DNA of 64,000 nt from Candidatus Magasanikiibacteriota bacterium (GTDB lineage Bacteria > Patescibacteriota > Patescibacteriia > Magasanikbacterales > 2-02-FULL-50-9b): positions 7,252-71,251 of the forward strand of contig CALRDW010000002.1 in the NCBI GenBank assembly GCA_943355025.1, given 5' to 3'. A model generated the notes under the pieces. The model searched no databases. It was not told the DNA's origin and saw nothing but the letters and a program-made list of their open reading frames with translations. Below are positions 1 to 64,000 of the stretch, one piece after another. How positions within the stretch are numbered: position 1 is the first letter of the stretch; each line of letters begins with the position of its first letter. A program made the position numbers and the translations under genes.

Positions 1-47
1 GGCTTGAAAATGAATTCCATGATGAATATCAGCGGCAGATAAATTTA

Positions 48-884
48 TTGGAGATGCGAGGGTTTTTGGAGACTCAGGGCGGAAGAAGGGGAATAGCGGA
101 CGAGCAGGGAAATTTTTATCCAGTGCCTTCGGTCGGCAGTGTCATCGGACGCATCAAAGAAAAAGCAGCGATAATTCAGGAAAAGCGTGCGCAAGGGTTT
201 GAGCGATTTTTACTCGTGCCGTTTGCGTGTAGTCCGAACAAATTCGTTGATGCATACAATGAATATGTAGAGGAACATCCAGATGATTTATTTCAGAGGA
301 ATGGCAAGCCTGTTTCATTGGGGCGAGGAACCGGTGATCCAGCAATGATGCAATCCACTATATTTGGATCGCCGGTCCGCGAGTCACATTATTTTCCAAC
401 GAATTATGATTTTGCGGAAGAGGGTGAACTGCCTACAAAAGAAGAGGTGCTTGCAAAAAAGCAGGGGTCATCAAACAGTTTGTCATTTCCTGGATTTCAG
501 ATGTTATTTCTAGAAAATGATTTAGAAATGGAAGAAAAGTACATGCCGGACATTCCGGACGGTGGCCGTTCTCGGATCAAAAAGGGTAAATCACCGGAAG
601 AATATATGCAACTGCTCGCCGGGTCTCAGCAGTATGCTCACGAGCGCGGACTGACGATTGAGGAATATTTAACGCTTGCGCTTAATGAGCTGGTTTATGG
701 GAGAAAAATCTTAGATGGTGATATAGGGGGTCATGCGTGCATGCTGTTGGGATCATTTTTTTTGAGCATTGATTGCGTTCCATATATTTCGAGCGATCGC
801 ACTGGCGTTGTTTTTATAGGCAGTAGAGTTTCGAATACGCTTATGAGCGAGGATGACGGAATTCGTACGGTGGTTCAACTCTAG
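48..884 (+). CDS. hypothetical protein; member of a two-copy paralog family (second copy 29790..30992)
   Basis: 278-aa ORF. Three collinear similarity blocks with the 29754..30992 product: FERFLLVPFACS~FTRLLIVPFGTS; KGKSPEEYMQLL..ERGLTIEEYLTLAL~AGKSPNDYLELL..ELGLTPEDWLTLFA; GSFFLSIDCVPY~GSYFPDSDDVP. No recognisable catalytic motif. In-frame stop at 18..20, so the start is at TTG 42 or ATG 48. Confidence 0.5.
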   Translation: MEMRGFLETQGGRRGIADEQGNFYPVPSVGSVIGRIKEKAAIIQEKRAQGFERFLLVPFACSPNKFVDAYNEYVEEHPDDLFQRNGKPVSLGRGTGDPAMMQSTIFGSPVRESHYFPTNYDFAEEGELPTKEEVLAKKQGSSNSLSFPGFQMLFLENDLEMEEKYMPDIPDGGRSRIKKGKSPEEYMQLLAGSQQYAHERGLTIEEYLTLALNELVYGRKILDGDIGGHACMLLGSFFLSIDCVPYISSDRTGVVFIGSRVSNTLMSEDDGIRTVVQL

Positions 885-921
885 CGCGTACGTTGACAAG
901 GACAATTTTGTGCGCTAGTCT

Positions 922-2421
922 TTGGGCTCACCACACACGGAGGTTTCGGTGACTGAGAACAGTAAAAAAACGAAGAAAGTTAGGCTGCGGGATTTTTTGC
1001 CATGGCAGGATCCCGATGTCTGTTTGCGGATTGTGCGCTCACCGCGGATGTTGGAGCGTGATGGGGCTGTGTTGCCGCTCGCGCTGCGACCTGTGCTCGA
1101 CCACCTGTATACGCATGTAAGTGCGATTCAACGCGCTCGTATCCCGCTTGAGGACGTTGGTGAGCATCGACGGCAACAAGTGCTCTCTGTGCTGAGCAAG
1201 GTCGCGGGTCGCCCGATTGTGGCGGAGGATTTGCAGGCGTCTATTGAGCAGATCATGGAAGTTGAGAACACTCTTGTGCGCGAATTCGTTTTGGGGCAAT
1301 TTGAGCATCAATACACGCCAGACGGGAAGTTGCATTTGTCAGATCCGCTCGGCCTTGCGCTCATCGCGTTTTATCCGGATTGGGAATTTCGTGGGGACAC
1401 GGTGCACCAGGTCAATCAGGATCAGCGCATCATGAGCATTCGTTCATATCGCGCGCTGTTTCGTTTGATTACCGGCGCATGGCTTCTCGGGCTGCAGCAG
1501 GAAGTTGAGCTCGCGAATACCCGGATCGAGATAATCACAAGTTATTTTGAAAGCGAATTGTTCGAAACACCTAACCACATCAACACCGACTGGGTGAGTG
1601 GCAAGAATCGCGAGATCCCTACAATGTATGTGCGAACAGATCCGGATCGCGGCTTTGCGTTTATGCAGCTCGTTTCCGCAGAGGAACTTCGACTCTTGCC
1701 AAAGGGCGCGGTTATCTCAAAAGTGTCTGCGATGTCGCGATTTGTGCCAGTTGCAAACGGAAATGCTGTTGCGTACATTCCGAATCTAAATTTATCGCGC
1801 CCAAAAGGCGTTGTACCTCAGATTCGCAAACATTTGTTGGGGCGCGCGATTAATGATGGCGTTGGTGTTCGCATTCTCGTGTTTTCACGCGCGGAGTATG
1901 AACGCTTGCAGCCAAAATTTAAGCGCGTTATCTACGACCATGGGATCGCGGAAACAGTTGATGGTGTGCTTCTTGCAAACGTGCGGCCCAATTTGACGAG
2001 TGTGGCGAGCGCGGGTGTTCATTGGCAGGGAAACGTCACAATTGGCAACGATACCGCCGAGGCGCAAATTGTTTCGTTTGAAACCGATTGGAATCGAACG
2101 AAATCGCTTCTTCCTGAAACCGAGGTGTGGTATAAATCGAAGCAATGGTTGTTGCAAGCGAAGGATGATCCGGACGTAATAAATCCATTGCCACCGCTCA
2201 TTCAACTCGTGTTTCCGCCAACGCTGCACCCCGAATGGACGCAGTGGGCCCATATCGTAGATGTGCTCTGTTATCGACTTGATCGCGCAGCGAGTAAACA
2301 TTTCCCCGGGCATTTTGTTGAACGTGGTGCGTGGATTAATCGTGTTCGCAGCGTTCTCATGCGCCGGCACCATGAATGGTCACTGGACGTTAAAGCGAAA
2401 GATTTGCTTCCTAAGAAGTAG
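922..2421 (+). CDS. hypothetical protein (499 aa) in GC-rich island 1
   Basis: Long uninterrupted ORF. Track start is TTG 922; a more likely start is GTG 949, which lies 5 nt after a GGAGG Shine-Dalgarno at 939..943. GC clearly above the window average. No motif I can assign. Confidence 0.5.
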   Translation: MGSPHTEVSVTENSKKTKKVRLRDFLPWQDPDVCLRIVRSPRMLERDGAVLPLALRPVLDHLYTHVSAIQRARIPLEDVGEHRRQQVLSVLSKVAGRPIVAEDLQASIEQIMEVENTLVREFVLGQFEHQYTPDGKLHLSDPLGLALIAFYPDWEFRGDTVHQVNQDQRIMSIRSYRALFRLITGAWLLGLQQEVELANTRIEIITSYFESELFETPNHINTDWVSGKNREIPTMYVRTDPDRGFAFMQLVSAEELRLLPKGAVISKVSAMSRFVPVANGNAVAYIPNLNLSRPKGVVPQIRKHLLGRAINDGVGVRILVFSRAEYERLQPKFKRVIYDHGIAETVDGVLLANVRPNLTSVASAGVHWQGNVTIGNDTAEAQIVSFETDWNRTKSLLPETEVWYKSKQWLLQAKDDPDVINPLPPLIQLVFPPTLHPEWTQWAHIVDVLCYRLDRAASKHFPGHFVERGAWINRVRSVLMRRHHEWSLDVKAKDLLPKK

Positions 2422-2427
2422 GAGGTG

Positions 2428-2458
2428 GCGCGTTTCTTAACCGAAGCGCGTTTTTTTA
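2428..2458 (+). terminator. rho-independent terminator after ORF 922..2421
   Basis: Stem cgcgtttc (2429..2436) / gaagcgcg (2443..2450): 8 bp including one G-U pair. Loop ttaacc. Followed by a T7 run at 2451..2457, directly after the stop codon. Confidence 0.5.
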
Positions 2459-2647
2459 TTTTCAACAGGATTCGGAGGTTTGCGAGCAATACAAAAACAG
2501 CGATTCAACAGAGGCCCAAAGAAAATAAAGTTGCCTCTCAGGGGGAGATGAACACGAGCCCCCGTCGAGACAACTTTATTTTCTTTGGGTATACGTTCAT
2601 TCGGGTGTTATACTGCTCCCATGCTTCCTAATCCTTTTGAAAAACTA
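2451..2647 (+). repeat. copy 1 of a ~195-bp direct repeat containing a nested covarying hairpin, an extended -10 box and an MLPNPF start codon
   Basis: Aligns base-for-base at ~80% identity with 29622..29818. Outer palindrome arms are cccaaagaaaataaagttg (2515..2533) and caactttattttctttggg (2571..2589). Inner stem is ggggg (2541..2545) / ccccc (2559..2563) around the loop agatgaacacgag. Downstream lie TGTTATACT (2606..2614) and an ATG at 2621 that opens a truncated MLPNPFEKLL... ORF ending at 2744..2746. Confidence 0.7.
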
Positions 2648-2650
2648 TTG

Positions 2651-2681
2651 CCGCAGAGCATATTGCGGCATTTTTGTTTTT
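2651..2681 (+). terminator. terminator-like hairpin plus T-run inside the repeat-derived short ORF, upstream of the epimerase gene
   Basis: Stem ccgca (2651..2655) / tgcgg (2664..2668) with loop gagcatat, followed by catttttgttttt. Only a 5-bp stem, so a weak intrinsic terminator or attenuator. Confidence 0.35.
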
Positions 2682-2705
2682 GTATTACACTCCAATCAAC
2701 GAATT

Positions 2706-3641
2706 ATGTCAGAGACTGCACCAAAAACGATACTCCTTACCGGGAGTAGTGGAACCATAGGAACTCGGCTCGCAGAGCGCTTAATTGAGCGTGGATTCGA
2801 TTGTATCGCCGCCGATATCGTGCCGAATAGATGGAGTCGAATTGTAAATAAAAAAACAATTCACGTTGATCTGCGTGATGCGCGGGCGACGTTGAAAAAA
2901 TTACCGCGGGCTGTTGATTTGATCATGCACCTCGCCTCACATGCTCGTGTTTATAATTTGATACAAGAGCCGCGCTTGGCATTTGAAAATGTTCAAACCA
3001 CGGGGAATATTTTGGAGTATGCGCGCGAGCGCTCAATTTCACGGCTTATGTTTGCGTCATCGCGAGAGGTGTACGGAACGTTGGACAAAAAACAGACGCA
3101 CCACGGGGAAACAGATGTGAATATAGAACGCTGTGAAAATCCGTATGCTGCATCGAAAATTGCAGGCGAGGCGTTTATGCATGCGTATAAGCGGTGCTTT
3201 GGACTACGACCCGTGCTGTTTCGTTTCTCAAATGTTTATGGGAGATATGACATTAGCGACCGCATCATTCCCACATTTATTAAACTCATGCGCAGGAATA
3301 AAGACGTTACGATTTTTGGACGCAATAAACAGATGGATTTTACGTATATTGACGACGTAGTTGACGGAGTTATCGATTCACTTTCACACTTTTCTGTGAT
3401 TGAAGGTAAAAGTATTAATCTTGCAACGGGATCGGGAACCTCACTTCATGAACTTGCGGGCCTCATTCGGCGGGAGACTAACGCAACCTCAAAAATTATT
3501 ATGAAGCCGCATCGTATTGGCGAGGTAATTGCACACGTCGCTGATATCAGCGCAGCAAAGAAATTACTTCGGTTTAAATCAAAAACCTCGATTGAAGATG
3601 GTATTAAAAAAACAGTAGCCTGGTATTTAGAAAATACGTAA
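2706..3641 (+). CDS. NAD-dependent epimerase/dehydratase (extended SDR family, UDP-glucose 4-epimerase-like)
   Basis: N-terminal Rossmann motif ILLTGSSGTIGTRLAERLIERG. Catalytic YxxxK as YAASK. The track ORF starts at 2637 inside the repeat element. ATG 2706 (MSETAPK) gives a standard-length N-terminus. Confidence 0.8.
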   Translation: MSETAPKTILLTGSSGTIGTRLAERLIERGFDCIAADIVPNRWSRIVNKKTIHVDLRDARATLKKLPRAVDLIMHLASHARVYNLIQEPRLAFENVQTTGNILEYARERSISRLMFASSREVYGTLDKKQTHHGETDVNIERCENPYAASKIAGEAFMHAYKRCFGLRPVLFRFSNVYGRYDISDRIIPTFIKLMRRNKDVTIFGRNKQMDFTYIDDVVDGVIDSLSHFSVIEGKSINLATGSGTSLHELAGLIRRETNATSKIIMKPHRIGEVIAHVADISAAKKLLRFKSKTSIEDGIKKTVAWYLENT

Positions 3642-3645
3642 TTGT

Positions 3646-4569
3646 ATGACAAAAGTATCCATAGTAATTCCCGTTTATAATGAAGAGGCGTGTATTGTTG
3701 AAACACACAAACGCTTGGTTGCTTCTTGTGGTAACGATCCGAGCGCTGTTGAGTTAATATACGTAAACGATGGAAGTAGAGACCGAACGCAAAAAATATT
3801 GAGAGATATTGCGCAAACAAATCCTTGCGTAAAAGTCATTTCTTTTTCTCGAAATTTTGGACATCAAACCGCTGTATCTGCAGGGATTTCATATGCAACT
3901 GGCGCGGCTGTTGTTGTAATTGATGGCGATCTGCAAGATCCACCAGAGATTATTGAAAAACTTGTTGCGAAATGGCGAGAAGGATTTGATGTTGTGTATG
4001 CTGTTCGTGAATCACGAAAGGAAAATATCGTGCTTCGGTTTATGTATTCGCTATTTTACCGCATCATGGCGAGGCTCTCATACGTTGCCATTCCTCTCGA
4101 CAGCGGTGATTTTGCACTCATGGACCGCAAGGTTGTTGATGTTCTTAAAAAAATGCCAGAGCACAATCGGTTTGTGCGCGGTCTCCGTTCGTGGATTGGA
4201 TTTAAACAGATCGGTGTTGCGTATGCGCGCGACGCACGAGTGCTTGGTGAATCAAAATATTCAATAATGAAATTATTTAAGCTCGCATATGATGGAATTA
4301 TTTCATTCTCCTTCGTACCGCTCAAAATGGTTTCTGTCGCGGGGTTTGTAATCTCGTCTGTTGCTTTTCTGTCGATTTTTATCGTTTTATTTTTTCGGAT
4401 ATTTACCGAGTATTCAATTCCTGGTTTTGCATCGACCGCAACAATCGTTTTGTTTTTAGGCGGTGTTCAATTACTGTCGCTTGGTATGATCGGCGAGTAT
4501 GTATCACGAATTTTCGATGAGGTAAAAGGGCGGCCGCTCTTTGTTGTCGACGAGCTCATTAATTTTTAG
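3646..4569 (+). CDS. family 2 glycosyltransferase, polyprenyl-phosphate sugar synthase type (DPM1/ArnC/GtrB-like)
   Basis: IVIPVYNEE start. DGSRD and the DxD-containing VVIDGDLQDP motif. C-terminal pair of TM helices typical of Und-P/Dol-P glycosyltransferases. Confidence 0.85.
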   Translation: MTKVSIVIPVYNEEACIVETHKRLVASCGNDPSAVELIYVNDGSRDRTQKILRDIAQTNPCVKVISFSRNFGHQTAVSAGISYATGAAVVVIDGDLQDPPEIIEKLVAKWREGFDVVYAVRESRKENIVLRFMYSLFYRIMARLSYVAIPLDSGDFALMDRKVVDVLKKMPEHNRFVRGLRSWIGFKQIGVAYARDARVLGESKYSIMKLFKLAYDGIISFSFVPLKMVSVAGFVISSVAFLSIFIVLFFRIFTEYSIPGFASTATIVLFLGGVQLLSLGMIGEYVSRIFDEVKGRPLFVVDELINF

Positions 4570-4576
4570 CAGCACT

Positions 4577-5329
4577 ATGGAGGACACATACGTTGCTCAA
4601 TATTTAGAGGCTGAAAAAAAACATTGGTGGTGGATTGCGCGAAGAAAAATTATTGAACGCCTCGTTTTAAAGGTTTTAAAGATTAAACAGGAATCAGCGT
4701 TTCGCAGAGCGCTTGAGATCGGTTGTTTCAGCGGCATGAATGTTCAGGCATTGTTGCCTCTTGCTCGTCAGTGGGTTGGAATTGAGCCATCACGTGTCGC
4801 GATTAGTCAGGCGCGTTCCAACGCACCAGAGTTAGAAGTGCATGAAGGTCTGTTTCCAGATGTGCATCCGTCAGGGTCGTTTGATGCTGTTTTTATGCTT
4901 GATGTTCTTGAACACACAGAAGACGCGAGTGTAACCCTTAAAAATGTTTTTTCATGTGTGGAGCCAGGCGGCTATTTTTTCGTTACAGTTCCAGCGTATA
5001 TGTGGTTATGGTCACAGTTTGATATCATTAATCAGCACTATCGACGCTATACACGCCGCCAGTTGGTTAAAGAATTGACGGCCGCGGGTTTCGTGATTGA
5101 GTACGCAGGGTATTTTAATTCATTGCTCTTTGTGCCGGCCGCTGCTCAGCGTCTCTTGAAAAAGAGAGGAGCTTCAAATGTCTCGAACATAGATACAGGT
5201 GCAAAAATTCCGTCGAGCCCCATTAATCTTTTTCTAGGCTTTATTTTTACGCTTGAAAAATATATATTACCGTATGTCAAATTTCCTTTCGGGTTATCCG
5301 TCATTGCAATCGCTCGGCGCCCGCGTTAA
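4577..5329 (+). CDS. class I SAM-dependent methyltransferase
   Basis: Motif I LEIGCFSGMN. The acidic post-I/II motif is LDVLEH. Start moved from the overlapping 4541 to ATG 4577. Confidence 0.7.
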   Translation: MEDTYVAQYLEAEKKHWWWIARRKIIERLVLKVLKIKQESAFRRALEIGCFSGMNVQALLPLARQWVGIEPSRVAISQARSNAPELEVHEGLFPDVHPSGSFDAVFMLDVLEHTEDASVTLKNVFSCVEPGGYFFVTVPAYMWLWSQFDIINQHYRRYTRRQLVKELTAAGFVIEYAGYFNSLLFVPAAAQRLLKKRGASNVSNIDTGAKIPSSPINLFLGFIFTLEKYILPYVKFPFGLSVIAIARRPR

Positions 5330-7028
5330 AAAAAATATTTTAACTAAGACATTGGTTGAGCCAGTTATTTTTTTTCTGCTGTTTATTTATTTTGTTTTTA
5401 CACGCGCCCTTGGGTTTCATCAGACATATCATCAAGATGAATATAAATGGGCGATGATTGTTGACCCTGTAAATGGTTTGCGTGGAACGGTTCCGCATCC
5501 ACCGCTCGCTGAAAATCTTTATCACATTGCCGGCAGGTATTTTGGGTACAATCATTTAAGAATTGTTCCCATTATTGTGAGCCTTCTGCTCGGGGTTCTT
5601 ATAATTTATTTTGTACGCAAACAATACGGAAGACGAGCTGCCATTATTGCAGCTGGTATTTTTACGATAACAATTTATTCCGTTATAGCTTCCATACAAA
5701 TTGATATTGATGGTGCTCTTCTGCCATTTTTTGTTTGTGCGGCGATTGGGAGTTATGAACAAATTCGTCTTACTGCGTCAGCGGGTGCACAAAAAAAATG
5801 GGCCGCCTTATTCTTGGTTGCATGTATTGGCGGTTTTTTTACTAAACTCAGTTTCGTTCTTGTTCCTGTTGCAATACTGTGCGACGTCGCGCCGAGTCTG
5901 CTCGGTTCACTATCATTATATAAAAAACGCGCAGCTACTTTTCTGTGGGCAGCCGCATGCTGTGTGGTATTGGGAGGTATAGTTGTTGTGTTGGTTCTTA
6001 TTCGTCATGCAATATTTATTGAGTATGTAAAAAACTTTGTTGCATTTTCACATAGAGATTTTCAGCAAGAAGCGATTCAAATTATCAAAGCATTAATTTT
6101 TTCTTCGCCCCTCATCATTGGCGGGGTTATTTTGGGAGTGCGCCATTTCCGACAGCTTCGCATTTGGTACTATTTGATCGGAGCTAGTTTTTTATTCTAT
6201 TTAGTTATTTTCGATTTTACACATCGAACGCTTGATCGGTATTTGATGTTTATTATTTTGCCTGGATCAGTTATCGCAGGTGTCGCTCTCGCACATGAAA
6301 TCAAATCGATGCGAATTGTAGGATCGGAAGCACGCAAGTTTTTGCTGTTTCTAGGATCTTCAATCGTTGTGTTTGGTACCCTCATGCATTATTTATTGCG
6401 TGGGACATATGAAATATTACCATTCATTCCGAAATCAGTATTTTTCGAGCATGTTAAGAATTTAAATTTTTCTTTTCTTGTTCCACTTACGGGCGGATCG
6501 GGTCCAGCTGGATTTTATTTGTCTGCGCGCGCTCTAATTATTTTTTGGTGTCTAGGATTGCTGTCGGTCGCTGTTATATTATTGAAGCTTCATGCGCGAA
6601 CGATTGCTCTCGCTATATTTATATCAGCAGGCCTCATTTATAATGTGTATGGTGATCTTGAATTATTAACTGGTGCCTATTTTGGCTCGATGTCAAAAGT
6701 GATTGAACAAACGACGGACTATGTTGTAAATGCAGGGGATATACCAGGAGTCATCACGTTCAACGATACCGGCACATGGCAGCTTGAACAAGCGCACAAA
6801 TATATTCGACGATTTTATATACACCCGATGTTTGCTGTGGGGAATACAAATTTTTTCAGAGCATTCCACGGCTACTTTATGATCGTTGATTTTCCACCAA
6901 TCGGCACGAGTGGTCCGTATGCGGAGTATTTTAGTGGGTGCGCTGTTGTGTATCATGTGCAAGATAAATTGATCTCAGGCAGCGTATATGATTGCAGGAA
7001 GGCGCCATTTACCGTAAAGTTTCAGTGA
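5253..7028 (+). CDS. polytopic membrane protein, putative GT-C fold glycosyltransferase (ArnT/PMT-like)
   Basis: >=12 predicted TM helices. Conserved DE dipeptide (HQDEYKW) in the first extracytoplasmic loop after TM1, as in GT39/GT83 enzymes. Sits immediately downstream of the polyprenyl-P sugar synthase. Alternative start at ATG 5274. Confidence 0.5.
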   Translation: MKNIYYRMSNFLSGYPSLQSLGARVKKNILTKTLVEPVIFFLLFIYFVFTRALGFHQTYHQDEYKWAMIVDPVNGLRGTVPHPPLAENLYHIAGRYFGYNHLRIVPIIVSLLLGVLIIYFVRKQYGRRAAIIAAGIFTITIYSVIASIQIDIDGALLPFFVCAAIGSYEQIRLTASAGAQKKWAALFLVACIGGFFTKLSFVLVPVAILCDVAPSLLGSLSLYKKRAATFLWAAACCVVLGGIVVVLVLIRHAIFIEYVKNFVAFSHRDFQQEAIQIIKALIFSSPLIIGGVILGVRHFRQLRIWYYLIGASFLFYLVIFDFTHRTLDRYLMFIILPGSVIAGVALAHEIKSMRIVGSEARKFLLFLGSSIVVFGTLMHYLLRGTYEILPFIPKSVFFEHVKNLNFSFLVPLTGGSGPAGFYLSARALIIFWCLGLLSVAVILLKLHARTIALAIFISAGLIYNVYGDLELLTGAYFGSMSKVIEQTTDYVVNAGDIPGVITFNDTGTWQLEQAHKYIRRFYIHPMFAVGNTNFFRAFHGYFMIVDFPPIGTSGPYAEYFSGCAVVYHVQDKLISGSVYDCRKAPFTVKFQ

Positions 7029-7029
7029 T

Positions 7030-8061
7030 ATGCGACTCCTGCTTATAACACAAACAATTGACGAAGATGATGGCGTGCTCGGATTTATGCACGGTTGGAT
7101 CAGTACCTTTGTCAGTACCTACGATTCAATTGTGGCCGTGTGTTTGCAGCAAGGGACGATACACCTACCGAAAAACGTACAGGTAGTGTCGCTCGGAAAA
7201 GAGTCTCATGCATCTCGCATTTCAATGCTTGTGCGTTTTTTTCGTGCCGTGTGGTTAACCCGCAATAAATGCGATGCTGTTTTTGTTCACATGAATGTCG
7301 AGTATGTTTTACTTGCTGGGTGGTTTTGGAAGCTTCGCGGTAAAAAGGTTTCGCTTTGGTATAACCACAAACAAGGTGGGTTAAAGTTGTGGCTCGCGCG
7401 CCCTTTTTTGGACACAATTTTTTATACTTCATCGCAGGCATATACTGTGCGGTTTTCAAATGCGGTTCGCATGCCTGTTGGAATTGATACGCGAGTATTT
7501 AAATGTTGTACCAAACTTCAGGCACAAAAAAAATCTATCGTGTACATTGGACGAATCGCACCAGTTAAACATTTAGAAATTTTTATCAACGCTGTTAAGG
7601 AATTGGTAAATCGCGGTGCTGCAATTAGTGCGCATATTTATGGAGATGCGCTCGAGCGGGATAAAAAATATTATGAGGAGCTTCGTCAAAGCAGTGTTGA
7701 GCTTGAGTCTCGCGGTGCTATTACTTTTCACTCGCAAGTTCCTAATATTAAAAGTCCTGCTGTGTATAATTCGCATGATATTGTTGTGAACATGACTCCA
7801 GATGGCTCTTTTGATAAAGTTATCATTGAAGGAATGGCATGCGAGCGATTAGTTTTGGTTTCAAATACCGTGCTCAAAGATGTGTTGCCCGCGGAGTGTA
7901 TTTTTTTGCAGAATGACGCGAATGATATGGCGAATAAATTACAGAAGCTGCTTGAGCTTCCTTCGGAGCAGGCAGCTGTGCTTGGCGCGGAGTTTCGGTC
8001 TTATGTAGTTGAACACGAAAGCCTAGATGCATTGATTAAAAAAATTCATCGGTATATTTGA
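7030..8061 (+). CDS. glycosyltransferase family 4 (GT-B fold)
   Basis: C-terminal GT1/GT4 domain signature: GRIAPVKHLEIFINAV....EGMACERLVL. Confidence 0.75.
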   Translation: MRLLLITQTIDEDDGVLGFMHGWISTFVSTYDSIVAVCLQQGTIHLPKNVQVVSLGKESHASRISMLVRFFRAVWLTRNKCDAVFVHMNVEYVLLAGWFWKLRGKKVSLWYNHKQGGLKLWLARPFLDTIFYTSSQAYTVRFSNAVRMPVGIDTRVFKCCTKLQAQKKSIVYIGRIAPVKHLEIFINAVKELVNRGAAISAHIYGDALERDKKYYEELRQSSVELESRGAITFHSQVPNIKSPAVYNSHDIVVNMTPDGSFDKVIIEGMACERLVLVSNTVLKDVLPAECIFLQNDANDMANKLQKLLELPSEQAAVLGAEFRSYVVEHESLDALIKKIHRYI

Positions 8062-8087
8062 GTGCTTTGAGAAAAGTAGTCTATAAA

Positions 8088-8118
8088 AAAGCCGAGCCCC
8101 CATGAGCTCGGATTTTTT
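8088..8118. terminator. bidirectional rho-independent terminator between the 7030..8061 gene (+) and rpmB (-)
   Basis: ccgagc (8092..8097) / gctcgg (8106..8111) stem. A-run upstream and a T6 run (8113..8118) downstream. Confidence 0.6.
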
Positions 8119-8138
8119 AACCGCTGTATTTTTATGAA

Positions 8139-8324
8139 TTACGTGGTGCTTTTTGCAAGCTTTGTCATTGTTTTTGTACAGCGTGTGCATACGAGGATTC
8201 GCTGACCAAACATTCGGCGGGGCTGAACATTAATGCCAACCCAGCGTTTTGATTGGACGTTTGAGTGACTGCGTGTCGCTCCTCGAGTTGGAGCACGTAA
8301 GCAGAGTTTACAGATTTGTGCCAT
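8139..8324 (-). CDS. rpmB: 50S ribosomal protein L28
   Basis: 61 aa, MAQICKLCLRAPTRGATRSHSNVQSKRWVGINVQPRR. Matches the L28 signature (C..CGK.P..G...SHS...TKRRF.PNLQ..R) followed by VCTRCTK. Confidence 0.8.
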   Translation of the reverse strand: MAQICKLCLRAPTRGATRSHSNVQSKRWVGINVQPRRMFGQRILVCTRCTKTMTKLAKSTT

Positions 8325-8404
8325 ACTGTTACAGTTAACAAACTAGAGTTTGAAGTGCCAGCACTGTATCAAATTAGTCTTTTTTTTGCAAGGAGCCCCT
8401 ATAT

Positions 8405-9007
8405 ATGGACCTATTTATCACAATTTTACTCATTGTCGTCGTTGGTTTTTCAGCCATTCTTCATGAAGTGGCTCACGGGCTTGCGGCTCGTGCGCTTGGC
8501 GACAAAACAGCTGAATATGCGGGACGTCTTACGCTTAACCCACTCAAACATCTTGATTGGTTCGGTTCGGTTATCATGCCGTTTTTTTTGAGCCTCGCGC
8601 ATCTTCCTTTGTTTGCATACGCAAAACCAGTTCCGTATAATCCATATAATTTGAGCAATCAGAAATTGGGACCAGCGCTCGTGAGCGCCGCAGGGCCGGG
8701 AACAAATCTGCTTATCGCTATCATCATGGCTGGTTTAATTCGAACAAATTTATTGCCGCTAGGGATACAAAGTTTTTTATTTTTAGTGCTTGAGGTAAAT
8801 GTTTCGCTCGGTATTTTTAATTTGCTGCCAATCCCGCCACTCGATGGATCAAAACTTTTGTATGCTTTTTTGCCGAGACGATTTGATCATATAAAATATA
8901 CGCTCGAACGGTACGGCATCTTCATCGTTTTTATTTTTATTTATTATTTCAGCTGGATTCTTCTTCCAATACTCAATTTCGTAGAGCGAATACTTATTGG
9001 CTCTTAG
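8405..9007 (+). CDS. site-2 protease family zinc metallopeptidase (M50)
   Basis: HEVAH (HExxH) in TM helix 1. LLPIPPLDGSKLL (LDG motif) in a later TM helix. AGGAG Shine-Dalgarno upstream of the ATG. Confidence 0.75.
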   Translation: MDLFITILLIVVVGFSAILHEVAHGLAARALGDKTAEYAGRLTLNPLKHLDWFGSVIMPFFLSLAHLPLFAYAKPVPYNPYNLSNQKLGPALVSAAGPGTNLLIAIIMAGLIRTNLLPLGIQSFLFLVLEVNVSLGIFNLLPIPPLDGSKLLYAFLPRRFDHIKYTLERYGIFIVFIFIYYFSWILLPILNFVERILIGS

Positions 9008-10194
9008 GAATTAAGTGTCTTGCAACGCAATATCTCAGTCATGATTGTTTCTGAACGCTCTGCCCAACTATATTTTTTTACTCGTTCAAACGCGGCAGCG
9101 ACTCGATTCAGGTACAACTCGGGATGCTCCGCTGCGCTACGGATTGCATTTACAAGTGCGGTTGGATTATTAGGTTCAATTAAAATTGCTGAAGAGTCAT
9201 CTACTATTTCACAAATAGAGGGTAGTCGTGATGCAATAATAAGACGTTGTGCCGCCATGTATTCGAAAAGCTTCAGTGGCGAGGTGTGGTGTTCTGAAAT
9301 GCGTGAGCCGGATTTGTTTGGCAGAATCGCCATGTCCGCTGCTGCAAGGTACATGCGAACCATGTCGGTATTCGAATGACCAACAAGGGTAATGTGCGGG
9401 AACGCTTTATATTCATCCATAAGAATAAGTTCCTCTGGATGGCCACCAATAAGTATTATGCGGATGTGATCATGCGCGAGTATTTTTGCAGCTTCAAGTA
9501 AAATATCCACGCCCTTCCAGGAATGTTGAAAAAAACTTCCAGTGTAAACAGCAACAACATCTTCCGGCGGAATGTTGAGACTGAGACGTGCTACTTTTTT
9601 GTTTGTTGCCACATCAAATTTCTTCAAGTCAATTCCATCAGGAGCAACTAAAATATCATTAGGCGCGACACCAAGCGAAATCAAATCTTGTTTTAAGCCA
9701 TGTGTGATCGCAACAATCATCCCTACGCGTCGTAATAACAATCGAAATATTCTCGATGGTCGCGCTGGCAGTGTGTGCGCTTCCCAAATTGCATTTCGAA
9801 ACAGTGCGGCAACAAATAATTCTCGGCTGTAAATAATCCGCTGCGTTTTTCGATGGCATATACAGTAAATTATGAGGCTCAGCATAAACGTACTTGCCTG
9901 TATCCAATATGCTAATCGGCCAAGCCATATCGCGCTAAAAATAGTGTCGATACACCAGAGACGAATTATTGTAAAAGTTTTTTCAAATCCGTAATAAGTA
10001 AACGCATCCGTCCCAAGAGCGTTTTTTCGATTTGGAATAATGAGCGCGAAATCAATTTTTTTTTCCGCGCAGATTTTTTTTAGCTCTGCACACATCGACA
10101 TGATTTGTATCCCGTGCGCCCGCTCAACAGGCAGACGGTTGTTAGTAATGTACAGAAACTCGGCTATATTTTTTTCTTTAAAGGCTTGTTGCAT
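9004..10194 (-). CDS. glycosyltransferase family 4 with N-terminal hydrophobic region
   Basis: GT4 C-terminal motif EHHTSPLKLFEYMAAQRLIIAS (E-x7-E). N-terminal TM-like segment. Confidence 0.8.
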   Translation of the reverse strand: MQQAFKEKNIAEFLYITNNRLPVERAHGIQIMSMCAELKKICAEKKIDFALIIPNRKNALGTDAFTYYGFEKTFTIIRLWCIDTIFSAIWLGRLAYWIQASTFMLSLIIYCICHRKTQRIIYSRELFVAALFRNAIWEAHTLPARPSRIFRLLLRRVGMIVAITHGLKQDLISLGVAPNDILVAPDGIDLKKFDVATNKKVARLSLNIPPEDVVAVYTGSFFQHSWKGVDILLEAAKILAHDHIRIILIGGHPEELILMDEYKAFPHITLVGHSNTDMVRMYLAAADMAILPNKSGSRISEHHTSPLKLFEYMAAQRLIIASRLPSICEIVDDSSAILIEPNNPTALVNAIRSAAEHPELYLNRVAAAFERVKKYSWAERSETIMTEILRCKTLNS

Positions 10195-10204
10195 GGATTT
10201 GGAT

Positions 10205-11209
10205 TTATGCTACGGGTGTCGGTGTAATTCCGAGCTCTGCACATTCGTGCTCAACCATGATGCGGACCAATTCTTTGAAGTGTACTTTTGGTTTCCACCC
10301 CAGTTTTTCCGCTGCTTTTGTTGCATCACCAATAAGTAAATCAACTTCTGTTGGGCGGTAGAGGCGTTCTTCGGTAATAATGTAAGGCATCCAATCTGTG
10401 ATACCAACAAGACGAAAAGCTTCTTCAACGAATTCTCGAACACTATGTGTTTCGCCAGTCGCTATAACAAAGTCTCCTGGTTCGGGTTGTTGAAGCATGA
10501 GCCACATTGCCTCAACATATTCTGGAGCATAGCCCCAGTCACGCTTTGCATCAAGATTACCAAGGTCCAGAATCGTTCGTTTTCCCGCCGCTATCTCAGC
10601 GACCGCACGAACAATTTTTTTTGTTACAAAATTTTCTCCACGTCGGGGTGACTCGTGATTAAATAAAATGCCATTGCTGATGAACATGCCATAAGCTTCT
10701 CTATAATTTACGCCGATCCAATACGCGTAGAGTTTTGAAACGCCATATGGACTTCGTGGATAAAAAGGTGTCGTTTCTTTCTGTGGCACTTCTTGAGCTT
10801 TTCCAAACATCTCAGAAGAAGACGCTTGATAAATTTTTGTTTTTAATCCAAGCACCTGAACGGATTCGATAAGTTTCATTGCGCCGAGCGCAACGGTTTG
10901 TGCTGTATAGAACGGTAAATTAAAACTGATACGCACGTGGCTTTGAGCCCCAAGATTATAAATCTCGTCTGGTTTAACAGTTTGAAGGATACTGAAAATG
11001 CTTGAGTCATCTGTCAAATCGCCGTAGTGTAAAATTACAAAATTTTCTGGATTATCAGCGCTCAGCAAATGTTCAACTCGACTTCGATTAAATGTGCTTG
11101 CGTGGCGGACCATTCCGTGCACCTCATAGCCTTTTGCAAGCAAAAATTCAGCAAGATATGAGCCGTCTTGGCCTGTAATTCCGGTTATGAGCGCTCTTTT
11201 TTTGTTCAT
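10205..11209 (-). CDS. gmd: GDP-mannose 4,6-dehydratase
   Basis: [36 protein letters not shown] is a near-canonical Gmd N-terminus. SDR catalytic tetrad context present. 334 aa. Confidence 0.9.
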
Positions 11210-11367
11210 ATGGTTGGATTTGCAGCTGAATAGTTGTGTGTGCGTTGGAATATTACGCTAAAAAGACGGCTGCAGTCAACACCTTGTTGGGCCGTCTAAC
11301 CCAGTAAAGTTTAAATACCAAGGTTTACAATCGTGCCCATAAATGCTACTCTTTATGGAACTTCTGT

Positions 11368-12843
11368 ATGAATGAGCGTGGTATTTTTTCGAAATCAATT
11401 CACGGTGGGAAATGGTTATTGATGAGCGTTGTTGCGAATAAAGTAATCAATCTCGCTCCTTTTTTCGTTTTAACACGACTGTTATCTCCTATAGATTACG
11501 GTATTATAAACATAGCTTTTCTGGTTTCTTCGTTGGGAGATAAATTATTTAATATTAATTTTGATCAGGCTTTAATTAGAAAACGTGGCTCGATTGACGA
11601 AGAGCTGGCGACTGTGTGGACTTTTGGGCTGCTCCGCTCAGCATTCATAGCGTGTCTAATTTTTTTTCTGTCGGGCTGGGTTTCGGTTCAGCTGCATGTA
11701 CCATCAAGTTACATAAATATTATTCGGTATAGCGGACTTTTTTTGATTCTGAGCGCCTGTGCGAATCCTCAGCAGACAAAACTCTTTAGAGATTTGGACA
11801 TGCGCCCTTATTTTTGGCGCGATTTTGTTGCTGCAATTGTCTACGCAGTAGTATCGATAGGGTGGGCAGTTTTTGTAAGCGCAACCGTGTGGGCTTTATT
11901 TATTGGTTACGTTGCACGATTGCTCGCAGGAGTATTCATGACTTATTTTTTCGTGCCAATAATTCCAAGAATCAAATGGAATGTTCGGCATTTGTTGCCG
12001 CATGTGCGACAAGGTCTCCTATATTATTTTCAAGATTTGGGGAGCTATTTATTGTCTGCTACTGACGCGTTTATTGTTGCGCATCTTTTTACAGTAACGG
12101 ACGTTGGATTTTTTACTCGCGCACAAGATACTGCATCAATGGTATCGTCCTCGCTTCTATCAGTTATAAATAAATTAGCTTTTTCCGCCTACGCAAATTT
12201 ACAAACTCAGTTAGAAAAAGTCAGAGATGGTTTTTTAAAAAATCTGGATGTGTTTTTAATGCTGAGTCTACCTTTTTGCGTGCTCATCATTTTAGATGGT
12301 GGTGAAATTGTGCGCATTCTTTTTGGAGAAAAATGGTTAGCGCTTGTTTTACCTCTCAAGATTTTTTCATTTGGAACAATTTTTATCAACATTTCAAATA
12401 GTATAACACCGATATTAAACGCATTGGGTTACGCAAGGTATGTTGTAAAAATAAATGCTGTTCAGCTTTGTGCGATGGTAATTGCCGTTGTGTTCGGCGC
12501 TCATTTCGGTGGCCTTATTGGTTCCGTGATTGGGGTCGTGTGTGCAAGCATCATTACATTCGGTATCGGATTTTTTAAATTGAATGCAGTATTAAAAATT
12601 GATTTTAGTCATTACAGTGCGCCAATAATCAGCGGTTTCGCGGCTTCATTAGCGACCGTTCTCGCCTCCATTTTTCTGAGGCATTATTATTTTAACTCAG
12701 GTTCGAAAATTTTGTTTGTTGTTTTGATGAGCCTTCTCAGTAGTATTTACTACTCGGTTTTATTTATTACAAGTTATAAATTGCAAGCGGGCCCGTGGTT
12801 TACGCTACGCAAAGTCTTTACTGAATTCATCAGACTTCACTAG
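11368..12843 (+). CDS. polysaccharide biosynthesis protein, Wzx-like oligosaccharide flippase (MOP superfamily)
   Basis: 491 aa with ~12-14 TM helices and the typical length and topology of O-antigen/teichoic-acid flippases. Divergent from gmd. Confidence 0.65.
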   Translation: MNERGIFSKSIHGGKWLLMSVVANKVINLAPFFVLTRLLSPIDYGIINIAFLVSSLGDKLFNINFDQALIRKRGSIDEELATVWTFGLLRSAFIACLIFFLSGWVSVQLHVPSSYINIIRYSGLFLILSACANPQQTKLFRDLDMRPYFWRDFVAAIVYAVVSIGWAVFVSATVWALFIGYVARLLAGVFMTYFFVPIIPRIKWNVRHLLPHVRQGLLYYFQDLGSYLLSATDAFIVAHLFTVTDVGFFTRAQDTASMVSSSLLSVINKLAFSAYANLQTQLEKVRDGFLKNLDVFLMLSLPFCVLIILDGGEIVRILFGEKWLALVLPLKIFSFGTIFINISNSITPILNALGYARYVVKINAVQLCAMVIAVVFGAHFGGLIGSVIGVVCASIITFGIGFFKLNAVLKIDFSHYSAPIISGFAASLATVLASIFLRHYYFNSGSKILFVVLMSLLSSIYYSVLFITSYKLQAGPWFTLRKVFTEFIRLH

Positions 12844-12891
12844 TTGACGTACTGTAGATCACAGATTACTATATAATAAATAAATGATCCT

Positions 12892-14022
12892 ATGATCCCG
12901 TACGGTCGCCAAACAATAGATGAAGATGATATCGCTGCAGTTGTTTCTGTATTGAAATCGGATTGGTTGACGCAAGGTCCTCATATTTTAGAATTTGAAA
13001 AAGCGCTCGCTGAATATTGCGGTGCGCGGTTTGCAGTTGTAGTTTCAAATGGAACAGCAGCGCTTCATACCGCATACCATACACTTCATCTCAAGCCAGG
13101 CGATGAAATTATTACATCGCCACTTACATTTGCTGCAACAACCAATGCAGCGTTGTGGGAAGGCGCCCGCCCTATTTTTGTAGATATTGATCCGACGACA
13201 GGGAATTTAGATCCGAAGCTCATCGAAGAAAAAATAACAGAAAAAACGCGCGCGATTGTACCGATTCATTTTAGCGGACGGCCAGCTGACATGGATTCAA
13301 TTCGAGAAATTGCAGATCGACACAAACTCGCGATTATCGAAGATGCGTGTCACGCTCTCGGCGCAGTATATAAAGGAAAAAAAATCGGCTCGAGTAGCGG
13401 GTTAGTCGCGTTTAGTTTTCATCCTGTAAAAGGAATTACTACTGGCGAGGGTGGTGCGGTACTCACAAATGATGAGGATGTGTATAAAGAGATGAAACGT
13501 TTTGCATCACATGGAATTTCAAAAGAAAATTTTGTTCGAGAATCTCCGGGTGCTTGGTATCATGAGATGCAAATATTGGGAAATAATTATCGCATGACAG
13601 ACATGCAAGCGGCACTTGGCACAAGCCAGCTTAAAAAAATCGATTCATTTATTTCACGTCGTCGTGAAATTGCACGGCGGTATAGAGCAGAACTTTCTGC
13701 AGGTTCAAATTTTGAACTTCCACCAGCGGATACTGCGGACTATCAATCTGCGTGGCATTTATATGTAATTCGGTTGCGCGGAAAAAATACATCTCGGCGT
13801 GCGGAAGTTTTTGGGAAACTTCGGGACGCAGGCATTGGTGTGCAGGTACATTATATCCCTGTGTACCTACATCCGTATTATGAGTCACTGGGGTATGTGA
13901 AGGGACTGTGTCCGTTAGCAGAGAATTATTACGAAGCTGAAATTTCTTTGCCGATTTTTCCAAGCCTGACTGACGCTGAACAGGATTTTGTGATACGCAC
14001 TCTGCGTATAGTGCTCGCATAA
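12892..14022 (+). CDS. DegT/DnrJ/EryC1/StrS family PLP-dependent sugar aminotransferase
   Basis: N-terminal IPYGRQTIDEDDIAAV...GPHILEFEKALAEYCG...VVSNGTAALH. The SFHPVKGITTGEGGAV motif holds the Schiff-base lysine context. Confidence 0.85.
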   Translation: MIPYGRQTIDEDDIAAVVSVLKSDWLTQGPHILEFEKALAEYCGARFAVVVSNGTAALHTAYHTLHLKPGDEIITSPLTFAATTNAALWEGARPIFVDIDPTTGNLDPKLIEEKITEKTRAIVPIHFSGRPADMDSIREIADRHKLAIIEDACHALGAVYKGKKIGSSSGLVAFSFHPVKGITTGEGGAVLTNDEDVYKEMKRFASHGISKENFVRESPGAWYHEMQILGNNYRMTDMQAALGTSQLKKIDSFISRRREIARRYRAELSAGSNFELPPADTADYQSAWHLYVIRLRGKNTSRRAEVFGKLRDAGIGVQVHYIPVYLHPYYESLGYVKGLCPLAENYYEAEISLPIFPSLTDAEQDFVIRTLRIVLA

Positions 14023-14027
14023 ATAAT

Positions 14028-15122
14028 ATGGATTTATTTAAGCCAGATAATTTTTCCTCGTCAGAGGTTGTTTTTAAAAAAAATTTAAACCATAGCCTTG
14101 ATTTTTTTTTAAAGGTGTTTAATTATTATTTTAAATCGCCAGTACTAATCAGTATTGAGGAGTTGGGCGGGCGTGCGATTAACTCTCAGAATTTTCGTAT
14201 TAAGCTCGAAACTGACGACGGTATTTTACATGATGTGCTATTTCGTCGATGCATTTTTTTCTCGGACCAGATTCAAATTATCTCATGTCTCAAGGTTATC
14301 GCAGCAAGCCGCATCTATGGAGCAGCCGTTCCGGAGGTTCTAAAAACAATTGAGGGGCTTCAATTCATAACACATGCAGGTGAGTTTTTCGTTCTATTTA
14401 ATTTTATATCAGGGAATTATTTTGTTCCTCATATTCTCGCCTACAGCTCTCTTGCGCAATCACTTGCTAGATTGCATCGTTCATTCGTGATCTTAGATGA
14501 GGATCTCGTGAACGCTATTCGAACAGAAAGTCAGAAAAATATAAAAGCGTATTATAATAAGGTAACGGAGTATTCGCGTGCTGATTTTGAATTTTTTTTG
14601 AATATGGTTGATCCAGAAATTCGAGTGGAATTAACAAATTTAATGCCACTTATAGATACGACAGCGCGGACTGTGGGCAAACTTAATGAATGCTATTCAC
14701 AAATTATCCATTCGGACATGCACCCGCATAATGTCCTGTTTGAGGGAGATGCACTCGAAGCGATACTCGATTTTGATGCACTTCGATATGCAGAGCGAGC
14801 GCGCGATGTTGGTATGGCGCTCTATCGATTCGGTCGACAATTTTTTGTTGCAACACACGCAATAGACTCGTGTGATCTGCATGATCAGGCACACGAATAT
14901 ACGAAGAGATTCATACAAGAGTATGCTGCAGTGAATCCATTGACACAAATAGAATTAGAGTATATGCCGTTCATTGTCGCTGATGAATTTATAAAAAAAT
15001 TGCTTTTTGTACTCAGAAGTGTGTATATTGAGAAGAATACGGTGTGGGCGGCAGACATTAGTAAGTTTTGTAGCGCGTTATCAGAAATTACTTTTTTTTG
15101 GGATTATGACACACAAAACTAA
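14028..15122 (+). CDS. aminoglycoside/choline-kinase-like phosphotransferase (APH fold)
   Basis: Catalytic loop IHSDMHPHNVLF and Mg-binding ILDFD. 364 aa. Confidence 0.6.
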   Translation: MDLFKPDNFSSSEVVFKKNLNHSLDFFLKVFNYYFKSPVLISIEELGGRAINSQNFRIKLETDDGILHDVLFRRCIFFSDQIQIISCLKVIAASRIYGAAVPEVLKTIEGLQFITHAGEFFVLFNFISGNYFVPHILAYSSLAQSLARLHRSFVILDEDLVNAIRTESQKNIKAYYNKVTEYSRADFEFFLNMVDPEIRVELTNLMPLIDTTARTVGKLNECYSQIIHSDMHPHNVLFEGDALEAILDFDALRYAERARDVGMALYRFGRQFFVATHAIDSCDLHDQAHEYTKRFIQEYAAVNPLTQIELEYMPFIVADEFIKKLLFVLRSVYIEKNTVWAADISKFCSALSEITFFWDYDTQN

Positions 15123-16401
15123 ACGCGAGCAGATTAGCGATATTTTGCAATTTATTCCGGCTGCATCACAAACGCTTAGTAAAAATCCGACACAATTCGT
15201 TGTGGGTGTTTCACCAGTAACTGCATCATACGCAAAGGGCGCGTATCTGTGGGATATCGAAGGTAAGCCATACTTAGATTTGATACTTGCGCTTGGGCCC
15301 ATGATTTTTGGTTATGGAAACGAGAGAATTGATAGTGCGGCACATAAACAAATCGAGCGCGGGACAATTTTTTCATTGCCGTCTGAAAATGAAATCGTGC
15401 TTGCACGATTGCTTGCTGATGTCGTTCCGTGTGCAGAAATGAGTCGATTTGTTTTAAATGGTGCTGATGCGACAACGGGGGCAGTTCGTTTAGCACGACA
15501 CATTACGAAGCGGGATCACGTTGCTGTTTGCGGCTATCACGGCTATGAGGATTGGAGCATTTGCGTGCGTAATGGTCGGAGTGCTGGGGTGCCTCAAATT
15601 AACAAAACACTGACACACGAATTTGTTTATAACGATATCGCATCACTCAGGCAGATTTTTTTAGATAATCCGGGAGAGATTGCGGCTGTTGTTCTTGAGC
15701 CTGTTGCAAGCGAAAAACCACTTGACGGTTTTTTGGAGGCAGTAAAAAATGTGGCACATGAGCACGGTGCCATTTTAATTTTTGATGAAATGGTCACTGG
15801 TTTTAGATGGGCGATTGGTGGCGCACAAGAATATTTTGGTGTCGTGCCCGATATTGCATGCTTTGGAAAAGCGATATCCTGTGGGTATCCGCTCGCGGCA
15901 ATTTGTGGGAAGCGTGAATACATGCGACATATGGATGAGGTATTTGTTTCGATGACGTTCGCAGGATTTACACTCGGAATTGCTTCTGCACTTGAAGCGA
16001 TAACAATGATGCGTGAGCTAGGTGACGTTCATACGCACATGCATCGGACAGGAGAGTATCTCATTGGAAAAGCGAATGAAGTTTTTACCGCAAATAATTT
16101 ACCGATAGAATTTATTGGGTACGGGCCTCATCCTGTCATGCGCGTGAAACTTCCAGAGGGCGATTCGCGTTTAGTAAAAACATACATCATGCAGGAGATG
16201 CATAAGGCGGGTATATTATTTAATTCATCGATGATGATTGGGTATATTCACACAGAACAGCACATGAACGAAGTTATTGCTGTGTTGCAGAGTGCGTGCT
16301 TGGTTATTGCATCAAATAGGGTCGGAGATTCATTTGAAAATCTGCGTGGATTTTTTGAGGGCGACATTGTTGCACCACGATCAGTGCGTGTTGAACAATA
16401 G
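15106..16401 (+). CDS. class-III PLP aminotransferase (glutamate-1-semialdehyde aminomutase-like)
   Basis: FDEMVTGFRWAIGGAQEYFGVVPDIACFGKAISCGYPLAA is the class-III AT lysine region. Start moved to ATG 15106 (MTHKTKR), overlapping the upstream stop by 17 nt. Confidence 0.8.
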   Translation: MTHKTKREQISDILQFIPAASQTLSKNPTQFVVGVSPVTASYAKGAYLWDIEGKPYLDLILALGPMIFGYGNERIDSAAHKQIERGTIFSLPSENEIVLARLLADVVPCAEMSRFVLNGADATTGAVRLARHITKRDHVAVCGYHGYEDWSICVRNGRSAGVPQINKTLTHEFVYNDIASLRQIFLDNPGEIAAVVLEPVASEKPLDGFLEAVKNVAHEHGAILIFDEMVTGFRWAIGGAQEYFGVVPDIACFGKAISCGYPLAAICGKREYMRHMDEVFVSMTFAGFTLGIASALEAITMMRELGDVHTHMHRTGEYLIGKANEVFTANNLPIEFIGYGPHPVMRVKLPEGDSRLVKTYIMQEMHKAGILFNSSMMIGYIHTEQHMNEVIAVLQSACLVIASNRVGDSFENLRGFFEGDIVAPRSVRVEQ

Positions 16402-16402
16402 T

Positions 16403-17026
16403 ATGTTTGACGATAAAAAAATTCGTGCAATAATTTTTGATTGGGGGGGCACGTGCGGTGAAGACAGTGAACCGTTTGCTTTACAAAGTTTGTTGCAGAC
16501 ACTCGGGAAAACCCCAGATGAAATTTCGTATGTCGTGCGCGATTTACTAGATGATTTTTATAAAGGGAAAATTTCATCAGATTTGTTTTGGCCACGTGTG
16601 CTTGAGCGCTTCGGTTTATTGGAAACACAAGATATGAACTGTGTGTTATTAAGCGCTGCGTATCTCTCGACATGCCGCCCGTTTGATGAAATATTGGGCA
16701 GTATTATAGAGCTAAGAAAAAAATATAAAACAGGACTTTTATCCAATCTAACGCCACTTATGCGTGATCATATTCGTAAACAAGAGAGTTGGTTTGATTA
16801 TTTTGATGCCGAAGTATATAGTTGCGACTCTAATATTATGGAGAGGAAGCCAGATATATCCATGTATAATGCGATTACAAAAAAACTCGGTGTTTCTCCA
16901 GAGAACTGTTTATTCATTGATAACACTTCACACAACGTAATCGCAGCCAAGGATTTCGGGATGCAAGGACTATTATTTACATCTGTTGCACAGTGTCTCG
17001 CAGATACTGCCGCGCTGCTACAATAG
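16403..17026 (+). CDS. HAD-superfamily hydrolase / phosphatase
   Basis: Motif I IIFDWGGT immediately after start ATG 16403. A downstream GLLSN block is consistent with HAD motif II. The HAD assignment is tentative (confidence 0.55), and the product could instead be a mutase-type HAD. Confidence 0.55.
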   Translation: MFDDKKIRAIIFDWGGTCGEDSEPFALQSLLQTLGKTPDEISYVVRDLLDDFYKGKISSDLFWPRVLERFGLLETQDMNCVLLSAAYLSTCRPFDEILGSIIELRKKYKTGLLSNLTPLMRDHIRKQESWFDYFDAEVYSCDSNIMERKPDISMYNAITKKLGVSPENCLFIDNTSHNVIAAKDFGMQGLLFTSVAQCLADTAALLQ

Positions 17027-17029
17027 TTT

Positions 17030-18016
17030 ATGAGATTTATTATTATTGGCGGAGGATCAATAGGCAAACGGCATCTCAGGAATCTGTTATCGCTTGGCGA
17101 ATCCGATATTGCTGTCGTTGAGCAGAACGCCGAACGCATGTCAGCCATTGCGGCGGAATTTAATATCAAAACATTTTCTTCGATGCGGCAAGCATTTGAA
17201 TCTGAAACATTTGAGTGCGCTTTTATTTGCTCACCTTCCCGATTCCATCAAGAACAAGCGTTGTATTGCGCTGACCATAAGTGCGATTTATTTATTGAAA
17301 AACCTCTTTCACATACAATGGATGGAATTTTTGAATTAAAAAATGTAATTGAAAAAAATAAATTAATAACAATGGTCGGGAGTAATTTTAAATTTTATCC
17401 ATCATTACAGAAAATTAAAAGCTTGTTGGATGCTGGGGCCATTGGAAAAATTCTTTCCGCGCGATTGCAGTTTGGACAATATTTGCCTGATTGGCATCCG
17501 TGGGAAGATTACCGACAGGGCTACAGTGCGAATGAGCGCCTCGGTGGTGGGGTGCTTCTTGATTCACACGAATTTGATTATGCGACCTGGCTGCTCGGGG
17601 ATGTGTCTAAAGTTACGTGCGTAGCAAAAAAAATAAGTGACCTTGAAATTGATGTTGAAGATGTTGCGGCAGTTATTTTGCACCTAAAAAGCGGAGCACT
17701 TGTTGAACTTCATCTCGATTATGTTCAGCGATTTTATAGCCGCTGTTATGAGTTTTTTGGTGAAACAGGGACAATCATGTGGGACATAAAAGAAAAAAAA
17801 GTTTTACTCAAAACCAAAGAAGCGGGCGAACAAATTTTTGAGCTCATTTCTGAATACGATTTTAATACCATGTATATAGATGAACTCAAACATTTTTTGG
17901 CGTGTGTTGAAGCGCGAAGTAATACAGTTTCAAGTGTAATTGTCGGAGCGCGCGTGCTCGAAATTATCACTGCAGCAAAAGAATCTTCGCTGAAAGAAAA
18001 AACGATTGAAGTATGA
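17030..18016 (+). CDS. Gfo/Idh/MocA family NAD(P)-dependent oxidoreductase
   Basis: MRFIIIGGGSIGKRHL Rossmann N-terminus and the C-terminal alpha/beta domain typical of this family. Confidence 0.8.
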   Translation: MRFIIIGGGSIGKRHLRNLLSLGESDIAVVEQNAERMSAIAAEFNIKTFSSMRQAFESETFECAFICSPSRFHQEQALYCADHKCDLFIEKPLSHTMDGIFELKNVIEKNKLITMVGSNFKFYPSLQKIKSLLDAGAIGKILSARLQFGQYLPDWHPWEDYRQGYSANERLGGGVLLDSHEFDYATWLLGDVSKVTCVAKKISDLEIDVEDVAAVILHLKSGALVELHLDYVQRFYSRCYEFFGETGTIMWDIKEKKVLLKTKEAGEQIFELISEYDFNTMYIDELKHFLACVEARSNTVSSVIVGARVLEIITAAKESSLKEKTIEV

Positions 18017-18765
18017 AAATTGCAGTGATTATTCAAGCGCGTATGGGATCGAAACGCTTGCCAGGAAAAACGCTTATGATGATCGGTGGTAAACCTGCGA
18101 TCGCTCACGTTGTAGATCGTGTACGGCGCTCAAAACTCATGACGCACTATTGTGTGGCAACGACAACCAATGTAGAAGATGATACACTTGTTGCGTGGGC
18201 GGCTGAATACGGCGCACCCTGTTTTCGAGGGAATGAGCTTAATGTGCTTGATCGGTATTATGAAGCAGCACGATCAGTGTGTGCAGATGTCGTTGTTCGT
18301 GTCACAGGGGATTGTCCGCTCGTGGACCCCACCGTCATTGATTCGGTAATCAATCGTTATTTGAAGGGTGATAAAATTTTTGATTATGTTTCAAATATAC
18401 ATCCGCCAACATTTCCGGATGGTTTGGATGTCGAAGTTTTTTCATTCAAGTCATTAGAATGTGCATGGCGAGAGGCGCAGTTATTGTCGGAACAGGAGCA
18501 TGTGACGCCGTACATATGGAAACATCCGGAGCTGTTTAATCAAACATCAATTTCTTCTGAGGTTGATCTGTCAAATAATCGATGGACGTTAGATTCCTCT
18601 GAAGATCTGGTTTTTTTTCAACAATTAGCTTTGCACTGTGCGTTTCTTGAGAACGCAACGACAGAAGAGATTTTGGAAATTATTCAAAATAATCCTGTTC
18701 TGCCCACATTGAATTGCCAACACATTCGTAATGAGGGGTATGAGAAATCGCTTTTAATTGATTGA
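18013..18765 (+). CDS. cytidylyltransferase of the CMP-NeuAc synthetase / PseF / SpsF family
   Basis: IAVIIQARMGSKRLPGKTL is the acylneuraminate cytidylyltransferase N-terminal motif. 250 aa. Confidence 0.75.
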   Translation: MKIAVIIQARMGSKRLPGKTLMMIGGKPAIAHVVDRVRRSKLMTHYCVATTTNVEDDTLVAWAAEYGAPCFRGNELNVLDRYYEAARSVCADVVVRVTGDCPLVDPTVIDSVINRYLKGDKIFDYVSNIHPPTFPDGLDVEVFSFKSLECAWREAQLLSEQEHVTPYIWKHPELFNQTSISSEVDLSNNRWTLDSSEDLVFFQQLALHCAFLENATTEEILEIIQNNPVLPTLNCQHIRNEGYEKSLLID

Positions 18766-18827
18766 TCAATAAGTGGTACGTTATTGCAAAAAAAATTTCC
18801 CCGTGTTAGTCTTGCCGATATCAACAT

Positions 18828-19811
18828 ATGTCATACGAATGTTTCAGCCAAAAAGTAGTTTTAGTTACTGGTGCCACAGGATCTTTTGGGCGTAAATTTA
18901 TTACAACACTGCTTGCAGAAAGTTGTGCAAAAAAAGTAATTGTTTTTAGTCGGGATGAATTGAAGCAATCGCACATGCAGGTTGAAATTTCTGATCCAGA
19001 AAATCGCCTTCGTTTTTTTATCGGAGATGTGCGTGATCTCGATCGTTTGCGCCGTGCATTTCATGGTGTCGATATTGTTGTTCATGCGGCAGCACTGAAA
19101 CAAGTGCCAGCACTCGAATACAATCCGTATGAGGCTGTTAAGACTAATGTGCTGGGTTCACAGAACGTAATTGATGCCGCAATTGATTGTGGCGTTAAAC
19201 AGGTGGTTCTTATTTCAACAGACAAGGCAGCTAATCCAGTTAATTTGTATGGGGCCACAAAGATGACTGCTGAGCGATTGTTCATTCAAGGCAATGTGTA
19301 CAGCGGAGGGACTACAAAGTTCGCTGTTGTACGATACGGAAATGTTGTTGGAAGTCGCGGAAGCATCGTTGATATTTTAAAAAACAGAAAAGAAGGAGGT
19401 TCTGTTAGAATCACTGATGAGGCGATGACTCGGTTTTGGATCACACTTGATCAAGGCGTGGCAATCGTTGTTCATGCAATCGAAACCATGCGTGGTGGCG
19501 AAATTTTCATTCCAAAAATTCCGAGCATGCGAGTTGTTGATTTGATGGAAGCGATTGCGCCAGGCTGCCAGCGAGAAATAATCGGCATTCGTCCGGGTGA
19601 AAAAATCAACGAAGTTTTGATTACAGAAGAGGAATCACGCACTGGCAGAGAATTTGATGGCCACTTTGTAATTATTTCAGGTATTGAAATTGGAAATTCG
19701 CCGTGGTTGGAAGGATCGCCGCTGCCCGCTGATTTTCGTTATGCAAGTCACACTAATACGCACTGGCTCTCAGTTGAGGATATTAAGAAGATTGTTTATC
19801 CCGAGAAGTGA
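18828..19811 (+). CDS. UDP-N-acetylglucosamine 4,6-dehydratase (inverting), PseB/FlaA1/CapD-like
   Basis: VLVTGATGSFGRKFI N-terminus. ~330 aa. YGATKMTAERL is the SDR YxxxK. Confidence 0.75.
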   Translation: MSYECFSQKVVLVTGATGSFGRKFITTLLAESCAKKVIVFSRDELKQSHMQVEISDPENRLRFFIGDVRDLDRLRRAFHGVDIVVHAAALKQVPALEYNPYEAVKTNVLGSQNVIDAAIDCGVKQVVLISTDKAANPVNLYGATKMTAERLFIQGNVYSGGTTKFAVVRYGNVVGSRGSIVDILKNRKEGGSVRITDEAMTRFWITLDQGVAIVVHAIETMRGGEIFIPKIPSMRVVDLMEAIAPGCQREIIGIRPGEKINEVLITEEESRTGREFDGHFVIISGIEIGNSPWLEGSPLPADFRYASHTNTHWLSVEDIKKIVYPEK

Positions 19812-21303
19812 TCTCGGTGTATTTTTCCATGAGATAGTCGGTATAGGGCATTATTTTTTTGACTATCGTTGCGAAGTCTGATTCGTTATCGCTCCACAAT
19901 TTTATTATATCGACCGGGGTGGATTCTTTTAGGAGCGCGGATATAAAATTAACAATCTCTTGTTCATTATAAGAATGCCGTTCCAATTTCTCCTTAATTA
20001 TAGTTGGAAGCTCATATAAATTTGTACACCGTGTCGCGCCAGACAAAATATTGTAGAATACGCTGCCAAATGTGACGACTGGCTTTTTGAACAGAAGCGC
20101 CTCCCATCCTGCAGAACCTGTAATCGTGGTAATAATCTTTGCTTTTTCAATGATCGCAAAACTTTTAAATTCTGGACGGATAAGTTTAACGTTCGGCATT
20201 TTTTTTATTTTTTTGTAGAAAGAGCGTGGACGATAACCCATCATTGCGGGGTGCTCTTTGACATAGAGCTTATAATTAAATGGCAACGATTGAGCGATTT
20301 GAAGGATAAGCGCAGCTTGGTCTGTATTATATGGTGCGAGTAAAAGAGTCGCTATTTCTGGATCGTAATGAAGTGGGTAAAAAGCAAATGGTTCATTCCA
20401 TTTTGGTTCGTCATATAAATCTTCGAAACCACGCATGACGCGACACTTGCGTTTAATTCTGTCGATCAAAAACCAGAACGGATTTTCATCCATGTAGGTT
20501 CTTTTGGTGCTTCTGATGTACCGTATTACTATGGTTACAAACCATCGAATCGAACGAATTAATTTTGATGGCAGTAAAAAACTCATTTGGCGCCGACGAT
20601 TTATCGGCTGCATATCAGGGCTGCAATTATCAAGTGGTGGTGTAGGCGCATCTTGAAATTCTTTTAATTTTTTTCTTCCCGCGTTTTCAAAATCATTTTT
20701 TTCAACCCCATTATTTATTTTTAAAAAGTATTCCTCAGCAAATGTAAGATGCTTGTAGTCTTCAGTTAATGAATAAAAACCATTGAGGCGTGTTTCATTC
20801 TGAACCAGTGTCGGGATGCCCATTTTTTTAGCGATTTGATATAGAAGATAACTGTAGTGGCCGCCAATGACAAAAATAAAAACAAAATCGGGCCTTTCTT
20901 TTTTGAGCATTTCAATAATGGCGCGCGCCTTAATCTGAAGAATGCGTTTTAAATCGTCATGATCATACATTGGTTCTGAATAAGGATATTCACGAACCAG
21001 CTGGCTCTGCATAAGAACACGGTCCAATGTCATGAGCGGCCACAAAGAGGGGATACCGTACTCTCTCTCGAGTGAATTAATAAATTCAGTATCAATCTCT
21101 TCCGTTCGATACTTTTCGTGTAGGTCAACGTCTACAAGCAGTGTTGAGTATAAGATTTCCGATTGATTTTTTAGAAAACTAAGAGCCGCGTGCGTGTCTG
21201 TGTAGCCGCAGAATTCCGTAACACCATATTTATCTCTAAGGCCAATTGCCATGGCATGTCCAAGCATCGAATAGTTTCGGTGTAAAAGAAAGCATGCTTT
21301 CAT
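19783..21303 (-). CDS. hypothetical protein, possibly a TagF/KpsS-like GT-B transferase
   Basis: 506 aa. LYVKEHPAMMG resembles the K-x-HP motif of CDP-glycerol glycerophosphotransferases and capsule KpsS/KpsC proteins. TITGSAGWEALLFKKPVV looks like a GT-B donor-binding end. Assignment is tentative. Confidence 0.4.
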   Translation of the reverse strand: MKACFLLHRNYSMLGHAMAIGLRDKYGVTEFCGYTDTHAALSFLKNQSEILYSTLLVDVDLHEKYRTEEIDTEFINSLEREYGIPSLWPLMTLDRVLMQSQLVREYPYSEPMYDHDDLKRILQIKARAIIEMLKKERPDFVFIFVIGGHYSYLLYQIAKKMGIPTLVQNETRLNGFYSLTEDYKHLTFAEEYFLKINNGVEKNDFENAGRKKLKEFQDAPTPPLDNCSPDMQPINRRRQMSFLLPSKLIRSIRWFVTIVIRYIRSTKRTYMDENPFWFLIDRIKRKCRVMRGFEDLYDEPKWNEPFAFYPLHYDPEIATLLLAPYNTDQAALILQIAQSLPFNYKLYVKEHPAMMGYRPRSFYKKIKKMPNVKLIRPEFKSFAIIEKAKIITTITGSAGWEALLFKKPVVTFGSVFYNILSGATRCTNLYELPTIIKEKLERHSYNEQEIVNFISALLKESTPVDIIKLWSDNESDFATIVKKIMPYTDYLMEKYTEITSRDKQSS

Positions 21304-21456
21304 ATATTAGGTCGTTTAGCTGAAGAGCCCAGGCTCATTAGGTTTAAGATAATGTCTATCATAACGCTTCTCACTGCAAATTTCAAGAGTTTGGGGCCCT
21401 AGACATTTGACAGCAGAGCCGTCTCAAATTACTATAGAGCAGTATTTTATTAGATT

Positions 21457-22671
21457 ATGATTGCGGTTGTTTGTCGACTCTGTGGTTCAACAAAGCTCGA
21501 AACAGTTATTGACCTTGGATTTCATCCCATCGCTGATACTTTTTTGCTTGCAGAGCATTTGAATCAGCCGGAACTTACCTATCCGCTTCGTGCGGCACTG
21601 TGTGCGGAGTGTGGGTATGTTGGTCTTGAATATCTGGTGCCTGCAGAAACACGGTATCAGGGAATTGATTATAGTTACACCTCCGCGAACTCCGCGGTTT
21701 CAATACGCCATTTTGCAGAAGTAGCCCAGGAGGTGTGTGAATTTGCAGATGTAACATCAGACGATTTGGTAATTGACGCGGGCAGTAATGACGGCACGCT
21801 TTTGAAAGCGTTTCATGAAAAGAGCGGATGTTCAATTTTAGGAATTGATCCTGCGCCGAACATTGCTGAGCTCGCGATTGCCGATGGTGTTCCAACGATA
21901 GTTGATTTTTTTTGCGCAGCTATTGTTCCTGAGGTGTTGAAGCTCAAAAAACCAAAAGTTATTTTTAGCGCGAACGCATTAAATCATGCGTCTGATCCTC
22001 GAGGTTTTTTGGAGCCACTCAAAAGTTTAATGAACCAGGATAGTATTTTTGTTTTTGAGGTTCCGTACCTTTTAAATTTCGTAGAGAAGACCGCATTTGA
22101 TACCATGTATCTCGAACATGTTTCGTATTATGGAGTTAAGCCGTTAAAAAAACTCCTTGAATCTTTCGGACTGACCATCGTTCGTATCGAATGGACTGAT
22201 TATATGCTCGGTTCAATTCGAGTTTATGCGGGAAACGGTGCGGAAGATTCGCGTGTGTCAGAAATGATATCTGTTGAAGAGGTTGCGGGTTTGTACAGCG
22301 CTCAGGCGTATAGTGAATTCATGCAGCGCGTGCATCATGTGCGCCTGAGCTTGTGCAAGAAATTATATGACGCAAAAGCACAGGGCAAGCGCATCGCTGC
22401 TATTGGCGCCGCAACAAAAGGAAATACCTTACTTAATTTTTGCAAACTTGATTCGGCTGTAATTGATTTTATTACAGATGTTTCGCCGCTCAAGCTTGGA
22501 AAATTTACACCAGGGTCGCACATCTTTATCAAATCTGATGATGCCCTGGATGATAAAATTGATGTAGCTCTAATCTTGCCGCGCAATCTTGCTGGCGCAC
22601 TGAATAAAAAATTACAGCATCTCGAGTGTATATTTGTTGTATCGCACGAAGGAATTGACTCAAGTCTATGA
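21457..22671 (+). CDS. zinc-ribbon + class I SAM methyltransferase + C-terminal C-methyltransferase domain protein (NDP-hexose C-methyltransferase-like)
   Basis: N-terminal CxxC...CxxC (CRLCGS...CAECG). Motif I VIDAGSNDG. ~400 aa architecture as in TylCIII-type sugar C-methyltransferases. Confidence 0.55.
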   Translation: MIAVVCRLCGSTKLETVIDLGFHPIADTFLLAEHLNQPELTYPLRAALCAECGYVGLEYLVPAETRYQGIDYSYTSANSAVSIRHFAEVAQEVCEFADVTSDDLVIDAGSNDGTLLKAFHEKSGCSILGIDPAPNIAELAIADGVPTIVDFFCAAIVPEVLKLKKPKVIFSANALNHASDPRGFLEPLKSLMNQDSIFVFEVPYLLNFVEKTAFDTMYLEHVSYYGVKPLKKLLESFGLTIVRIEWTDYMLGSIRVYAGNGAEDSRVSEMISVEEVAGLYSAQAYSEFMQRVHHVRLSLCKKLYDAKAQGKRIAAIGAATKGNTLLNFCKLDSAVIDFITDVSPLKLGKFTPGSHIFIKSDDALDDKIDVALILPRNLAGALNKKLQHLECIFVVSHEGIDSSL

Positions 22672-23057
22672 TAAAACAAAAAAAAACAAAAACCCGAGCA
22701 AATTTTACAGATGTGCGTGGAGAAATTCGCGACTTGGTTGTTGGCGAGAAGATTGATACGGTTACACTTATTACTTCAAAAAAAGGAGCTATTCGTGCTA
22801 ACCATTATCATAAGAAGACATCGCAGTTTGACTACATTATCAGCGGGCTCATTGAATGCCGCACCAAGCTCATGCCAAAAGGGCGTGTTGTAAAACATAT
22901 TTTGAAGGCCGGAGATTTATTATACCATCCCGCGAATGAAGCGCATGCGTTATTGGCACTGGAAGATTCAGTATTTTTATCGATTACCTGTGGACCACGA
23001 CGCGGCGGAAAATATGAAAGTGATACCTATCGACTCGAAAAACCTTTAATTGTTTAG
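22668..23057 (+). CDS. cupin-fold sugar ketoisomerase/epimerase-like protein (WxcM/FdtA-like)
   Basis: 129 aa with ANHYHKKTSQFDYIISG, a cupin His pair. Typical size and position next to a DegT aminotransferase. Confidence 0.5.
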   Translation: MIKQKKTKTRANFTDVRGEIRDLVVGEKIDTVTLITSKKGAIRANHYHKKTSQFDYIISGLIECRTKLMPKGRVVKHILKAGDLLYHPANEAHALLALEDSVFLSITCGPRRGGKYESDTYRLEKPLIV

Positions 23058-24186
23058 AACTATGTTTGTGCCTGTATCAAAACCACTGATTGGTGAAATT
23101 GAAGAGCAGTATGTTGGGGATGCAATTCGTCGAAAGGAAATTTCTGGTCTTGTTGGGACATATTTAAAAGAGTTTGAAAGTGGGTTTGCAAAGTTTTGCA
23201 AAGTAAAACATGCGGCAACGCTCAATAGTGGTACAACAGCGATTCATCTTGCTGTTGCTGCACTTGGCATCGGCGCGGGAGATGAGGTGCTTGTGTCGAC
23301 ATTGACGAACATGGCAACATTTTTTGCGGTGCTCTATCAGGGTGCGGTGCCAGTCCCCGTTGATTCTGAACCTGAGACACTTAATATTGATCCGGCCTTG
23401 ATTGAAGCAAAGATAACGTCGAAAACAAAAGCGATTATCGTTGTACATTTATACGGCCATCCTGCGGATATGGATCCGATCATGGAAATTGCGCGTCGAC
23501 ACAAGTTATTTGTGATTGAAGATGCGGCAGAGGCTCACGGCGCGCGCTATAAAGATAGGATGGTGGGTTCAATCGGAGACATTGGATGTTTCAGTTTTTA
23601 TTCGAATAAAATTATCACAACAGGTGAGGGTGGAATGGTGACAACAAATAGTGATGAATTAGACGAGCGGATGAGATCCATAAAAAATTTGGCGTTTGGA
23701 ACAGACAACAAGTTCATGCATGTTGCGGTTGGTTTCAAATATCAAATGACGAATTTGCAAGCAGCTCTTGGTGCTGCGCAGCTAACGCGGATCGAGGATA
23801 TTATCAGTCGTAAGCGCTCGCTTGCGAGTTTTTATACCGAAGCATTTTCGCAGGAAAAAGATATTCAAACGCCAGTCGAAAAACCTTATGCATTTAATGT
23901 GTATTGGATGTACAACATTGTTCTGCGTGGGGCGCTCGAAGGAAAGCGCGCTGCATTTATGGAAGAGTTGAAAAAAAGAGGCGTTGAATCGCGCGAGGAT
24001 TTTGTCCCATTCAATCAGCAAAAGATTTTTATTGATCAGGGAATTGTTGATCCAGAAAGCTGTCCTGTTGCAAACCGAATAGGTGCGAATGGATTGTATC
24101 TTCCAAGCGGAAATGATATTTCGGAGGAAGAGCTTGAGTATGTTGCGAAAAACGTTGTTGAAGTTGCACATTTGTTGAAAGGCTAA
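23050..24186 (+). CDS. DegT/DnrJ/EryC1/StrS family PLP-dependent sugar aminotransferase (second copy)
   Basis: PLIGEIEEQYVGDAIRR...GTYLKEFESGFAKFCKV...LNSGTTAIHLAV and FSFYSNKIITTGEGGMV. Confidence 0.85.
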   Translation: MFRTMFVPVSKPLIGEIEEQYVGDAIRRKEISGLVGTYLKEFESGFAKFCKVKHAATLNSGTTAIHLAVAALGIGAGDEVLVSTLTNMATFFAVLYQGAVPVPVDSEPETLNIDPALIEAKITSKTKAIIVVHLYGHPADMDPIMEIARRHKLFVIEDAAEAHGARYKDRMVGSIGDIGCFSFYSNKIITTGEGGMVTTNSDELDERMRSIKNLAFGTDNKFMHVAVGFKYQMTNLQAALGAAQLTRIEDIISRKRSLASFYTEAFSQEKDIQTPVEKPYAFNVYWMYNIVLRGALEGKRAAFMEELKKRGVESREDFVPFNQQKIFIDQGIVDPESCPVANRIGANGLYLPSGNDISEEELEYVAKNVVEVAHLLKG

Positions 24187-24197
24187 TTCTCATTCGT

Positions 24198-24971
24198 ATG
24201 AGCACATTTCAAGTTGACTATTCTCGGATGTATGATGCGCTCTACGCAAAAAAAGATTATCCGCGCGAAGCTACGGCTGTCCATGAGCTACTGCAGAAGT
24301 TTTGTAGCACTGCGCCACAGCGGCTTCTCAGCATTGGTGCAGGTACACTAGGTCATGAGCAATTGCTTTTGCCTCACGGATATAATATTACATGCATTGA
24401 TAGTTCATCAGAGATGGTTCGCATCGCGCAGCAAAAAATTTCTCAGCAGGAATTAAAAAATATTACCATTGCTGAAGGAGACATGGAAGATCTTCAGTTT
24501 GTCGGCGCGGAATTTGATGCAGCGGTATCGCTCTTCAATGTTATTTCTTATTGTTCGAATGATGAAGCTCTTGAAAAAGTTTTTTCCGGCGTCGCTTCCG
24601 CACTGAAGCCGAACGGAATATTTATTTTTGATTGTTGGAATGGAGAGTCGGTACGTAAAGACCCGCCACATGACAAATTTGCAAAATTTATTGATGGCGA
24701 TTCTAAACTTTATCGGTATACACGAGCAATTCCTGAGATAGAAAAAGGTGTTGTTACAATCCAGTTTGATGTTTTACATACACAGGGCAGTGCGATTATT
24801 AGTGAAACGCAGGAGACACATGCCGTTCATTTTTGGGACGCAGCACAGTTGAAAATTTTACTCGCGCATCATGGGTTTGAGATTGTGCACGTCAGTAATT
24901 TTCCGGACATTGGCAATATGAATATCGATAATTCTTGGACGATGTGCGTAGTTGCACGTAAATTAAGTTAA
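24198..24971 (+). CDS. class I SAM-dependent methyltransferase
   Basis: Motif I LLSIGAGTLGHE and the post-I acidic residue. 257 aa. Confidence 0.7.
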   Translation: MSTFQVDYSRMYDALYAKKDYPREATAVHELLQKFCSTAPQRLLSIGAGTLGHEQLLLPHGYNITCIDSSSEMVRIAQQKISQQELKNITIAEGDMEDLQFVGAEFDAAVSLFNVISYCSNDEALEKVFSGVASALKPNGIFIFDCWNGESVRKDPPHDKFAKFIDGDSKLYRYTRAIPEIEKGVVTIQFDVLHTQGSAIISETQETHAVHFWDAAQLKILLAHHGFEIVHVSNFPDIGNMNIDNSWTMCVVARKLS

Positions 24972-24972
24972 T

Positions 24973-26271
24973 ATGAGTGAACGCATTCTTGTTGTTGGGA
25001 CCGTTGGAGTATCGTTGCCGCCGCCATACGCGGGTATTCCAAAATTAACACTGCTTGTTGCACGTCTATGGCGCGAAAAAGGAGCTGCTGTTGCGGTTTC
25101 GTTTGTTGAGAAACGAACGCCCGCGGACGATCTTGGGGCAGGTGCGGAGTATTTTTTTGAATTCTCATCGGAGAATCCAACAAAGTTTGATAAGTTGGTT
25201 TTTTTATTTAAATATTTTTTCTGCAACCCAATTCTTTATTTTAAATTATTTTTTTTGTATCACCATGCGGACCCGGTAATTACAAGAGAGGTGTTTTTAT
25301 ATTCGGCATATGGAGTTTTTGTCGATCAGATTGTTCAGAATTTTAAACCAACGGTAATTGTTTGCGAAGCCGCACTTATTAAAGGGTTCATGGCAATGCA
25401 GGTTGGAAATTTACGTGGCACCCCTGTTGTAATTGATACATATGCGGAAGTCCATGACGACTCCATGTGGGTAAATAAACGAATGAGCGAATCGGAACGC
25501 GAAATTTTTTGGAAATATTTTTTAAATCGTGCTGCACTTATTATTGCACCAAGTTATTATTGCGCAAAAGGGCCGTTAAAATATCTTGCCAAAGAAAATG
25601 TTAAGGTTGTGTATCCAGGAATAGATATCGCACTCTCTAATTCACAAGAAATTGGAGCGCAAAAAAGCGCTCGTGAATATTTTAAGCTGCCGCAGGAGCC
25701 ATTTTTTGTTACAGCTGTTGGTGCATTCTCATTGCGAAAAGGGCACGATCATTTGATACGCGCTGTTGCAGAGGCGCGTCGCGCAGGCCACGCGATTTCA
25801 TTGACACTGTGTGGACCAGGACCACAAGAGCAGTGGCGGGAGCTTGCTCGAACGGAAAATATTTCAGAACATGTTTATTTTTTCACAGCCTTATCTGAAC
25901 TCGAGTTGTATCGACTCTACCGTGCGTGTGATATATATTGTGATGCGTCAAACACACCGCGAGCGTGTCTGGGCATGTCACTTACGGAAGCGGCGCTCAT
26001 GGAGTTGCCTGTTGTTGCATATGATGCAGGAGGTCTTCCCGAAGTTGTTCGTGAAGGAGAGACGGGTTTTCTGGTTCCGCTTAACGATGTCTCTGCCTTG
26101 TCGCGAGCATTGATCCGCGCCTCAGAAATGCCACGCGAAGACCTCCATCAGTTCGGCGTCCGCGGTAGGGAATGGATGCTTGGATTGGTTGACATTGAAT
26201 TGATGGCAATAAATAAATTATCTATACTCACCGAAGTCAGCAAAAGCTTCGTGAAGACATCTGAAAAATAA
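24973..26271 (+). CDS. glycosyltransferase family 4
   Basis: EAALMELPVVAYDAGGLPEVVREGETGFLV is the canonical GT4 E-x7-E region. Confidence 0.8.
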   Translation: MSERILVVGTVGVSLPPPYAGIPKLTLLVARLWREKGAAVAVSFVEKRTPADDLGAGAEYFFEFSSENPTKFDKLVFLFKYFFCNPILYFKLFFLYHHADPVITREVFLYSAYGVFVDQIVQNFKPTVIVCEAALIKGFMAMQVGNLRGTPVVIDTYAEVHDDSMWVNKRMSESEREIFWKYFLNRAALIIAPSYYCAKGPLKYLAKENVKVVYPGIDIALSNSQEIGAQKSAREYFKLPQEPFFVTAVGAFSLRKGHDHLIRAVAEARRAGHAISLTLCGPGPQEQWRELARTENISEHVYFFTALSELELYRLYRACDIYCDASNTPRACLGMSLTEAALMELPVVAYDAGGLPEVVREGETGFLVPLNDVSALSRALIRASEMPREDLHQFGVRGREWMLGLVDIELMAINKLSILTEVSKSFVKTSEK

Positions 26272-26341
26272 TAAGACAGGCTTAACTTGTATTATTATTT
26301 GAGATACGATAAGCTCTAAGGGAATTTTTAGTCTCACAAGT

Positions 26342-27166
26342 ATGAAAATTGGAATTATCGGTGTCGGTGTTGTCGGTGGCGCAGTAAAACATGGTTTTGA
26401 GCGTCTTGGCCACCACGTTATTGGGCACGACATTAAAATTCAAGATTCAAAAATAGAGCACGTTATCCCTACCGATATTTCGTTTATTTGTGTACCAACA
26501 CCGCAGACGGCGAGTGGTGCTTGTGATGTATCGTATGTTGTCGGGGTTATTCGTGAGCTTGAAGAACAAAATTATACCGGTGTCGTTGTTATCAAATCAA
26601 CGGTAACGCCAGGAACAACGGAGCGCCTTTCAAAGATGACAAAACTACGACTCGCTTTTTGTCCAGAATTTCTGCGCGAGCGAGCAGCAATTACTGATTT
26701 TGCAGAAAATCACGACGTGTGTGTTATCGGGACAGAAGATGAGGAAATTTATAAAATGGTTGTAGAAGCGCACGGGCGTTATCCAAAAAAATTTGTTCGG
26801 TTGACGCCGACTGAAGCGGAATTTACAAAATATTTTTCAAATGTATTCAACGCGCTTCGTATTACATTCGCGAATGAGTTTTTTGAAGTATGTCGCACTG
26901 CGGGTGTTAATTATAATAATATAAAAACAGCAATGGTAAATCGTGACACGATCATGGATGTATATTTGGACTGCAATGAAAACCTTCGAGGTTTCGGCGG
27001 CGTTTGTTTGCCAAAGGACACAAGTGCTTTTGCACACTATGTTGAATCACTCGGGCTCGATCTCAAATTGTTTCAGCTCATCGTTGAAGAAAATAAAAAG
27101 TTTAAAAGGACTGTTTTAGATGGGATGCGTGATTTTGATCCGACAACCGACGCGAACCCGCTATAA
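26342..27166 (+). CDS. UDP-glucose/GDP-mannose 6-dehydrogenase-family protein lacking the C-terminal nucleotide-sugar-binding domain
   Basis: MKIGIIGVGVVGGAV Rossmann N-terminus. CPEFLRERAAITDF matches the NPEFLREG motif. The catalytic Cys is present in GGVCLPKD. The ORF ends ~45 aa later at 274 aa, whereas family members are 390-440 aa. Confidence 0.65.
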   Translation: MKIGIIGVGVVGGAVKHGFERLGHHVIGHDIKIQDSKIEHVIPTDISFICVPTPQTASGACDVSYVVGVIRELEEQNYTGVVVIKSTVTPGTTERLSKMTKLRLAFCPEFLRERAAITDFAENHDVCVIGTEDEEIYKMVVEAHGRYPKKFVRLTPTEAEFTKYFSNVFNALRITFANEFFEVCRTAGVNYNNIKTAMVNRDTIMDVYLDCNENLRGFGGVCLPKDTSAFAHYVESLGLDLKLFQLIVEENKKFKRTVLDGMRDFDPTTDANPL

Positions 27167-28162
27167 TTTACGCGGGTGTGCGATGTACCAATCGTAGGTT
27201 TTTTTAAGCCCATCTTTAAGAGATGTTCGAGGCTCCCATCCGACGAGTGATTTGATTTTTGAAATATCCGCACAGCGGCGCATTACGCTTCCTGCAGGTG
27301 ATTCCTTGATTTCAATATTGGTCGGGCGCCATCCGCCAATTTCGAATAGAAGATCTGCCAAGCCTCCCATCGTAATTTCGTCTGACGCTCCAATGTGGAC
27401 TGTTTCGACAGGGTGTCCATCGGTTTTTGAACTTCGCATTAATTCTGACATTGCTTCAACCGCATCAGTAATGTAGCAAAATGTGCGCGTCTCTTCTACA
27501 CCAAAGATAGGAAACGGATCTGTATGCGCGGCAATGCGACCTGACATTTCCGGTATCACATGGTCATAGCCTGCACGCGGTCCATAAAAATTATGTGGCC
27601 GAACAATGAGCGCACGAAAATTATATTGAGCCGCATAATGAATGACGAAACATTCACCGATTAATTTTGTTGCTGCATATGTCCACCGCGGATTGTAGGG
27701 ATCTTCAATAACAAGTGGCACAGCTTCTGGCGTTGGAATCGGAAGCTGATTAAATGCGCTGAGGCCACCAGCATATGCCTCGTTTGACGAGGTAAAACAA
27801 AATTTGCCGGCTGCATTTTTTGTGCGGTGCCAATCGAGCATGTTCATCAAACTTTGCATGTTGATACGGAGCACTTCGTGTGGCATTGTATAAAATAATT
27901 TTGTTCCGTTTACTGCTGCAAGGTGGTACACATGTTCATAGTCAGAATCGAGTTGCGTATAAAAAGAATTGTCCGTCAAGTCGCCGCGCAAAAGAGTGAC
28001 GCGCGGGTTTGACGAAATTTCAGCAAAATCAGAATCATCTTTTCCGCGTGAAAAATTATCAACAATCGTTATGGCAGTCTCCGGCTCGGTTGCTAAAAGA
28101 TGGCGTGTTAGGTGTAAGCCAATAAAACCAGAGCCACCAGTGATCAAGACTTTTTTAGTCAT
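27161..28162 (-). CDS. NAD-dependent epimerase/dehydratase (extended SDR; UDP-glucuronate decarboxylase/dTDP-glucose dehydratase-like)
   Basis: KVLITGGSGFIGLHLTRHLL N-terminus. YAATK catalytic YxxxK. 333 aa. Confidence 0.8.
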   Translation of the reverse strand: MTKKVLITGGSGFIGLHLTRHLLATEPETAITIVDNFSRGKDDSDFAEISSNPRVTLLRGDLTDNSFYTQLDSDYEHVYHLAAVNGTKLFYTMPHEVLRINMQSLMNMLDWHRTKNAAGKFCFTSSNEAYAGGLSAFNQLPIPTPEAVPLVIEDPYNPRWTYAATKLIGECFVIHYAAQYNFRALIVRPHNFYGPRAGYDHVIPEMSGRIAAHTDPFPIFGVEETRTFCYITDAVEAMSELMRSSKTDGHPVETVHIGASDEITMGGLADLLFEIGGWRPTNIEIKESPAGSVMRRCADISKIKSLVGWEPRTSLKDGLKKTYDWYIAHPRKL

Positions 28163-28295
28163 AGGATTATTTAATATTTGCAGTTTAACTCAATTGATTG
28201 ACCTTGACTAGGTGCCTTATTTATCGTATTGTCTCTTCGAACCTTTGCACTGTGCACAGGGGTCCTGCGTGGAAACACACATAAATAGGCTAAAA

Positions 28296-28973
28296 ATGGA
28301 AGTCAAGATTGGAGCGCGGTTGCGTCGAAGCAAGCGGCTGGGCGGTGTTCAGCACGTCGTCTTTACCGAAAACGGTGTGGATAAACCTGACAAAGTCGCA
28401 TTTTCTGGGGAAACAGTGCGCAGTATCTTTGATGATTACTGCGAAAGGTTGCTGCGCGACAAGGTAATGTTACCTAGTGCCGCACCCTTGGTAGAGCGTC
28501 TTGAAGCTTTGTTGGAGGCGGCGGCTGACTACCGAGCCATGATTGAGCTCCGAACAGTGATCGACAAGTGGGTTTCGGATGGTTCGCTTGCGGACGCCGG
28601 AATGCTCGATGAGATGTTTACGGCCTACGCTGCGGCGCATCCGGACAAAGTGTTCGACATCGGCGAAGATTTGCCAGAAGAAGTGCCGAAAATCATTTCG
28701 ACGCACGGACCACTGCAGCAAGCGGGTTTGCGACGCATGGGGTCCTCACCGGGCTCAACCGAGGTTGGCGGGGCCGTTGACGCAGCGGCTCTCGCAGCCC
28801 TCGCAGTTCTTCCTCCACGCGGGGATCGGTCTGCCGCGCGCACGTCCCAGGTTGTGCGTGGAATTCCAAGCGCGGATGATGGGAATGAGGATTTGCATGA
28901 GCTTGGGGAAGAGGATATCAAGGAACTTGGAAAGAACCCTAGCATTGGTGTGGGTTCTGGTGGCGAGCAATAG
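28296..28973 (+). CDS. hypothetical protein in GC-rich island 2 (tandem paralog of 29149..29562)
   Basis: ORF with ~57% GC in a ~40% GC background. N-terminal ~100 aa align with the next ORF (RLRRSKRL..VQHVVFTENG ~ QLRKTPRL..MPYVVFYENG). Ala/Gly-rich acidic C-terminus. Confidence 0.4.
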   Translation: MEVKIGARLRRSKRLGGVQHVVFTENGVDKPDKVAFSGETVRSIFDDYCERLLRDKVMLPSAAPLVERLEALLEAAADYRAMIELRTVIDKWVSDGSLADAGMLDEMFTAYAAAHPDKVFDIGEDLPEEVPKIISTHGPLQQAGLRRMGSSPGSTEVGGAVDAAALAALAVLPPRGDRSAARTSQVVRGIPSADDGNEDLHELGEEDIKELGKNPSIGVGSGGEQ

Positions 28974-29148
28974 CAAACATGGGCAAACCCTGTTGGGAGC
29001 ATGGTTCAATTCCGTCGCGTGTCACTTATTTGTGGCTCACGACGGTTTTTTTATTTTGCAGCTCCGTTGACAAAAAACAATGTTTATACTAGTATCCAAA
29101 AAGAACTTTAACTGCCGCCACATTGTGTGGTCACACTCCGAGGACACG

Positions 29149-29562
29149 ATGAAGAACCGATTGAGTGTTCAATTGCGCAAAACGCCACGACTTCCGATGC
29201 CCTATGTCGTTTTCTATGAAAATGGCGAGGCGGTTCCACTTTTGTGTGTAACGTGGCAGACAGCGATGGCACGGCTCGACGAAATGTTCCGCATGCCGGA
29301 CAGTAAATTGTTTCGCGGTGATATGACATACGCCGAGGCGTATCACATCGCGTCGCTTCTCGAAAGTTTTCTTGAACTTGGGCTGGTCAAAGCGCGCGGC
29401 TTCATTGACGAGATGATCGAAGATCGTATCGCGCGCGGCATCTCAACTGATGTTGGCGACGCGGTGAGCGTGCTCGTTGTTCCGGTGCCGACTGCATCTG
29501 AAAAAATGGTGGCTGAAGATTATGCTGTAGGGGCAACTGGCGAAAAAAAATCTCAGTGGTGA
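29149..29562 (+). CDS. hypothetical protein (tandem paralog of 28296..28973)
   Basis: See previous entry. Start moved to ATG 29149. GC-rich. Confidence 0.35.
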   Translation: MKNRLSVQLRKTPRLPMPYVVFYENGEAVPLLCVTWQTAMARLDEMFRMPDSKLFRGDMTYAEAYHIASLLESFLELGLVKARGFIDEMIEDRIARGISTDVGDAVSVLVVPVPTASEKMVAEDYAVGATGEKKSQW

Positions 29563-29621
29563 AAGCTCAGGCGTAGAAGTTTGATAGCGTGCAATGGTAA
29601 CCTGATTGGTTGCTCTGCACG

Positions 29622-29818
29622 TTTTTTATTTTCAACAGAATTCGGAAGTTTATGAGTAGTTCAATACAGTGATTCAACATGCACCCAAAGAATTAAATAT
29701 TACTTCTCAGGGAGAGATGAACATGAGCTCCCGTCGAAGTAATATTTAATTCTTTGGGGATACGTTCATTCAGGTGTTATACTACTCCCATGCTTCCCAA
29801 TCCTTTTCAAAAACCTCT
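29622..29818 (+). repeat. copy 2 of the ~195-bp direct repeat / structured leader
   Basis: Arms cccaaagaattaaatattacttc (29684..29706) and gaagtaatatttaattctttggg (29736..29758) are perfect reverse complements. Inner stem gggag (29710..29714) / ctccc (29728..29732) surrounds the loop agatgaacatgag. TGTTATACT lies at 29775..29783 and the ATG at 29790. Confidence 0.7.
29775..29792 (+). promoter_or_regulatory. extended -10 promoter (TGnTATACT) positioned for a leaderless transcript starting at ATG 29790
   Basis: TG-T-TATACT, then 6 nt, then ATG. No Shine-Dalgarno is present. An identical arrangement is found at 2606..2623. Confidence 0.4.
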
Positions 29819-30992
29819 CACAGAGTTTAAAGACACAGATCCTCTTAAGAACAGAGAGATTGTTAGAGAACTTCTCGGACCAGAGGGAGTACATAAATAT
29901 AGAAAGATATTAGGAGACACTTCAGACCCTACTCCAAAGCGAGACAAAGAACTCTCTAAAGAAGATCTCCTTGCCATGGCGGCAGAAGCCCACTCTAAAA
30001 TAGATACACTGTCCAGAGACTCAGTAAAGCCAATCCTCGAGCGCCTCATAGAGCGCCAATACACTTCTCAGATCCAATCTCTGCAAGAGATTGGATTCCT
30101 AGAACCTCTCGTACCACAAAAAAAGAAAGGCTTTACCATTTTCAAATCAAAAGAACCAGAAGAAACTACACCAGAGAAACTAGGGGCTACAGACATCCTC
30201 GGTACCTTCCGAGAAGTTCCAACCGAAGAAGCCATCAAAAATCACTTCCTCTCCATTCCTAACATCAAACAAAAGATAGATCAAGGATTCACCCGACTTC
30301 TCATCGTTCCATTCGGAACTTCTCTCGACACCCTCCGCTCTAAAACAGGAGAGCTTATCAAGAAGCATAAGAAAGAAAACAAACTTCTCGCAGAAGATGG
30401 AACAGAATTAGAACTCGACACTACAACACCACTCTGGGCATGGGACGGCTATAACAACGCAGACAAGAGCGGGAAACTCGTCTATTACCCAGAGCAATTC
30501 AATAAAGAAAATCACAACGGTACAACTAAAACAGAACTCCTTTCGTCCACCCCGTCAAACCAAGCAAACTCTTCCACACCAAACACCAATCCATTCCCCG
30601 GCTACCATATTCTTCTTATTCAGGAAGACACACAGATTCCACGAGAAGGAAAGGGAACAGCAAAAGCAGGGAGAGATAAAATAGAAGCAGGTAAGTCTCC
30701 AAACGACTATTTAGAACTTCTAAGAACTGATCCTAACTACTCAAAAGAACTCGGTCTCACTCCAGAAGATTGGCTCACTCTCTTTGCAACGAATCTTAAT
30801 CAGAAGAACAAAGTTATTAATGACTGGCAGTCAAATAAAGACAGTATTAATTATCTAGTCGGTAGTTATTTTCCAGATTCTGACGACGTCCCGAACGCGT
30901 GCTGGGACCGTGGCGCTCGGCGGGCGCACTTGTACGGGGGCGAGCCGACGAACGCGTACGAGCATTTTGGCGTTGCTGGCGCGGTGGGGTGA
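29790..30992 (+). CDS. hypothetical protein; second member of the paralog family (see 48..884)
   Basis: Homology blocks listed under 48..884. The ATG at 29790 (MLPNPFQKP) is the one conserved in both repeat copies; track start 29754 lies inside the structured element. The last ~130 nt (DDVPNACWDRGARRAHLYGGEPTNAYEHFGVAGAVG) are sharply GC-rich, unlike the rest of the gene. Confidence 0.5.
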   Translation: MLPNPFQKPLTEFKDTDPLKNREIVRELLGPEGVHKYRKILGDTSDPTPKRDKELSKEDLLAMAAEAHSKIDTLSRDSVKPILERLIERQYTSQIQSLQEIGFLEPLVPQKKKGFTIFKSKEPEETTPEKLGATDILGTFREVPTEEAIKNHFLSIPNIKQKIDQGFTRLLIVPFGTSLDTLRSKTGELIKKHKKENKLLAEDGTELELDTTTPLWAWDGYNNADKSGKLVYYPEQFNKENHNGTTKTELLSSTPSNQANSSTPNTNPFPGYHILLIQEDTQIPREGKGTAKAGRDKIEAGKSPNDYLELLRTDPNYSKELGLTPEDWLTLFATNLNQKNKVINDWQSNKDSINYLVGSYFPDSDDVPNACWDRGARRAHLYGGEPTNAYEHFGVAGAVG

Positions 30993-31218
30993 ATTAAACT
31001 TTAATTTTTCATTCTTTCTTTAACTTTTATTTTTATTTTTACGGCGAAAAGTAACCTGCTGTGATGTAGGCTGCCGTAAATTCCGACGCTAGAGCAGTGT
31101 GGAAATTGTAAATATAAATATATTTTTACACCACTGAAGCCTAGGAGCAAAAGTAATTATAATCCCCACCGCTCCGTTGTGAAAAACATAAATCAACAGT
31201 AGTTGAGATTTCGGCAGA

Positions 31219-31248
31219 TTGACAAAAAGATAAAAGGATGCTAATCTC
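31219..31248 (+). promoter_or_regulatory. sigma70-like promoter for the 31328 gene
   Basis: TTGACA (31219..31224), 18-nt spacer, TAATCT (31243..31248). Confidence 0.4.
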
Positions 31249-31327
31249 CGAATCGCTTCTGCTCTGCGCTGTGCACGCTGAAGTGGTCGGTTTAGGTCCT
31301 ACACAATTGGTTTTTGAGGAGAGTACG

Positions 31328-31999
31328 ATGGCAGGCCAGGAAAAAATTAATGGCGAGAATCCGGAGGTGTATTTTGCCGCGTGCTCCGCGGGACATCCGA
31401 AGCATCCGGATGGGCGATGTACGCCACACAAGTTTTCGATCGAGTTTTTCCCATTTGGAAGCAAGCTGTTTCCCGGTGAGCCAGTTGTGCTGCTTAACGA
31501 TGGTTTTAACATCGTTGACTTTAGTCCATCGTGGTCAAAGAGTAGCGCGATCGAATTGATTCGTCGGCTGACGAATTTACCGTGCGGCGGAAGCATCGAA
31601 CCATCGGATGTGATCGAGCTGGAAAAAAAGTTGGACACCTGGGATATGCCCCAAGAGGCAACCTTGTCCGATAAGTTGTATGCAGCTCATTGCGTTACTC
31701 TAAAGAACCATCGAGCCATCTGTGCAAAAATCAAAAGTCTTGAGCTGAGTTTGGGCGGTATGGCTGAGTCGTTTGATGGTATAAAACAACTCATCGCCAA
31801 CGCACAGGCAGCTACAGAACAGCAGATTAGCGTACTCCAAGCCAGCAATGATAATCTTACGACGAAGAATGCGCAACTCGAAGACGAACTACGGCGCGTT
31901 CGTACGGCGAATGAACTAGCTCATCAGGCCAATCGAGAGCTGAGGGCGCAGCTCGGCGCTCACACAGAAATCGAAGGATGTAGATCTTGGAACGAATAA
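31328..31999 (+). CDS. hypothetical protein with C-terminal coiled coil
   Basis: Start moved to ATG 31328 (MAGQEKING). Cys/His-rich N-terminal half (CSAGHPKHPDGRCTPH). C-terminal heptad-like QQISVLQASNDNLTTKNAQLEDELRRVRTANELAHQANRELRAQL. GC-richer than background. Confidence 0.4.
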   Translation: MAGQEKINGENPEVYFAACSAGHPKHPDGRCTPHKFSIEFFPFGSKLFPGEPVVLLNDGFNIVDFSPSWSKSSAIELIRRLTNLPCGGSIEPSDVIELEKKLDTWDMPQEATLSDKLYAAHCVTLKNHRAICAKIKSLELSLGGMAESFDGIKQLIANAQAATEQQISVLQASNDNLTTKNAQLEDELRRVRTANELAHQANRELRAQLGAHTEIEGCRSWNE

Positions 32000-32014
32000 C
32001 ATAAACGAGGTAAT

Positions 32015-32064
32015 GCGCGCCCCAAATTGTTCTGCGGAACAAGGGTGGGCGCGCTGTTTTTATT
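32015..32064 (+). terminator. rho-independent terminator after 31328..31999, overlapping the stop codon of the convergent acyl-CoA synthetase gene
   Basis: gcgcgccc (32015..32022) / gggcgcgc (32047..32054) stem followed by tgtttttattt. Confidence 0.5.
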
Positions 32065-34039
32065 TCGCGATATTTTTTATTTCATTGAATATTTCTGAGT
32101 GCTGAATATGTGCGAGTGCGCCGACATCACGGCCGAGATACGCAGCAACGTATTTTTTTCGTGGAATTTTTCCAGATAATGTTCGAGGCGCCGCGGTAAT
32201 TATAAAAAATTCATCGGGCTTTGCAAGCGGATCGTATACTTCGCCAACACGGCGGCGAAGCCCGGGGATCGCCGCCTCAGCATCTGCTGTTGAAACTTCC
32301 GTGGCCGCAACAAGAAAACATACGATTTTTTGGCCCCATTCGTTGTGCGGAACTCCGATCGCAATAGCCTCTTTAATTAGATGCTCTGGCGCACTCGTGA
32401 GCGCCGCTTCGATTTTAACCGGATCAATCTTTACAGCTTTGCGTACGATTAAATCATCTGCGCGTCCCGTCAAAAACCAGTAACCATCCTCATCACTATA
32501 TCCACGATCACCGTGGCGCCACTCATTTTTATTTTCTGAAAAGTACGTCTCTTCAAAGAGACTCTGATTTTTAAAAAACCCACGCGACATCGAAGGAAAT
32601 GGTTTTCGGCACACAAGAAATCCCTCCTCATTTGTTTTTGCATCAATATCTTCGTCTGTTACGATTGCAACATCCATTCCAAGTCCGCGTGTGCCGACGC
32701 TTGAAATTTTTTGCGGCATAATCGGGAGCGGTGAAACAAAGCATCCGATCAATTCTGTGCCGCCAGAAATATTCATGATGGGGCAGCGGCTGCCACCTAT
32801 TTTTTCGAAAAACCATCGGTACTCTTTTTCGCCGAGCGGCATGCCGGTTGATCCGAGAATGCGTAGATCTGGAAAACGCGTGTTTTCGTATGCACCAGAA
32901 TGCATGAGCTGTGAAATTTGCGGTGGCGTTGTTCCAAAAATAGTAACGCGATAATCCGTCAGGATTCGTTCGAGTCTGTGGGGTTTTGGGTGGAGGAGCG
33001 AGCCAGTTGCGATTACAATCGTGCCGCAAAAAAAATGTACACCAACAAGTTCCCACGGCGCCATCATCCATCCGAAATCTGTTGTCCAAAAAAAGACATC
33101 ATTTTTTTCTGTTTGATAATCAAATATATATCCGATTTCTTTTGCAGTTTGCGCGATCACTCCACCATGCGTGTGCACAATCATTTTTTGTTTTCCGGTT
33201 GTACCGGAAGAAAATAAAATGAGCGCAACAGTTTCAGCGGCAAGATTTTTTGTCGCGGGCGTTTTTGTGTGCGCGCTGGCGACCAAAAATTGTTCCCACG
33301 TTTTTGTGTGCGCAAGATTTTTAAATGGAGTGTCGACTGCCGGAAAAATTATTTGTTCAAGATTATTTTCTGAGAGTAACGCGTGTGTGCGGTCAAGTGA
33401 AAAAATTCGTCCCGCGTTTTGATATCCGTTGTCAACAAAAATGACATGTGCGTCGCCAGCATGCGCAAATTCCGCAACTTGTTCTGCACCAAGACGCGGA
33501 GAAATTTGCATGACTGCGACGCCGAGTTTAAAACCCGCATACATGAGTGCAACAGACTCTGGCGAGAGGCTCATACAGGAACATATCACGTCGCCAGAAG
33601 AAATTCCTCGTGCCGTGAGCCCTCGTGCGACCTCGTCAATTTTTTGTGCGAGCCTTGTATAAGTTATGGTTTCATTAACGCCGTTTTCTGTATCAAAAAT
33701 GAGCGCGACCGCATCGCCTCGACCTTCTGCATTGTGTCGGTCGACACAATTATCCGTAATATTTAATTCACCGCCGCTGAACCAGGTTGCGCGTGAAAAA
33801 CCGCCAGAGGCATCAAGAAGAGTGGTGTATGGTTTTTGCCACGAAACGCCGAGATCGTCGAGTGCTGCGCGCCAAAACCACTCAGTATTGTTGCATGATC
33901 GGTTGACGAGTTCTTGCCAGCTTGCAATAGTGTGTGTACGTATGAAACGAGCGACGCGGCTCGTCTCCAGCAGCTCTTTTGTTGGTTGCCACACGAATTT
34001 ATGCATAAGAATTGGCTTAATGCTACCAAATATGTACAA
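32060..34039 (-). CDS. AMP-forming acyl-CoA synthetase, acetoacetyl-CoA synthetase-like (Acs/AACS family)
   Basis: SSGTTGKQK AMP-binding motif. NCVDRH N-terminal block. KFVWQPTKELLETSRVARFI resembles the AACS N-terminus. 659 aa. Track start is TTG 34039; ATG 34006 (MHKFVWQP) is an alternative. Confidence 0.75.
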   Translation of the reverse strand: MYIFGSIKPILMHKFVWQPTKELLETSRVARFIRTHTIASWQELVNRSCNNTEWFWRAALDDLGVSWQKPYTTLLDASGGFSRATWFSGGELNITDNCVDRHNAEGRGDAVALIFDTENGVNETITYTRLAQKIDEVARGLTARGISSGDVICSCMSLSPESVALMYAGFKLGVAVMQISPRLGAEQVAEFAHAGDAHVIFVDNGYQNAGRIFSLDRTHALLSENNLEQIIFPAVDTPFKNLAHTKTWEQFLVASAHTKTPATKNLAAETVALILFSSGTTGKQKMIVHTHGGVIAQTAKEIGYIFDYQTEKNDVFFWTTDFGWMMAPWELVGVHFFCGTIVIATGSLLHPKPHRLERILTDYRVTIFGTTPPQISQLMHSGAYENTRFPDLRILGSTGMPLGEKEYRWFFEKIGGSRCPIMNISGGTELIGCFVSPLPIMPQKISSVGTRGLGMDVAIVTDEDIDAKTNEEGFLVCRKPFPSMSRGFFKNQSLFEETYFSENKNEWRHGDRGYSDEDGYWFLTGRADDLIVRKAVKIDPVKIEAALTSAPEHLIKEAIAIGVPHNEWGQKIVCFLVAATEVSTADAEAAIPGLRRRVGEVYDPLAKPDEFFIITAAPRTLSGKIPRKKYVAAYLGRDVGALAHIQHSEIFNEIKNIAK

Positions 34040-34072
34040 GAAAGGGAAGTTGTGTTAGACTCTTCAGTTGTT

Positions 34073-35191
34073 ATGACACCAAACAAAGTTTTTATTTTTG
34101 GTTACGCACGAACACCTTTTGGAAAATTTCAGGGTATTTTTAAGGATGTTTCGGCGCGAGACTTGGGCGCGGCCGCTGTTCGGGAGGCAATTATACGCGC
34201 TGGTGTTCCAGTCACAAACATTGACGCTGTTTATTTTGGAAATGCGCTTCAAGCACGCGGGGGACAAAATCCAGCGCGACAAATTTTGTTAGCAGCTGGA
34301 ATTCCGGAAACGGCTGCTGCTGAGACAATTAATAAAGTGTGTTCATCATCGCTCGCAGCGCTTGCACACGGGCTGCGTGAAATTCAGGATGGCCACGCAA
34401 CGTACGTTGTTGTTGGCGGCGTTGAAAGCATGAGCACTGCACCGTTTTTGAACGAGGATGGTTTGTCGGATGCATATGGGGAACACAAATCCATGGGTGA
34501 ACTTGCGGAAATTTTTGCGCAGGACAAAAAAATTTCTCGCGCTGATCAAGATGCGTGGGCCATTCGAAGTAATGCACGCGCGTATGCTGCGATGCAGAAC
34601 AATATTTTAAAAAAAGAAATTATACCGTTTGAACTCAAAGGTAAAATATTCGAGACTGATGAATGTGTTCGTGAATCGGCGCCAGAAAAAATAAAATCCT
34701 TGCCTCCAATCTTTGATGCATCGACCGGAATGATAACGGCGGCGTCAGCTTCTAAAATATGCGACGGTGCAGCAGCACTGGTGCTTGGCGGCGAGAACGC
34801 GCGAGAATTATTTTCTGCAGAGCCACTTGCCCGAGTTGTCGATGTTGTTTCATTTTCAACACGCCCCGCCGAATACACAGGCGCTCCTGTCGGCGCGATT
34901 CGTAAACTGTTAGAAAAAAATAATTTGCGCGTCGAGGAGATCGATGCATTTGAAATACATGAGGCGTTTGCAGCGACAGCTTGTTTCGCGGTGCGTGAGC
35001 TCGGAATTTCAGAGGCTCGTGTAAATATTTTTGGTGGTGCACTTGCAATCGGTCATCCGCTTGCGACGTCTGGTGCGCGACTCGTTGGCAGCCTAGCTCT
35101 TCGAATTGCTCGCGCTGAATGCACACGCGCAATCGCTGTAACGTGTAATGGCGGTGGCGAAGCCGTTGCCGCACTACTTGAAAAAATATGA
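34073..35191 (+). CDS. acetyl-CoA C-acetyltransferase (thiolase II)
   Basis: VFIFGYARTPFGKFQG N-terminus, the active-site Cys region NKVCSSSLAAL, and the C-terminal CNGGGEAVAALLEKI. Start moved to ATG 34073. Confidence 0.9.
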   Translation: MTPNKVFIFGYARTPFGKFQGIFKDVSARDLGAAAVREAIIRAGVPVTNIDAVYFGNALQARGGQNPARQILLAAGIPETAAAETINKVCSSSLAALAHGLREIQDGHATYVVVGGVESMSTAPFLNEDGLSDAYGEHKSMGELAEIFAQDKKISRADQDAWAIRSNARAYAAMQNNILKKEIIPFELKGKIFETDECVRESAPEKIKSLPPIFDASTGMITAASASKICDGAAALVLGGENARELFSAEPLARVVDVVSFSTRPAEYTGAPVGAIRKLLEKNNLRVEEIDAFEIHEAFAATACFAVRELGISEARVNIFGGALAIGHPLATSGARLVGSLALRIARAECTRAIAVTCNGGGEAVAALLEKI

Positions 35192-35871
35192 AAATAACAT
35201 ACGTAATTTCAACGATCAAATCATGGAATATCGATGCAGCACTCGAGCTGCAAAAGAATGATCTTGATCATAATTGGGTAATTATTTCAGACAAAAAAGA
35301 TTTGACTACCGAATCTCTTAAAGAATTAAATCCGCGATATATTTTTTTCCCACACTGGTCATGGATTATTCCGGAGGATATTTTTTCTACATACGAATGC
35401 GTTGTCTTTCATATGACAGACCTGCCGTATGGTCGTGGTGGGAGTCCTCTTCAAAATTTAATTGTGCGCGGACACGACAAAACTTTCGTGAGTGCGATTC
35501 GAGTTGTGCGCGAGATGGATGCGGGCGACGTCTATATGAAACAACCTGTTTCACTTGCGGGAACGGCTGATGATATTTTGCAGCGCGTATCAAAATGTTC
35601 GTTTGAAATGATTAAAGAAATAATTGTATCAGAACCAGTGCCATCGCCTCAGGTTGGCGACGTAACAGAGTTTAAACGACGCAAACCAGAAGAAGGATCG
35701 TTGGCACCACTTGCATCGCTGCAAGAAGTTTATAATCATATTCGGATGCTCGACGGCGAGGGGTATCCGCGCGCATTTTTAGAGACGGAACACATGCGTT
35801 TTGAATTTGAGGATGCGGAAATTACAAATGAGAAACTTGTTGCGCGAGTCACGATCAAGAAAAAAATATGA
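35188..35871 (+). CDS. formyltransferase-fold protein, putative sugar N-formyltransferase
   Basis: VVFHMTDLPYGRGGSPLQNLI matches the HxSLLPxxRG catalytic loop of Fmt/PurN/ArnA-N domains. 227 aa. Confidence 0.55.
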   Translation: MKITYVISTIKSWNIDAALELQKNDLDHNWVIISDKKDLTTESLKELNPRYIFFPHWSWIIPEDIFSTYECVVFHMTDLPYGRGGSPLQNLIVRGHDKTFVSAIRVVREMDAGDVYMKQPVSLAGTADDILQRVSKCSFEMIKEIIVSEPVPSPQVGDVTEFKRRKPEEGSLAPLASLQEVYNHIRMLDGEGYPRAFLETEHMRFEFEDAEITNEKLVARVTIKKKI

Positions 35872-36539
35872 AGAAAATAATTTTAGTTATTGCAGCGCAT
35901 CCGGATGACGAATTATTGGGCGTGGGCGCAACTCTTGCTGCGCATGTACGGGACGGCGACGATGTTTTTTGTGTAATCCTTGGTGAAGGAATGAATTCGC
36001 GTGAAGGCGCGCAGAGTGAAGAGCTTGCAGCGCTTCACGCCAACGCGCGCACGGCTGGTGCGATTATTGGTTTTAAGGAAATGTATTTTTGCAATGTACC
36101 TGACAACGCATTCGATACCGTTAGTTTACTTTCGATCACACAAAGGGTTGAAAAATATATCGCGGAAATTAAACCAGAAGTAATCTATACGCATCACGGT
36201 GGCGACCTCAACATTGATCACCGCCTAACGTTTCAGGCTGTACTCACAGCATGCCGACCCTGTAATGAACATGCTCCGCAGATTTTATATACATTTGAAA
36301 CTGTTTCGTCGACTGAATGGCAAAGCAAAGATGCACAACAATTTAAACCAACGTCGTATAAAAATATCGAAGCAACATTTGAAATTAAATTGCGCGCGCT
36401 TCGATGTTATGTTTCTGAGATGCGTGAGTTTCCACATTCACGATCGGAAAAAGGTCTCGAAGTTTTGGCGCAGTATCGCGGCATGGAATCGGGAATGCTT
36501 CTCGCTGAGGCATTTTGTCTTGTACGTCAAAAAATATGA
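35868..36539 (+). CDS. PIG-L/LmbE family N-acetyl-sugar deacetylase
   Basis: ILVIAAHPDDELLGVGATLA (the AHPDDE zinc-binding motif). 223 aa. Confidence 0.85.
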   Translation: MKKIILVIAAHPDDELLGVGATLAAHVRDGDDVFCVILGEGMNSREGAQSEELAALHANARTAGAIIGFKEMYFCNVPDNAFDTVSLLSITQRVEKYIAEIKPEVIYTHHGGDLNIDHRLTFQAVLTACRPCNEHAPQILYTFETVSSTEWQSKDAQQFKPTSYKNIEATFEIKLRALRCYVSEMREFPHSRSEKGLEVLAQYRGMESGMLLAEAFCLVRQKI

Positions 36540-37018
36540 ATCAGAAAAACAGCTTTATAGCACCACAATTAAATTTTCGCCGCGCGTGTTTGAGTGACTC
36601 AGACCGATTGCTTGGTTGGAGAAACGACCCAGATGCGCGCATCAATTTTTTTAATACCAATGAGGTTTCACAGGCTAATCATGAGGCATGGTTTTTTGAT
36701 GTTTTGCAAAATAAAAATCAGATTCTTTATATCATTGAGACACGGGGCTGTTTGCCGATTGGACAAATGCGTTTTGATATTGACGGAGAATGTGCAGAGA
36801 TTAGCATTACGATAGGAAAAAAATATCGTGGCCGCGGCTATGGCAGCGAAGCAATAAGGCAGGGGACACGGCTTTTTTTTCAAGAAAATATAGGTGTTAA
36901 GAGTATAATTGCACAGATAAAAAATATAAACGAGATCTCTATCCGCTCTTTCATTCGTGCTGGGTTTATGATGAGTGCCTCAATGGCTAATACAACAAAA
37001 TTGATTTTGATGAAATAA
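36536..37018 (+). CDS. GNAT family N-acetyltransferase (PseH-like size)
   Basis: ISITIGKKYRGRGYGSEAI is GNAT motif A (R/Q-x-x-G-x-G/A). ATGA start/stop overlap with the deacetylase gene. Confidence 0.6.
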   Translation: MNQKNSFIAPQLNFRRACLSDSDRLLGWRNDPDARINFFNTNEVSQANHEAWFFDVLQNKNQILYIIETRGCLPIGQMRFDIDGECAEISITIGKKYRGRGYGSEAIRQGTRLFFQENIGVKSIIAQIKNINEISIRSFIRAGFMMSASMANTTKLILMK

Positions 37019-37185
37019 TCTCTTTATTTTGAACGGCGGATCCGCAAATTTGTCGCGTACGTCGCTCTGGGATCACGAAGAAGTTTCATTTTTTGTTGCT
37101 GGTGGAACCCCGCTGCAGGCGCAAATTAATACGCAAACGAGGGCAACGATTGAGAGGTTGAGGTCTGGGCGAGGTAGTGCCCCGT

Positions 37186-37271
37186 CTTCGGCGTAGCCTG
37201 TTTAGCTGTATAATTAGCCCATAAATTGACCGATTCGCCCCGTTGACACAGAGGGTTGTTGTACTGTAAGC
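37186..37271 (+). promoter_or_regulatory. candidate promoter region for the str operon (perfect TATAAT at 37209..37214; TTGACA at 37243..37248)
   Basis: A perfect TATAAT with a TG two nt upstream but a poor -35. A second TTGACA is followed 16 nt later by TGTAAG. The 330-nt untranslated region upstream of rpsL is GC-richer than its surroundings. Confidence 0.3.
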
Positions 37272-37349
37272 TAGGCCAATCATTCCAAACTCATAAACTC
37301 TCATCTGCTGGACCCTCGGAATGTTTGGGCCCACAGAGTAACCAATTGT

Positions 37350-37817
37350 ATGCCAACAATCAGTCAACTGATTCGAAAAGGGCGTACGTCGGCGAAGAAG
37401 AAGAGCAAGTCTCCTGCAATGCAGTGGACTTTGGATTCTCTCCACCGTCGTCGTCACGAAATTAAGGGCGGCGCGCCATATAAGCGCGGCGTTTGTACAA
37501 AGGTCACAACCATGACCCCAAAGAAACCTAACTCAGCTATCCGTAAGATCGCTCGTATTCGGTTATCAAACGGCATGGAAGTCACAGCGTATATTCCAGG
37601 TGAAGGTCATAATCTTCAAGAGCACTCAATCGTTATGATTCGTGGTGGTCGTGTTAAGGATTTGCCAGGTGTTCGCTACCACGTTGTTCGTGGTGTATTT
37701 GATGCACAAGGTGTTGCGGGTCGTCGTCGCAGCCGTTCAATCTACGGTGTAAAGCGTCCAAAAGCAGGCGCAGCAGCTCCAGCAGCTAAGGGAGCCCCAA
37801 AAAAAGGTAAGAAATAA
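37350..37817 (+). CDS. rpsL: 30S ribosomal protein S12
   Basis: [12 protein letters not shown]...[16 protein letters not shown]...[22 protein letters not shown]. Carries a ~12-aa N-proximal insertion and a 17-aa Ala/Lys-rich C-terminal extension. Confidence 0.95.
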
Positions 37818-37820
37818 TAT

Positions 37821-38288
37821 ATGCGAGGTAAACAAGCTCCAAAGCGCGACATCGCGCCAGACCCAATGTTCAACGACCCATCTCTCGGTAAGTTTATCAA
37901 TTTCTTGATGCTTGATGGCAAAAAAGTAACGGCACAAAAAATTGTGTACGGTGCATTCGCGATTATCAAAAAAGCAGAAGACAAAGAGCCTCTCGAAGTA
38001 TTTGAAGAAGCTCTTCGCAATGTTGGTCCGTCAGTTGAGGTTAAAACAAAACGCGTTGGTGGCAGCAACTACCAGGTGCCAATTCCAGTAAAGCCAGAGC
38101 GCAAAAATTCTCTTGCAATGCGTTGGATTATTAATGCAGCACGCGCAAAGAAGGGTCGTGCAATGACGGAAAAGCTCGCAGAAGAAATTACACTCGCAGC
38201 AAAAGGAGAGGGCGACGCAATGCGCAAGAAAACCGATGTGCACAAAATGGCAGAATCAAATCGCGCCTTTGCTCACTTCGCCTACTAA
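37821..38288 (+). CDS. rpsG: 30S ribosomal protein S7
   Basis: Start MRGKQAPKRDIAPDPMF. S7-family central block KRVGGSNYQVPIPVKPERKNSLAMRWII. Confidence 0.95.
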   Translation: MRGKQAPKRDIAPDPMFNDPSLGKFINFLMLDGKKVTAQKIVYGAFAIIKKAEDKEPLEVFEEALRNVGPSVEVKTKRVGGSNYQVPIPVKPERKNSLAMRWIINAARAKKGRAMTEKLAEEITLAAKGEGDAMRKKTDVHKMAESNRAFAHFAY

Positions 38289-38300
38289 TCGCTCACTCTT

Positions 38301-40379
38301 ATGCCACGAGATTATTCTCTCTTGCACACTCGTAATTTTGGTATTATCGCGCATATTGATGCAGGTAAAACCACCGTGTCAGAACGCATCTTGTTTTACA
38401 CGGGTAAGAAACATAAGATCGGCGAAGTTCACGAAGGAGAAGCAACGATGGATTGGATGGAGCAGGAACGCGAACGTGGTATTACAATTACCGCTGCTGC
38501 GACAACCTGTTTTTGGAAAGACACCCGCATGAACTTGATTGACACGCCAGGACACATTGACTTCACGGTTGAAGTTAAGCGCTCGCTCCGCGTGCTTGAC
38601 GGGGCTGCTGTTATTTTTGACGGCGTTGCCGGTGTTGAACCGCAGTCTGAAACAAATTGGCGCTATGCTGATGAGCTAAACGTTCCGCGGCTTTGTTTCA
38701 TCAACAAGCTCGACCGCACAGGCGCAGATTTTTACAAGGACGTGAAATCGATTCACGATCGTTTGACGAAGGTTGCAATTCCTATGCAGCTTCCAATCGG
38801 ACAGGAAGGCGGTTTTCGCGGTTTTGTTGATTTACTCCGCATGCGTTCAGAGGTGTACTACGATGAAATGGGTCAGGATGTTCGCGAAGAAGATGTGCCG
38901 GCTGACATGCTCGAAATATGTACAGAATATCGTGCGAATCTGATTGAGAAAATTGTTGAGAATGACGAAAGCGCGATGGAGCGTTACTTGGCAGGCGAGG
39001 AAATTCCTCTTGCTGAGCTCAAAGCAATTATTCGTAAGGCAACGATTGCTGGCGCGTTTATTCCAATTTTGTGTGGTAGCGCGCTTAAGAACAAGGGTGT
39101 TCAATTTTTGCTCGACGCGATTGTTGACTATCTTCCTTCGCCGCTCGACGTGCCACCAATTGTTGGGCATGATCCAGACGACGAAACTGTGGAAATTCTT
39201 CGCCATGCTGATGACAGCGAACCGTTTACAGCTCTCGCGTTTAAAGTTGCGGCAGATCCATTCGTGGGTAAGCTGACTTTTTTCCGTGTGTATTCTGGTA
39301 CTCTCAAGGCTGGTTCGTATGCGCTCAACTCATCAACGGGTGAAAAAGAGCGTTTTGGCCGTATCGTGCGCTTGCACGCAAACACACGTGAAGATGTGGA
39401 TGAGGTGTTTGCGGGTGACATTGCTGCTGCAGTAGGTCTCAAATCAACCACAACGGGTAACACTCTGTGTGATATTGATAAACCAGTGCTGCTCGAAAAG
39501 ATTATTTTTCCTGAGCCGGTTATTTCGCTTGCGATTGAACCAAAAACAAAACAAGATCAAGAGAAAATGGGTATCGCACTCCAAAAACTCGCTGAAGAAG
39601 ATCCAACATTCCGTGTGCACACAGATGATGAAACCATGCAGACAATTATTGCGGGTATGGGTGAGCTTCACCTTGACATTATCGTTGATCGCATGAAGCG
39701 CGAATTTAAAGTTGAAGCAAACGTGGGCGCACCGCAAGTTGCGTTCAAGGAAGCGATCCGCGGTACAGCAGAAGCAGAAGGAAAGTATGTAAAACAGTCT
39801 GGTGGCCGTGGTCAGTACGGACATTGCTGGCTTAAGGTTGAGCCAAATGAAGCGGGCAAAGGGTTCGAATTCGTTGACGCAGTTAAGGGCGGCTCAATTC
39901 CAAAGGAATACATCGCACCAATTGAAAAAGGTGTTAAGGAAACGATGGCGCGCGGTGTTTTGGCTGGGTATCCAATGCTCGACATCATTGCAACAGTATT
40001 TGACGGTTCGTATCATGAGGTTGATTCGAATGAAGCAGCGTTTAAGATTGCAGGCTCCATGGCATTCAAAGAAGCGTGTCAAAAAGCAGGCATGATGCTT
40101 CTCGAACCAGTTATGAAAGTTGAGGTTTTGACGCCAGAAGCAAATATGGGCGATGTTATTGGTAACATTTCCTCAAAGCGTGGTGTTGTTCGCGAAATGC
40201 GCGACCGTGTCGGCATCAAAGTTGTGGATTCAGAAATTCCACTCGCCTCAATGTTTGGCTATGCAACAGAACTTCGTTCGATGACGCAGGGCCGTGCATC
40301 ATATTCTATGGAATTTTCTCATTATGCAGAAGTTCCCCAGAATGTTGCGAAGGAAGTTATCGAAGGACGAAAGAAATAA
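38301..40379 (+). CDS. fusA: elongation factor G
   Basis: [15 protein letters not shown]1 motif, DTPGH and NKLD. 692 aa. Confidence 0.95.
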
Positions 40380-40431
40380 AAATAAAAAATTAGCATCTAC
40401 ACTCAGAACATAAAAAGTTAATTGGATTAGT

Positions 40432-41388
40432 ATGCCTGTTCTTCAATCAATCAAAAATGGACTGCGTGATAATTTGCCCCAGGAAGTATTTCAAACCGTT
40501 CGCCGCTTGAAGCGAACGGTAACGGGCAACGGGACGCTCGTTGAACGCAAGCACATTACATTGTTGGAAAAAATGGTGCGTGGACTCATACGATTTATTC
40601 TCGTTGAGCGGTTTCCCGATGTTGCTCGTCCACGCGACGCGCGAAGTGAGATCAACAAACACGAATTCAAATTGTATTCGCAAAATGGGGAGGACGGTAT
40701 TTTGCTCCATATTTTTAATGCGATAGGAGTTACTAATCGAACGCTCGTTGAATTTGGAATCGGAGATGGCAGAGAAAATAATGCCGCAAATTTACTTTTG
40801 AATTTTGGATGGGGCGGCTTGCTCATGGACAGCTCGTTCGATAATTGCGCTTCAGCAGATTTGTTTTACAGAACTCTCATCGATAATTCGGATGTAAAAC
40901 ACATTAAAGTTGCTCAAGAGTTAGTAACGAAAGAAACCATTAATGCTTTGTTAGAAAAGTATAACGTAACCGGCGAGATTGATTTATTGTCCATCGATAT
41001 TGATAGCAATGACTATTGGGTGTGGGACGCAATCAGTTCTATAAACCCCCGCGTTGTTGTTGTTGAATATAACGCATCATTTGGCGCAACCCAGTCCGTT
41101 ACCATGCCAAACACTGATGAATTTGATCGATTCGAACATCACGAAAAGGGTTATTATCATGGAGTTTCTGTTGCGGCTCTCGTAAAACTCGGCGAGAAAA
41201 AAGGGTATGTATTCGTGGGCTGTGATAGTTCCGGATGCAATACATTCTTTATTAGAAAAGATATTGCGACTCAATTCACAGGTGTTTCTTCAAGTCAGGC
41301 GTATTATCCGCACGCACGACGGTTGAAAAAAAGCACTGAAGCTGAGCAGATTAAGATTGTTGGTCAGTATCCCGTTGTAACTATTTGA
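40432..41388 (+). CDS. hypothetical protein with a class-I methyltransferase-like glycine motif, inserted between fusA and tuf
   Basis: 318 aa. YSQNGEDGILLHIF followed by LVEFGIGDGRENNAANL, a motif-I-like E/D-x-G-x-G-x-G. No other assignable motif. Confidence 0.4.
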   Translation: MPVLQSIKNGLRDNLPQEVFQTVRRLKRTVTGNGTLVERKHITLLEKMVRGLIRFILVERFPDVARPRDARSEINKHEFKLYSQNGEDGILLHIFNAIGVTNRTLVEFGIGDGRENNAANLLLNFGWGGLLMDSSFDNCASADLFYRTLIDNSDVKHIKVAQELVTKETINALLEKYNVTGEIDLLSIDIDSNDYWVWDAISSINPRVVVVEYNASFGATQSVTMPNTDEFDRFEHHEKGYYHGVSVAALVKLGEKKGYVFVGCDSSGCNTFFIRKDIATQFTGVSSSQAYYPHARRLKKSTEAEQIKIVGQYPVVTI

Positions 41389-41395
41389 TCGGTAA

Positions 41396-42592
41396 TTAAA
41401 GGGTCGCAGCGATTTTTTTTATTCCTGCATGCAGCTCTTTCAGTTTAATTTCGTAGTTCAGTTCATCTTCTTTTAATCGCGCGAAACAGTTTGAGGATAA
41501 TTGTGCACGCAGTTCAGGATCAGCGCCGAGCTGCTTGATTTTTTCAGCCAGTTCTGCCACATCGCCATCCTTAAAATAAAGTGCGCTATTTTTAGCAACC
41601 CACTGGAGCCCGCCACCAGCAGGTAAAATACAGGGTAAGCCGAATGTCATCGCTTCTAAAACGGTAATCGACGTAAGTTCTGTTCGCCAACGCGCCTGGA
41701 TAAAAATATCGGCGGTTTTGAAATATTCAAACACACGTTCTTTTGTTACCCAACCAGGAAATTCAACGTAGGATTCAATACCTAATTCTTTTACGCGCGA
41801 TCTGATGAGCGCCTCTTCGGGGCCGTCGCCGCCGAGAATCAATTTGAATTGATTTTTGTTTTTTAATCTTGAAAACGCTTCGATTAAGATGTCATATCCC
41901 TTGCCCGGCACCATGCGCCCCGAATAAAAAATTTTGAGCGGGGAGTGGGGAGTAGTATTTCGTTCCTTATAGGAATCTTCCGTTACAGCGCCTTCTTTCA
42001 ATACAGTTTTAAAATCGTAAGGGTCGCCGAGGATCATGCTTTTTTGTGCGGTCACAAGACCAAACGTTTCATAACATTTTTGTAGCACAGGATTGGTAAA
42101 TGATAACCAATCGATATGGTTTGCGAGCCACATGCCAATATTTTTTTCAATCAGCCAGCGAATTTTTTTCTTCGCTCGTCGCAGCGCGTTGTCCGCCATG
42201 CGTATAAAAAGATCAGAGTTGCTCAGCGGCCAGCACGTAAGCTCACGATTAAAGAATGCAGAGATGGGGGTTTTGCCGCCAAGCGCGCGATAGAGTCCCG
42301 CGCCATAGAGAAAGAGGTGACCGTCAACGTGGAATACATCGGCCTGACCCTCATTTTTTTTGAGTATTTTGTAGCTTCCCCAGAGGATTGTAAGCAGGCG
42401 CGTTGAAGAAATATGTTCTTCGATAACATCATAGGGTAGGCCACCGAGATTACTATTGTTATCTGAAAACGCAGTGATGACTCGCACCGACTCGCCAAAT
42501 TTTTGGAGCGTTCGAAATTTTAAATCGAATTCTCCGATTGATCCGCCAGAGGAAATAAAATTAAGTTTAGATGTGAGAAAAATTATGCGCAT
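41396..42592 (-). CDS. glycosyltransferase family 4 (antisense to the ribosomal operon)
   Basis: VLEAMTFGLPCILPAGGGLQWV within an E-x7-E region. GT-B N-terminal domain. 398 aa. Confidence 0.8.
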   Translation of the reverse strand: MRIIFLTSKLNFISSGGSIGEFDLKFRTLQKFGESVRVITAFSDNNSNLGGLPYDVIEEHISSTRLLTILWGSYKILKKNEGQADVFHVDGHLFLYGAGLYRALGGKTPISAFFNRELTCWPLSNSDLFIRMADNALRRAKKKIRWLIEKNIGMWLANHIDWLSFTNPVLQKCYETFGLVTAQKSMILGDPYDFKTVLKEGAVTEDSYKERNTTPHSPLKIFYSGRMVPGKGYDILIEAFSRLKNKNQFKLILGGDGPEEALIRSRVKELGIESYVEFPGWVTKERVFEYFKTADIFIQARWRTELTSITVLEAMTFGLPCILPAGGGLQWVAKNSALYFKDGDVAELAEKIKQLGADPELRAQLSSNCFARLKEDELNYEIKLKELHAGIKKIAATL

Positions 42593-42668
42593 ATGAATTT
42601 GGAAAGTTTAACAAGGAAGCGTTGGTCGCGCAAATGAGTTTTAGAGTTGTGGTATACTGCCGCGTACT

Positions 42669-42968
42669 ATGGAGCAATTATTACAACGTGCGCTTGAGCT
42701 TTCACAAAAAACAGGAGAACGGCTGATCGTGTGTGATCAAAAAACAGGAGCTGCTTTTGTCATCCTGTCCTTGGAGGCCTATGAGGCTTTCGTGAATAAG
42801 GCCGATTTTCAGCAAAAAAAACACACAATTTCGACTAAAAAAGAACCAGAAGTGGCGCGCTTGACAAACACCTCGCTTCTCGATAAAATAAACCGCGAAC
42901 TTGGAGAAGCAGTCGAAACACCAACTCCAGAGGCTAGTGAGTTCTTAACAGAGTCCCTAGACATTTAA
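42669..42968 (+). CDS. small hypothetical protein with Phd/YefM-antitoxin-like N-terminal segment
   Basis: 99 aa. GERLIVCDQKTGAAFVILSLEAYEAF resembles the YefM core ([23 protein letters not shown]). Acidic C-terminus. No adjacent toxin-like ORF. Confidence 0.3.
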   Translation: MEQLLQRALELSQKTGERLIVCDQKTGAAFVILSLEAYEAFVNKADFQQKKHTISTKKEPEVARLTNTSLLDKINRELGEAVETPTPEASEFLTESLDI

Positions 42969-42997
42969 AAGGCGATAAATAGGGGAATTATCCCCAC

Positions 42998-43026
42998 TTG
43001 CACCTTTTTAAAAGTTCTGTTATAGT
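42998..43026 (+). promoter_or_regulatory. sigma70-like promoter upstream of tuf
   Basis: TTGCAC (42998..43003), 17 nt, TATAGT (43021..43026). Preceded by the palindrome ggggaattatcccc. Confidence 0.45.
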
Positions 43027-43081
43027 ACTGCTCACTTTCGGACCAACAAATTTTCTCTTAATTAAGCCAACGTAAAGCCCT

Positions 43082-44269
<1,188 letters not shown>

Positions 44270-44347
44270 CAGGGATAGAGTTAGCTAGTCGAAGATCGGC
44301 TTCGACTAGTTGTACTCCACCACTGTGGAGAGTTAGATAAGAATCAC

Positions 44348-44698
44348 ATGACTACAGTCCTTGCAGACGAAAAGCAAAAGAAGGTAGAGGAAACTGGGCA
44401 ACGTATTCGCCTTAAAGTTCGTGCATACGATCACAAGATTATCGACGCGGCAACGCGCACGATCATTGAAGCGGTTGAGCGTTCGGGCGCTAAGGTGCGC
44501 GGTCCTGTGCCACTCCCGACCAATATCAAAAAGTTCACTGTGAACCGGTCGACGTTTGTGCACAAAGATGCTCGAGAGCAGTTTGAAATGCGTATTCATA
44601 CGCGTCTCATCGATATTTTGGAGCCATCCAGTAAAACGGTTGACCTGCTTATGTCGTTATCCTTACCAGCTGGCGTGGACGTAGAGATTAAAATGTAA
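44348..44698 (+). CDS. rpsJ: 30S ribosomal protein S10
   Basis: Q+[39 protein letters not shown] is the S10 signature. Confidence 0.9.
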
Positions 44699-44820
44699 GA
44701 TTGATTTCTTTTGGGGGGAGAGAAATCAGAAGCTGCGCATGGCGCGTCCAATAGTGGATACGGCCATACACAACTTCTGGTTTTTTGTTACCGTAAATAA
44801 CCAACGGTTACCGAAGCGAT

Positions 44821-45546
44821 ATGAAATTCATAATTGGCAGAAAATTAAACATGACGCAGATCTTCCGCCCCGACGGTTCGGTGGTGCCAGTGACGCGTAT
44901 TCAGGCGGGGCCACTCACGGTCACGCAAATTAAGAATGAGGGTGGTAAACAGGTTGCTGTCCAGGTGGGTTTTGATACCACAGCGAAACATCAAAGCAGA
45001 TCAGTCGCAGGCCATCTTAAGGGCTTGCCAATGTTCCGCGTGCTTCAAGAGTTCCGTACAGAGCAATCTGTAAACCGTGGCGATATGATTACCGTTGAAA
45101 CGTTTTCACCGGGCGACCATGTTGATGCAGTTGGAACTTCAAAGGGTAAGGGTTTCGCAGGTGTAGTTAAACGCCATCATTTTCGCGGTGGTCCTGCTTC
45201 ACACGGTCACAAAGACAATCTTCGCGCCCCAGGTTCAATTGGTGCGGGCGGTGTACAGCGTGTGTTTAAGGGAATGCGCATGGCAGGTCACATGGGTGAT
45301 GAGCGTGTAACCGTAAAAAATTTAGAAATTGTTGCAATTGATCCAGAAAATAACGAAATTCTTGTTAAGGGCGCGGTGCCTGGTGCTCGAAATTCAGTTA
45401 TTACTCTTTCAACTCCGACGGGCGAGCTTGTTATCAAGCAAACAGGATCGGCAGTTGTTATTGAAGAATCACAGCCTGCTGAAACTGTTGACGTCGCTCA
45501 AACGGACGAAGTAGCGGAAGTCGTTGCTGAAGAAGTAACCGCATAA
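44821..45546 (+). CDS. rplC: 50S ribosomal protein L3
   Basis: MKFIIGRKLNMTQIF...KGKGFAGVVKRHHFRGGPASHG. Confidence 0.93.
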   Translation: MKFIIGRKLNMTQIFRPDGSVVPVTRIQAGPLTVTQIKNEGGKQVAVQVGFDTTAKHQSRSVAGHLKGLPMFRVLQEFRTEQSVNRGDMITVETFSPGDHVDAVGTSKGKGFAGVVKRHHFRGGPASHGHKDNLRAPGSIGAGGVQRVFKGMRMAGHMGDERVTVKNLEIVAIDPENNEILVKGAVPGARNSVITLSTPTGELVIKQTGSAVVIEESQPAETVDVAQTDEVAEVVAEEVTA

Positions 45547-45548
45547 AT

Positions 45549-46181
45549 ATGTCAGTCATTCTCAAAACCTACAACGTAAAAGGAGAAAGTGTCGGGGAGT
45601 TGAAATCTGACAGCATTTTGTTTAACGAAGTTGTTCACCCAAGTCTTGTGCATGAAGTGTACACATTGCTCAGCTCGAGCATGCGTCAGGGTGGTGCAAA
45701 CACGAAGACACGCGGTGAAGTTCGTGGTGGTGGTAAGAAGCCATGGAAACAGAAAGGTACTGGTCGCGCACGTCATGGTTCAACACGTTCACCAATTTGG
45801 GTGGGTGGTGGTATTACTTTTGGTCCACAAAAAGAAAAGAACTGGAGACGTAAGATCAACAAGCAGACCATGCGCAAAGCACTTCGTATGATTCTTAGCC
45901 AGCGCGCTGCGAGTAGCACTGTGTTTGTGATTAATGATTGGAACACCGCAGGAAAGACGAAGGGTTTTTCAGCCCTTCTTTTAGCGCTCGGCATCAAAGG
46001 ACGCTCTGTGCTTGTCGTAACGCCAGCAAAAGAAGACATGACATTCCGCGCAGCTCGAAACGTTGGACGCGTAGATGTTGTGCCAGCAAATGCGGTTAAT
46101 GTAGTAGAACTCCTCGAGCACCAGTATGTGGTGATCCATCCGGATACGGTTGGTGCGCTCGAGAAACTGTTTGTGAAGTAA
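45549..46181 (+). CDS. rplD: 50S ribosomal protein L4
   Basis: RGEVRGGGKKPWKQKGTGRARHGSTRSPIWVGGG. Confidence 0.93.
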   Translation: MSVILKTYNVKGESVGELKSDSILFNEVVHPSLVHEVYTLLSSSMRQGGANTKTRGEVRGGGKKPWKQKGTGRARHGSTRSPIWVGGGITFGPQKEKNWRRKINKQTMRKALRMILSQRAASSTVFVINDWNTAGKTKGFSALLLALGIKGRSVLVVTPAKEDMTFRAARNVGRVDVVPANAVNVVELLEHQYVVIHPDTVGALEKLFVK

Positions 46182-46182
46182 T

Positions 46183-46731
46183 ATGAGTATTTTGAGCAAA
46201 GTTAAAAAATTAGTTTCCGCTGATGGTGCCGCAGAAGAGAAGCCACAGAAAAAGGCTGCTTTGGAAGCAAAACCTAAGCGTGTAGCTGCAAAGAAGGCTC
46301 CTACAAAAACAGTCGCAAAAATTGCGGCAGCTTCGGAGCACACACATAATGAAAATGATGGGCATGATCACGCGGGCCACAACCATGCGCCACAAACACC
46401 GGCAGCTCGCCAATCGCAGCCGCAGGCAGTGAGCGCAGCAGTTGGCATTGGTGCGGCGCACTATATTCTTCGTCCACTCATTACTGAGAAAGGAACAACC
46501 ACAGCGCAGCACGGCACATACATGTTTGCGGTAAAGCCGGAAGCAGGTAAGGCTGCGATTAAGCAGGCGATTGAAAAACTCTACGGCGTAACAGTTGTGA
46601 AAGTTCGTACTTCACGCTACGACGGTAAAGTTGTTCGCACCGGTAAAATTTCGGGTCGCCGTTCAAATTTCAAGAAAGCTTTTGTGACTGTGGCAGATGG
46701 CCAACAGATCTCAATTCATAACGGGGTATAA
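46183..46731 (+). CDS. rplW: 50S ribosomal protein L23 with ~90-aa N-terminal Lys/Ala- and His-rich extension
   Basis: C-terminal 90 aa (HYILRPLITEKGT...VKVRTSRYDGKVVRTGKISGRRSNFKKAFVTVADGQQI) is L23. The N-terminal part contains HTHNENDGHDHAGHNHAP. The frame is continuous from 46183. An internal GTG (~46427) is a possible alternative start. Confidence 0.8.
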   Translation: MSILSKVKKLVSADGAAEEKPQKKAALEAKPKRVAAKKAPTKTVAKIAAASEHTHNENDGHDHAGHNHAPQTPAARQSQPQAVSAAVGIGAAHYILRPLITEKGTTTAQHGTYMFAVKPEAGKAAIKQAIEKLYGVTVVKVRTSRYDGKVVRTGKISGRRSNFKKAFVTVADGQQISIHNGV

Positions 46732-46736
46732 CGCAT

Positions 46737-47585
46737 ATGGCAATCCGACGCTACAACCCAACAACAAATGCACGACGCAACAGCAGTGTCGATGCGTTTT
46801 CTGATATTACAAAAACAGAGCCGGAAAAATCACTTGTTCGTTTCCGCAAATCTTCGGGTGGTCGTAATAACCAAGGTAAAATTACAGTTCGTCATCGTGG
46901 AGGCGGCGCTCGCCGATACATGCGTGATGTCGATTTTCTCTCGCAGAAGTTTGACATGCCTGCAACACTTGCTGCAATTGAATACGATCCAAATCGCGGC
47001 GCGCGTCTCGGTCTGCTCGAATATGCTGGCGGCGAAAAGGCATACATGGTTTTGCCAGCAGGACTCTCTGTTGGAGATGTGATTGTTTCATCTCAGAATT
47101 TGATTGAAGCAAAACCAGGAAACCGCATGCCACTCAAGTTTATTCCAATCGGTATCATGGTGAGCAACGTTGAGCTTCGCCCAGGCCAAGGTGGTAAATT
47201 GGTGCGTGGCGCTGGCGTTGGTGCACAGCTCATGGCAGTTGAAAATAACATGGCAACACTTCGTATGCCCTCAACTGAGGTTCGAATGATCTCAGCAGAC
47301 GCGTGTGCGACAGTTGGTGCAGTTGGTAATTCAGACCACAACCTCATTCGCTGGGGTAAGGCAGGACGCATGCGTCACAAGGGTTTCCGTCCAACTGTGC
47401 GTGGTAAGGCTATGAATCCAGTTGATCACCCACACGGTGGTGGTGAAGGACGAAATCCAATTGGTATGAAGGCGCCGAAGACACCATGGGGAAAGAAGGC
47501 GCTCGGTGTTAAAACCCGTGACGCGAAGAAGCACAGCAGTAAGTTTATTATTGCTCGTCGCAAGAACAAGAACAAGAAAAAGTAA
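46737..47585 (+). CDS. rplB: 50S ribosomal protein L2
   Basis: GRNNQGKITVRHRGGG... NPVDHPHGGGEGR. Confidence 0.95.
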   Translation: MAIRRYNPTTNARRNSSVDAFSDITKTEPEKSLVRFRKSSGGRNNQGKITVRHRGGGARRYMRDVDFLSQKFDMPATLAAIEYDPNRGARLGLLEYAGGEKAYMVLPAGLSVGDVIVSSQNLIEAKPGNRMPLKFIPIGIMVSNVELRPGQGGKLVRGAGVGAQLMAVENNMATLRMPSTEVRMISADACATVGAVGNSDHNLIRWGKAGRMRHKGFRPTVRGKAMNPVDHPHGGGEGRNPIGMKAPKTPWGKKALGVKTRDAKKHSSKFIIARRKNKNKKK

Positions 47586-47591
47586 ACCACT

Positions 47592-47903
47592 ATGTCACGA
47601 AGTAGCAAAAAAGGACCATACGTTGATGAGAAGCTCATGGAGAAAGTCGGAAAGCTCCGCGCTGGAGATAAGACTGTTATCAAAACATGGGCTCGCGCAA
47701 GTACGATCACACCAGCAATGGTGGGATTCACCTTTGCTGTTCATAACGGTAAAGATTTCCTTCAGGTATACGTGGTTGAAAACATGGTTGGCCACAAACT
47801 TGGCGAATTTTCACTCACCCGCAAGTTCATCCGCCATGGCGGCAAGCTTGCAAAGGATGATGGCAAAGGCGCAAAGCCAGCAGCTGCTCCAGCTAAGAAG
47901 TAA
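47592..47903 (+). CDS. rpsS: 30S ribosomal protein S19
   Basis: [14 protein letters not shown]...[12 protein letters not shown]. Lys/Ala-rich C-terminal tail. Confidence 0.93.
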
Positions 47904-47906
47904 TCT

Positions 47907-48329
47907 ATGAAAACACAGGCAAGCGCAAATACAATCCGAATGTCATGTCGCAAAGTGCGGCTCATTGCTGATATGGTTCGCGGTATGAACGCGCTCGAGG
48001 CGATTTCGCGCCTCCAGTTTGTTCGTCGCGATGCTTCAGCGCCGGTTGCACAGCTGATTAAATCAGCTATTGCAAATGCAGGGCACAACCACAAAGTAGA
48101 GCCGGAAGTATTGTGGATTTCAGAGATTAGCGTTGACAATGCAGGTTTTCTTAAGCGATTCCGTCCACGTGCAATGGGCCGTGCTGCGGAAATTCACAAG
48201 CATCTTGCACATATTCAACTGACTGTGTCAGATGAACCACGTACAGGACGCGCTGCGAAATTGCTTGCAAAGAAGGCTGATAAAACAGCGCGGGCTGCTG
48301 CTAAAAAAGTTGTAAAAGCTGTTAAGTAA
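47907..48329 (+). CDS. rplV: 50S ribosomal protein L22
   Basis: A..IRMS.RKVRLIADMVRGMNALEAI..L.F, with an extended C-terminus. Confidence 0.9.
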   Translation: MKTQASANTIRMSCRKVRLIADMVRGMNALEAISRLQFVRRDASAPVAQLIKSAIANAGHNHKVEPEVLWISEISVDNAGFLKRFRPRAMGRAAEIHKHLAHIQLTVSDEPRTGRAAKLLAKKADKTARAAAKKVVKAVK

Positions 48330-48335
48330 AATCCT

Positions 48336-49028
48336 ATGGGTCATAAAGTACATCCAAAAATCTACCGAATGGGCGAACTCTGGACATGGGATTCGCAGTG
48401 GTTTCGTTCAAAGAACAAATTCGCGGAAGCTCTTGAAATTGATGTAGCAATCCGTAAGTTTCTCCGAAAGGAACTTAAAGGTGCTGCGCTTGACGCAATT
48501 AAAGTTGAAATGAGCCCACGCGACGTAACGATCACCCTTCTTTCAGGTAAGCCGGGTATGATCATTGGTCGTGGTGGCGCAGGTATCGAAGACATGCGCA
48601 AGAAAATCCAAAAGAAGTTTTTTGCAGCAAAAAAGAATTTTCAGGTCCGCCTCAACGTACAGGAACTTGCTAACGCAAGTCTTTCTTCAACCGTTGTAGC
48701 AGAACAGATGGCACTTGATCTCGAAAAGCGCATGCCGTTTCGCCGCGTACTTAAGGGTACAATCGAACGTGCACAGCGGGCAGGTGCGCTTGGTATCAAA
48801 GTCGCAGTGTCTGGCCGACTCAATGGCGCAGAAATTGCACGTCGCGAGTGGTTGACGTGGGGCAAGGTGCCTCTCCAGACGATTCGTGCTGATATCGACT
48901 TCGCATATGGCGAAGCGCACACGATTTACGGTGCAATCGGTATCAAGGTCTGGATTTATAAGGGCGAACGCTTTGGCCGCAAGGATCGGTTTACGGACGA
49001 TGCCAAAGAAAAAACATTTAGCAAATAA
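48336..49028 (+). CDS. rpsC: 30S ribosomal protein S3
   Basis: MGHKVHPKIYRMG... KH domain ... GAEIARREW. Confidence 0.95.
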   Translation: MGHKVHPKIYRMGELWTWDSQWFRSKNKFAEALEIDVAIRKFLRKELKGAALDAIKVEMSPRDVTITLLSGKPGMIIGRGGAGIEDMRKKIQKKFFAAKKNFQVRLNVQELANASLSSTVVAEQMALDLEKRMPFRRVLKGTIERAQRAGALGIKVAVSGRLNGAEIARREWLTWGKVPLQTIRADIDFAYGEAHTIYGAIGIKVWIYKGERFGRKDRFTDDAKEKTFSK

Positions 49029-49039
49029 TCAGGATTAGT

Positions 49040-49456
49040 ATGTTGATTCCACGAAAGGTCAAACATCGCAAGTGGCACAAAGGGCGCCGTCGCAACACTG
49101 GTGTTGCAACCAGTAAAGTAACCGTAGCATTCGGTACTTTTGGCATGCGTGCAACCACCTATGCGTGGGTTACATCGCGTCAGATTGAGTCAGTACGTAA
49201 AGTTTTGACTCGTTACGTTAAGAAAGGTGGCAAGATTTGGATCCGCATCTTTCCAGACAAACCGATTACCCAAAAGGGCGCAGAAACCCCTATGGGTAAG
49301 GGTAAAGGTGCTGTTGATCACTATGTGTGTATCATCAAGCCAGGAACAGTGATGTTTGAAATGGATGGTATTACGGAAACCGCAGCAAAAGAAGCTTTCA
49401 ACTTCGCTACATACAAGCTTCCGCTTAAGACGCAGTTTGTCAAACGTCACGTATAA
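49040..49456 (+). CDS. rplP: 50S ribosomal protein L16
   Basis: [16 protein letters not shown]... and the [13 protein letters not shown].. block. Confidence 0.95.
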
Positions 49457-49460
49457 TCCT

Positions 49461-49661
49461 ATGAAAACCACTGAGCTTCAGGATAAAACAGTTGAAGAAC
49501 TCGAATCGCTGGCAGCAGAGACTGCTGAGCAGCATCGGGCAATCAAAACCGCACTTCGTTCGAGCACGTACAAGCGCTCGCATGAGCTCGGGGGTCTTGC
49601 AAAAAAACGTGCACAGATCTTGACGATTCTTGCAAACAAGCGTACAATAACGCATTCGTAA
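49461..49661 (+). CDS. rpmC: 50S ribosomal protein L29
   Basis: MKTTELQDKTVEELESL.... Start set to ATG 49461; the track ORF 49356 overlaps rplP. Confidence 0.85.
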   Translation: MKTTELQDKTVEELESLAAETAEQHRAIKTALRSSTYKRSHELGGLAKKRAQILTILANKRTITHS

Positions 49662-49662
49662 T

Positions 49663-49905
49663 ATGGAACAGACTAAAGTACACAAACGCCAACTGACCGG
49701 GACAGTCGTCTCGAACGCAATGAATAAAACCATTGTTGTTAAGGTTGACCGCGTTAAGACTCATCCAAAGTACGGCAAGCAGTTTGTACAGTCAAAAAAA
49801 TACCATGTTCACGATGAGAAAGAGTCTCATAAGGTCGGTGAAGTGGTAACGTTTGTTGAGTGCCGTCCACTTTCTAAAACAAAGTGCTGGCGCGTTCTCG
49901 CTTAA
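49663..49905 (+). CDS. rpsQ: 30S ribosomal protein S17
   Basis: LTGTVVSNAMNKTIVVKVDRVKTHPKYGK. Confidence 0.93.
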   Translation: MEQTKVHKRQLTGTVVSNAMNKTIVVKVDRVKTHPKYGKQFVQSKKYHVHDEKESHKVGEVVTFVECRPLSKTKCWRVLA

Positions 49906-49914
49906 CTTTCCTAT

Positions 49915-50286
49915 ATGGTACAGCATCGTTCAATGCTAAAGGTTGCAGATAACTCAGGGGCTAAAAAGTTCTATGTTATTCGCGTACTCGGCGGCTACAA
50001 AAAACACTACGCAACTATCGGCGACCTCGTCGTGTGCAGTGTGAAAGAAGCGGAACCGCACGGGCAGGTTAAGAAAGGTGACGTGGTAACCTGCGTTATC
50101 GTTCGCCAGTGCAAAGAAACACGCCGTACTGATGGAACGTATATTCGTTTTGACGAGAATGCAGCGGTGATTATCGATAAGAAAACAAAAGAACCGAAAG
50201 GCACACGTATCTTTGGTCCAGTTGCACGTGAACTTCGTAACCTTGGTTACCAAAAGATCGTGTCGTTAGCCCCTGAAGTACTCTAA
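49915..50286 (+). CDS. rplN: 50S ribosomal protein L14
   Basis: [18 protein letters not shown]...GD.V....K. Confidence 0.95.
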
Positions 50287-50287
50287 T

Positions 50288-50602
50288 ATGGCAAACTATA
50301 AGATTAAAACCGGAGACACTGTGAAAGTCATGGCCGGCAAAGATAAGGGCAAGATCGGTAAAGTACTTCAGATTTTTAGTGAAACCAACCGCATTGTGGT
50401 TGAGGGCGCGAACATCATGAAAAAGCACGTAAAGGCAAAAGGTTCTGATCAGAAGGGTCAGATTATCCAGCTCTCAGCGCCGATGCACGTATCAAACGTG
50501 ATGATCGTTGATCCATCAAACAGCAAACCGACACGCGTCCGCTACGAAACGCGAGACGGCAAAAAAGTTCGTGTCGCTAAGAAATCAGGAACTGTCATCT
50601 AA
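50288..50602 (+). CDS. rplX: 50S ribosomal protein L24
   Basis: KIKTGDTVKVMAGKDKGKIGKVLQ (KOW motif). Confidence 0.93.
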   Translation: MANYKIKTGDTVKVMAGKDKGKIGKVLQIFSETNRIVVEGANIMKKHVKAKGSDQKGQIIQLSAPMHVSNVMIVDPSNSKPTRVRYETRDGKKVRVAKKSGTVI

Positions 50603-50603
50603 T

Positions 50604-51152
50604 ATGAAGGGACTTCAAGAAATCTATCGCACAGACATCGCTCCAAAGCTCGGTAAAGAGCTGAAGATCGATAATATCATGGCCATTCCAAAAGTGGTCA
50701 AGGTTGTTGTCTCTGTTGGTGTCGGTAAAATCGGCAAGGACAGTAAAATGATTGAGGCTGTTGAGAACACACTTACGCGTATTACTGGTCAAAAGCCGGC
50801 ATCAACGCGTTCGCGTGTCTCAATCTCGAACTTCAAACTTCGTGAAGGTCAAGTTGTTGGCTACAAAGTTACGCTTCGTGGCGCAAAGATGTGGGACTTT
50901 CTTCAGAAATTAACCACAATTACTTTCGCACGTGTGCGTGATTTCCGCGGCATTTCAGTCAAGCATATTGATAACAACGGTAATTTGTCGATTGGTTTCA
51001 AGGAACAGCTTTCGTTCCCTGAGATTCGTAACGACGAACTCGACAATGTGCACGGCCTCGAAGTAACGATTCATTCAACAGCGGGAACTCGTCAGAACGG
51101 TGAGGCGCTTTATCGCGCGCTCGGATTCCCATTTAAAGAAGGTGTAAAATAA
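50604..51152 (+). CDS. rplE: 50S ribosomal protein L5
   Basis: From ATG 50604: [13 protein letters not shown]...[15 protein letters not shown]. The track ORF 50508 overlaps rplX. Confidence 0.93.
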
Positions 51153-51157
51153 ACGCT

Positions 51158-51343
51158 ATGGCAACTGAGGCAATGATCGCAAAAGCAAAGATGAAGCCAA
51201 AGTTCTCGAGTCGTAAAGTGAACCGCTGCTTTCGCTGCGGCCGCAAACACGGCTACATTAGAATGTTTAATTTGTGCCGTATTTGTTTCCGTGAACTCGC
51301 GAACCGCGGCGAGATCCCGGGTGTTCGCAAATCAAGCTGGTAA
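51158..51343 (+). CDS. rpsZ: 30S ribosomal protein S14, zinc-binding type Z
   Basis: 61 aa. C..CGR..G..R.F.LCR.CFRE.A. Four Cys. Confidence 0.93.
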
Positions 51344-51348
51344 ACGCT

Positions 51349-51744
51349 ATGCATACAGATCCAATCGCAGACATGCTCACACGAATCCGTAATGGATACA
51401 TGGCCCGTAAACACGAGGTTTCCATGCCATTCTCCAAAGCGAAATTCGCAATTGCCGGAATCCTTTCCGAGGAAGGTTTTATATCCTCACTTGAAAAGGT
51501 TGAAGGCAAGAACGGATTCCCAGAACTTAAAATTCGCTTAAAATATGCAGGCGGCCGACCGGCTGTAACAAATGTAAAGCGTGTTTCATCCCCAGGTCTT
51601 CGTGTATATAAAAAGCACGACGAACTCAGACCCGTACAAAGCGGTTATGGTATCGCAATCATCTCAACACCACAGGGTGTGATGACCAACAAAAAAGCAC
51701 GAAAGCTTGGTGTTGGTGGCGAACTCGTTTGTACAGTTTGGTAA
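51349..51744 (+). CDS. rpsH: 30S ribosomal protein S8
   Basis: DPIADMLTRIRNG. Confidence 0.95.
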   Translation: MHTDPIADMLTRIRNGYMARKHEVSMPFSKAKFAIAGILSEEGFISSLEKVEGKNGFPELKIRLKYAGGRPAVTNVKRVSSPGLRVYKKHDELRPVQSGYGIAIISTPQGVMTNKKARKLGVGGELVCTVW

Positions 51745-51755
51745 TATTAGCCCAT

Positions 51756-52301
51756 ATGTCACGTATCGGTAAAAAAACAATTCAAATTCCAAGCGACGTT
51801 GATGTAAAAATCAATGGTCAGCACGTTGCGGTTAAGGGCCCGAAAGGCGCACTTTCGCTCGATCTTCATCCGCATGTAACTGCAACAAAAACTGATGCAG
51901 GCATCATGGTTACGGTTGCAGATGAAACCGTAAAGAAGGACCGTTCACTCTGGGGTTTGTCAGCAACTTTGATCAATAATATGATCATTGGCGTGACGAA
52001 GGGCTATGCAAAGAAGCTCGAGCTCGTGGGTGTTGGATATCGCGTTTCTATGCAGGGACCAGACCTCAAAATTGAGGTTGGTTACTCACATCCAGTTATC
52101 TTTCCACTTCCTGCAGGAATTGCAGCGCTTGCGGATAAGACATTTATCACAATTTCAGGTATTGATAAGCAAGCAGTTGGCGAGGTTTCGGCGCAGATTC
52201 GTCGGCTTCGTCCGCCAGAGCCTTATAAAGGTAAGGGTATTAAGTATGAGGGCGAACAGATTCGTCGCAAGGCTGGTAAGGCAGCTAAATCTGCGAAGTA
52301 A
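51756..52301 (+). CDS. rplF: 50S ribosomal protein L6
   Basis: MSRIGKKTIQIP..V.V.I....V.VKGPKG from ATG 51756. Confidence 0.93.
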   Translation: MSRIGKKTIQIPSDVDVKINGQHVAVKGPKGALSLDLHPHVTATKTDAGIMVTVADETVKKDRSLWGLSATLINNMIIGVTKGYAKKLELVGVGYRVSMQGPDLKIEVGYSHPVIFPLPAGIAALADKTFITISGIDKQAVGEVSAQIRRLRPPEPYKGKGIKYEGEQIRRKAGKAAKSAK

Positions 52302-52307
52302 ACCACT

Positions 52308-52676
52308 ATGAAACAGACAGCATCCTACAAACGAGAACGTCGCGTGCGCCGCCACACAAAAATTCGCGCGCGTATAACTGGCACAGAAGAGCGTCCGCGC
52401 TTATCCGTGTATCGTTCGCTTTCTCAAATTAGCGCTCAAATTATCGATGATGCAACCGGTAAAACACTGGTTTCCGTTGCAACAGCAGATTTGAAGGGCG
52501 ACGCTGGAGAGCGTAAGGGCAAAGTTGCTCAGAGTTTTCTCGGTGGCAAACAGATTGCAGAGCTTGCAAAAGCTAAAAAAATTAGCGCGGTCGTTTTTGA
52601 CCGAGGCGGTTTTCGTTTCCATGGCCGTGTTCGTGCCTTTGCTGAAGGTGCGCGCGAAGGTGGTCTTGTATTTTAA
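52308..52676 (+). CDS. rplR: 50S ribosomal protein L18
   Basis: RRHTKIRARITGTEERPRLSVYRS..QI.AQIID. Confidence 0.93.
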   Translation: MKQTASYKRERRVRRHTKIRARITGTEERPRLSVYRSLSQISAQIIDDATGKTLVSVATADLKGDAGERKGKVAQSFLGGKQIAELAKAKKISAVVFDRGGFRFHGRVRAFAEGAREGGLVF

Positions 52677-52681
52677 TTCGT

Positions 52682-53389
52682 ATGCCGGAAGATAAGCAGT
52701 TAGAAAACCAAGCAGAAGGTACAGAAACGAGCGTTACCGCTTCGCCTGAAGATGCAGCTCCAGCAGCACAGGTTGAAATTATGGTACGCGGATCTTTGCC
52801 AGAAGAAGGAAAGGGTGGAACTGGTGGGCAACAGCGCGGTGGCCGAGGTGGAGGCGGACGCGGTGGTGCTGGTGGTGCGGGGGGTAGAGGCGGACGTCGC
52901 GATGATCGTGGTGGCCGTGATCGAGAGCCAAGCGAATTTAATCAGGTAACACTTGACCTTGCGCGCGTTACGCGTGTGACAAAGGGTGGTAAGCGTATGC
53001 GTTTCCGCGCAACAGTTGTTGTTGGTGACGGCAAAGGACGTGTTGGTTTTGGAACAAGTAAGGGCGTTGATGTACAAGCATCAGTCATGAAAGCGACGAA
53101 CCAGGCAAAAAAACATCTGATCACCGTTCCGATGGTTGATGAAACCATTCCACACACCGTTCGTTTTAAATCTGGTGCTGCTGACGTGCTTATCATGCCA
53201 GCTCCACGAGGTTCTGGTATTATCGCAGGTGGCCCAGTACGCGTTGTATTGCAGCTCGCCGGTGTTCCGAATGCCTCATCCAAAATTTTGGGTGCAAATA
53301 ATAAAATCAATAATGTTCGTGCTGCGGTTTCTGCGCTTGCACAGCTCAAGCCTGTCCGAGTACGCACACCAAAGCCAATCGCTGAATAA
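52682..53389 (+). CDS. rpsE: 30S ribosomal protein S5 with ~75-aa N-terminal RGG/Gly-Arg-rich extension
   Basis: S5 dsRBD plus C-terminal domain from ~residue 76 (VTLDLARVTRVTKGGKRMRFRA...GSGIIAGGPVR). N-terminus: GGTGGQQRGGRGGGGRGGAGGAGGRGGRRDDRGGRDRE. Confidence 0.9.
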   Translation: MPEDKQLENQAEGTETSVTASPEDAAPAAQVEIMVRGSLPEEGKGGTGGQQRGGRGGGGRGGAGGAGGRGGRRDDRGGRDREPSEFNQVTLDLARVTRVTKGGKRMRFRATVVVGDGKGRVGFGTSKGVDVQASVMKATNQAKKHLITVPMVDETIPHTVRFKSGAADVLIMPAPRGSGIIAGGPVRVVLQLAGVPNASSKILGANNKINNVRAAVSALAQLKPVRVRTPKPIAE

Positions 53390-53394
53390 TTCCT

Positions 53395-53838
53395 ATGTTA
53401 CAAGCGCATACAATCAAAGCTAATCACGGTGCACGCAAGAAAGCGGGAGTCGTTGGTCGTGGCGCAAGTTCGGGTTGGGGTACAACAGCGGGCCGCGGTA
53501 CAAAGGGTCAAAAGGCACGTTCTGGTGGTAGCCATCGTTTGACATTTAAGGGCAGTAAAGCTCTTATTCAGAGCATGCCAAAGCTGCGTGGTTTCAAGTC
53601 AATGCATAAAAAGCCAGTGACAATCACACTTGTACAATTGCAGAAGAATTTTGAGGATGGTACAATCGTGACACACGAGGGCTTGATAAAGGCAGGACTC
53701 GTTGTAAACGCAAAGCGCGCTGCTAAAATTATTGGCAACACGAAGGTTGAAAAGAAATTTACAGTTAAGGATTTGCCAGTGTCAGCGGGTGCGCAAAAAG
53801 CGATCGAGGCAGCTGGTGGCAGTATCGACAACAAATAA
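53395..53838 (+). CDS. rplO: 50S ribosomal protein L15 (no L30 gene between rpsE and rplO)
   Basis: L..L....GARKK..RVGRG.GSG.GKT.GRG.KGQK.R.G. Confidence 0.93.
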   Translation: MLQAHTIKANHGARKKAGVVGRGASSGWGTTAGRGTKGQKARSGGSHRLTFKGSKALIQSMPKLRGFKSMHKKPVTITLVQLQKNFEDGTIVTHEGLIKAGLVVNAKRAAKIIGNTKVEKKFTVKDLPVSAGAQKAIEAAGGSIDNK

Positions 53839-53847
53839 TCTTCTCGT

Positions 53848-55122
53848 ATGTGGGAACGCTTAAAGCAAGTCTGGAGCATCCATGATCTCCGGAAGAGCCT
53901 GTTATTTATCGTTTTTGTTTTGGTCCTTGACCGCGTTGCGGCGCATATTCCAATTCCTGGAATTAATGCAGAGGCGCTCCGTGCGTTCGTAGGTCAAAAT
54001 CAAATCGTTGGTCTGCTTAACGTATTTTCGGGTGGCACACTCCAGAGTTTTTCAGTTATTATGATGGGTGTTGGTCCGTATATTACGGCATCCATTATTT
54101 TTCAGTTGCTCGGCATGATTGTTCCTTCAATTGAAGAGCTTCAAAAAGAAGGGGAGCAGGGGCAGCAGCGCATTAATCAGTGGACACGTCTTGCTACTGT
54201 GCCACTCGCGCTTCTTCAATCATTTGGCATGATCAATTTGCTCCGTCAATCGCAAGCAAATATTTTCATAAATCTAACGCCGTTCAAACTCATTACGATC
54301 ATGGTCACGGTAACTGCCGGTACCATGTTTTTGGTGTGGCTTGGTGAACTTATTTCAGAAAGGCATGTAGGAAATGGTATCTCGATCCTCATCTTTGCCG
54401 GTATTATTAGCGCGCTTCCAACGGCAATCGAACGAATGATTGCAACGTTTGATCAGTCACAGCTTGTTAATCTGATCGCGTTTGTCGGACTCGCAATCGT
54501 GACCATTATCGGTGTTGTGTTTATTTCCCAAGGCCAGCGCATTATTCCGATTCAGTATGCACGACAAATGCGTGGCAGTCGTATGTATGGTGGTGTTTCA
54601 ACACATCTTCCAATCCGCGTAAATATGGCCGGCGTTATCCCAATCATTTTTGCGATTTCTCTCGTTTTGTTTCCGCCTCTTATTGCTCAATTCTTCATCA
54701 AGGCGCATACAGCCTGGGTTGCGAGTGCAGCGCAACATGTGATTACGTTTTTTAGCGATCGGCTGATCTACGGGATTCTATATTTTTGTTTGGTGTTTGG
54801 TTTTACATTCTTCTATACATCAATTGTGTTTCAGCCGGAAAAAGTTGCTGAAAATCTTCAGAAGCAAGGTGGTTTTGTTCCGGGTATTCGTCCTGGAACA
54901 GCAACCGCTGAGTATCTTTCGCGTGTAACAAACCGTGTCATGCTCGCAGGTGCGTTGTTTCTTGCAATTATCGCTGTACTTCCACTCATCGTTCAAGAGT
55001 TCATGGGTACCCGAACTCTTCTTATCGGCGGCACAAGTCTTCTCATCGTTGTATCCGTTGTTATTGAAACAATGAATAAAATCGAGTCGCAAATCACTAT
55101 GCGCGAATACGATAAGTTGTAA
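53848..55122 (+). CDS. secY: preprotein translocase subunit SecY
   Basis: 10 TM helices, LRKSLLFI... and the GISIL.F.GI plug/TM motifs. 424 aa. Confidence 0.95.
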   Translation: MWERLKQVWSIHDLRKSLLFIVFVLVLDRVAAHIPIPGINAEALRAFVGQNQIVGLLNVFSGGTLQSFSVIMMGVGPYITASIIFQLLGMIVPSIEELQKEGEQGQQRINQWTRLATVPLALLQSFGMINLLRQSQANIFINLTPFKLITIMVTVTAGTMFLVWLGELISERHVGNGISILIFAGIISALPTAIERMIATFDQSQLVNLIAFVGLAIVTIIGVVFISQGQRIIPIQYARQMRGSRMYGGVSTHLPIRVNMAGVIPIIFAISLVLFPPLIAQFFIKAHTAWVASAAQHVITFFSDRLIYGILYFCLVFGFTFFYTSIVFQPEKVAENLQKQGGFVPGIRPGTATAEYLSRVTNRVMLAGALFLAIIAVLPLIVQEFMGTRTLLIGGTSLLIVVSVVIETMNKIESQITMREYDKL

Positions 55123-55128
55123 TTTTTT

Positions 55129-55767
55129 ATGCCAGACATCGGGGAGCATCGCCTGATTTTAATTGGACCACAAGGTTCAGGCAAAGGTACACAAGGTGAA
55201 CTTTTGCAGGTGTATTTGCAAATACCGACGATTTCAACAGGTCAGCTCTGCCGCGCTGAAATTGAAAAGGGAACAGACATTGGAAAAAGTATTGAAGGAT
55301 TTGTGCATGATGGGGCATTGGTGCCTGATGCGATTGTCATTGCGCTTTTGAAGGAACGTATTCGTGAGTACGATGCTCAAGAAGGTTTTATTATTGATGG
55401 ATTTCCGCGCACAGTTGAACAGGCTCGTGATGCTGAGGGATGGCTCCATCCAACAAAAGTTATCGTGATTGAAATTAGTAAGAAACTCGCGATTGATCGC
55501 ATGTCCGCGCGTCGTGCATGCAGTCAGTGTCGATATAAAACAACTGCCAGTAATGTTGGACTGCATGGAAGTCAGTGTCCGCGCTGTCCCGGCAAACTTA
55601 TCCAGCGCGATGATGATCGTCCAGAAGCGATTCAAAAACGACTCGACATGTACAGCGCTGTGACCGAGCCCGTTGTCGAATATTACAAACAGACAGGCCT
55701 TGCGGAACGTTTCAACGGATCTCTTTCGATTCCGCTTGTGTTCATGGAAATCGCGCACGTGCTATAA
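55129..55767 (+). CDS. adk: adenylate kinase (zinc-lid type)
   Basis: ILIGPQGSGKGTQ P-loop. Lid CSQC...CPRC zinc knuckle. Confidence 0.93.
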   Translation: MPDIGEHRLILIGPQGSGKGTQGELLQVYLQIPTISTGQLCRAEIEKGTDIGKSIEGFVHDGALVPDAIVIALLKERIREYDAQEGFIIDGFPRTVEQARDAEGWLHPTKVIVIEISKKLAIDRMSARRACSQCRYKTTASNVGLHGSQCPRCPGKLIQRDDDRPEAIQKRLDMYSAVTEPVVEYYKQTGLAERFNGSLSIPLVFMEIAHVL

Positions 55768-55775
55768 TTAATTAC

Positions 55776-56588
55776 ATGCGCAAAACATTTATAAAAACTC
55801 CTGAGGCTTTGGTTGCAATCCGCGAAGGCGGAAAAATTCTTGGTGAAATTTTAGAGCGCGTTGCGGCACTCGTACGTGTCGGCGCAACAACTCTGGAACT
55901 TGATCAAGCTGCCGAAAAATTTATTCGTGAATGTGGTGGCCGCCCAGCTTTTTTAGCATATCAAATTTCACCGCGCTATCCCGCTTACCCTGCATCGCTG
56001 TGTGTTTCAGTGAACGACGAGGTTGTCCACGGAATTCCAAAAGAATCCGTGGTTCTTCGCGATGGGGATATCGTTGGTCTTGATATTGGTATGGAATGGC
56101 CTTACAAAAAAGGTGGTGTTGCGGGTTTTTATACGGACACAGCATTAACGGTTGGTGTGGGAGAGGTTTCATCATCAAATAAAGCGCTTATGACACGGAC
56201 GCATGACTCCCTTTTCACTGGGATTGCTGCAGCGCGCGCGGGTAGCGAAATTCGCGATATAAGTCGTGCTGTTGAAAATGCGCTTCGTCCATTTGGTTAT
56301 GGAATTGTTCGGGATCTTGTTGGACACGGTGTTGGATACGCAGTTCACGAAGATCCGCAGGTTCCAAATTTTTTCGATCGAAATTCTCCGCGCGTTCCTC
56401 TTGAAGCAGGAATGGTTCTTGCGCTTGAACCAATGGTAAATCTTGGGCACGCCGATGTTTATACGGAGCGCGATGGCTGGACAATCAAAACGGAAGATGG
56501 TTCGCGGTCGGCACATTTTGAACACACAATAATTATTACCGAGCAGGGTGCAGAAATAGTTACGCTGCGTCCACAGGAATTATCGTAG
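55776..56588 (+). CDS. map: type I methionine aminopeptidase
   Basis: Pita-bread metal ligands in the contexts D..G.D.G, HGVGY..HE, E.. 270 aa. Confidence 0.93.
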   Translation: MRKTFIKTPEALVAIREGGKILGEILERVAALVRVGATTLELDQAAEKFIRECGGRPAFLAYQISPRYPAYPASLCVSVNDEVVHGIPKESVVLRDGDIVGLDIGMEWPYKKGGVAGFYTDTALTVGVGEVSSSNKALMTRTHDSLFTGIAAARAGSEIRDISRAVENALRPFGYGIVRDLVGHGVGYAVHEDPQVPNFFDRNSPRVPLEAGMVLALEPMVNLGHADVYTERDGWTIKTEDGSRSAHFEHTIIITEQGAEIVTLRPQELS

Positions 56589-56593
56589 TTTTT

Positions 56594-56998
56594 ATGCCTA
56601 TTTTAGGTTTTGATTTTGGATCTAAGCGTATCGGAGTTGCAATTGTACCAGACGACATGAATTTTGCGCTCCCTCTTTTAACGATTGATGGCACAGTCGA
56701 AGAACAATGGCGCAAAATTGATGAGTTAATAAAAAAACAATCACCACGCTCAATCGTTGTTGGCTTACCATACACGATGTCAGGTGCCGAAGGAGAGCAG
56801 GCGGATGCAGCACGGGCTTTTTCAAATCAATTGTTTGAGCGATATAATATCCCTGTTAATTTGGTTGATGAACGATTATCATCGGTCGAAGCAGCACGTG
56901 CCGGCGCGGTCGATATTGATGCGTCGTCAGCTGCAATTATTTTAGATACGTTTATTACAAAAAATGTTAAGCCCGGCGACGATCTGTTCGATTTATAA
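56594..56998 (+). CDS. ruvX: Holliday-junction resolvase-like putative pre-16S rRNA nuclease YqgF/RuvX
   Basis: ILGFDFGSKRIGVAI N-terminus (RNase H-like fold). 134 aa. Confidence 0.8.
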   Translation: MPILGFDFGSKRIGVAIVPDDMNFALPLLTIDGTVEEQWRKIDELIKKQSPRSIVVGLPYTMSGAEGEQADAARAFSNQLFERYNIPVNLVDERLSSVEAARAGAVDIDASSAAIILDTFITKNVKPGDDLFDL

Positions 56999-57010
56999 TC
57001 GTGTACTGGT

Positions 57011-57652
57011 GTGCCTCAAACAATAACAGATCGGGCAATTGTTTTATATCGTGAGCAGTGGCGCGAATCCGACAAGCGCGTTATTTTTTATACGGAGCAT
57101 CATGGAAAACGGAGCGCTGTTGCTATTGGCGCAGCTAAAATTCGAAGCAAACTCGCGGGCCATTTAGAACCGTTGCGTTCAACGCGTGTAATGATAGCGT
57201 CTGGAAAACAGACCGATAAAATTGCGCAAGCACTCACGATCGAATCGTTTGTTCCGGATCCGTTTGATGCTCAGCGGATAGTATATCTTGGAGCTGTAAC
57301 TCGATTTATTTCGCGCGCAGTCGAATCAAATGCACCGGACGAAGAATTGTTTGGTCTTTTGTATAGTGCACTCGTGGATATTTCAGGCGCTTCTTTTTCA
57401 GAGCCTGGTGCCGTTGATGGTATTTTTGGTGCGCATCTGTTTGCGCTCGCAACACATGTTGGATATGCGCCAGAGTTTATGCAGTGCGTTGTTTGTAGCC
57501 GCGGGGAAGAATTGATAAAATTTTCTCCTAGTCAAGGTGGCGTTGTTTGTCGAACATGCGTTGTTCCGGGCGTAAGCATGGTTTATGAACCAGCGCCGGA
57601 GAAGGCGCACACATTTGTATTTGAACATTTGCGCTGGAGGGGGCTTATTTAA
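57011..57652 (+). CDS. recO: DNA repair protein RecO
   Basis: N-terminal OB-fold block AIVLYREQWRESDKRVIFYTEHHGK. C-terminal Cys4 zinc finger CVVCS....VCRTC. 213 aa. Confidence 0.7.
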   Translation: MPQTITDRAIVLYREQWRESDKRVIFYTEHHGKRSAVAIGAAKIRSKLAGHLEPLRSTRVMIASGKQTDKIAQALTIESFVPDPFDAQRIVYLGAVTRFISRAVESNAPDEELFGLLYSALVDISGASFSEPGAVDGIFGAHLFALATHVGYAPEFMQCVVCSRGEELIKFSPSQGGVVCRTCVVPGVSMVYEPAPEKAHTFVFEHLRWRGLI

Positions 57653-57667
57653 TTTACGCTTTGAGAT

Positions 57668-58270
57668 TTACTTTCCCTTCGGAGTTCCAAGCAATTTCAT
57701 TTTTGTAAAATGAGAAACAATGTGGCTGAGAAGCAATACAACTATGATGCCACCGAGCAAAAATAGTTCAACGTAGTGCAATGATTTTCCCACGAATTGA
57801 AGTGATTGCCACGAAGCATATGAGGCGAGCGTGATTACAGAAATCCAAACCGCAGAAGTGATGAGATTGATTTTTAAAAGTTTTCGAAAGGGAATATGGA
57901 TCATGCCCGAGCGAATAAGAACAGCGCGATGAAATCCATACGTAAATTTAGAAATCATATATACCGCAAGCGACAAGCTATGGAGCCGATCATCCATGGG
58001 TGATGTTAAGCCTCCATAAAATTTCGCGAGGCGCGGAAAAAATTTGTGACCATGTTTTCCAATTTGATATGAAATAAAATCTGTCGCAACAACACTACCT
58101 ATAATTACTGGAATTGAAATGTATGCTGAAAGCACCCCCTGAAAAACGAGGAACATCACGCCGTATATAACCGCCTCACCTTCGAAAAAAATAGCGACTG
58201 CGATTAGTGGGTAGATTGCCGGCCCGAACGTTGCAACATATTCGAGCAATTGTGCGTGTCGGTAGACCAT
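57668..58270 (-). CDS. DedA/SNARE-associated family membrane protein
   Basis: 200 aa, 4-5 TM helices, AIFFEGEAVIYG near the N-terminus. Confidence 0.5.
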   Translation of the reverse strand: MVYRHAQLLEYVATFGPAIYPLIAVAIFFEGEAVIYGVMFLVFQGVLSAYISIPVIIGSVVATDFISYQIGKHGHKFFPRLAKFYGGLTSPMDDRLHSLSLAVYMISKFTYGFHRAVLIRSGMIHIPFRKLLKINLITSAVWISVITLASYASWQSLQFVGKSLHYVELFLLGGIIVVLLLSHIVSHFTKMKLLGTPKGK

Positions 58271-58380
58271 AAGTATGATTCGTTCTAGTATAGCGCATAT
58301 TTGTTAGGGCGTGAAGACCATGTTTGTTGTCAACTGAGCGGTTATCCGCTATACTGGGGCTACCTATTAATTTCTATAGT

Positions 58381-59670
58381 ATGGTTGATATTGCAGTACT
58401 TAAGCCAAAAATTGGCGAAACTCTTGAGCTCACTGGGTGGGTGTTTAATTTCCGTTCGTCGGGCAGTATTTATTTTTTGCAGCTACGAGATGGCACAGGG
58501 CGAATCCAGATTGTGTTCTCGAAGAGTGAGGTTGACGACGCAACATGGGAAGCATTGCAATCAATAACAATGGAAACCTCTGTTGTCGTATCCGGTCTCG
58601 TTAAGGCAGAACCGCGTGCTCCGTCTGGTATTGAAATGCAGGGCGTATCGTGTCGCATTCTTTCACTAGCGGGGGAGTATCCAATTTCAAAAAAAGAACA
58701 CGGGATTGAATTTTTGATGGATAATCGTCACTTATGGTTGCGGTCAGTTCGTCAAGAAGCAATTATGCGTATACGAAGTGAGATAGAATTTGCACTGCGC
58801 GAATTTTTTTATGTGCGTAACTTTATTTTGACGGATTCTCCAGAATTCACGCCGAATGCATGCGAAGGAACAACAGATTTGTTTGAGGTGAAATATTTTG
58901 ATGATGTTGCGTATTTATCGCAGTCTGGTCAATTATACCTTGAGGCAACATCATCAGCACTCAAACGAACATATTGTTTTGGCCCAACGTTCCGCAGCGA
59001 AAAATCAAAAACACGTCGACATCTTACAGAGTTTTGGATGCTTGAGGCTGAAGCAAGCTTCATGAATCAGGCAGAAAATATGCAGCTTCAAGAAGAGATG
59101 TTATCTTTTGTTATATCGCGCGTTCTTGAGCGTCGCGATGATGATTTGAAAACATTGGAGCGAGATACAACGTTTCTGAAAAATGCAGCGGAAGGAAATT
59201 ATCCGCGTATTAAATATATTGATGCGATTAAGGAGTTACAAAAGTTGGGTTCTGATATTAAAGAAGGTGATGATCTTGGTGCTGACGATGAAACAATTTT
59301 GACAAAGCAATATGACCGTCCAATTTTCGTCACAGAGTATCCTGTTGAGATAAAATCATTTTATATGAAGCCGGATCCGGAAAATCCAAGTTATGTTTTG
59401 AATGCAGATATGTTAGCACCGGAAGGGTATGGTGAAATTATCGGCGGCTCAGAGCGTATTGATGATTTAAAATTGCTTGAGGAGCGGATTAAGCAACACA
59501 ATTTACCTGCTGAGGCATTTAGTTGGTATACCGATATCCGTCGGTATGGCAGTGTGCCGCACTCAGGTTTTGGTATTGGTCTCGAGAGAACCGTTTCATG
59601 GGTCTGCGGTCTTGAACACGTGCGCGAGTCCATCCCGTTTCCACGCCTTATTAATCGTTTATCACCGTAA
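58381..59670 (+). CDS. asnS: class IIb aminoacyl-tRNA synthetase, asparaginyl-tRNA synthetase-like
   Basis: N-terminal OB-fold anticodon-binding domain and class II motifs (FRSE...R; GGSERIDD; GFGIGLER). ~430 aa, matching the size of AsnRS or archaeal-type AspRS. Start set at ATG 58381. Confidence 0.75.
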   Translation: MVDIAVLKPKIGETLELTGWVFNFRSSGSIYFLQLRDGTGRIQIVFSKSEVDDATWEALQSITMETSVVVSGLVKAEPRAPSGIEMQGVSCRILSLAGEYPISKKEHGIEFLMDNRHLWLRSVRQEAIMRIRSEIEFALREFFYVRNFILTDSPEFTPNACEGTTDLFEVKYFDDVAYLSQSGQLYLEATSSALKRTYCFGPTFRSEKSKTRRHLTEFWMLEAEASFMNQAENMQLQEEMLSFVISRVLERRDDDLKTLERDTTFLKNAAEGNYPRIKYIDAIKELQKLGSDIKEGDDLGADDETILTKQYDRPIFVTEYPVEIKSFYMKPDPENPSYVLNADMLAPEGYGEIIGGSERIDDLKLLEERIKQHNLPAEAFSWYTDIRRYGSVPHSGFGIGLERTVSWVCGLEHVRESIPFPRLINRLSP

Positions 59671-59672
59671 GT

Positions 59673-61055
59673 ATGACAGAACAGCGCTCCTTTATTTATG
59701 CAAGTTTATTCTGCTGCTTTGTTTTTGTTGGCGCAGGCTGCTCCAACATGCGTGTGCTGGGTGTTCAGCGACCGTCTGTATCTAATACAGCGACCTCAAC
59801 AGTAAGCTCTGAACACGCCAAACCCGGCATATTTTTAGTTCCCGTGCGACCCGATATTACAACATCGACAAATGTTTTTGATCAGGCTCTTCGAGATCGC
59901 GATGCTTCGGGGTTAGAGCGAGAGATTGCGGTGAGCGTACATCAGCGAATTGGAGACGAGCTTGCGGATGATGAATTTTTAGCGCTTGAAACTACATCGA
60001 CGCAAGCTACCCGATATAGTTATTTTAGTGTGCACTGCGCGCATGAATGTTCTGGCGGACGATTATTTGTATTTGATAAAGTGACGCAACAATTCTTGAA
60101 TTCGGGGATTGGTGGACAGTTGCGTAGCGGCGCAGGAGTTACGCTATTTTTTTCGCCAGATCGCAATAAAATAGCGCGTGTAACTAATGAGGAATCAGGT
60201 AGAGAAATGGTTTCTATTATTGACTCTAACTTGCTTAGAATCACGGAGCAATTCGTAGTCCCATCAAATGAAATTCTGCTCAGCACAGAAACAAGTACTA
60301 CAACTAATAAATTAATTGGGGTTCAAGCCTCGTGGATTAATAATTCTGATTTTGAATTTTCAGTGTATAATGCTGCTCTAAAAAAAGATGGATCGCACGA
60401 ATTAAAGGAAAAGAAGTTGATTGATACTACTGAAACATTAGAAAATCTAAAAGATTCTGAAAAAAAAGACGAAGTCTCCTTCATATATGATGGGGCGAGC
60501 GACACATTATTTAACGAGGCAACATCAAGCCTGCGCGTCGCTGTAAAATATGATGTTTTTGGCGAAGACTCTGCGCATGGCGAATGCACAGTGATTGGTG
60601 CAACAGCGTCGCAGATCCCATATGTTGTTTTTGAGTGTTTTATTGGCGTCGGAGATGGGCCAGCAATGTATGGAATAAAAATAATGGACAAAAAAACATT
60701 TGAATTTTCTACGAAAGAGCTTCCGGCTGTTGCGCAAGGAAATTTTTTAGGTAATACATTCTTGTCACCTGACAAAAGCGCGCTTGCAATCGTTGGTGTA
60801 CCGCGTGACGATGGAGTGGTTCAGGTTTCTGTTTTAGATTTGACAACGCTGAGTCAGATTGCCACATATTCGTTTGCGTCAGGGGACACGCCGCTAGCAA
60901 CACTTGAAAATACGTACACACCAGCACCACCTTTTGGAAAAGAAACCAAATGGAAAGGACAGACTGTTTTTGCAATCGGAAGATATCACGGAGAGCCGAC
61001 GCACAAATCGCGTAAGCCGCTTCAAGTTATCGAACTCAAAACAAAAAATAAATAG
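59673..61055 (+). CDS. hypothetical secreted/lipoprotein
   Basis: N-terminal hydrophobic segment ending FVGAGCS (lipobox-like). 460 aa. No assignable domain. Confidence 0.45.
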   Translation: MTEQRSFIYASLFCCFVFVGAGCSNMRVLGVQRPSVSNTATSTVSSEHAKPGIFLVPVRPDITTSTNVFDQALRDRDASGLEREIAVSVHQRIGDELADDEFLALETTSTQATRYSYFSVHCAHECSGGRLFVFDKVTQQFLNSGIGGQLRSGAGVTLFFSPDRNKIARVTNEESGREMVSIIDSNLLRITEQFVVPSNEILLSTETSTTTNKLIGVQASWINNSDFEFSVYNAALKKDGSHELKEKKLIDTTETLENLKDSEKKDEVSFIYDGASDTLFNEATSSLRVAVKYDVFGEDSAHGECTVIGATASQIPYVVFECFIGVGDGPAMYGIKIMDKKTFEFSTKELPAVAQGNFLGNTFLSPDKSALAIVGVPRDDGVVQVSVLDLTTLSQIATYSFASGDTPLATLENTYTPAPPFGKETKWKGQTVFAIGRYHGEPTHKSRKPLQVIELKTKNK

Positions 61056-61060
61056 TCGGC

Positions 61061-61750
61061 ATGTTTACTTTTGTACAGGAACAATTTAGCGGACCACTTG
61101 ATTTACTGCTGCAGGTTATTGAGGAGCAGAAATTAAAAATCACTGAAGTTTCACTTGCAAAAGTTACCGATGGATACCTTAAATATGTTCAGTCGAGCGG
61201 CTTGGTTGACGAGTGGGAAATGGTTGATTTTTTGCTAACTGCAGCAAAATTATTGTATCTAAAATCCAAGGAGCTGCTGCCGATTTCATTACCCGATGAT
61301 GAATCTGCAACCGATCTTGCGGGGCAGCTCAAGATGTATGCGCAGTTTGTTCGTGCGGCTGAAGAAGTAAAAGAGATGCTGCTCCGTCGAAATTTTATGT
61401 ATGCGCGTGAGATGATTACGATTAAAGCAACAGGATTTCAGCCGCCTAAAATGATTACTTCGCATAAAATCCACTCCGTGTTTGCTCAAATCATTGAGCG
61501 CTTTAAGCCGCAGAAACTTGAGGAGGTTGAAGTAAAAAAAATCATGTCTATAAAAGAGAAAATTGATGCGGTACAAGATTTGCTCTCGACATTCAAGCGC
61601 ACAACATTTAAGGATTTAATTGCTGATCCAAAATCGCGTGCTGATGTTATTGTTACGTTTCTTGCGCTCCTCGAACTTGTTAAACAACGAACGGTATTTA
61701 TTTCTCAACAAGCACATTTCGATCATATTCATGTTGAACGAACACTATGA
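61061..61750 (+). CDS. scpA: segregation and condensation protein A
   Basis: F.GPLDLLLQVIEEQKLKITEVSLAKVTDGYLKYV is the ScpA N-terminal signature. Confidence 0.85.
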   Translation: MFTFVQEQFSGPLDLLLQVIEEQKLKITEVSLAKVTDGYLKYVQSSGLVDEWEMVDFLLTAAKLLYLKSKELLPISLPDDESATDLAGQLKMYAQFVRAAEEVKEMLLRRNFMYAREMITIKATGFQPPKMITSHKIHSVFAQIIERFKPQKLEEVEVKKIMSIKEKIDAVQDLLSTFKRTTFKDLIADPKSRADVIVTFLALLELVKQRTVFISQQAHFDHIHVERTL

Positions 61751-62283
61751 CAAAAGCACATCTTGAAGCATTACTTTTTGTTTCATCAAAACCATTTACG
61801 ACTAAAGGATTATCAAAAATGTTGAATGTTGGTGAAGATCAAATCGACGCCTGGCTTGACGAACTTACAGAAATGTATAACGATGAAGCACGAGGAATGC
61901 GAGTTGTTCGAAATGGAGCCGAAGTTCAGATGTTCAGCGCGCCAAATTGTCGCGAGCTTGTCGAAGAATTTCTGAAAGAGGAAATTACCGGAGAGCTCAC
62001 ACGGCCACAACTTGAAACATTAACGATTGTCGCGTATCGCGGGCCGATATCAAAACCAGACATTGAGCAGATTCGAGGAATTAACTGCACACTCATTTTG
62101 CGTAATCTGGAGTGGCGTGGATTGGTTGAAGAGACCGATATGTCAACGCCCGAAATTCCGGCGTACCGCGTTACGCTTGATTTTGTGAGGTATCTTGGGC
62201 TAACTTCAGTTGAGGAGTTGCCACAGTATGAAGCAATGAATGTATGCGAAGTTTTGTCACCATCATCATCCTCGCTGCAATAA
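61747..62283 (+). CDS. scpB: segregation and condensation protein B
   Basis: LEALLFVSSKPFT and tandem winged-helix domains. 4-nt overlap with scpA. Confidence 0.85.
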   Translation: MTKAHLEALLFVSSKPFTTKGLSKMLNVGEDQIDAWLDELTEMYNDEARGMRVVRNGAEVQMFSAPNCRELVEEFLKEEITGELTRPQLETLTIVAYRGPISKPDIEQIRGINCTLILRNLEWRGLVEETDMSTPEIPAYRVTLDFVRYLGLTSVEELPQYEAMNVCEVLSPSSSSLQ

Positions 62284-63233
62284 TCGGTTTATTTACTGCG
62301 CGACAACAGTTCGCCTTGCATACAAGGGATAATGGCGCGATAGGCACGCTTGTTAAGTTGTCGGATATTGCCGCAGGACCACTGCAACAATTTGTTCCGC
62401 AGCAAGCGAAGCCAAAGCCCGAGCCACTTCCTCCTGTTAACGAGGCCGGTATTTTATTTGAAAAAAAAATTTCAGCACAATCCGCAATCGTTGTTGATGA
62501 GGTAACCGATGCGGTGCTTTATGAAAAAAATGCTGATGAGGCGCGGCCACTCGCCTCTATTTCAAAATTAATGAGCGCGCTTATTATTGTCGAACATATT
62601 GATGATTGGAGTGCGACAACAACGATTGAAGCAGAAGACATTGGAGAGGGAAATCAAACTATCGCGGTCGGTGAAGTTTACACGCTGCATGATTTATTTA
62701 ACGCAGCACTTGTTGGTTCTTACAATACTGCAATAAATACCTTGGTGCGCGCAACGGGTTTGTCGCGCACGGCGTTTGCAGGGGAGATGAACCAAAGGGC
62801 GCTAGACTTAGGCATGCGCAAAATGCATTTTGCTGAGGCAACGGGTCTTTCTCCAGAAAATGTTGCGAGTGCTAGAGACGTTGCTCGATTAACAAAGATA
62901 ATTTTATCTGAGCCGCGAATTAAAATTACAACGCTTACAGAACACACAACGATTACAGATTTACATACACATAAGAAAAAAATCGTGAAGGCAACCGATT
63001 GGCTTGTGAGCTCCGTCGTAAAATTAGATATCGCGGCAGTTGAAGGCGGTAAAACCGGTTATATTCCCGAATCAGGATACAATTTTACTGTCGAGCTTAA
63101 AAATCATGAAGGTCACGAGATACGCGTCGTCGTTCTTGGTTCAAAAGATGTGTTCAGTCGTTTTACAGAAACAGCCGATTTAGCAACCTGGGCATTTCAG
63201 AATTATTCTTGGGAAAATATTTTGAGCGAATAA
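62244..63233 (+). CDS. D-alanyl-D-alanine carboxypeptidase (peptidase S11, PBP5/6-like)
   Basis: SxxK as SISKLM, SxN as SYNTA, KTG as GKTGY. N-terminal signal/TM segment. Confidence 0.8.
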   Translation: MRSFVTIIILAAIIGLFTARQQFALHTRDNGAIGTLVKLSDIAAGPLQQFVPQQAKPKPEPLPPVNEAGILFEKKISAQSAIVVDEVTDAVLYEKNADEARPLASISKLMSALIIVEHIDDWSATTTIEAEDIGEGNQTIAVGEVYTLHDLFNAALVGSYNTAINTLVRATGLSRTAFAGEMNQRALDLGMRKMHFAEATGLSPENVASARDVARLTKIILSEPRIKITTLTEHTTITDLHTHKKKIVKATDWLVSSVVKLDIAAVEGGKTGYIPESGYNFTVELKNHEGHEIRVVVLGSKDVFSRFTETADLATWAFQNYSWENILSE

Positions 63234-63260
63234 AAAACTGATTCAATGAATCAGTTTTGG

Positions 63261-63818
63261 CTAGTTATCGTTTTCAAGATCCTCAAGCCACAGATCGGAT
63301 GTTGAGTAAGAATTTTGTTCAGCCCACTCTCGCTCAGTAAATTTATTCAGACGACGCATCACTTCAAGAAGTGATGATTTTGCTTGTCGTCGAACAATCA
63401 TTGCTTCGAGTGGCTTACGCTGAAACGTTTTTGGGTTGATATATTCGGTATTTGCATACGTAGCATCAACGCGCTGTATGAATTTACGAAGTCCCATATG
63501 CGAAATGCCTTTACCAAGAAATAAGAATCGCTCCTTGCTCAAGATTACGATTTCATCCATCGTGGTGCTCGGCAGATGTCTGCGGGTGACGAGCATGCTT
63601 TTGGTAGAGGTATTGATAATAGCATAAAGTCCTTCGCGAGAAAGCCAACGAAGACTGTGTGAAATATCATGCCAGCCAAAGCTGTTTACGATGTCGTAAA
63701 TGTCCGCAAGAAGAGATGGATTAAGATATGGATCAAGAACCGCAATGAGCTCCAGCGGAAAAAGAGCCAACTCCATTTCAGTTATTTTTCGGTGCGGCAC
63801 GTATTGTTCAGCGTCCAT
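63261..63818 (-). CDS. hypothetical protein
   Basis: 185-aa ORF with no assignable motif. A tRNA gene lies immediately downstream. Confidence 0.4.
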   Translation of the reverse strand: MDAEQYVPHRKITEMELALFPLELIAVLDPYLNPSLLADIYDIVNSFGWHDISHSLRWLSREGLYAIINTSTKSMLVTRRHLPSTTMDEIVILSKERFLFLGKGISHMGLRKFIQRVDATYANTEYINPKTFQRKPLEAMIVRRQAKSSLLEVMRRLNKFTEREWAEQNSYSTSDLWLEDLENDN

Positions 63819-63860
63819 CAGTTCCTCTCGCAGCTAAATTTTTTTGCTGCTTTTTAAAAT

Positions 63861-63933
<73 letters not shown>

Positions 63934-64000
63934 GCCTTGAGGAAAAATCAAAAGCATATTTTTCCTATTTAAATTTTTCGAATGCCCAGAGAGAGAATCG

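Follow-up and report, generated by a model that had tools for sequence, protein, structure and literature searches.

Diversity-generating retroelements (DGRs) are known mutagenesis systems built around a reverse transcriptase (RT) and are common in the tiny bacteria considered here. One clade of these elements is restricted to Patescibacteria and acts on targets without recognizable domains (PMC8144416). In Treponema denticola, one retroelement is thought to serve TvpA together with seven related remote targets (PMC5758913). The element of Bordetella phage BPP-1 consists of Mtd, TR, Avd, and Brt (PMC3240598). The closest known counterparts of the system described here are the Patescibacteria/CPR DGRs, represented by clade 2 in Roux et al. 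2021 (PMC8144416) and by the CPR collection in Wu et al. 2018 (PMC5758913).

The stretch of DNA analyzed (64,000 nt from a Candidatus Magasanikiibacteriota bacterium, hereafter the window) had been annotated before, and we refer to that annotation as the original prediction. We consider it probable that the region around 28200-32050 is composite: gene C ends in the variable region (VR) of a DGR, and genes A, B, and D, like the ORF at 922-2421 near the left edge, are separate lineage-restricted genes.

Gene C Probably Encodes a DGR Variable Protein

Gene C (29790..30992, + strand; 400 aa), assigned by its family and by comparison with the template repeat (TR), is a DGR variable protein of an unannotated family restricted to Patescibacteria. 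A Pfam domain was found in none of its 27 homologues. Across 26 members the N terminus is invariant, and the last ∼45 residues are hypervariable on a fixed scaffold. The predicted AF2 structure (pLDDT 83.6) gave no significant match in the PDB or BFVD, and this search did not demonstrate a C-type-lectin display fold. Unlike the BPP-1 target, the protein had no match to the Mtd fold, and similarity to TvpA/FGE could be shown in neither sequence nor structure. Read by inspection, the scaffold W..R....A.R....P......G.R may resemble the end of FGE-type C-type-lectin VRs. The original prediction saw no recognizable function in the genes of this region, a description that holds for A, B, and D, which match no family in Pfam, PHROG, or NCBIfam, but not for gene C.

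VR-bearing paralogues number at least five and are dispersed: gene C, P0007, and P0008 share a contig, and two more, P0002 and P0004, come from the same sample. Paralogous targets scattered across the genome are likewise found in T. denticola, which differs in host phylum and from whose targets those described here are set apart by a shared 5′ hairpin cassette. Other members lack a VR; the 3′ end of one of these, P0009, is low in GC. At its left edge (1..884, + strand) the window contains the 3′ part of a further member that lacks a VR (367 aa; tblastn E 3e-19 to gene C), with native-like codon usage and no similarity to TR. The complete gene is found immediately to the left of the window, as is another member (P0015); the window is prolonged leftward by L019 (100% identical to window 1-9734).

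A GC-rich end of ∼130 nt on an otherwise low-GC gene C had been reported in the original prediction, and we confirmed it (GC 0.647 in the final 133 nt versus 0.422 in the remainder). The cause proposed there, a recombined mosaic, gives way to adenine-directed mutagenic retrohoming by a DGR, as indicated by the adenine sites of TR. The VR spans 30875..30989 (+ strand; GC 0.647). Sister genes are followed, ∼250 nt downstream, by copies of TR (L014:11451-11565 and L015:20231-20330). Against the first of these, the VR of gene C is identical at 85 of 115 positions, with changes at 15/29 adenine sites versus 15/86 other sites. Mismatches between all five VRs and both TR copies were adenine-specific (Fisher p 1.5e-2 to 8e-11), and when the five paralogous VRs were compared among themselves, every TR-adenine site was variable (28/28) versus 18/63 non-A sites (p 1.3e-11). 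Differences between the two TR copies showed no adenine bias (p 0.56). Hosts of 35-52% GC share a TR/VR sequence that is conserved in its nucleotides and has a GC content of about 59%; because of this, and because the VR loses adenines, a low-GC gene ends in a sharp GC-rich tail.

The same substitutions bear on RT-independent gene conversion, in which the TR-like copies would be silent cassettes recombining into expressed 3′ ends, as in pilS/pilE. Partial 3′-end copies do occur downstream of some family genes with no RT adjoining, and the conserved family flanks could support recombination. Conversion would, however, copy its donor faithfully, whereas the differences hit donor adenines, which became G, C, and T; moreover, RT and bAvd stand beside the repeat at homologous loci in six other contigs. 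We regard gene conversion as very improbable.

Relatives from other lineages carry the full target-TR-bAvd-RT cassette. Family genes adjoin TR-bAvd-RT in L004 and L021-L025, and the target-TR-bAvd-RT order was seen in all five metagenome contigs sharing the TR core (RVT_1 at 60.7 and 64.1 bits; bAvd at 43.8 bits). All seven mismatches of the L004 VR/TR pair are at adenines (7/27 versus 0/86); this cassette includes an RT in fragments and a bAvd that scores 46.3 bits against PF22296 (cutoff 40). In L006, VR/TR mismatches affect 10/23 adenine sites versus 2/100 others. The system resembles the Patescibacteria/CPR DGRs in host group, in the cassette of related loci, and in its domainless targets with a C-terminal VR and adenine-specific mismatches, and differs from them in having extra TR copies without RT and, in the window, a target (gene C) without TR, Avd, or RT. 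With BPP-1 it shares the inferred TR-to-VR adenine mutagenesis (PMC3240598) and an Avd-family accessory protein, here in relatives. It is cellular, unlike the phage-borne BPP-1 element, and in the relatives Avd is encoded between TR and RT on the opposite strand. The related RT genes contain (GA)n tracts.

Diversification of Gene C and Its Putative Remote RT

The 64-kb window and the further contigs examined from the same sample revealed no RT, Avd, or TR, and about 120 kb of same-sample sequence contained neither RT nor Avd. We infer that gene C is a remote target served in trans by an RT elsewhere in the genome. The RT and the accessory bAvd would copy TR RNA, misincorporating opposite adenines, and the cDNA would replace the target's final ∼115 nt (30875-30989). 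About nine Asn-templated codons would be randomized in this way and the scaffold VP.A.W.R...A.L...P......G...AVG kept.

The two TR copies of this lineage are both imperfect as templates, and a master TR is postulated. At some 10 non-A positions, all five VRs agree with one another but not with the L014 TR, and the last ∼24 nt of the VR (30966-30989) form a GC-rich block that is common to all VRs and unlike the TR copies. The contrast between this block and the TR copies resembles that between IMH and IMH* in BPP-1 (PMC3240598).

Such imperfections would also be expected of a fossil, an element that diversified the VRs at an earlier time but has since been inactivated or lost from this genome, leaving the TR copies as decaying relics. 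All VRs differ from both TR copies at non-A sites; the L015 copy, after P0007, is truncated, with a terminator at its end and no adjoining RT; RT and Avd are missing from the ∼120 kb cited above; and several assemblies contain P0007 and P0008 in identical form. Against this stands the comparison of gene C with its closest paralogue, P0002, in which 64% of A sites, 6% of non-A VR sites, and 11% of gene-body sites differ. Near-saturation of the A sites at 11% body divergence means that diversification went on after recent duplications, and a non-A scaffold more conserved than the body is still constrained. The L014 contig, with P0004 and a full-length TR, stops 22 nt past TR, exactly where all relatives have Avd and RT, and the non-A differences common to all VRs fit an unseen master TR. 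We consider a fossil element unlikely.

Conserved Flanks of the Family Genes

A conserved 5′ cassette (29622..29789, + strand) precedes gene C and consists of a T-run, a 75-nt hairpin (29685-29757; -39.5 kcal/mol, z -6.3), and a TATACT box (29778-29783) 6 nt upstream of the ATG. Across six copies, 15 of 25 stacked pairs show compensatory changes, indicating covariation, and the hairpin has no match in Rfam. The core motif precedes every family gene of the lineage and is otherwise absent from the window, save for an orphan copy at 2452..2645 (+ strand). This copy retains the hairpin (-46.7 kcal/mol), the TATACT box, an ATG at 2621, and eight family codons (MLPNPFEK), and is 81-84% identical to 29622-29814 at a distance of 27,169 bp. 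It is followed by a terminator-like hairpin (2650-2682) directly before the glycan locus (epimerase ATG at 2707).

The 3′ flank (30993..31185, + strand) is conserved in the VR-bearing genes (five flanks aligned) and contains the motif GAGCAAAAG.AATTATAATCCCCACCG and a two-tier hairpin (31038-31080; -15.6 kcal/mol, z -2.0). A hairpin also lies downstream of the VR in BPP-1 (PMC3240598), directly after IMH, whereas here it is ∼45 nt past the stop codon. In the sister loci L014 and L015 the flank runs on into the TR copies; in the window it leads to gene D.

Genes A, B, and D and ORF 922-2421

Gene A (28296..28973, + strand; 225 aa; GC 0.565, GC3 0.562) is a GC-rich ORFan whose sole match among 5.8e9 proteins was itself. 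Gene B (29149..29562, + strand; 137 aa; GC3 0.536) is a GC-rich hypothetical gene for which a phage homologue was sought and not found. The two had been called tandem paralogs in the original prediction, and the comparison bears this out: over the first ∼95 residues they are 25% identical (pairwise E 4e-5; Smith-Waterman z 6.7-7.8; 0-1 of 2000 shuffles equally good). On these alignments they are true paralogues with a common predicted N-terminal domain. Neither gene is hypervariable: divergence between two strains is 0.29% for A and 0% for B, versus 0.35% in flanking glycan genes, and both differences between gene A and strain L017 are synonymous (2/2). The label hypervariable, which the original prediction applied to the region, is right for the 3′ end of gene C. 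A terminator hairpin with a T-run follows gene A (29012-29052), a promoter scan placed a promoter-like site before gene B (29067-29095), and a terminator hairpin (29586-29623) and then a T-run follow gene B.

Gene D (31328..31999, + strand; 223 aa; GC3 0.513) is a GC-rich ORFan with a long C-terminal helix; its only match in protein searches was itself, and coiled-coil families in Pfam scored weakly, below threshold. The AF2 single-sequence model places a helix at 116-222 (pLDDT 85-97 over ∼150-210, <50 in the N-terminal half), which is probably a coiled coil. The start is most likely the ATG at 31328, which lies behind a GAGGAG Shine-Dalgarno read directly from the sequence; a start at 31238 would overlap the -10 box of the consensus promoter proposed earlier at 31219..31248. 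That promoter has a perfect TTGACA (31219) and a 17-nt spacer, but its TAATCT matches TATAAT at 3/6 positions and the site is absent from the promoter-scan list. Likewise, the terminator at 32015..32064 (+ strand; hairpin 32015-32054 and a T-run) is as strong as had been claimed (-30.8 kcal/mol, z -3.7) but has a U-tract on the + strand only and may not be bidirectional; it ends gene D and directly adjoins the convergent acyl-CoA synthetase gene (32060-34039) at its stop codon. Gene D sits where canonical cassettes have TR-Avd-RT.

The ORF at 922..2421 (+ strand; 499 aa; GC3 0.548), directly upstream of the orphan cassette, is a GC-rich hypothetical whose product is probably 457 aa long from M43. 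It has no Pfam family match and 11 remote relatives (24-39% identity); the closest is on a ∼50% GC contig (GC3 0.60) with TGT, UvrD, and NDK genes.

Base Composition and the Island Question

In 200-nt windows, GC is 0.50-0.655 at 28200-29000 and 0.51-0.54 at 29100-29600 (whole-window mean 0.443). The increase described for 28200..29600 is thus real, but interrupted by a spacer where GC falls to 0.44-0.45. At the left edge (1..2440) it holds for ∼900-2400 and not for 1-900 (0.42-0.47), and at 31240-32050 it was overstated (0.46-0.515). Per gene, exactly 4 of the 59 genes in the window (mean GC3 0.395, sd 0.050) were GC3 outliers, with an excess of +0.12 to +0.17: 922-2421 (z +3.1), A (+3.3), B (+2.8), and D (+2.4). 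The atypical oligonucleotide signature that would have been expected of these genes did not emerge once GC was normalized; dinucleotide delta* is ordinary for A+B, D, and ORF 922-2421 (z +0.2, -0.3, and -0.2, respectively). What does stand out in delta* is the low-GC body of gene C (z +10.4).

The original prediction explained 28200-32050, which lies between an epimerase gene (27161-28162) and the acyl-CoA synthetase gene, as one acquired, hypervariable GC-rich island that carries a promoter and a terminator. In favor of this, A, B, D, and the end of gene C do have elevated GC and GC3, A and D are ORFans, and the glycan locus together with A and B is flanked by a 195-nt direct repeat. That repeat, however, is the family's own 5′ cassette and marks no island boundary. 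A, B, C, and D are four monocistronic units, each followed by a terminator-like hairpin; the body of gene C is low in GC and belongs to a dispersed native family, and its end matches a DGR template with adenine-specific differences; and delta* is ordinary in the GC-rich genes, while A and B vary little between strains. The four outliers share atypical GC/GC3 and ORFan character with a classical genomic island, which they do not resemble in their typical normalized signature or in lacking a tRNA gene or att-like feature near A, B, and D; no RT/Avd homologue occurs in the window, and no presence/absence polymorphism was seen, gene order being equal in all assemblies. A single island is improbable.

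A foreign origin of A, B, and D is possible but unproven; the two observations from which acquisition is drawn are the GC3 shift and ORFan status. The most probable reading is that the four outliers are genuine genes acquired from relatives of somewhat higher GC, probably other Patescibacteria, and the surroundings of family-C genes may be a variable neighborhood that receives them. Alternatively, they may be native or young de novo genes, with GC3 set by gene-specific constraints, a reading to which we give appreciable but lesser weight. It accords with the native-like delta*, the equal gene order, and the absence of a nearby tRNA gene, and less well with an amino-acid composition that is not extreme and with a GC3 shift confined to exactly the four genes with no or only remote homologues. 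GC3-rich hypothetical neighbors are present at other family loci too (L026: 0.53 and 0.59).

Base Composition of the Region

Mean GC content across the window is 44.3%. The original prediction had placed a GC-rich island of horizontally acquired or hypervariable DNA at 28200–32050. Judged by 200-nt windows and a per-gene GC3 test, the GC-rich stretches are real, although for two of the four the claim went somewhat too far. The GC fraction is 0.50–0.655 across 28200–29000 and 0.51–0.54 across 29100–29600, falls back to 0.38–0.46 over most of gene C (29790–30992), and then jumps in the last ~130 nt of that gene; 31240–32050 shows a mild rise only (0.46–0.515), and the GC-rich part at the left edge of the window is confined to ~900–2400. 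Exactly four of the 59 genes in the window are GC3 outliers: ORF 922–2421 (z +3.1), gene A (28296–28973, z +3.3), gene B (29149–29562, z +2.8), and gene D (31328–31999, z +2.4). All others have z ≤ +1.3. Whole-gene GC3 is normal for gene C (z +0.4), and its last 133 nt have 64.7% GC against 42.2% for the remainder.

The low-GC body of gene C (29790–30859) is the strongest oligonucleotide-signature outlier of the window (δ* z +10.4). On the coding strand A and C predominate, and third-position frequencies are 0.27 (C) and 0.14 (G) compared with 0.17 and 0.21 genome-wide; among dinucleotides there is a deficit of TG, GT, and CG and an excess of TC, AG, and CT. This odd signature is common to all paralogues of C that share its variable 3' region (P0002, P0004, P0007, and P0008). 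Unlike these, two family members without the variable region (P0015 and a 367-aa gene) look native.

A Probable Variable Region and Template Repeats

Gene C has 27 homologues among 5.8 billion proteins, none of them with a Pfam domain. When aligned, the family proves near-invariant over its first ~40 residues and hypervariable over its last ~45, the latter also in comparisons of members that are 85–87% identical; beneath the variation lies a fixed scaffold, VP.A.W.R...A.L...P......G...AVG. A tblastn search of the compared loci recovered a second copy of the last 37 codons of C alone, at 11451–11565 of contig L014, ~250 nt 3' of P0004 (an 83% paralogue of C). It reads GAC AAC GTC CCG AAC GCG TAC TGG AAC ... 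and translates as GSDNVPNAYWNRGNKQANLNRDDPANVNENIGVSGAAG. Such Asn/AAC-rich sequence is the signature of the template repeat (TR) of a diversity-generating retroelement (DGR). A further copy follows P0007 in the window's own genome, to the right of the window (L015:20231–20330). It lacks the last ~15 nt, abuts a terminator that also serves the convergent RNase Y gene, and has no adjacent Avd (accessory protein) or reverse transcriptase (RT) gene; we read it as a cassette relic or else a satellite template.

The variable region (VR) of C (30875–30989) differs from the L014 TR at 15 of 29 adenine sites and 15 of 86 other sites; both TR copies lie on contigs other than the window's and are imperfect templates for the VRs. 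In each of five VRs, compared with either TR copy, changes are enriched at TR adenines (Fisher p from 1.5e-2 to 8e-11), and the substitutions are to G, C, and T. The adenine bias is absent when the TR copies are compared with each other as an internal control (p 0.56). Among the five VRs themselves, every one of the 28 TR-adenine positions within the first 91 nt is variable, compared with 18 of the 63 other positions (p 1.3e-11). Between C and P0002, which form the closest pair, 64% of adenine sites differ, as do 6% of the non-adenine VR sites and 11% of sites in the gene body. Full randomization would give 75% at adenine sites. The excess at adenines over the gene body argues that the VRs were rewritten after the paralogues diverged. 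All of these sequences are consensus assemblies, and two of the contigs compared (L017 and L018) stop short of the VR.

Several non-adenine positions are also common to the five VRs: T at index 42, G at 51 and 75, and a 3' block, TATGGCGTTGCTGG. The 3' VR block reads TGGCGTTGCTGGYGCGGTGGGG in every VR and CGGGGTGTCTGGTGCGGCGGGG in the TR. A GC-rich VR end that differs from the TR version (IMH*), with a hairpin nearby downstream, is what a DGR should carry, and we regard this block as a putative IMH-like element. The two-tier hairpin lies at 31038–31080, ~45 nt 3' of the stop codon, and is conserved after the VR-bearing genes of sister loci. Its internal segment, GAAAAGTAAC, is constant; the stems differ between copies, each remaining mutually complementary. 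It may be a target-recognition structure of the DGR.

With a VR at its 3' end, a near-identical TR, and differences located at adenines, C qualifies as a DGR target on its sequence. The GC-rich end, explained in the original prediction as a recombined mosaic, differs from the TR in an adenine-specific manner, and we conclude that it is very probably a DGR variable region. The VR-less family member P0009 has a 3' end of ordinary low GC.

No Template Repeat or Reverse Transcriptase in the Window

Neither a repeat search (seed 8) nor blastn detected another copy of 30860–30992 within the window, and a local TR was rejected. The only YxDD match in the window is an epimerase, and tblastn with the RT and Avd of contig L022 found no homologues in the window, L013–L019, or L026. 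Contig L014, which carries P0004 and the TR, ends 22 nt past the TR. ORF 922–2421 as an RT, and A or B as Avd, were rejected for want of Pfam support.

Complete cassettes were found in relatives. A Berkelbacteria MAG (L004) encodes a 936-aa protein with the C-family domain at its end; its VR differs from a TR 250 nt downstream by seven mismatches, all at TR adenines (7/27 versus 0/86), and the TR is followed by a bAvd gene (PF22296, 46.3 bits, cutoff 40) and then by RT fragments. In a Patescibacteria contig (L006), changes affect 10 of 23 adenine sites and 2 of 100 other sites. A scan of JGI metagenomes with the TR core yielded five contigs, all with the order family target(s), TR, opposite-strand bAvd, and an RT of ~340 aa with an IGNLTSQ motif; one of the five has two family targets. 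RVT_1 scores 60.7 and 64.1 bits in L022 and L024, and bAvd (PF22296) scores 43.8 bits in L022. The TR core is conserved at the nucleotide level across these contigs, whose host GC ranges from 35% to 52%; this accounts for the GC-rich patch that the VR forms in a genome of 44% GC. The literature is in agreement: a Patescibacteria-only DGR clade, with targets that lack recognizable domains, has been described (PMC8144416), and a cassette-based survey of that kind would not detect remote targets (Roux et al., 2021, PMC8144416).

In three related lineages, (GA)n tracts of 44, 20, and 18 nt (L004:4715–4758, L021:1111–1130, and L023:1306–1323) break the RT frame at the same point, just 5' of the catalytic GIPIGNLTSQ motif. 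The RT is intact and the tract absent in L022, L024, and L025. The tract could be a slipped-strand on/off switch of the retroelement or an assembly error at the repeat; a literature search listed no paper linking DGRs to repeat-mediated phase variation.

A Dispersed Family with a Shared 5' Cassette

Two ENA contigs (L019 and L015) each match one end of the window at 100% identity and continue past it. To the left lie P0015 and then the 367-aa gene, whose 3' part is window 1–884, followed by ORF 922–2421. Beyond the right edge of the window, P0008 is flanked by relA and topA, and P0007 by hup and rny. Homologues of C come almost only from Patescibacteria MAGs. The scattered loci and this distribution identify a dispersed, multi-copy family rather than an island gene, and C is a remote member of a dispersed DGR target family. 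DGRs of CPR genomes are reported usually to have one target each (PMC5758913); by comparison, this family is unusually large and dispersed. Three family loci (L007–L009) come from a MAG labelled "uncultured Gammaproteobacteria," which is probably mis-binned or mislabelled since all other matches are from Patescibacteria.

A direct repeat of ~195 nt (2452–2645 and 29622–29814, 81–84% identical, 27,169 bp apart) proved to be the 5' cassette of the C family: a T-run, a 75-nt hairpin, a TATACT box, and the first codons, MLPNPF. The hairpin lies at 29685–29757 (−39.5 kcal/mol) before C and at 2515–2589 (−46.7 kcal/mol) in the left copy. In its outer stem of 23–24 bp, 15 of 25 stacked positions carry compensatory double changes among six copies, pairs being counted with an anchored script as the MAFFT alignment set the arms out of register. 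The inner stem also covaries (GGGAG/CTCCC versus GGGGG/CCCCC), and the junctions and apical loop are conserved. The hairpin stands ~30 nt 5' of every family gene, with copies also in L013, L014, L015, L019, and L026; the cassette core motif is found before each of the family's genes in this lineage and at no other place in the window. The hairpin ends ~20 nt 5' of the TATACT box, which is itself 6 nt from the ATG, so transcription may start downstream of the hairpin. Rfam gave no match for the hairpins even at E ≤ 1.

The left copy is an orphan, consisting of the hairpin, the TATACT box, an ATG at 2621, eight family codons, and a terminator-like hairpin ahead of the first glycan gene. This copy could serve to drive or attenuate the glycan operon; alternatively, it could be the trace of an old recombination event. 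The repeat was also considered as an island flank and rejected, because it is the 5' cassette of the family and the pair brackets the whole glycan locus plus A and B, not the GC-rich genes alone.

Taken together, these features would fit one trans-acting Patescibacteria DGR that maintains at least five dispersed variable proteins on a scaffold not detectably similar to any solved structure, each expressed from a common covarying hairpin cassette, a copy of which stands at the head of the 25-kb glycan locus, with satellite TRs at some targets and a (GA)n on/off switch in related RT genes. In its entirety we consider this scheme unlikely; if true, it would amount to a system for coordinated surface variation in an episymbiont.

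Attachment to host cells is the presumed lifestyle of Patescibacteria, and a family of at least five retroelement-diversified proteins beside a glycan locus is a plausible host-recognition repertoire, on whose regulation the 5' hairpin and the (GA)n tracts of related RT genes offer leads. For one gene, a vague foreign-island label is replaced by a specific, testable mechanism. More generally, remote DGR targets missed by cassette-based finders can be flagged by an abrupt GC-rich tail at the end of a gene that is otherwise low in GC.

The Flanking GC-Rich Genes

A, B, D, and ORF 922–2421 match no Pfam, PHROGs, or NCBIfam family. A and D have no homologues besides themselves (searched among 5.8 billion proteins for A), and none were found for B in the compared loci or in phages. 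ORF 922–2421 has 11 remote relatives, the closest of which sits among TGT, UvrD, and NDK genes in a contig of ~50% GC and has a GC3 of 0.60. A and B are indeed paralogues. For D, a predicted long C-terminal helix is consistent with a coiled coil; the N-terminal half could not be modelled. A, B, and D each have their own terminator-like hairpin, and the two strain differences within A are both synonymous, which suggests that these are probably real genes. The sequence ggttcaattcc 3' of A was considered as a tRNA fragment or att site and rejected: it is part of A's terminator, and ARAGORN and Rfam find only a tRNA-Met at 63.86 kb.

Atypical base composition, one hallmark of genomic islands, is present in these four genes (GC3 z +2.4 to +3.3). 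The oligonucleotide signature, which the original prediction had itself named as the test of foreign origin, is unremarkable and so speaks against a foreign island: Karlin's δ*, which is corrected for base composition, gives z +0.2 for ORF 922–2421, −0.3 for A and B together, and −0.2 for D, the raw tetranucleotide distance being the sole measure raised. The four proteins contain no mobility domains, and no tRNA lies near the genes (the only one in the window is at 63859–63932). Nor are A and B hypervariable, as their two-strain divergence (0.29% and 0%) is below that of the glycan genes (0.35%). The region is carried by same-population assemblies only, at 99.6–100% identity and in the same gene order. 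We hold with moderate confidence that A, B, D, and ORF 922–2421 were taken up from somewhat GC-richer Patescibacteria, in which the dinucleotide signature would be similar; their δ* values are also those of native genes, and a native origin is possible, with the GC3 values standing against it. These genes are compositionally odd orphans, for which an acquired or hypervariable island lacks firm support. The region is a known mechanism, the DGR, plus unexplained ORFans.

P0009 is also flanked by hypothetical genes (L026:4777–5598 and 7926–8633) with GC3 of 0.53 and 0.59, compared with ~0.39 for their neighbors. These flanking genes share no homology with A, B, or D. Genes of odd composition may thus accumulate around family loci. 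A constant pairing of GC-rich ORFans with family genes was rejected, being absent at L013, L014, and L015 and involving unrelated neighbors at L026.

Strain differences in the glycan locus, between the window and L017 and L018, are clustered at 26410–26476 and 24710–24740. Thirteen of them fall inside a 67-nt stretch of a UDP-glucose dehydrogenase-like gene in both L017 and L018, a pattern that points to recombination over a small tract more than to scattered point mutations.

Follow-up and report, generated by a model that had tools for sequence, protein, structure and literature searches.

The question raised by this locus is where transcription starts relative to a start codon and to a long hairpin just upstream of it. 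Within the window, that is, the whole stretch of 64,000 nucleotides analysed here, two copies of a direct repeat each carry the motif TGTTATACT closely followed by an ATG. An earlier reading, made from the letters alone (the sequence-only reading), took this motif for an extended -10 box giving rise to a leaderless mRNA, with the hairpin left in non-transcribed DNA. To evaluate this proposal, we consider in turn the motif, the repeat that carries it, the gene that follows, the conservation of the promoter geometry and the variation of the hairpin, and then weigh the competing explanations of the palindrome.

The motif and the start codon in the two repeat copies

Both sites lie in a direct repeat that spans 2452-2645 (copy 1) and 29622-29814 (copy 2), with about 81-84% identity between the copies. 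On the plus strand, TGTTATACT is found at 2606-2614 in copy 1 and at 29775-29783 in copy 2, and the start ATG occupies 2621-2623 and 29790-29792, respectively, with 6 nt between the hexamer and the ATG, the A of which is the 7th base. The positions given for the motif in the sequence-only reading, and the distance of 7 nt from the last T of the hexamer to the ATG, hold in both copies. The elements of this arrangement are as follows.

29775-29783, plus strand: extended -10 element TGTTATACT of copy 2, with the TG at 29775-29776 and the hexamer TATACT at 29778-29783
29754-29759, plus strand: weak -35-like hexamer TTGGGG of copy 2, at an 18-nt spacer, sharing the last bases of the hairpin 3' arm
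29784-29792, plus strand: 6-nt discriminator ACTCCC and ATG of copy 2, with the predicted transcription start site (TSS) at the A at 29790
2606-2623, plus strand: TGTTATACT, 6 nt and ATG of copy 1, a putative orphan promoter with a start codon

The motif TGNTATACT occurs 4 times in the window versus 0.71 expected, a number that none of 100 shuffles reached, and the 24-nt block around the motif is present in the window only in the two copies (0.00 expected). No motif resembling a Shine-Dalgarno (SD) sequence is found in the 6 nt that precede the ATG. The assertion that an SD is missing is correct for this ATG but does not discriminate: 66 of the 73 neighbouring genes likewise have none (an SD-like 4-mer is present in 7 of these 73 non-family genes, on related contigs), so the missing SD carries no weight as evidence of a leaderless mRNA.

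A cassette shared by the paralogues of one gene family

The repeat is part of a cassette of ~320 bp that combines ~190 bp of upstream DNA with the first 43 codons of a gene and that, on related metagenome-assembled genome (MAG) contigs, precedes at least 10 paralogues of the same family gene. A profile search for the upstream element in all fetched DNA (contigs of the same or closely related populations) yielded 14 copies or part-copies, 12 with the promoter block and 2 truncated fragments. Among the 12 promoter-bearing copies, 10 are located ahead of an intact family gene and 2 represent the orphan stub. A full copy consists of five parts: a conserved 5' flank of ~60 nt that begins at a T-run; two arms of ~23 nt that are strongly divergent among the copies and complementary within each; a conserved apex of 29-33 nt (TCAGGGAGAGATAAACAGGAACTCCCGTC), within which a 5-bp mini-stem forms; a nearly invariant block, GAGTATACGTTCATTCAAGTG(T/C)TATACT(A/G)CT(C/T)CC; and the start codon with the coding region. 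The 5' flanks in the window are the following.

29622-29683, plus strand: 5' flank of the cassette, copy 2, with the T-run at its start; it is the left outer arm of the palindrome and pairs imperfectly with 29759-29814
2452-2514, plus strand: 5' flank of copy 1, from the repeat alignment

Among the cassette-bearing paralogues, the identity of codons at identical residues is 83-93% in codons 1-43 versus 35-50% beyond. For the paralogues P0001 and P0020, in particular, 41 of 42 N-terminal residues match, with 85% of the codons identical, versus 40% and 35% beyond. This contrast therefore implies gene conversion, or a recent spread of the ~320-bp promoter/5' cassette, among old paralogues. One paralogue has two differing upstream contexts that meet at the element, and the dispersed copies of the cassette serve as substrates for recombination that reshuffles gene neighbourhoods. 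Exact-pattern scans with the apex gave 0 matches in the GTDB representative genomes and IMG/VR, and a scan with the promoter/ATG block gave 0 matches in the JGI metagenomes. From these comparisons, the cassette is evidently confined to a narrow lineage; it was found only in ENA, NCBI and Logan assemblies.

The gene family and the start codon

The gene that follows copy 2 is listed here.

29790-30992, plus strand: 400-aa open reading frame P0001, which opens MLPNPFQKPL... and belongs to a multi-paralogue family; its codons 1-43 are within the homogenised cassette

The family comprises uncharacterised proteins of 370-400 aa that form 27 clusters among 5.8 billion proteins. Its relatives in named genomes come mostly from MAGs of the Patescibacteria/CPR (Berkelbacteria, Gottesmanbacteria, Magasanikiibacteriota, Saccharibacteria), and one is in a MAG labelled Gammaproteobacteria. 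Searches with the family protein against Pfam, NCBIfam and PADLOC and a sequence-profile search of the PDB returned nothing. The AlphaFold2 model of a family protein is confident (pLDDT 82.7), and Foldseek retrieved no similar structure for it from the PDB or BFVD. Two proteins, P0011 and P0013, were not placed on any contig. On the related contigs examined, the paralogues often adjoin genes for glycan biosynthesis.

Any prediction of a leaderless mRNA depends on the start codon, and the paralogues without the cassette provide a test of the true start. In these, the MLPNPFxKP N-terminus is kept with synonymous codons. The start of L013:3173 reads ATG TTA CCG AAT CCA TTT, with upstream DNA unrelated to the cassette, and that of L004:1226 reads ATG TTG CCG AAT CCG TTT, 10 nt past the stop codon of the preceding paralogue. 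Because the N-terminal peptide persists despite other codons and unrelated upstream DNA, the ATG at 29790 is, on comparative grounds, the genuine start codon.

Copy 1 is identical in L004. In this copy, only ~12 family-like codons are left (MLPNPFEKLLPQ), and it lies between two terminator-like structures.

2427-2462, plus strand: intrinsic-terminator-like hairpin with a T-run that ends the gene at 922-2421 and directly precedes cassette copy 1
2649-2680, plus strand: intrinsic-terminator-like hairpin with a T-run, 28 nt beyond the orphan ATG of copy 1

Given that ~12 codons remain, followed by a terminator-like hairpin and a T-run, we consider copy 1 an orphan stub.

Promoter identity and the predicted leaderless start

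The hexamer TATACT is the most common -10-like hexamer upstream of other genes in this lineage. For 70 non-family genes on related contigs, the 4200 nt directly upstream contain 12 occurrences, and the resulting density of 2.86 per kb, versus 0.27 overall, amounts to a 10.6-fold enrichment. A TGn often precedes the hexamer (TGTTATACT, TGATATACT), and -35 boxes of the TTGACA type occur in some of the lineage's other promoters.

All 12 copies of the cassette that bear the promoter show the arrangement TG(T/C)TATACT, 6 nt, ATG or GTG without exception, and likewise the pyrimidine (C) at position -1 and the purine at +1; one copy starts with GTG and thus has G at +1. The -35-like hexamer is TTGAGT in most other copies versus TTGGGG in copy 2. 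Gene conversion links the copies, so this invariance counts as roughly one observation, and the case for a leaderless mRNA rests on 3-4 independent distant lineages. These distant orthologues share at most 40% identity, some have different N-termini, and the DNA around the motif is wholly changed. Their start regions read TGTTATAGT-ACCCTC-ATG (L027), TGGTATACT-ACCCTC-ATG (L033), TATTCT followed by 6 nt and ATG (L044), TG(G/T)TAAAAT followed by 7 nt and ATG (L008 and L010), and TGnTAAAAT followed by 8 nt and ATG (L009). In the background set, the usual distance of a -10-like hexamer from the start is 9-34 nt, and only 1 of 73 non-family genes has a distance of 6-8 nt. Two family members are exceptions and are not leaderless: L013:3173 has TGCTATACT 37 nt upstream together with GAGGA, and L004:1226 is operonic, starting right after the preceding paralogue.

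In a survey of 49 bacteria, among them a CPR species, TSSs lay downstream of -10 elements at distances centred on 7 bp (PMC12641261). The family genes display the sequence hallmarks of leaderless expression (a -10 element ending 6-8 nt before the start, a genuine AUG or GUG and no SD) as well as those of an extended -10 promoter, namely, a TG beside a TATAAT-like hexamer that is kept at the homologous sites. Hence TGTTATACT is very likely the promoter of the multi-copy family gene, so placed that the mRNA would begin at the start codon. The transcript is probably leaderless, or has a leader of at most 1-2 nt; the predicted TSS at the A of the ATG could sit 1-3 nt upstream or downstream. Thus, what stands of the leaderless prediction is the -10/ATG geometry, kept in the 12 copies and in the distant orthologues, and its support is comparative. 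No report of leaderless mRNAs or leaderless translation in CPR bacteria was found in the literature searched.

Structure and variation of the palindrome

The hairpin upstream of the promoter is present in both window copies.

29684-29758, plus strand: inner hairpin of copy 2, with 23-bp perfectly complementary arms at 29684-29706 and 29736-29758
2515-2589, plus strand: inner hairpin of copy 1, with arms at 2515-2537 and 2567-2589 and one C.A mismatch

In copy 2, the arms enclose the conserved apex of 29 nt, with the 5-bp mini-stem at 29710-29714 and 29728-29732. The arms of copy 1 differ from those of copy 2 yet are complementary, and its mini-stem is GGGGG/CCCCC. If +1 is 29790, the inner hairpin extends from -106 to -32, instead of about -40 to -130 as proposed in the sequence-only reading, and its 3' foot overlaps the -35-like TTGGGG. 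Taken as a whole, the ~190-nt element forms a single long quasi-palindrome, with folding z-scores of -6.9 and -9.5 and with outer arms that take in the -10 box, the ATG and the first 8 codons; its left flank resembles a decayed mirror image of the promoter/start region.

The pairing of the hairpin is upheld across the 9 full copies, in which 95.9% of the cells are paired. Double-sided changes affect 15 pairs versus 6.4 +/- 1.6 in shuffles (0 of 500 reach this number) and 1-6 in slid controls, and the 5-bp mini-stem covaries as well. The size and the make-up of the hairpin vary: L023 has a 10-bp stem with an 11-nt loop, L019 contains an apex insertion of ~85 nt that forms a three-way junction, L001c is truncated, and stems and apices reassort, as in L004a, which joins stem E to apex A. 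No inverted repeat comparable to the cassette hairpin was found upstream in the distant orthologues that keep the -10/ATG geometry. Because the hairpin varies in size and other lineages lack it, it appears dispensable for the promoter. By this comparative evidence, the hairpin is real, lineage-specific, constrained in structure and not required for promoter function. A search of the whole window against Rfam 15 at the gathering threshold detected only a tRNA-Met gene (63860-63931), and at E <= 10 the segment 29560-29960 and L019 matched only sub-threshold generic hairpins resembling miRNA precursors.

A model of the site

These observations can be combined in the following explanation, which we consider probable in its overall form: an extended -10 promoter, a leaderless mRNA and a hairpin that is an appendage not required for the promoter. 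Under this model, the ~320-bp cassette, in the probable Patescibacteria (CPR) genome of an uncultured, ultra-small bacterium, would contain a sigma-70-type promoter with TG(T/C)TATACT as its extended -10 element. RNA polymerase would initiate at the A of the ATG (the G in the GTG copy) or no more than 1-2 nt from it, so that the mRNA would be leaderless, with translation beginning at a 5'-terminal start codon. In copy 2, the promoter and start codon at 29775-29792 would drive the intact gene at 29790-30992, and the copy at 2606-2623 would be an orphan promoter, its ~12 codons running into the terminator.

The inner hairpin, from -106 to -32, would then be located outside the leaderless mRNA. 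This position upstream of the predicted TSS, and the location of the element between divergent genes in 4 contexts, are compatible with the earlier suggestion that the hairpin is a non-transcribed DNA operator or cruciform. The rest of that suggestion does not fit well: the arms are hypervariable though complementary, which disfavours a sequence-specific operator in the arms, a candidate that we rejected for this reason, and with a 29-nt spacer separating the arms a cruciform would not extrude readily. Either strand of the element may, moreover, be transcribed. Some constraint on the palindrome is suggested by the apex, which is conserved, and by the mini-stem, which covaries. In its most likely role, proposed with low confidence, the hairpin would act as a nucleic-acid structure rather than as a sequence-specific operator. 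The pairing of the -10/ATG region with the 5' flank via the outer arms would make sense only given some longer RNA. As a working hypothesis, put forward with low confidence, transcripts that read into the cassette, on either strand, may be blocked, processed or silenced by the 23-bp stem and by the outer helix that joins the 5' flank with the -10/AUG region. Translation would then be limited to the promoter-initiated transcripts that begin with a 5' AUG.

Alternative explanations of the palindrome

Five alternatives assign a different role, or none, to the palindrome. The first, which we deem unlikely albeit the likeliest of the five, is that the palindrome has no function: an inverted duplication of the promoter and the 5' end of the gene would have been spread by gene conversion, with the arms kept complementary by template switching during replication and the promoter still working. 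Template switching is known to correct quasipalindromes. The left flank, with its appearance of a decayed mirror of the promoter/start region, is what such a duplication would leave, and an unstable centre is suggested by the deletion in L023, the insertion in L019 and the truncated L001c; stems and apices also reassort, and other lineages keep the promoter without any hairpin. However, variation is confined to the arms, with the two flanks and the apical 29-33 nt conserved, the opposite of a palindrome in which the centre decays the fastest. Moreover, the stem is kept in every intact copy, and the compensatory changes extend to the mini-stem.

Under the second alternative, the transcript would include the hairpin, arising either at a weak promoter in the 5' flank, such as TACAGT, ~15 nt ahead of the stem, or by read-through from the preceding gene. 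The result would be an RNA leader of ~190 nt, in which the outer helix sequesters the AUG and the hairpin at the 5' end lends stability to the mRNA or regulates it; TGTTATACT would then be either a second promoter or incidental. The folding of the element as one long hairpin, with the z-scores given above, is in line with such a leader, as is the consensus fold, which joins the 5' flank to the -10/ATG region through an outer helix with one C-G for U-A exchange and several U.G variants, and TACAGT is conserved in most copies. However, a consensus promoter on the plus strand is absent from the 5' flank: TACAGT, the best candidate, matches 4 of 6 positions, has neither a TG nor a -35 box and is CACAGT in one copy. 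Read-through is countered by what lies upstream. A divergent gene lies upstream in 4 contexts (encoding, respectively, HU, a class-I tRNA synthetase, a metallo-beta-lactamase-fold protein and RelA/SpoT). In the co-directional contexts, a T-run directly precedes the cassette (copy 2, L015 and L016), and in copy 1 there is a clear terminator-like hairpin too; ahead of copy 2, there is just a weak 6-bp stem with the T-run, not flagged by the terminator scan, which found no terminator in 29000-31200. The apex, which ranges from that of a 10-bp stem to a three-way junction, is unlike a ligand-binding leader, no Rfam family matches, and the distant orthologues hold the -10/ATG geometry without a leader structure. 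A structured 5' leader is therefore, in our view, distinctly unlikely.

Still less probable is an antisense structured RNA made from the minus strand, which would start in the first ~130 coding nt or at a minus-strand TATACT at the foot of the hairpin and would oppose or regulate the sense promoter. The fold is strand-asymmetric: in 8 of the 9 copies, the minus strand is more stable than the plus strand, by 5-12 kcal/mol; the consensus fold of the minus strand has 65 pairs and -58.4 kcal/mol versus 47 pairs and -49.8 for the plus strand, with many GC/GU alternations; and C.A mismatches internal to the plus strand become G.U on the minus strand. A test of the strand of origin based on G.U versus A.C mismatches and folding energies thus leans towards the minus strand, but the copies are related, which reduces the asymmetry to very few observations, and the fold of each strand favours its own wobbles; indeed, U.G pairs are also found at the foot of the plus-strand stem. 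Seven of 12 copies carry a TATACT on the minus strand at the base of the hairpin, but no minus-strand promoter is common to all copies (the foot reads TATCCC in copy 2 and TATACC in copy 1), and no minus-strand terminator follows. Codons 2-43 show unusual conservation at synonymous positions, in line with an antisense RNA, but gene conversion accounts for this equally well.

The possibility that the element is a mobile, MITE-like palindromic repeat with an outward-facing promoter, inserted ahead of many genes, appears highly improbable. Its appearance is suggestive: an imperfect palindrome of ~190 nt with ends resembling terminal inverted repeats (TTTTCAACAGAATTCGGAAG ... CTTCCTAATCCTTTTGAAAA), present in many copies and forming the junction of the two upstream contexts of one paralogue. 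Nevertheless, 10 of the 12 copies are attached to one gene family and the other two are truncated remnants, and the right 'terminal repeat' is codons 2-8, the residues of which are conserved via other codons where the element is absent. No target-site duplication was noticed in an unsystematic look at the flanks, and the scans of the GTDB representative genomes, JGI metagenomes and IMG/VR gave 0 matches. With a right arm that is conserved coding sequence and copies tied to one family, an autonomous MITE was rejected. An invertible promoter, that is, a phase-variation switch, is hardly credible: outer inverted repeats do bracket the promoter, but it has one orientation in 12 of 12 copies from several samples, the neighbouring genes include no recombinase gene or domain, and the right repeat is coding sequence.

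Three further candidates for the element were discarded. The inner hairpin is not an intrinsic terminator, given that its stem is A+T-rich and is followed by GATACGTTCATTC, with no U-run. An integron attC site does not agree with an element located 5' of the gene in which the apex is conserved while the arms vary, and no integrase was found in the examined flanks. Finally, no covariance model of Rfam 15 matches near its gathering score, which leaves no known structured RNA of that collection as a candidate.

Implications

Returning to the extended -10 promoter with a leaderless mRNA, the arrangement of promoter and start codon would be of a known kind, here in an under-studied phylum. If the TSS is confirmed, it would represent clear, phylogenetically conserved leaderless expression in Patescibacteria. 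The compact native promoter of ~45 bp (-35-like hexamer, TG, TATACT, 6 nt, ATG) could aid the emerging genetics of the CPR, and the cassette marks a large uncharacterised protein family, with at least 10 paralogues across the related contigs examined. The hairpin, for its part, is a test case for distinguishing compensatory change that results from RNA function, from DNA structure or from template switching during replication. A bolder and tentative conjecture, which we rate as rather unlikely, is that this hairpin, with its hypervariable arms and conserved apex, represents a new kind of structural element close to CPR promoters. It would be a modular insulator or switch, copied along with the leaderless promoter cassette, with arms that are free, or selected, to differ between paralogues. 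As a DNA or RNA structure, it would control which transcripts of this large and rapidly diversifying family are translated, for example, by silencing those that do not start exactly at the AUG.

Comparison with known systems

Several known systems share features with this site. Cruciform-forming quasipalindromes likewise have a perfect inverted repeat upstream of, and overlapping, the -35 region; the 29-nt spacer of the present palindrome sets it apart, spontaneous extrusion being unlikely at this length. The Correia elements of Neisseria and the enterobacterial ERIC/IRU sequences are multi-copy imperfect palindromes of 100-200 nt that bear promoters or form processed RNA hairpins. The cassette palindrome resembles them in being multi-copy, in holding a promoter and in folding into a long hairpin with a stem of ~23 bp, a size suited to RNase III; unlike them, it is bound to a gene, its right arm is the start of the coding region, and no evidence of mobility was seen in the cassette.

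The promoter itself resembles extended -10 promoters (TGnTATAAT), in which the TG motif compensates for a poor -35 box: the TG is located one base before the hexamer, and the -35 hexamer (TTGGGG or TTGAGT) is weak, with the 18-nt spacer. The differences are that the hexamer is TATACT, the local consensus, and that the -35 site is the foot of a long palindrome. A further parallel is with the leaderless genes of Actinobacteria and Deinococcus-Thermus, including the leaderless transcriptome of Mycobacterium tuberculosis reportedly described by Cortes et al. in 2013. The shared features are a TANNNT -10 element that ends 6 nt before an ATG or GTG, the lack of room for an SD and a purine at the predicted +1. 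In the present case, the organism is a probable member of the CPR/Patescibacteria, and the geometry, rare genome-wide (1 of 73 genes), is a conserved trait of one family.

Paralogues of the family and their neighbourhoods

At least 10 paralogues of the uncharacterised family, whose protein is 370-400 aa long, are present across the related contigs (29790-30992 in the window, with further members in L001, L004, L013, L015, L016, L019, L021 and L023), which together look like a small CPR genome. The family genes often adjoin genes for glycosyltransferases, aminotransferases or NeuB. The AlphaFold2 model of the family protein is confident (pLDDT 82.7), and no match to the protein was found in Pfam, NCBIfam, PADLOC, PDB or BFVD. 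The start of the window (3-884) lies inside a distant family paralogue, with 25-31% identity, the counterpart of which in the homologous contig (L004:91-2365) is located directly after another paralogue, P0015; therefore, tandem family members also exist.

Cassette copies as apparent recombination breakpoints

The neighbourhood upstream of the family gene P0016 differs between two samples: one has an HD-domain gene there, whereas the other has xseB (L016:9821-10001 vs L017:3303-3481). The divergence falls within the 5' flank and hairpin of the cassette, and the sequences are identical from the apex onward, so that the dispersed cassette copies seem to act as recombination breakpoints. In the window, copies 1 and 2 (2452-2645 and 29622-29814) are direct repeats that flank a cluster of approximately 27 kb (between them, 2706-28162) with a lower G+C content, about 41%. 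The ORFs of this cluster that were scanned encode an NAD-dependent epimerase at either end and a DegT-type aminotransferase, and the corresponding stretch of L004 additionally encodes glycosyltransferases and a methyltransferase. Recombination of copy 1 with copy 2 would remove the entire glycan-biosynthesis cluster.

The orphan copy

Copy 1, an orphan promoter and ATG, is followed by an additional element:

2649-2670, intrinsic-terminator-like hairpin with a T-run, 28 nt past the orphan ATG

Together, the promoter and the terminator-like hairpin would either produce a short RNA, roughly 50-60 nt long, or serve as an attenuator before the epimerase gene at 2707. The same arrangement of promoter, ATG and terminator-like hairpin is found, identical, in L004. 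Just before the epimerase start, 2675-2709 forms a 35-nt inverted repeat, 74% complementary, with 2465-2499 in the 5' flank of copy 1, and includes a -10-like TACACT similar to the cassette promoter; this segment may be what is left of another right arm that has decayed.

Variants of the promoter palindrome

Upstream of the family gene P0020 (L019:2183-2327), the 13-nt apical loop has given way to an insert of about 85 nt whose predicted fold is a three-way junction (z = -7.5); the insert has no match in Rfam. P0021, an orthologue at 39% identity, also begins with MLPNPF. In the 44-nt divergent intergenic spacer of this gene, a different, 15-bp inverted repeat (L026:241-288) encloses the -10-like region, hinting that promoter-embedded palindromes recur in the family.

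Short leaders and leaderless-type starts

The leaderless-type geometry is found a second time in the window, in the ribosomal-protein/secY/adk/map cluster:

55760-55778, segment containing TGCTATAAT, which overlaps the adenylate kinase stop codon and ends 7 nt before the methionine aminopeptidase ATG
55776-56588, methionine aminopeptidase gene

Across 73 genes of the related contigs L001-L021, SD-like motifs are rare (7 of the 73), and the distance between -10 box and start codon is typically no more than 9-34 nt; therefore, leaders in this lineage seem to be generally short and to lack an SD.

Follow-up and report, generated by a model that had tools for sequence, protein, structure and literature searches.

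Our analysis found that the canonical fusA-tuf junction is interrupted in the window, the 64,000 nt stretch of DNA from a Candidatus Magasanikiibacteriota bacterium studied here, by a gap of 2,702 nt that holds three intact ORFs, as the preliminary description of this DNA had reported. The interval is probably composite. Its ancestral part would consist of a small acidic gene of what we call the ORF99 family, which separates fusA from tuf in a wide range of Patescibacteria, together with a promoter belonging to tuf. Its lineage-specific part would be a convergent pair of genes, an FkbM-type methyltransferase and a GT4 glycosyltransferase, gained between fusA and ORF99 at a site that is open to gene gain. 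The preliminary description had regarded all three genes as one 2.6 kb insertion, which agrees with the lineage-specific nature of ORF318 and GT4 but not with ORF99, whose family is resident in 19/19 loci. Conservation of the genes at this position, which it had suggested would mark an ancestral arrangement, was accordingly found for ORF99 and not for ORF318 or GT4.

The interval is entered from rpsL (37350-37817) and rpsG (37821-38288), which lie 5′ of fusA (38301-40379, plus strand), the upstream boundary, encoding a 692 aa EF-G in which all EF-G Pfam domains were found. A spacer of 52 nt (40380-40431) leads to the first cargo gene, ORF318 (40432-41388, plus strand; 318 aa), and the second, encoding the 398 aa GT4 enzyme, lies on the minus strand (41396-42592). 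It is separated by a divergent intergenic region of 76 nt (42593-42668) from ORF99 (42669-42968, plus strand; 99 aa), a short member of the pre-tuf family of small acidic proteins. The downstream boundary is tuf (43082-44269, plus strand; EF-Tu, 395 aa), which is followed by rpsJ (44348-44698) of the S10 operon and then by rplC and rplD. The coordinates and gene layout given previously were all confirmed. A chimeric join near 40400 or 43000, which had been raised as a possible objection, is exceedingly improbable, as contigs from four samples (ERZ27280326, ERZ27280297, ERR5863128 and ERR5863107) carry the identical gene order at 99.9-100 % identity and agree on the layout. These contigs come from ENA-deposited assemblies and from Logan, hence from two or more assembly pipelines, and span both junctions, composition is unbroken across both, and no evidence favouring a chimeric join was found. 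A strain variant (L101) differed at 3/2,886 positions, a number too small to support a dN/dS test.

That tuf as a rule lies directly after fusA was borne out by 50 non-Patescibacteria loci, in which the median gap was 105 nt and the largest 410 nt. Across 13 Patescibacteria loci the gap ranged from 86 to 6,646 nt and exceeded 450 nt in 10/13. An antisense gene within the str operon had been considered unusual; however, interrupted junctions, including antisense ones, were common in Patescibacteria, and opposite-strand cargo was also present in loci L005, L100 and L103. The cargo upstream of the family gene comprised a PrmA-like methyltransferase and an APH-type kinase in those three loci, a GT2 glycosyltransferase with two proteins lacking a Pfam match in L008, a CYTH-like protein in L010 and two ORFs without a Pfam match in L088. 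In L013, which has no ORF99-family gene, the gap holds a histidine phosphatase and a 244 aa GNAT-like ORF. Homologues of ORF318 and GT4 were sought in the fusA-tuf interval of the other loci and none was found, and by this comparison only these two genes, about 2.2 kb, appear to form the lineage-specific part of the interval. The stretch from fusA to the ORF99-family gene is a hotspot that tolerates gene gain, with cargo unrelated between lineages, and this variation in cargo families points to a permissive site and argues against a common function. The nearest genome match to fusA shared 72 % identity (Falkowbacteria/Uhrbacteria MAGs), so the gain of the methyltransferase and GT4 genes cannot be dated or polarised. 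No account of an interrupted fusA-tuf junction in Patescibacteria turned up in the literature searched. As a separate matter, GT2 genes adjoin tuf in L008, L084 and L089; a conserved pairing of one glycosyltransferase with tuf was rejected, since the L008 enzyme is not orthologous to those of L084 and L089 and the window's enzyme belongs to GT4.

Comparison of these loci indicates that ORF99 is a resident of the pre-tuf site and not an inserted gene. A search with the single ORF99 sequence returned only itself, and the family emerged only with a profile of the ORFs that precede tuf in relatives. The profile search returned 368 proteins and 1,491 clusters at 50 % identity, with members seen here only in Patescibacteria, and the family HMM matched only fusA-tuf ORFs of Patescibacteria loci and none in about 60 loci from other phyla. 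A family gene stood between fusA and tuf in 19/19 loci examined (all those with visible flanks), almost always directly before tuf, and a metagenome scan with the family alignment gave only five short loci, a small sample, all consistent with this pattern. Family proteins are about 20-40 % identical across lineages and have a pI of 4.05-5.24. Their N-domain carries the motif KTG-R-iV-D ... fV-l-L-eYe, in which V21, D23 and Y38 are invariant, and is followed by a mid helix (DKINr-I in the family; LLDKINRE, residues 70-79, in ORF99), an acidic linker and a C-terminal [DE]F-x-x-E-x-[VL][DE] motif. The C-terminal EFLTESLDI of ORF99 aligns with EEFYLEPVE of the family, another version of which reads DPSFDFE...DDL. 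ORF99 scored 69-92 bits against the family profiles and has both the motifs and the fusA-tuf position by which the family was defined in this analysis. An Rfam search over the interval returned nothing, and the family was not encountered in the literature searched.

The predicted tuf promoter (42998-43026, plus strand) consists of TTGCAC, a 17 nt spacer and TATAGT, with an extended -10 TG at 43018-43019. A nine-locus alignment (A4) gave the pattern CTTGC, 17 nt, TGnTAnAnT, in which the -35 and extended -10 elements are invariant and their spacing is fixed, and similar elements were seen 5′ of tuf in L013, L102 and L103, relatives without the ORF318/GT4 cargo. On the strength of this alignment, the predicted promoter is ancestral rather than newly created. 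A fresh consensus promoter for tuf had been proposed, and the promoter is present as described but is not fresh, being conserved in nine loci. In the same way, the proposed uncoupling of tuf from fusA agrees with tuf having its own promoter, but conservation of this promoter in relatives without the cargo places the uncoupling before the insertion. The pre-tuf family gene and the conserved promoter together imply that the classical rpsL-rpsG-fusA-tuf unit was already split in this clade.

Since sigma-70 and terminator matches in the window were not enriched over shuffled sequence, the tuf promoter call rests on cross-locus conservation and the other sites are tentative. An extended -10-like element, TGgTATACT (42650-42658), lies 10 nt before the ORF99 ATG and may serve as the ORF99 promoter, which would leave a very short leader; consensus promoters were found directly 5′ of the family genes in L007, L008, L010, L088 and L096. 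A site within ORF99 (TTGACA, 17 nt, TAAAAT; 11/12 matches; 42861-42889, plus strand) overlaps its DKI codons and is of uncertain status, about 1.8 such promoter-like matches being expected by chance in the window; TTGACA/TAAAAT hexamers occur at a similar distance 5′ of tuf in L020 and L089. The hairpin GGGGAATTATCCCC (42982-42995, plus strand), 14 nt past the ORF99 stop, is followed by a T-run that starts 9 nt after the stem and may act as a weak terminator or mark the 3′ end of an mRNA; the corresponding site in L010 and L088 carries a canonical terminator of hairpin and T-run. The terminator scan found no hairpin or terminator-like site in the 52 nt spacer between fusA and ORF318, so ORF318 would probably be transcribed by read-through from fusA in the str operon. 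GT4 would be transcribed from the 76 nt divergent region that it has in common with ORF99, ORF99 from its own extended -10 element, and tuf from its conserved promoter.

ORF318 is probably a divergent FkbM-type class I SAM-dependent methyltransferase acting on a sugar or glycan, as judged from its sequence and predicted structure. Its sole Pfam match was FkbM Methyltransf_21 (PF05050), at 19.5 bits and under the cutoff of 22.7, and the same profile was matched at E<=0.01 by 30/39 aligned homologues (41-53 % identical; best 3e-7). About 4,978 homologues were found, the top one 55 % identical, and some were named FkbM-family by their sources. The AF2 model (pLDDT 91.5, pTM 0.86) gave 464 matches to the PDB at E<=0.001, and the best 50 of the 464 were all methyltransferase-fold enzymes; it also predicts an N-terminal helical extension of roughly 75 residues that characterizes the subfamily. 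Motif I is represented by VEFGIGDG at residues 106-113, with E107 and G109 invariant and G113 conserved in at least 90 %. The earlier reading of ORF318 as a methyltransferase-like hypothetical protein, based on VEFGIGDG, is thus upheld by family profile, fold and motif I conservation.

The minus-strand ORF is clearly predicted to encode a GT4 (GT-B) glycosyltransferase. It matched Glycos_transf_1 (PF00534) at 110 bits, compared to a cutoff of 26.4, which agrees with the earlier assignment and strand of an antisense GT4 gene, and Glyco_trans_1_4 (PF13692) at 91.2 bits. The translation contains an E-x7-E motif (ELTSITVLE), and a length of 398 aa is consistent with a two-domain GT-B enzyme, although the N-terminal Glyco_transf_4 domain (PF13439) was barely detectable (13.3 bits; cutoff 28.5). 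Its top NCBIfam matches were GT4 enzymes of EPS and teichuronic-acid synthesis, all far under the equivalog cutoffs, and no PADLOC match was obtained. GT4 and ORF318 are convergent, with stop codons 7 nt apart.

The most likely role of the cargo, from the classes of the two enzymes, is in cell-surface glycan synthesis, in which ORF318 would methylate and GT4 extend a glycan, acting with the 28 kb polysaccharide cluster of the window, whose end is just 5′ of rpsL. Neither paralogues nor a common operon were found to connect the cargo with that cluster, and the link is one of functional class only. The location of the two genes would be explained if their products modified the translation machinery (EF-Tu, EF-G or ribosomal proteins), given that EF-Tu is known to be methylated and phosphorylated in other bacteria, that methyltransferases and protein-kinase-like APH proteins recur as cargo in L005, L100 and L103, and that GT2 genes stand beside tuf in three loci. 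We consider this very improbable, however, as ORF318 homologues lie in Wzx/Wzy/GT polysaccharide clusters in 3/3 contexts examined, the GT4 protein is matched best by enzymes of EPS and teichuronic-acid synthesis, and the large glycan cluster is immediately upstream. There is equally little to recommend a single recent insertion of 2.6 kb, possibly horizontal, that brought in all three genes and forced a new tuf promoter. Its three genes do stand together between fusA and tuf, and the GC content of the interval (0.41-0.45) is slightly under that of fusA and tuf (0.47), but their GC3 (0.40-0.44) equals the values of fusA, tuf and secY, ORF99 homologues hold the equivalent position in divergent Patescibacteria, and the tuf promoter is kept in nine loci. 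Neither integrase nor transposase genes nor a nearby tRNA were found, and there were no flanking repeats beyond chance-level repeats of 12-23 nt; the interval thus shows none of the marks of a mobile island or acquired cassette, namely integrase or transposase, a tRNA or repeat boundary and deviant composition. Searches of defence-system and phage libraries yielded no relevant match other than to a generic glycosyltransferase, the two PHROGs matches both being weak, both to the GT4 protein, and annotated as glycosyltransferase and radical SAM domain protein. Two glycan-related cargo genes at a gene-gain site, beside a resident ORF99, remain the better account of the interval.

ORF99 had been described as YefM-like in its N-terminal half and lacking a toxin partner, and both points stand. 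Residues 6-49 matched PhdYeFM_antitox (PF02604) at 16.6 bits (E 0.007; gathering score 29.8), aligning with profile positions 14-56 so that the first 13 positions are missing, and 22/45 family members matched at E<=0.01 (best 1.5e-6). The AF2 model has a helix-strand-strand-helix N-domain core (pLDDT about 80) and a disordered C-terminal half; it starts with a helix and has two strands only, short of the full Phd/YefM N-terminal fold (beta1-alpha1-alpha2-beta2-beta3). YefM, RelJ and Phd structures recurred among its Foldseek matches, not significantly (best E 0.37; YefM chains at a probability of 0.72-0.84), and a PDB sequence-profile search with ORF99 gave no match. No toxin-like gene of the YoeB, Doc or RelE type lay beside the family gene in 19 loci, the neighbours in the window being GT4 and tuf, and PADLOC returned no match for ORF99. 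On the sub-threshold profile match and the model, we propose ORF99 as a toxin-less derivative of the Phd/YefM fold with a truncated N-domain (residues 1-50).

The weak PF02604 matches, the resemblance of the alpha-beta-beta-alpha N-domain model to the YefM core and the recurrence of antitoxin structures might also be expected of an orphan or decaying Phd/YefM antitoxin that has lost its toxin gene or is encoded apart from it. This is highly unlikely, because toxin-like neighbours are lacking in 19/19 loci, the first 13 profile positions are absent, the N-domain is acidic, PADLOC gave no match, and the family is large and conserved in full length, C-terminal motif and position, unlike selfish or decaying toxin-antitoxin (TA) genes; the label 'orphan antitoxin' would therefore mislead. 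A DNA-binding transcription factor that acts on the adjacent tuf promoter, with its acidic tail sensing a partner such as EF-Tu, is conceivable, although we would not favour it. Phd/YefM N-domains bind operators in TA systems, the family gene always adjoins the conserved tuf promoter, and many members have their own promoter (L010 and L088 also their own terminator), so that fixed synteny is not explained by co-transcription. However, an N-domain net charge with a median of -1 (range -7 to +1) and the low pI of the family would be atypical of a domain that binds DNA, the fold lacks its N-terminal strand, the invariant D23 would align with a DNA-contacting Arg of E. coli YefM, and no palindrome common to all nine tuf promoters was seen. 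Acidity, the conserved C-terminal acidic-aromatic motif and the partly disordered model suggest that ORF99 may be a protein-binding adaptor tied to EF-Tu or translation, rather than a DNA-binding antitoxin. In a speculative extension that we hold only tentatively, the family would be an unrecognised translation accessory whose acidic-aromatic tail docks EF-Tu, another translational GTPase or the ribosome, its pre-tuf position reflecting this partnership and the hotspot having arisen with tuf's own promoter. Antitoxin tails grip toxins and stalk-protein tails recruit GTPases, and the docking proposed for the ORF99 tail would be akin to both.

In summary, the insertion of a pair of glycan genes is an ordinary variation in gene order and exemplifies a recurrent permissive site in one of the most strongly conserved bacterial gene arrays, whereas ORF99 represents a large family that lacks annotation, was seen here in Patescibacteria alone and is kept beside the EF-Tu gene across lineages. 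Given the reduced genomes and unusual ribosomes of these organisms, a conserved gene in the translation array is a candidate lineage-specific translation or regulatory factor. ORF99 resembles the Phd/YefM antitoxins (PF02604) in its helix-strand-strand-helix core and disordered C-terminal half, but it has no toxin gene and no first beta-strand, is acidic throughout and has its own conserved C-terminal motif. Phd/YefM TA loci are scattered and mobile, whereas the position of the ORF99 family is fixed in the Patescibacteria loci examined. ORF318 has the class I SAM-methyltransferase fold and glycine-rich motif I of the FkbM family (PF05050) of polysaccharide and natural-product sugar pathways, and its homologues have Wzx/Wzy/GT gene contexts, yet it is under the gathering score and stands apart from the main glycan cluster, with the rpsL-fusA genes in between. 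GT4 has the strong Glycos_transf_1 C-domain and E-x7-E motif of the retaining GT4 enzymes that make EPS, O-antigen and teichuronic acid (EpsE, TuaC and WcaL type), but, scoring 71.7 bits where the cutoff is at least 400, it reached no equivalog-level match, and its antisense fusA-tuf location is unusual.

Compared to the canonical str operon (rpsL-rpsG-fusA-tuf) of E. coli and B. subtilis, the order rpsL, rpsG, fusA ... tuf, rpsJ is retained here, whereas fusA and tuf are parted by one to seven added genes, some of them antisense. That tuf has its own promoter is a further point of agreement with the canonical operon, as model bacteria are known to have secondary tuf promoters. Multigene insertions between concatenated translation operons are reported for Gammaproteobacteria (PMC6735719), and in both cases accessory genes gather at boundaries within a conserved array of ribosomal and translation genes. 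The insertions reported there lie between operons, whereas the site described here is inside what is elsewhere a one-operon unit and is marked by a lineage-specific resident gene.

Our ORF map of the fusA–tuf junction, which matches the gene coordinates of the preliminary description exactly, placed rpsL (37350–37817), rpsG (37821–38288) and fusA (38301–40379) on the plus strand, followed by ORF318 (40432–41388, +), the 398-aa glycosyltransferase GT4 (41396–42592, −), ORF99 (42669–42968, +), tuf (43082–44269, +) and rpsJ (44348–44698, +), with the S10 operon next. Pfam confirmed EF-G and EF-Tu as the products of fusA and tuf and matched GT4 to Glycos_transf_1 at 110 bits, while the matches of ORF318 (FkbM Methyltransf_21, 19.5 bits) and ORF99 (PhdYeFM, 16.6 bits) were sub-threshold. 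No tRNA or known RNA family was found in or near the fusA–tuf interval by tRNA and Rfam searches. The same layout was present at 99.9–100 % identity in contigs of four different samples, making a chimeric assembly very unlikely and arguing against the misassembly considered in the preliminary description. The nearest EF-G among species-representative genomes (Falkowbacteria, Uhrbacteria and other Patescibacteria MAGs) was 72 % identical at most, and the organism is therefore an uncultured member of the candidate phyla radiation without a close sequenced relative. Two ribosomal proteins of the window carry C-terminal tails and align with relatives in the core alone: S12 (37350–37817; 155 aa), which is Lys/Ala-rich past approximately residue 138, and uL3 (44821–45546; 241 aa), in which the tail is acidic.

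A split fusA–tuf junction is unusual in general, but not within the Patescibacteria. With the same EF-G query, the gap outside the Patescibacteria had a median of 105 nt and a maximum of 410 nt (50 loci), whereas among the 13 patescibacterial loci holding both genes it ranged from 86 to 6,646 nt and exceeded 450 nt in 10. In one Magasanikbacteria MAG, the ORF next after fusA encodes 1,616 aa (L009:10216–15066), and tuf is absent within 5.8 kb. A further glycosyltransferase embedded in a translation-gene array was seen in two Doudnabacteria-type loci, which share an orthologous GT2 gene (41 % identity) between tuf and rpsJ (L084:7781–8437 and L089:7921–8565).

The three ORFs separating fusA from tuf had been described as one 2.6-kb insertion, a reading that holds for ORF318 and GT4, which are lineage-specific, and fails for ORF99, which is a conserved resident and not inserted. 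Six close relatives have an ORF resembling ORF99 directly 5′ of tuf; the resemblance is weaker in a seventh, L020. A word-based search with ORF99 alone as the query retrieved no homologue; a profile built from the pre-tuf ORFs found 368 proteins, and an exhaustive profile search returned 1,491 cluster representatives (50 % identity) at E≤0.001 and 259 at E≤1e-10. Sources that name these proteins list them as hypothetical, from Uhrbacteria, Doudnabacteria or the ‘Patescibacteria group’. Genomic context was checked for distant members and five metagenome loci, giving 19 distinct loci overall, and wherever flanks were visible the family gene lay in the fusA–tuf interval, co-oriented with both genes. 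It immediately preceded tuf in 17 of the 18 loci with a visible tuf, the sole exception being L086, where a 336-aa ORF and one of the two DUF559 (endonuclease-like) genes of that locus (L086:523–858 and 6487–6837) intervene. This is the only case found of an insertion at that point. The family HMM had no match elsewhere in >1 Mb of collected loci, including approximately 60 from other phyla, and no mention of the family was found in the searchable literature. ORF99 represents a large uncharacterized Patescibacteria family locked beside tuf, and is the part of the locus worth following up.

The stretch between fusA and the family gene differs in content from lineage to lineage. Loci L005 and L100 carry a PrmA-like methyltransferase (minus strand) and an APH-type kinase, a pair expanded to six genes in L103; L008 has a GT2 gene and two proteins without a Pfam match, L010 a CYTH-like protein, L088 two ORFs without a Pfam match, and the window ORF318 and GT4. 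The recurrent divergent pair (L005:10111–11687, L100:258–1829 and L103:340–1904) consists of a small PrmA/DOT1-like methyltransferase and a 338-aa kinase on the plus strand. In L013, where the ORF99-family gene is missing, the fusA–tuf gap is occupied by a histidine phosphatase and a 244-aa GNAT-like ORF. As the genes differ in this way, and no homologue of ORF318 or GT4 occurs in the fusA–tuf interval of any other collected locus, the stretch is a recurrent gene-gain site. In the window its lineage-specific part spans approximately 2.2 kb (40380–42668). No integrase or transposase gene marks the insertion, repeats there are at chance level only, and the GC3 of the cargo genes equals that of their neighbours. 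The insertion is an ordinary one: two genes, probably for glycan modification, in a site that is permissive across the clade.

ORF318 belongs to a family of approximately 5,000 proteins (best 55 % identical), and 30 of 39 aligned homologues matched the FkbM methyltransferase domain. Its model (pLDDT 91.5) gave 464 PDB matches at E≤0.001, the best 50 of which are enzymes with a methyltransferase fold, a sugar O-methyltransferase domain among them. The VEFGIGDG of motif I is conserved, and all three homologue contexts examined were Wzx/Wzy/glycosyltransferase clusters. In GT4, a strong C-terminal GT-B domain is accompanied by an E-x7-E motif, and the top-scoring matches are to enzymes of EPS and teichuronic-acid synthesis. 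The two proteins most likely methylate and extend a surface glycan. This fits, judging from functional class only, with the large surface-polysaccharide cluster beyond rpsL–fusA, which runs from approximately 9 to 37 kb in the window and ends directly before rpsL. Among the products of the cluster are a Wzx-type flippase, two DegT aminotransferases, a C-methyltransferase and a GT4 glycosyltransferase; it also has UDP-sugar dehydrogenase, epimerase, formyltransferase, PIG-L deacetylase and GNAT genes. At its end (32060–37018), a minus-strand gene for an AMP-binding acyl-CoA synthetase is accompanied by genes for a thiolase, a formyltransferase-like protein, a PIG-L deacetylase and a GNAT, which suggests an unusual N-acylated amino sugar.

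The promoter before tuf (42998–43026, +; TTGCAC, 17 nt, TATAGT, with TG at 43018–43019) was missed by a generic scan because its −35 element matches at just three of six positions. When nine loci were aligned immediately 3′ of the family-gene stop codon, CTTGC and TG.TA.A.T proved invariant at a fixed 17-nt spacing, and L013, L102 and L103 have similar elements ahead of tuf. This footprint indicates that the promoter is real, yet ancestral to the clade rather than fresh, so the separation of tuf from fusA is older than the insertion and not, as had been proposed, its consequence. A hairpin (42982–42995) lies between the ORF99 stop codon and the promoter, at a place equivalent to that of a canonical terminator in L010 and L088. 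Many family members have a near-consensus promoter of their own, and in the window an extended −10 (TGgTATACT, 42650–42658) lies 10 nt 5′ of the ORF99 ATG. Inside ORF99, a further match (TTGACA, 17 nt, TAAAAT; 42861–42889) may be either an additional promoter of tuf or a chance occurrence, with approximately 1.8 such matches expected in the window. The terminator scan found no terminator-like site between fusA and ORF318 or between ORF318 and GT4, which converge with 7 nt separating their stop codons, and transcripts may therefore read through antisense to GT4. Doudnabacteria-type relatives have a conserved, structured-looking leader 5′ of tuf (L020:11310–11462, L084:6385–6520 and L089:6500–6648; CCCTGGAT...GAGAUACCCUUGGC...UCGAUA...GGGGUCUCGGGC), absent from the window and without a credible Rfam match, for which RNAalifold predicted 33 pairs, 8 with compensatory changes, from three sequences only.

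Members of the ORF99 family have in common an N-terminal domain of approximately 45 residues with invariant V21, D23 and Y38, a short helix (DKINrdI or INrEI), a linker that is acidic and varies in length, and, at the C terminus, a conserved acidic-aromatic motif that reads EEFYLEPVE in one subfamily and DPSFDFEGPK-E-DDL in another. The window protein is short for the family, retains every one of these features and ends in EFLTESLDI. Its gene contains an exact 13-nt direct repeat, CAAAAAACAGGAG (42705–42717 and 42738–42750), encoding QKTGE and QKTGA; the KTG motif is single in other members. All 45 aligned members are acidic (pI 4.05–5.24), with a median N-domain net charge of −1, and this acidity argues against operator binding. 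Our preferred guess, from synteny and composition only, is a protein-binding role tied to EF-Tu or translation. PF02604 (Phd/YefM) matched 22 of the 45 members at E≤0.01 (best 1.5e-6), the ORF99 alignment starting at profile position 14. An AlphaFold model from the family alignment was confident for residues 1–50 only (pLDDT ~80), and was disordered beyond them except for a helix at 70–79. The modelled domain runs helix, strand, strand, helix, so that the initial strand of the antitoxin fold is missing; Foldseek gave no significant match for the model, with YefM, RelJ and Phd chains recurring among the matches. No toxin gene adjoins the family gene in any of the 19 loci. ORF99 is not filed as an antitoxin, because the toxin partner and the complete fold that define such proteins were both sought and are both missing. 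We conclude that ORF99 derives from the Phd/YefM fold but is toxin-less.
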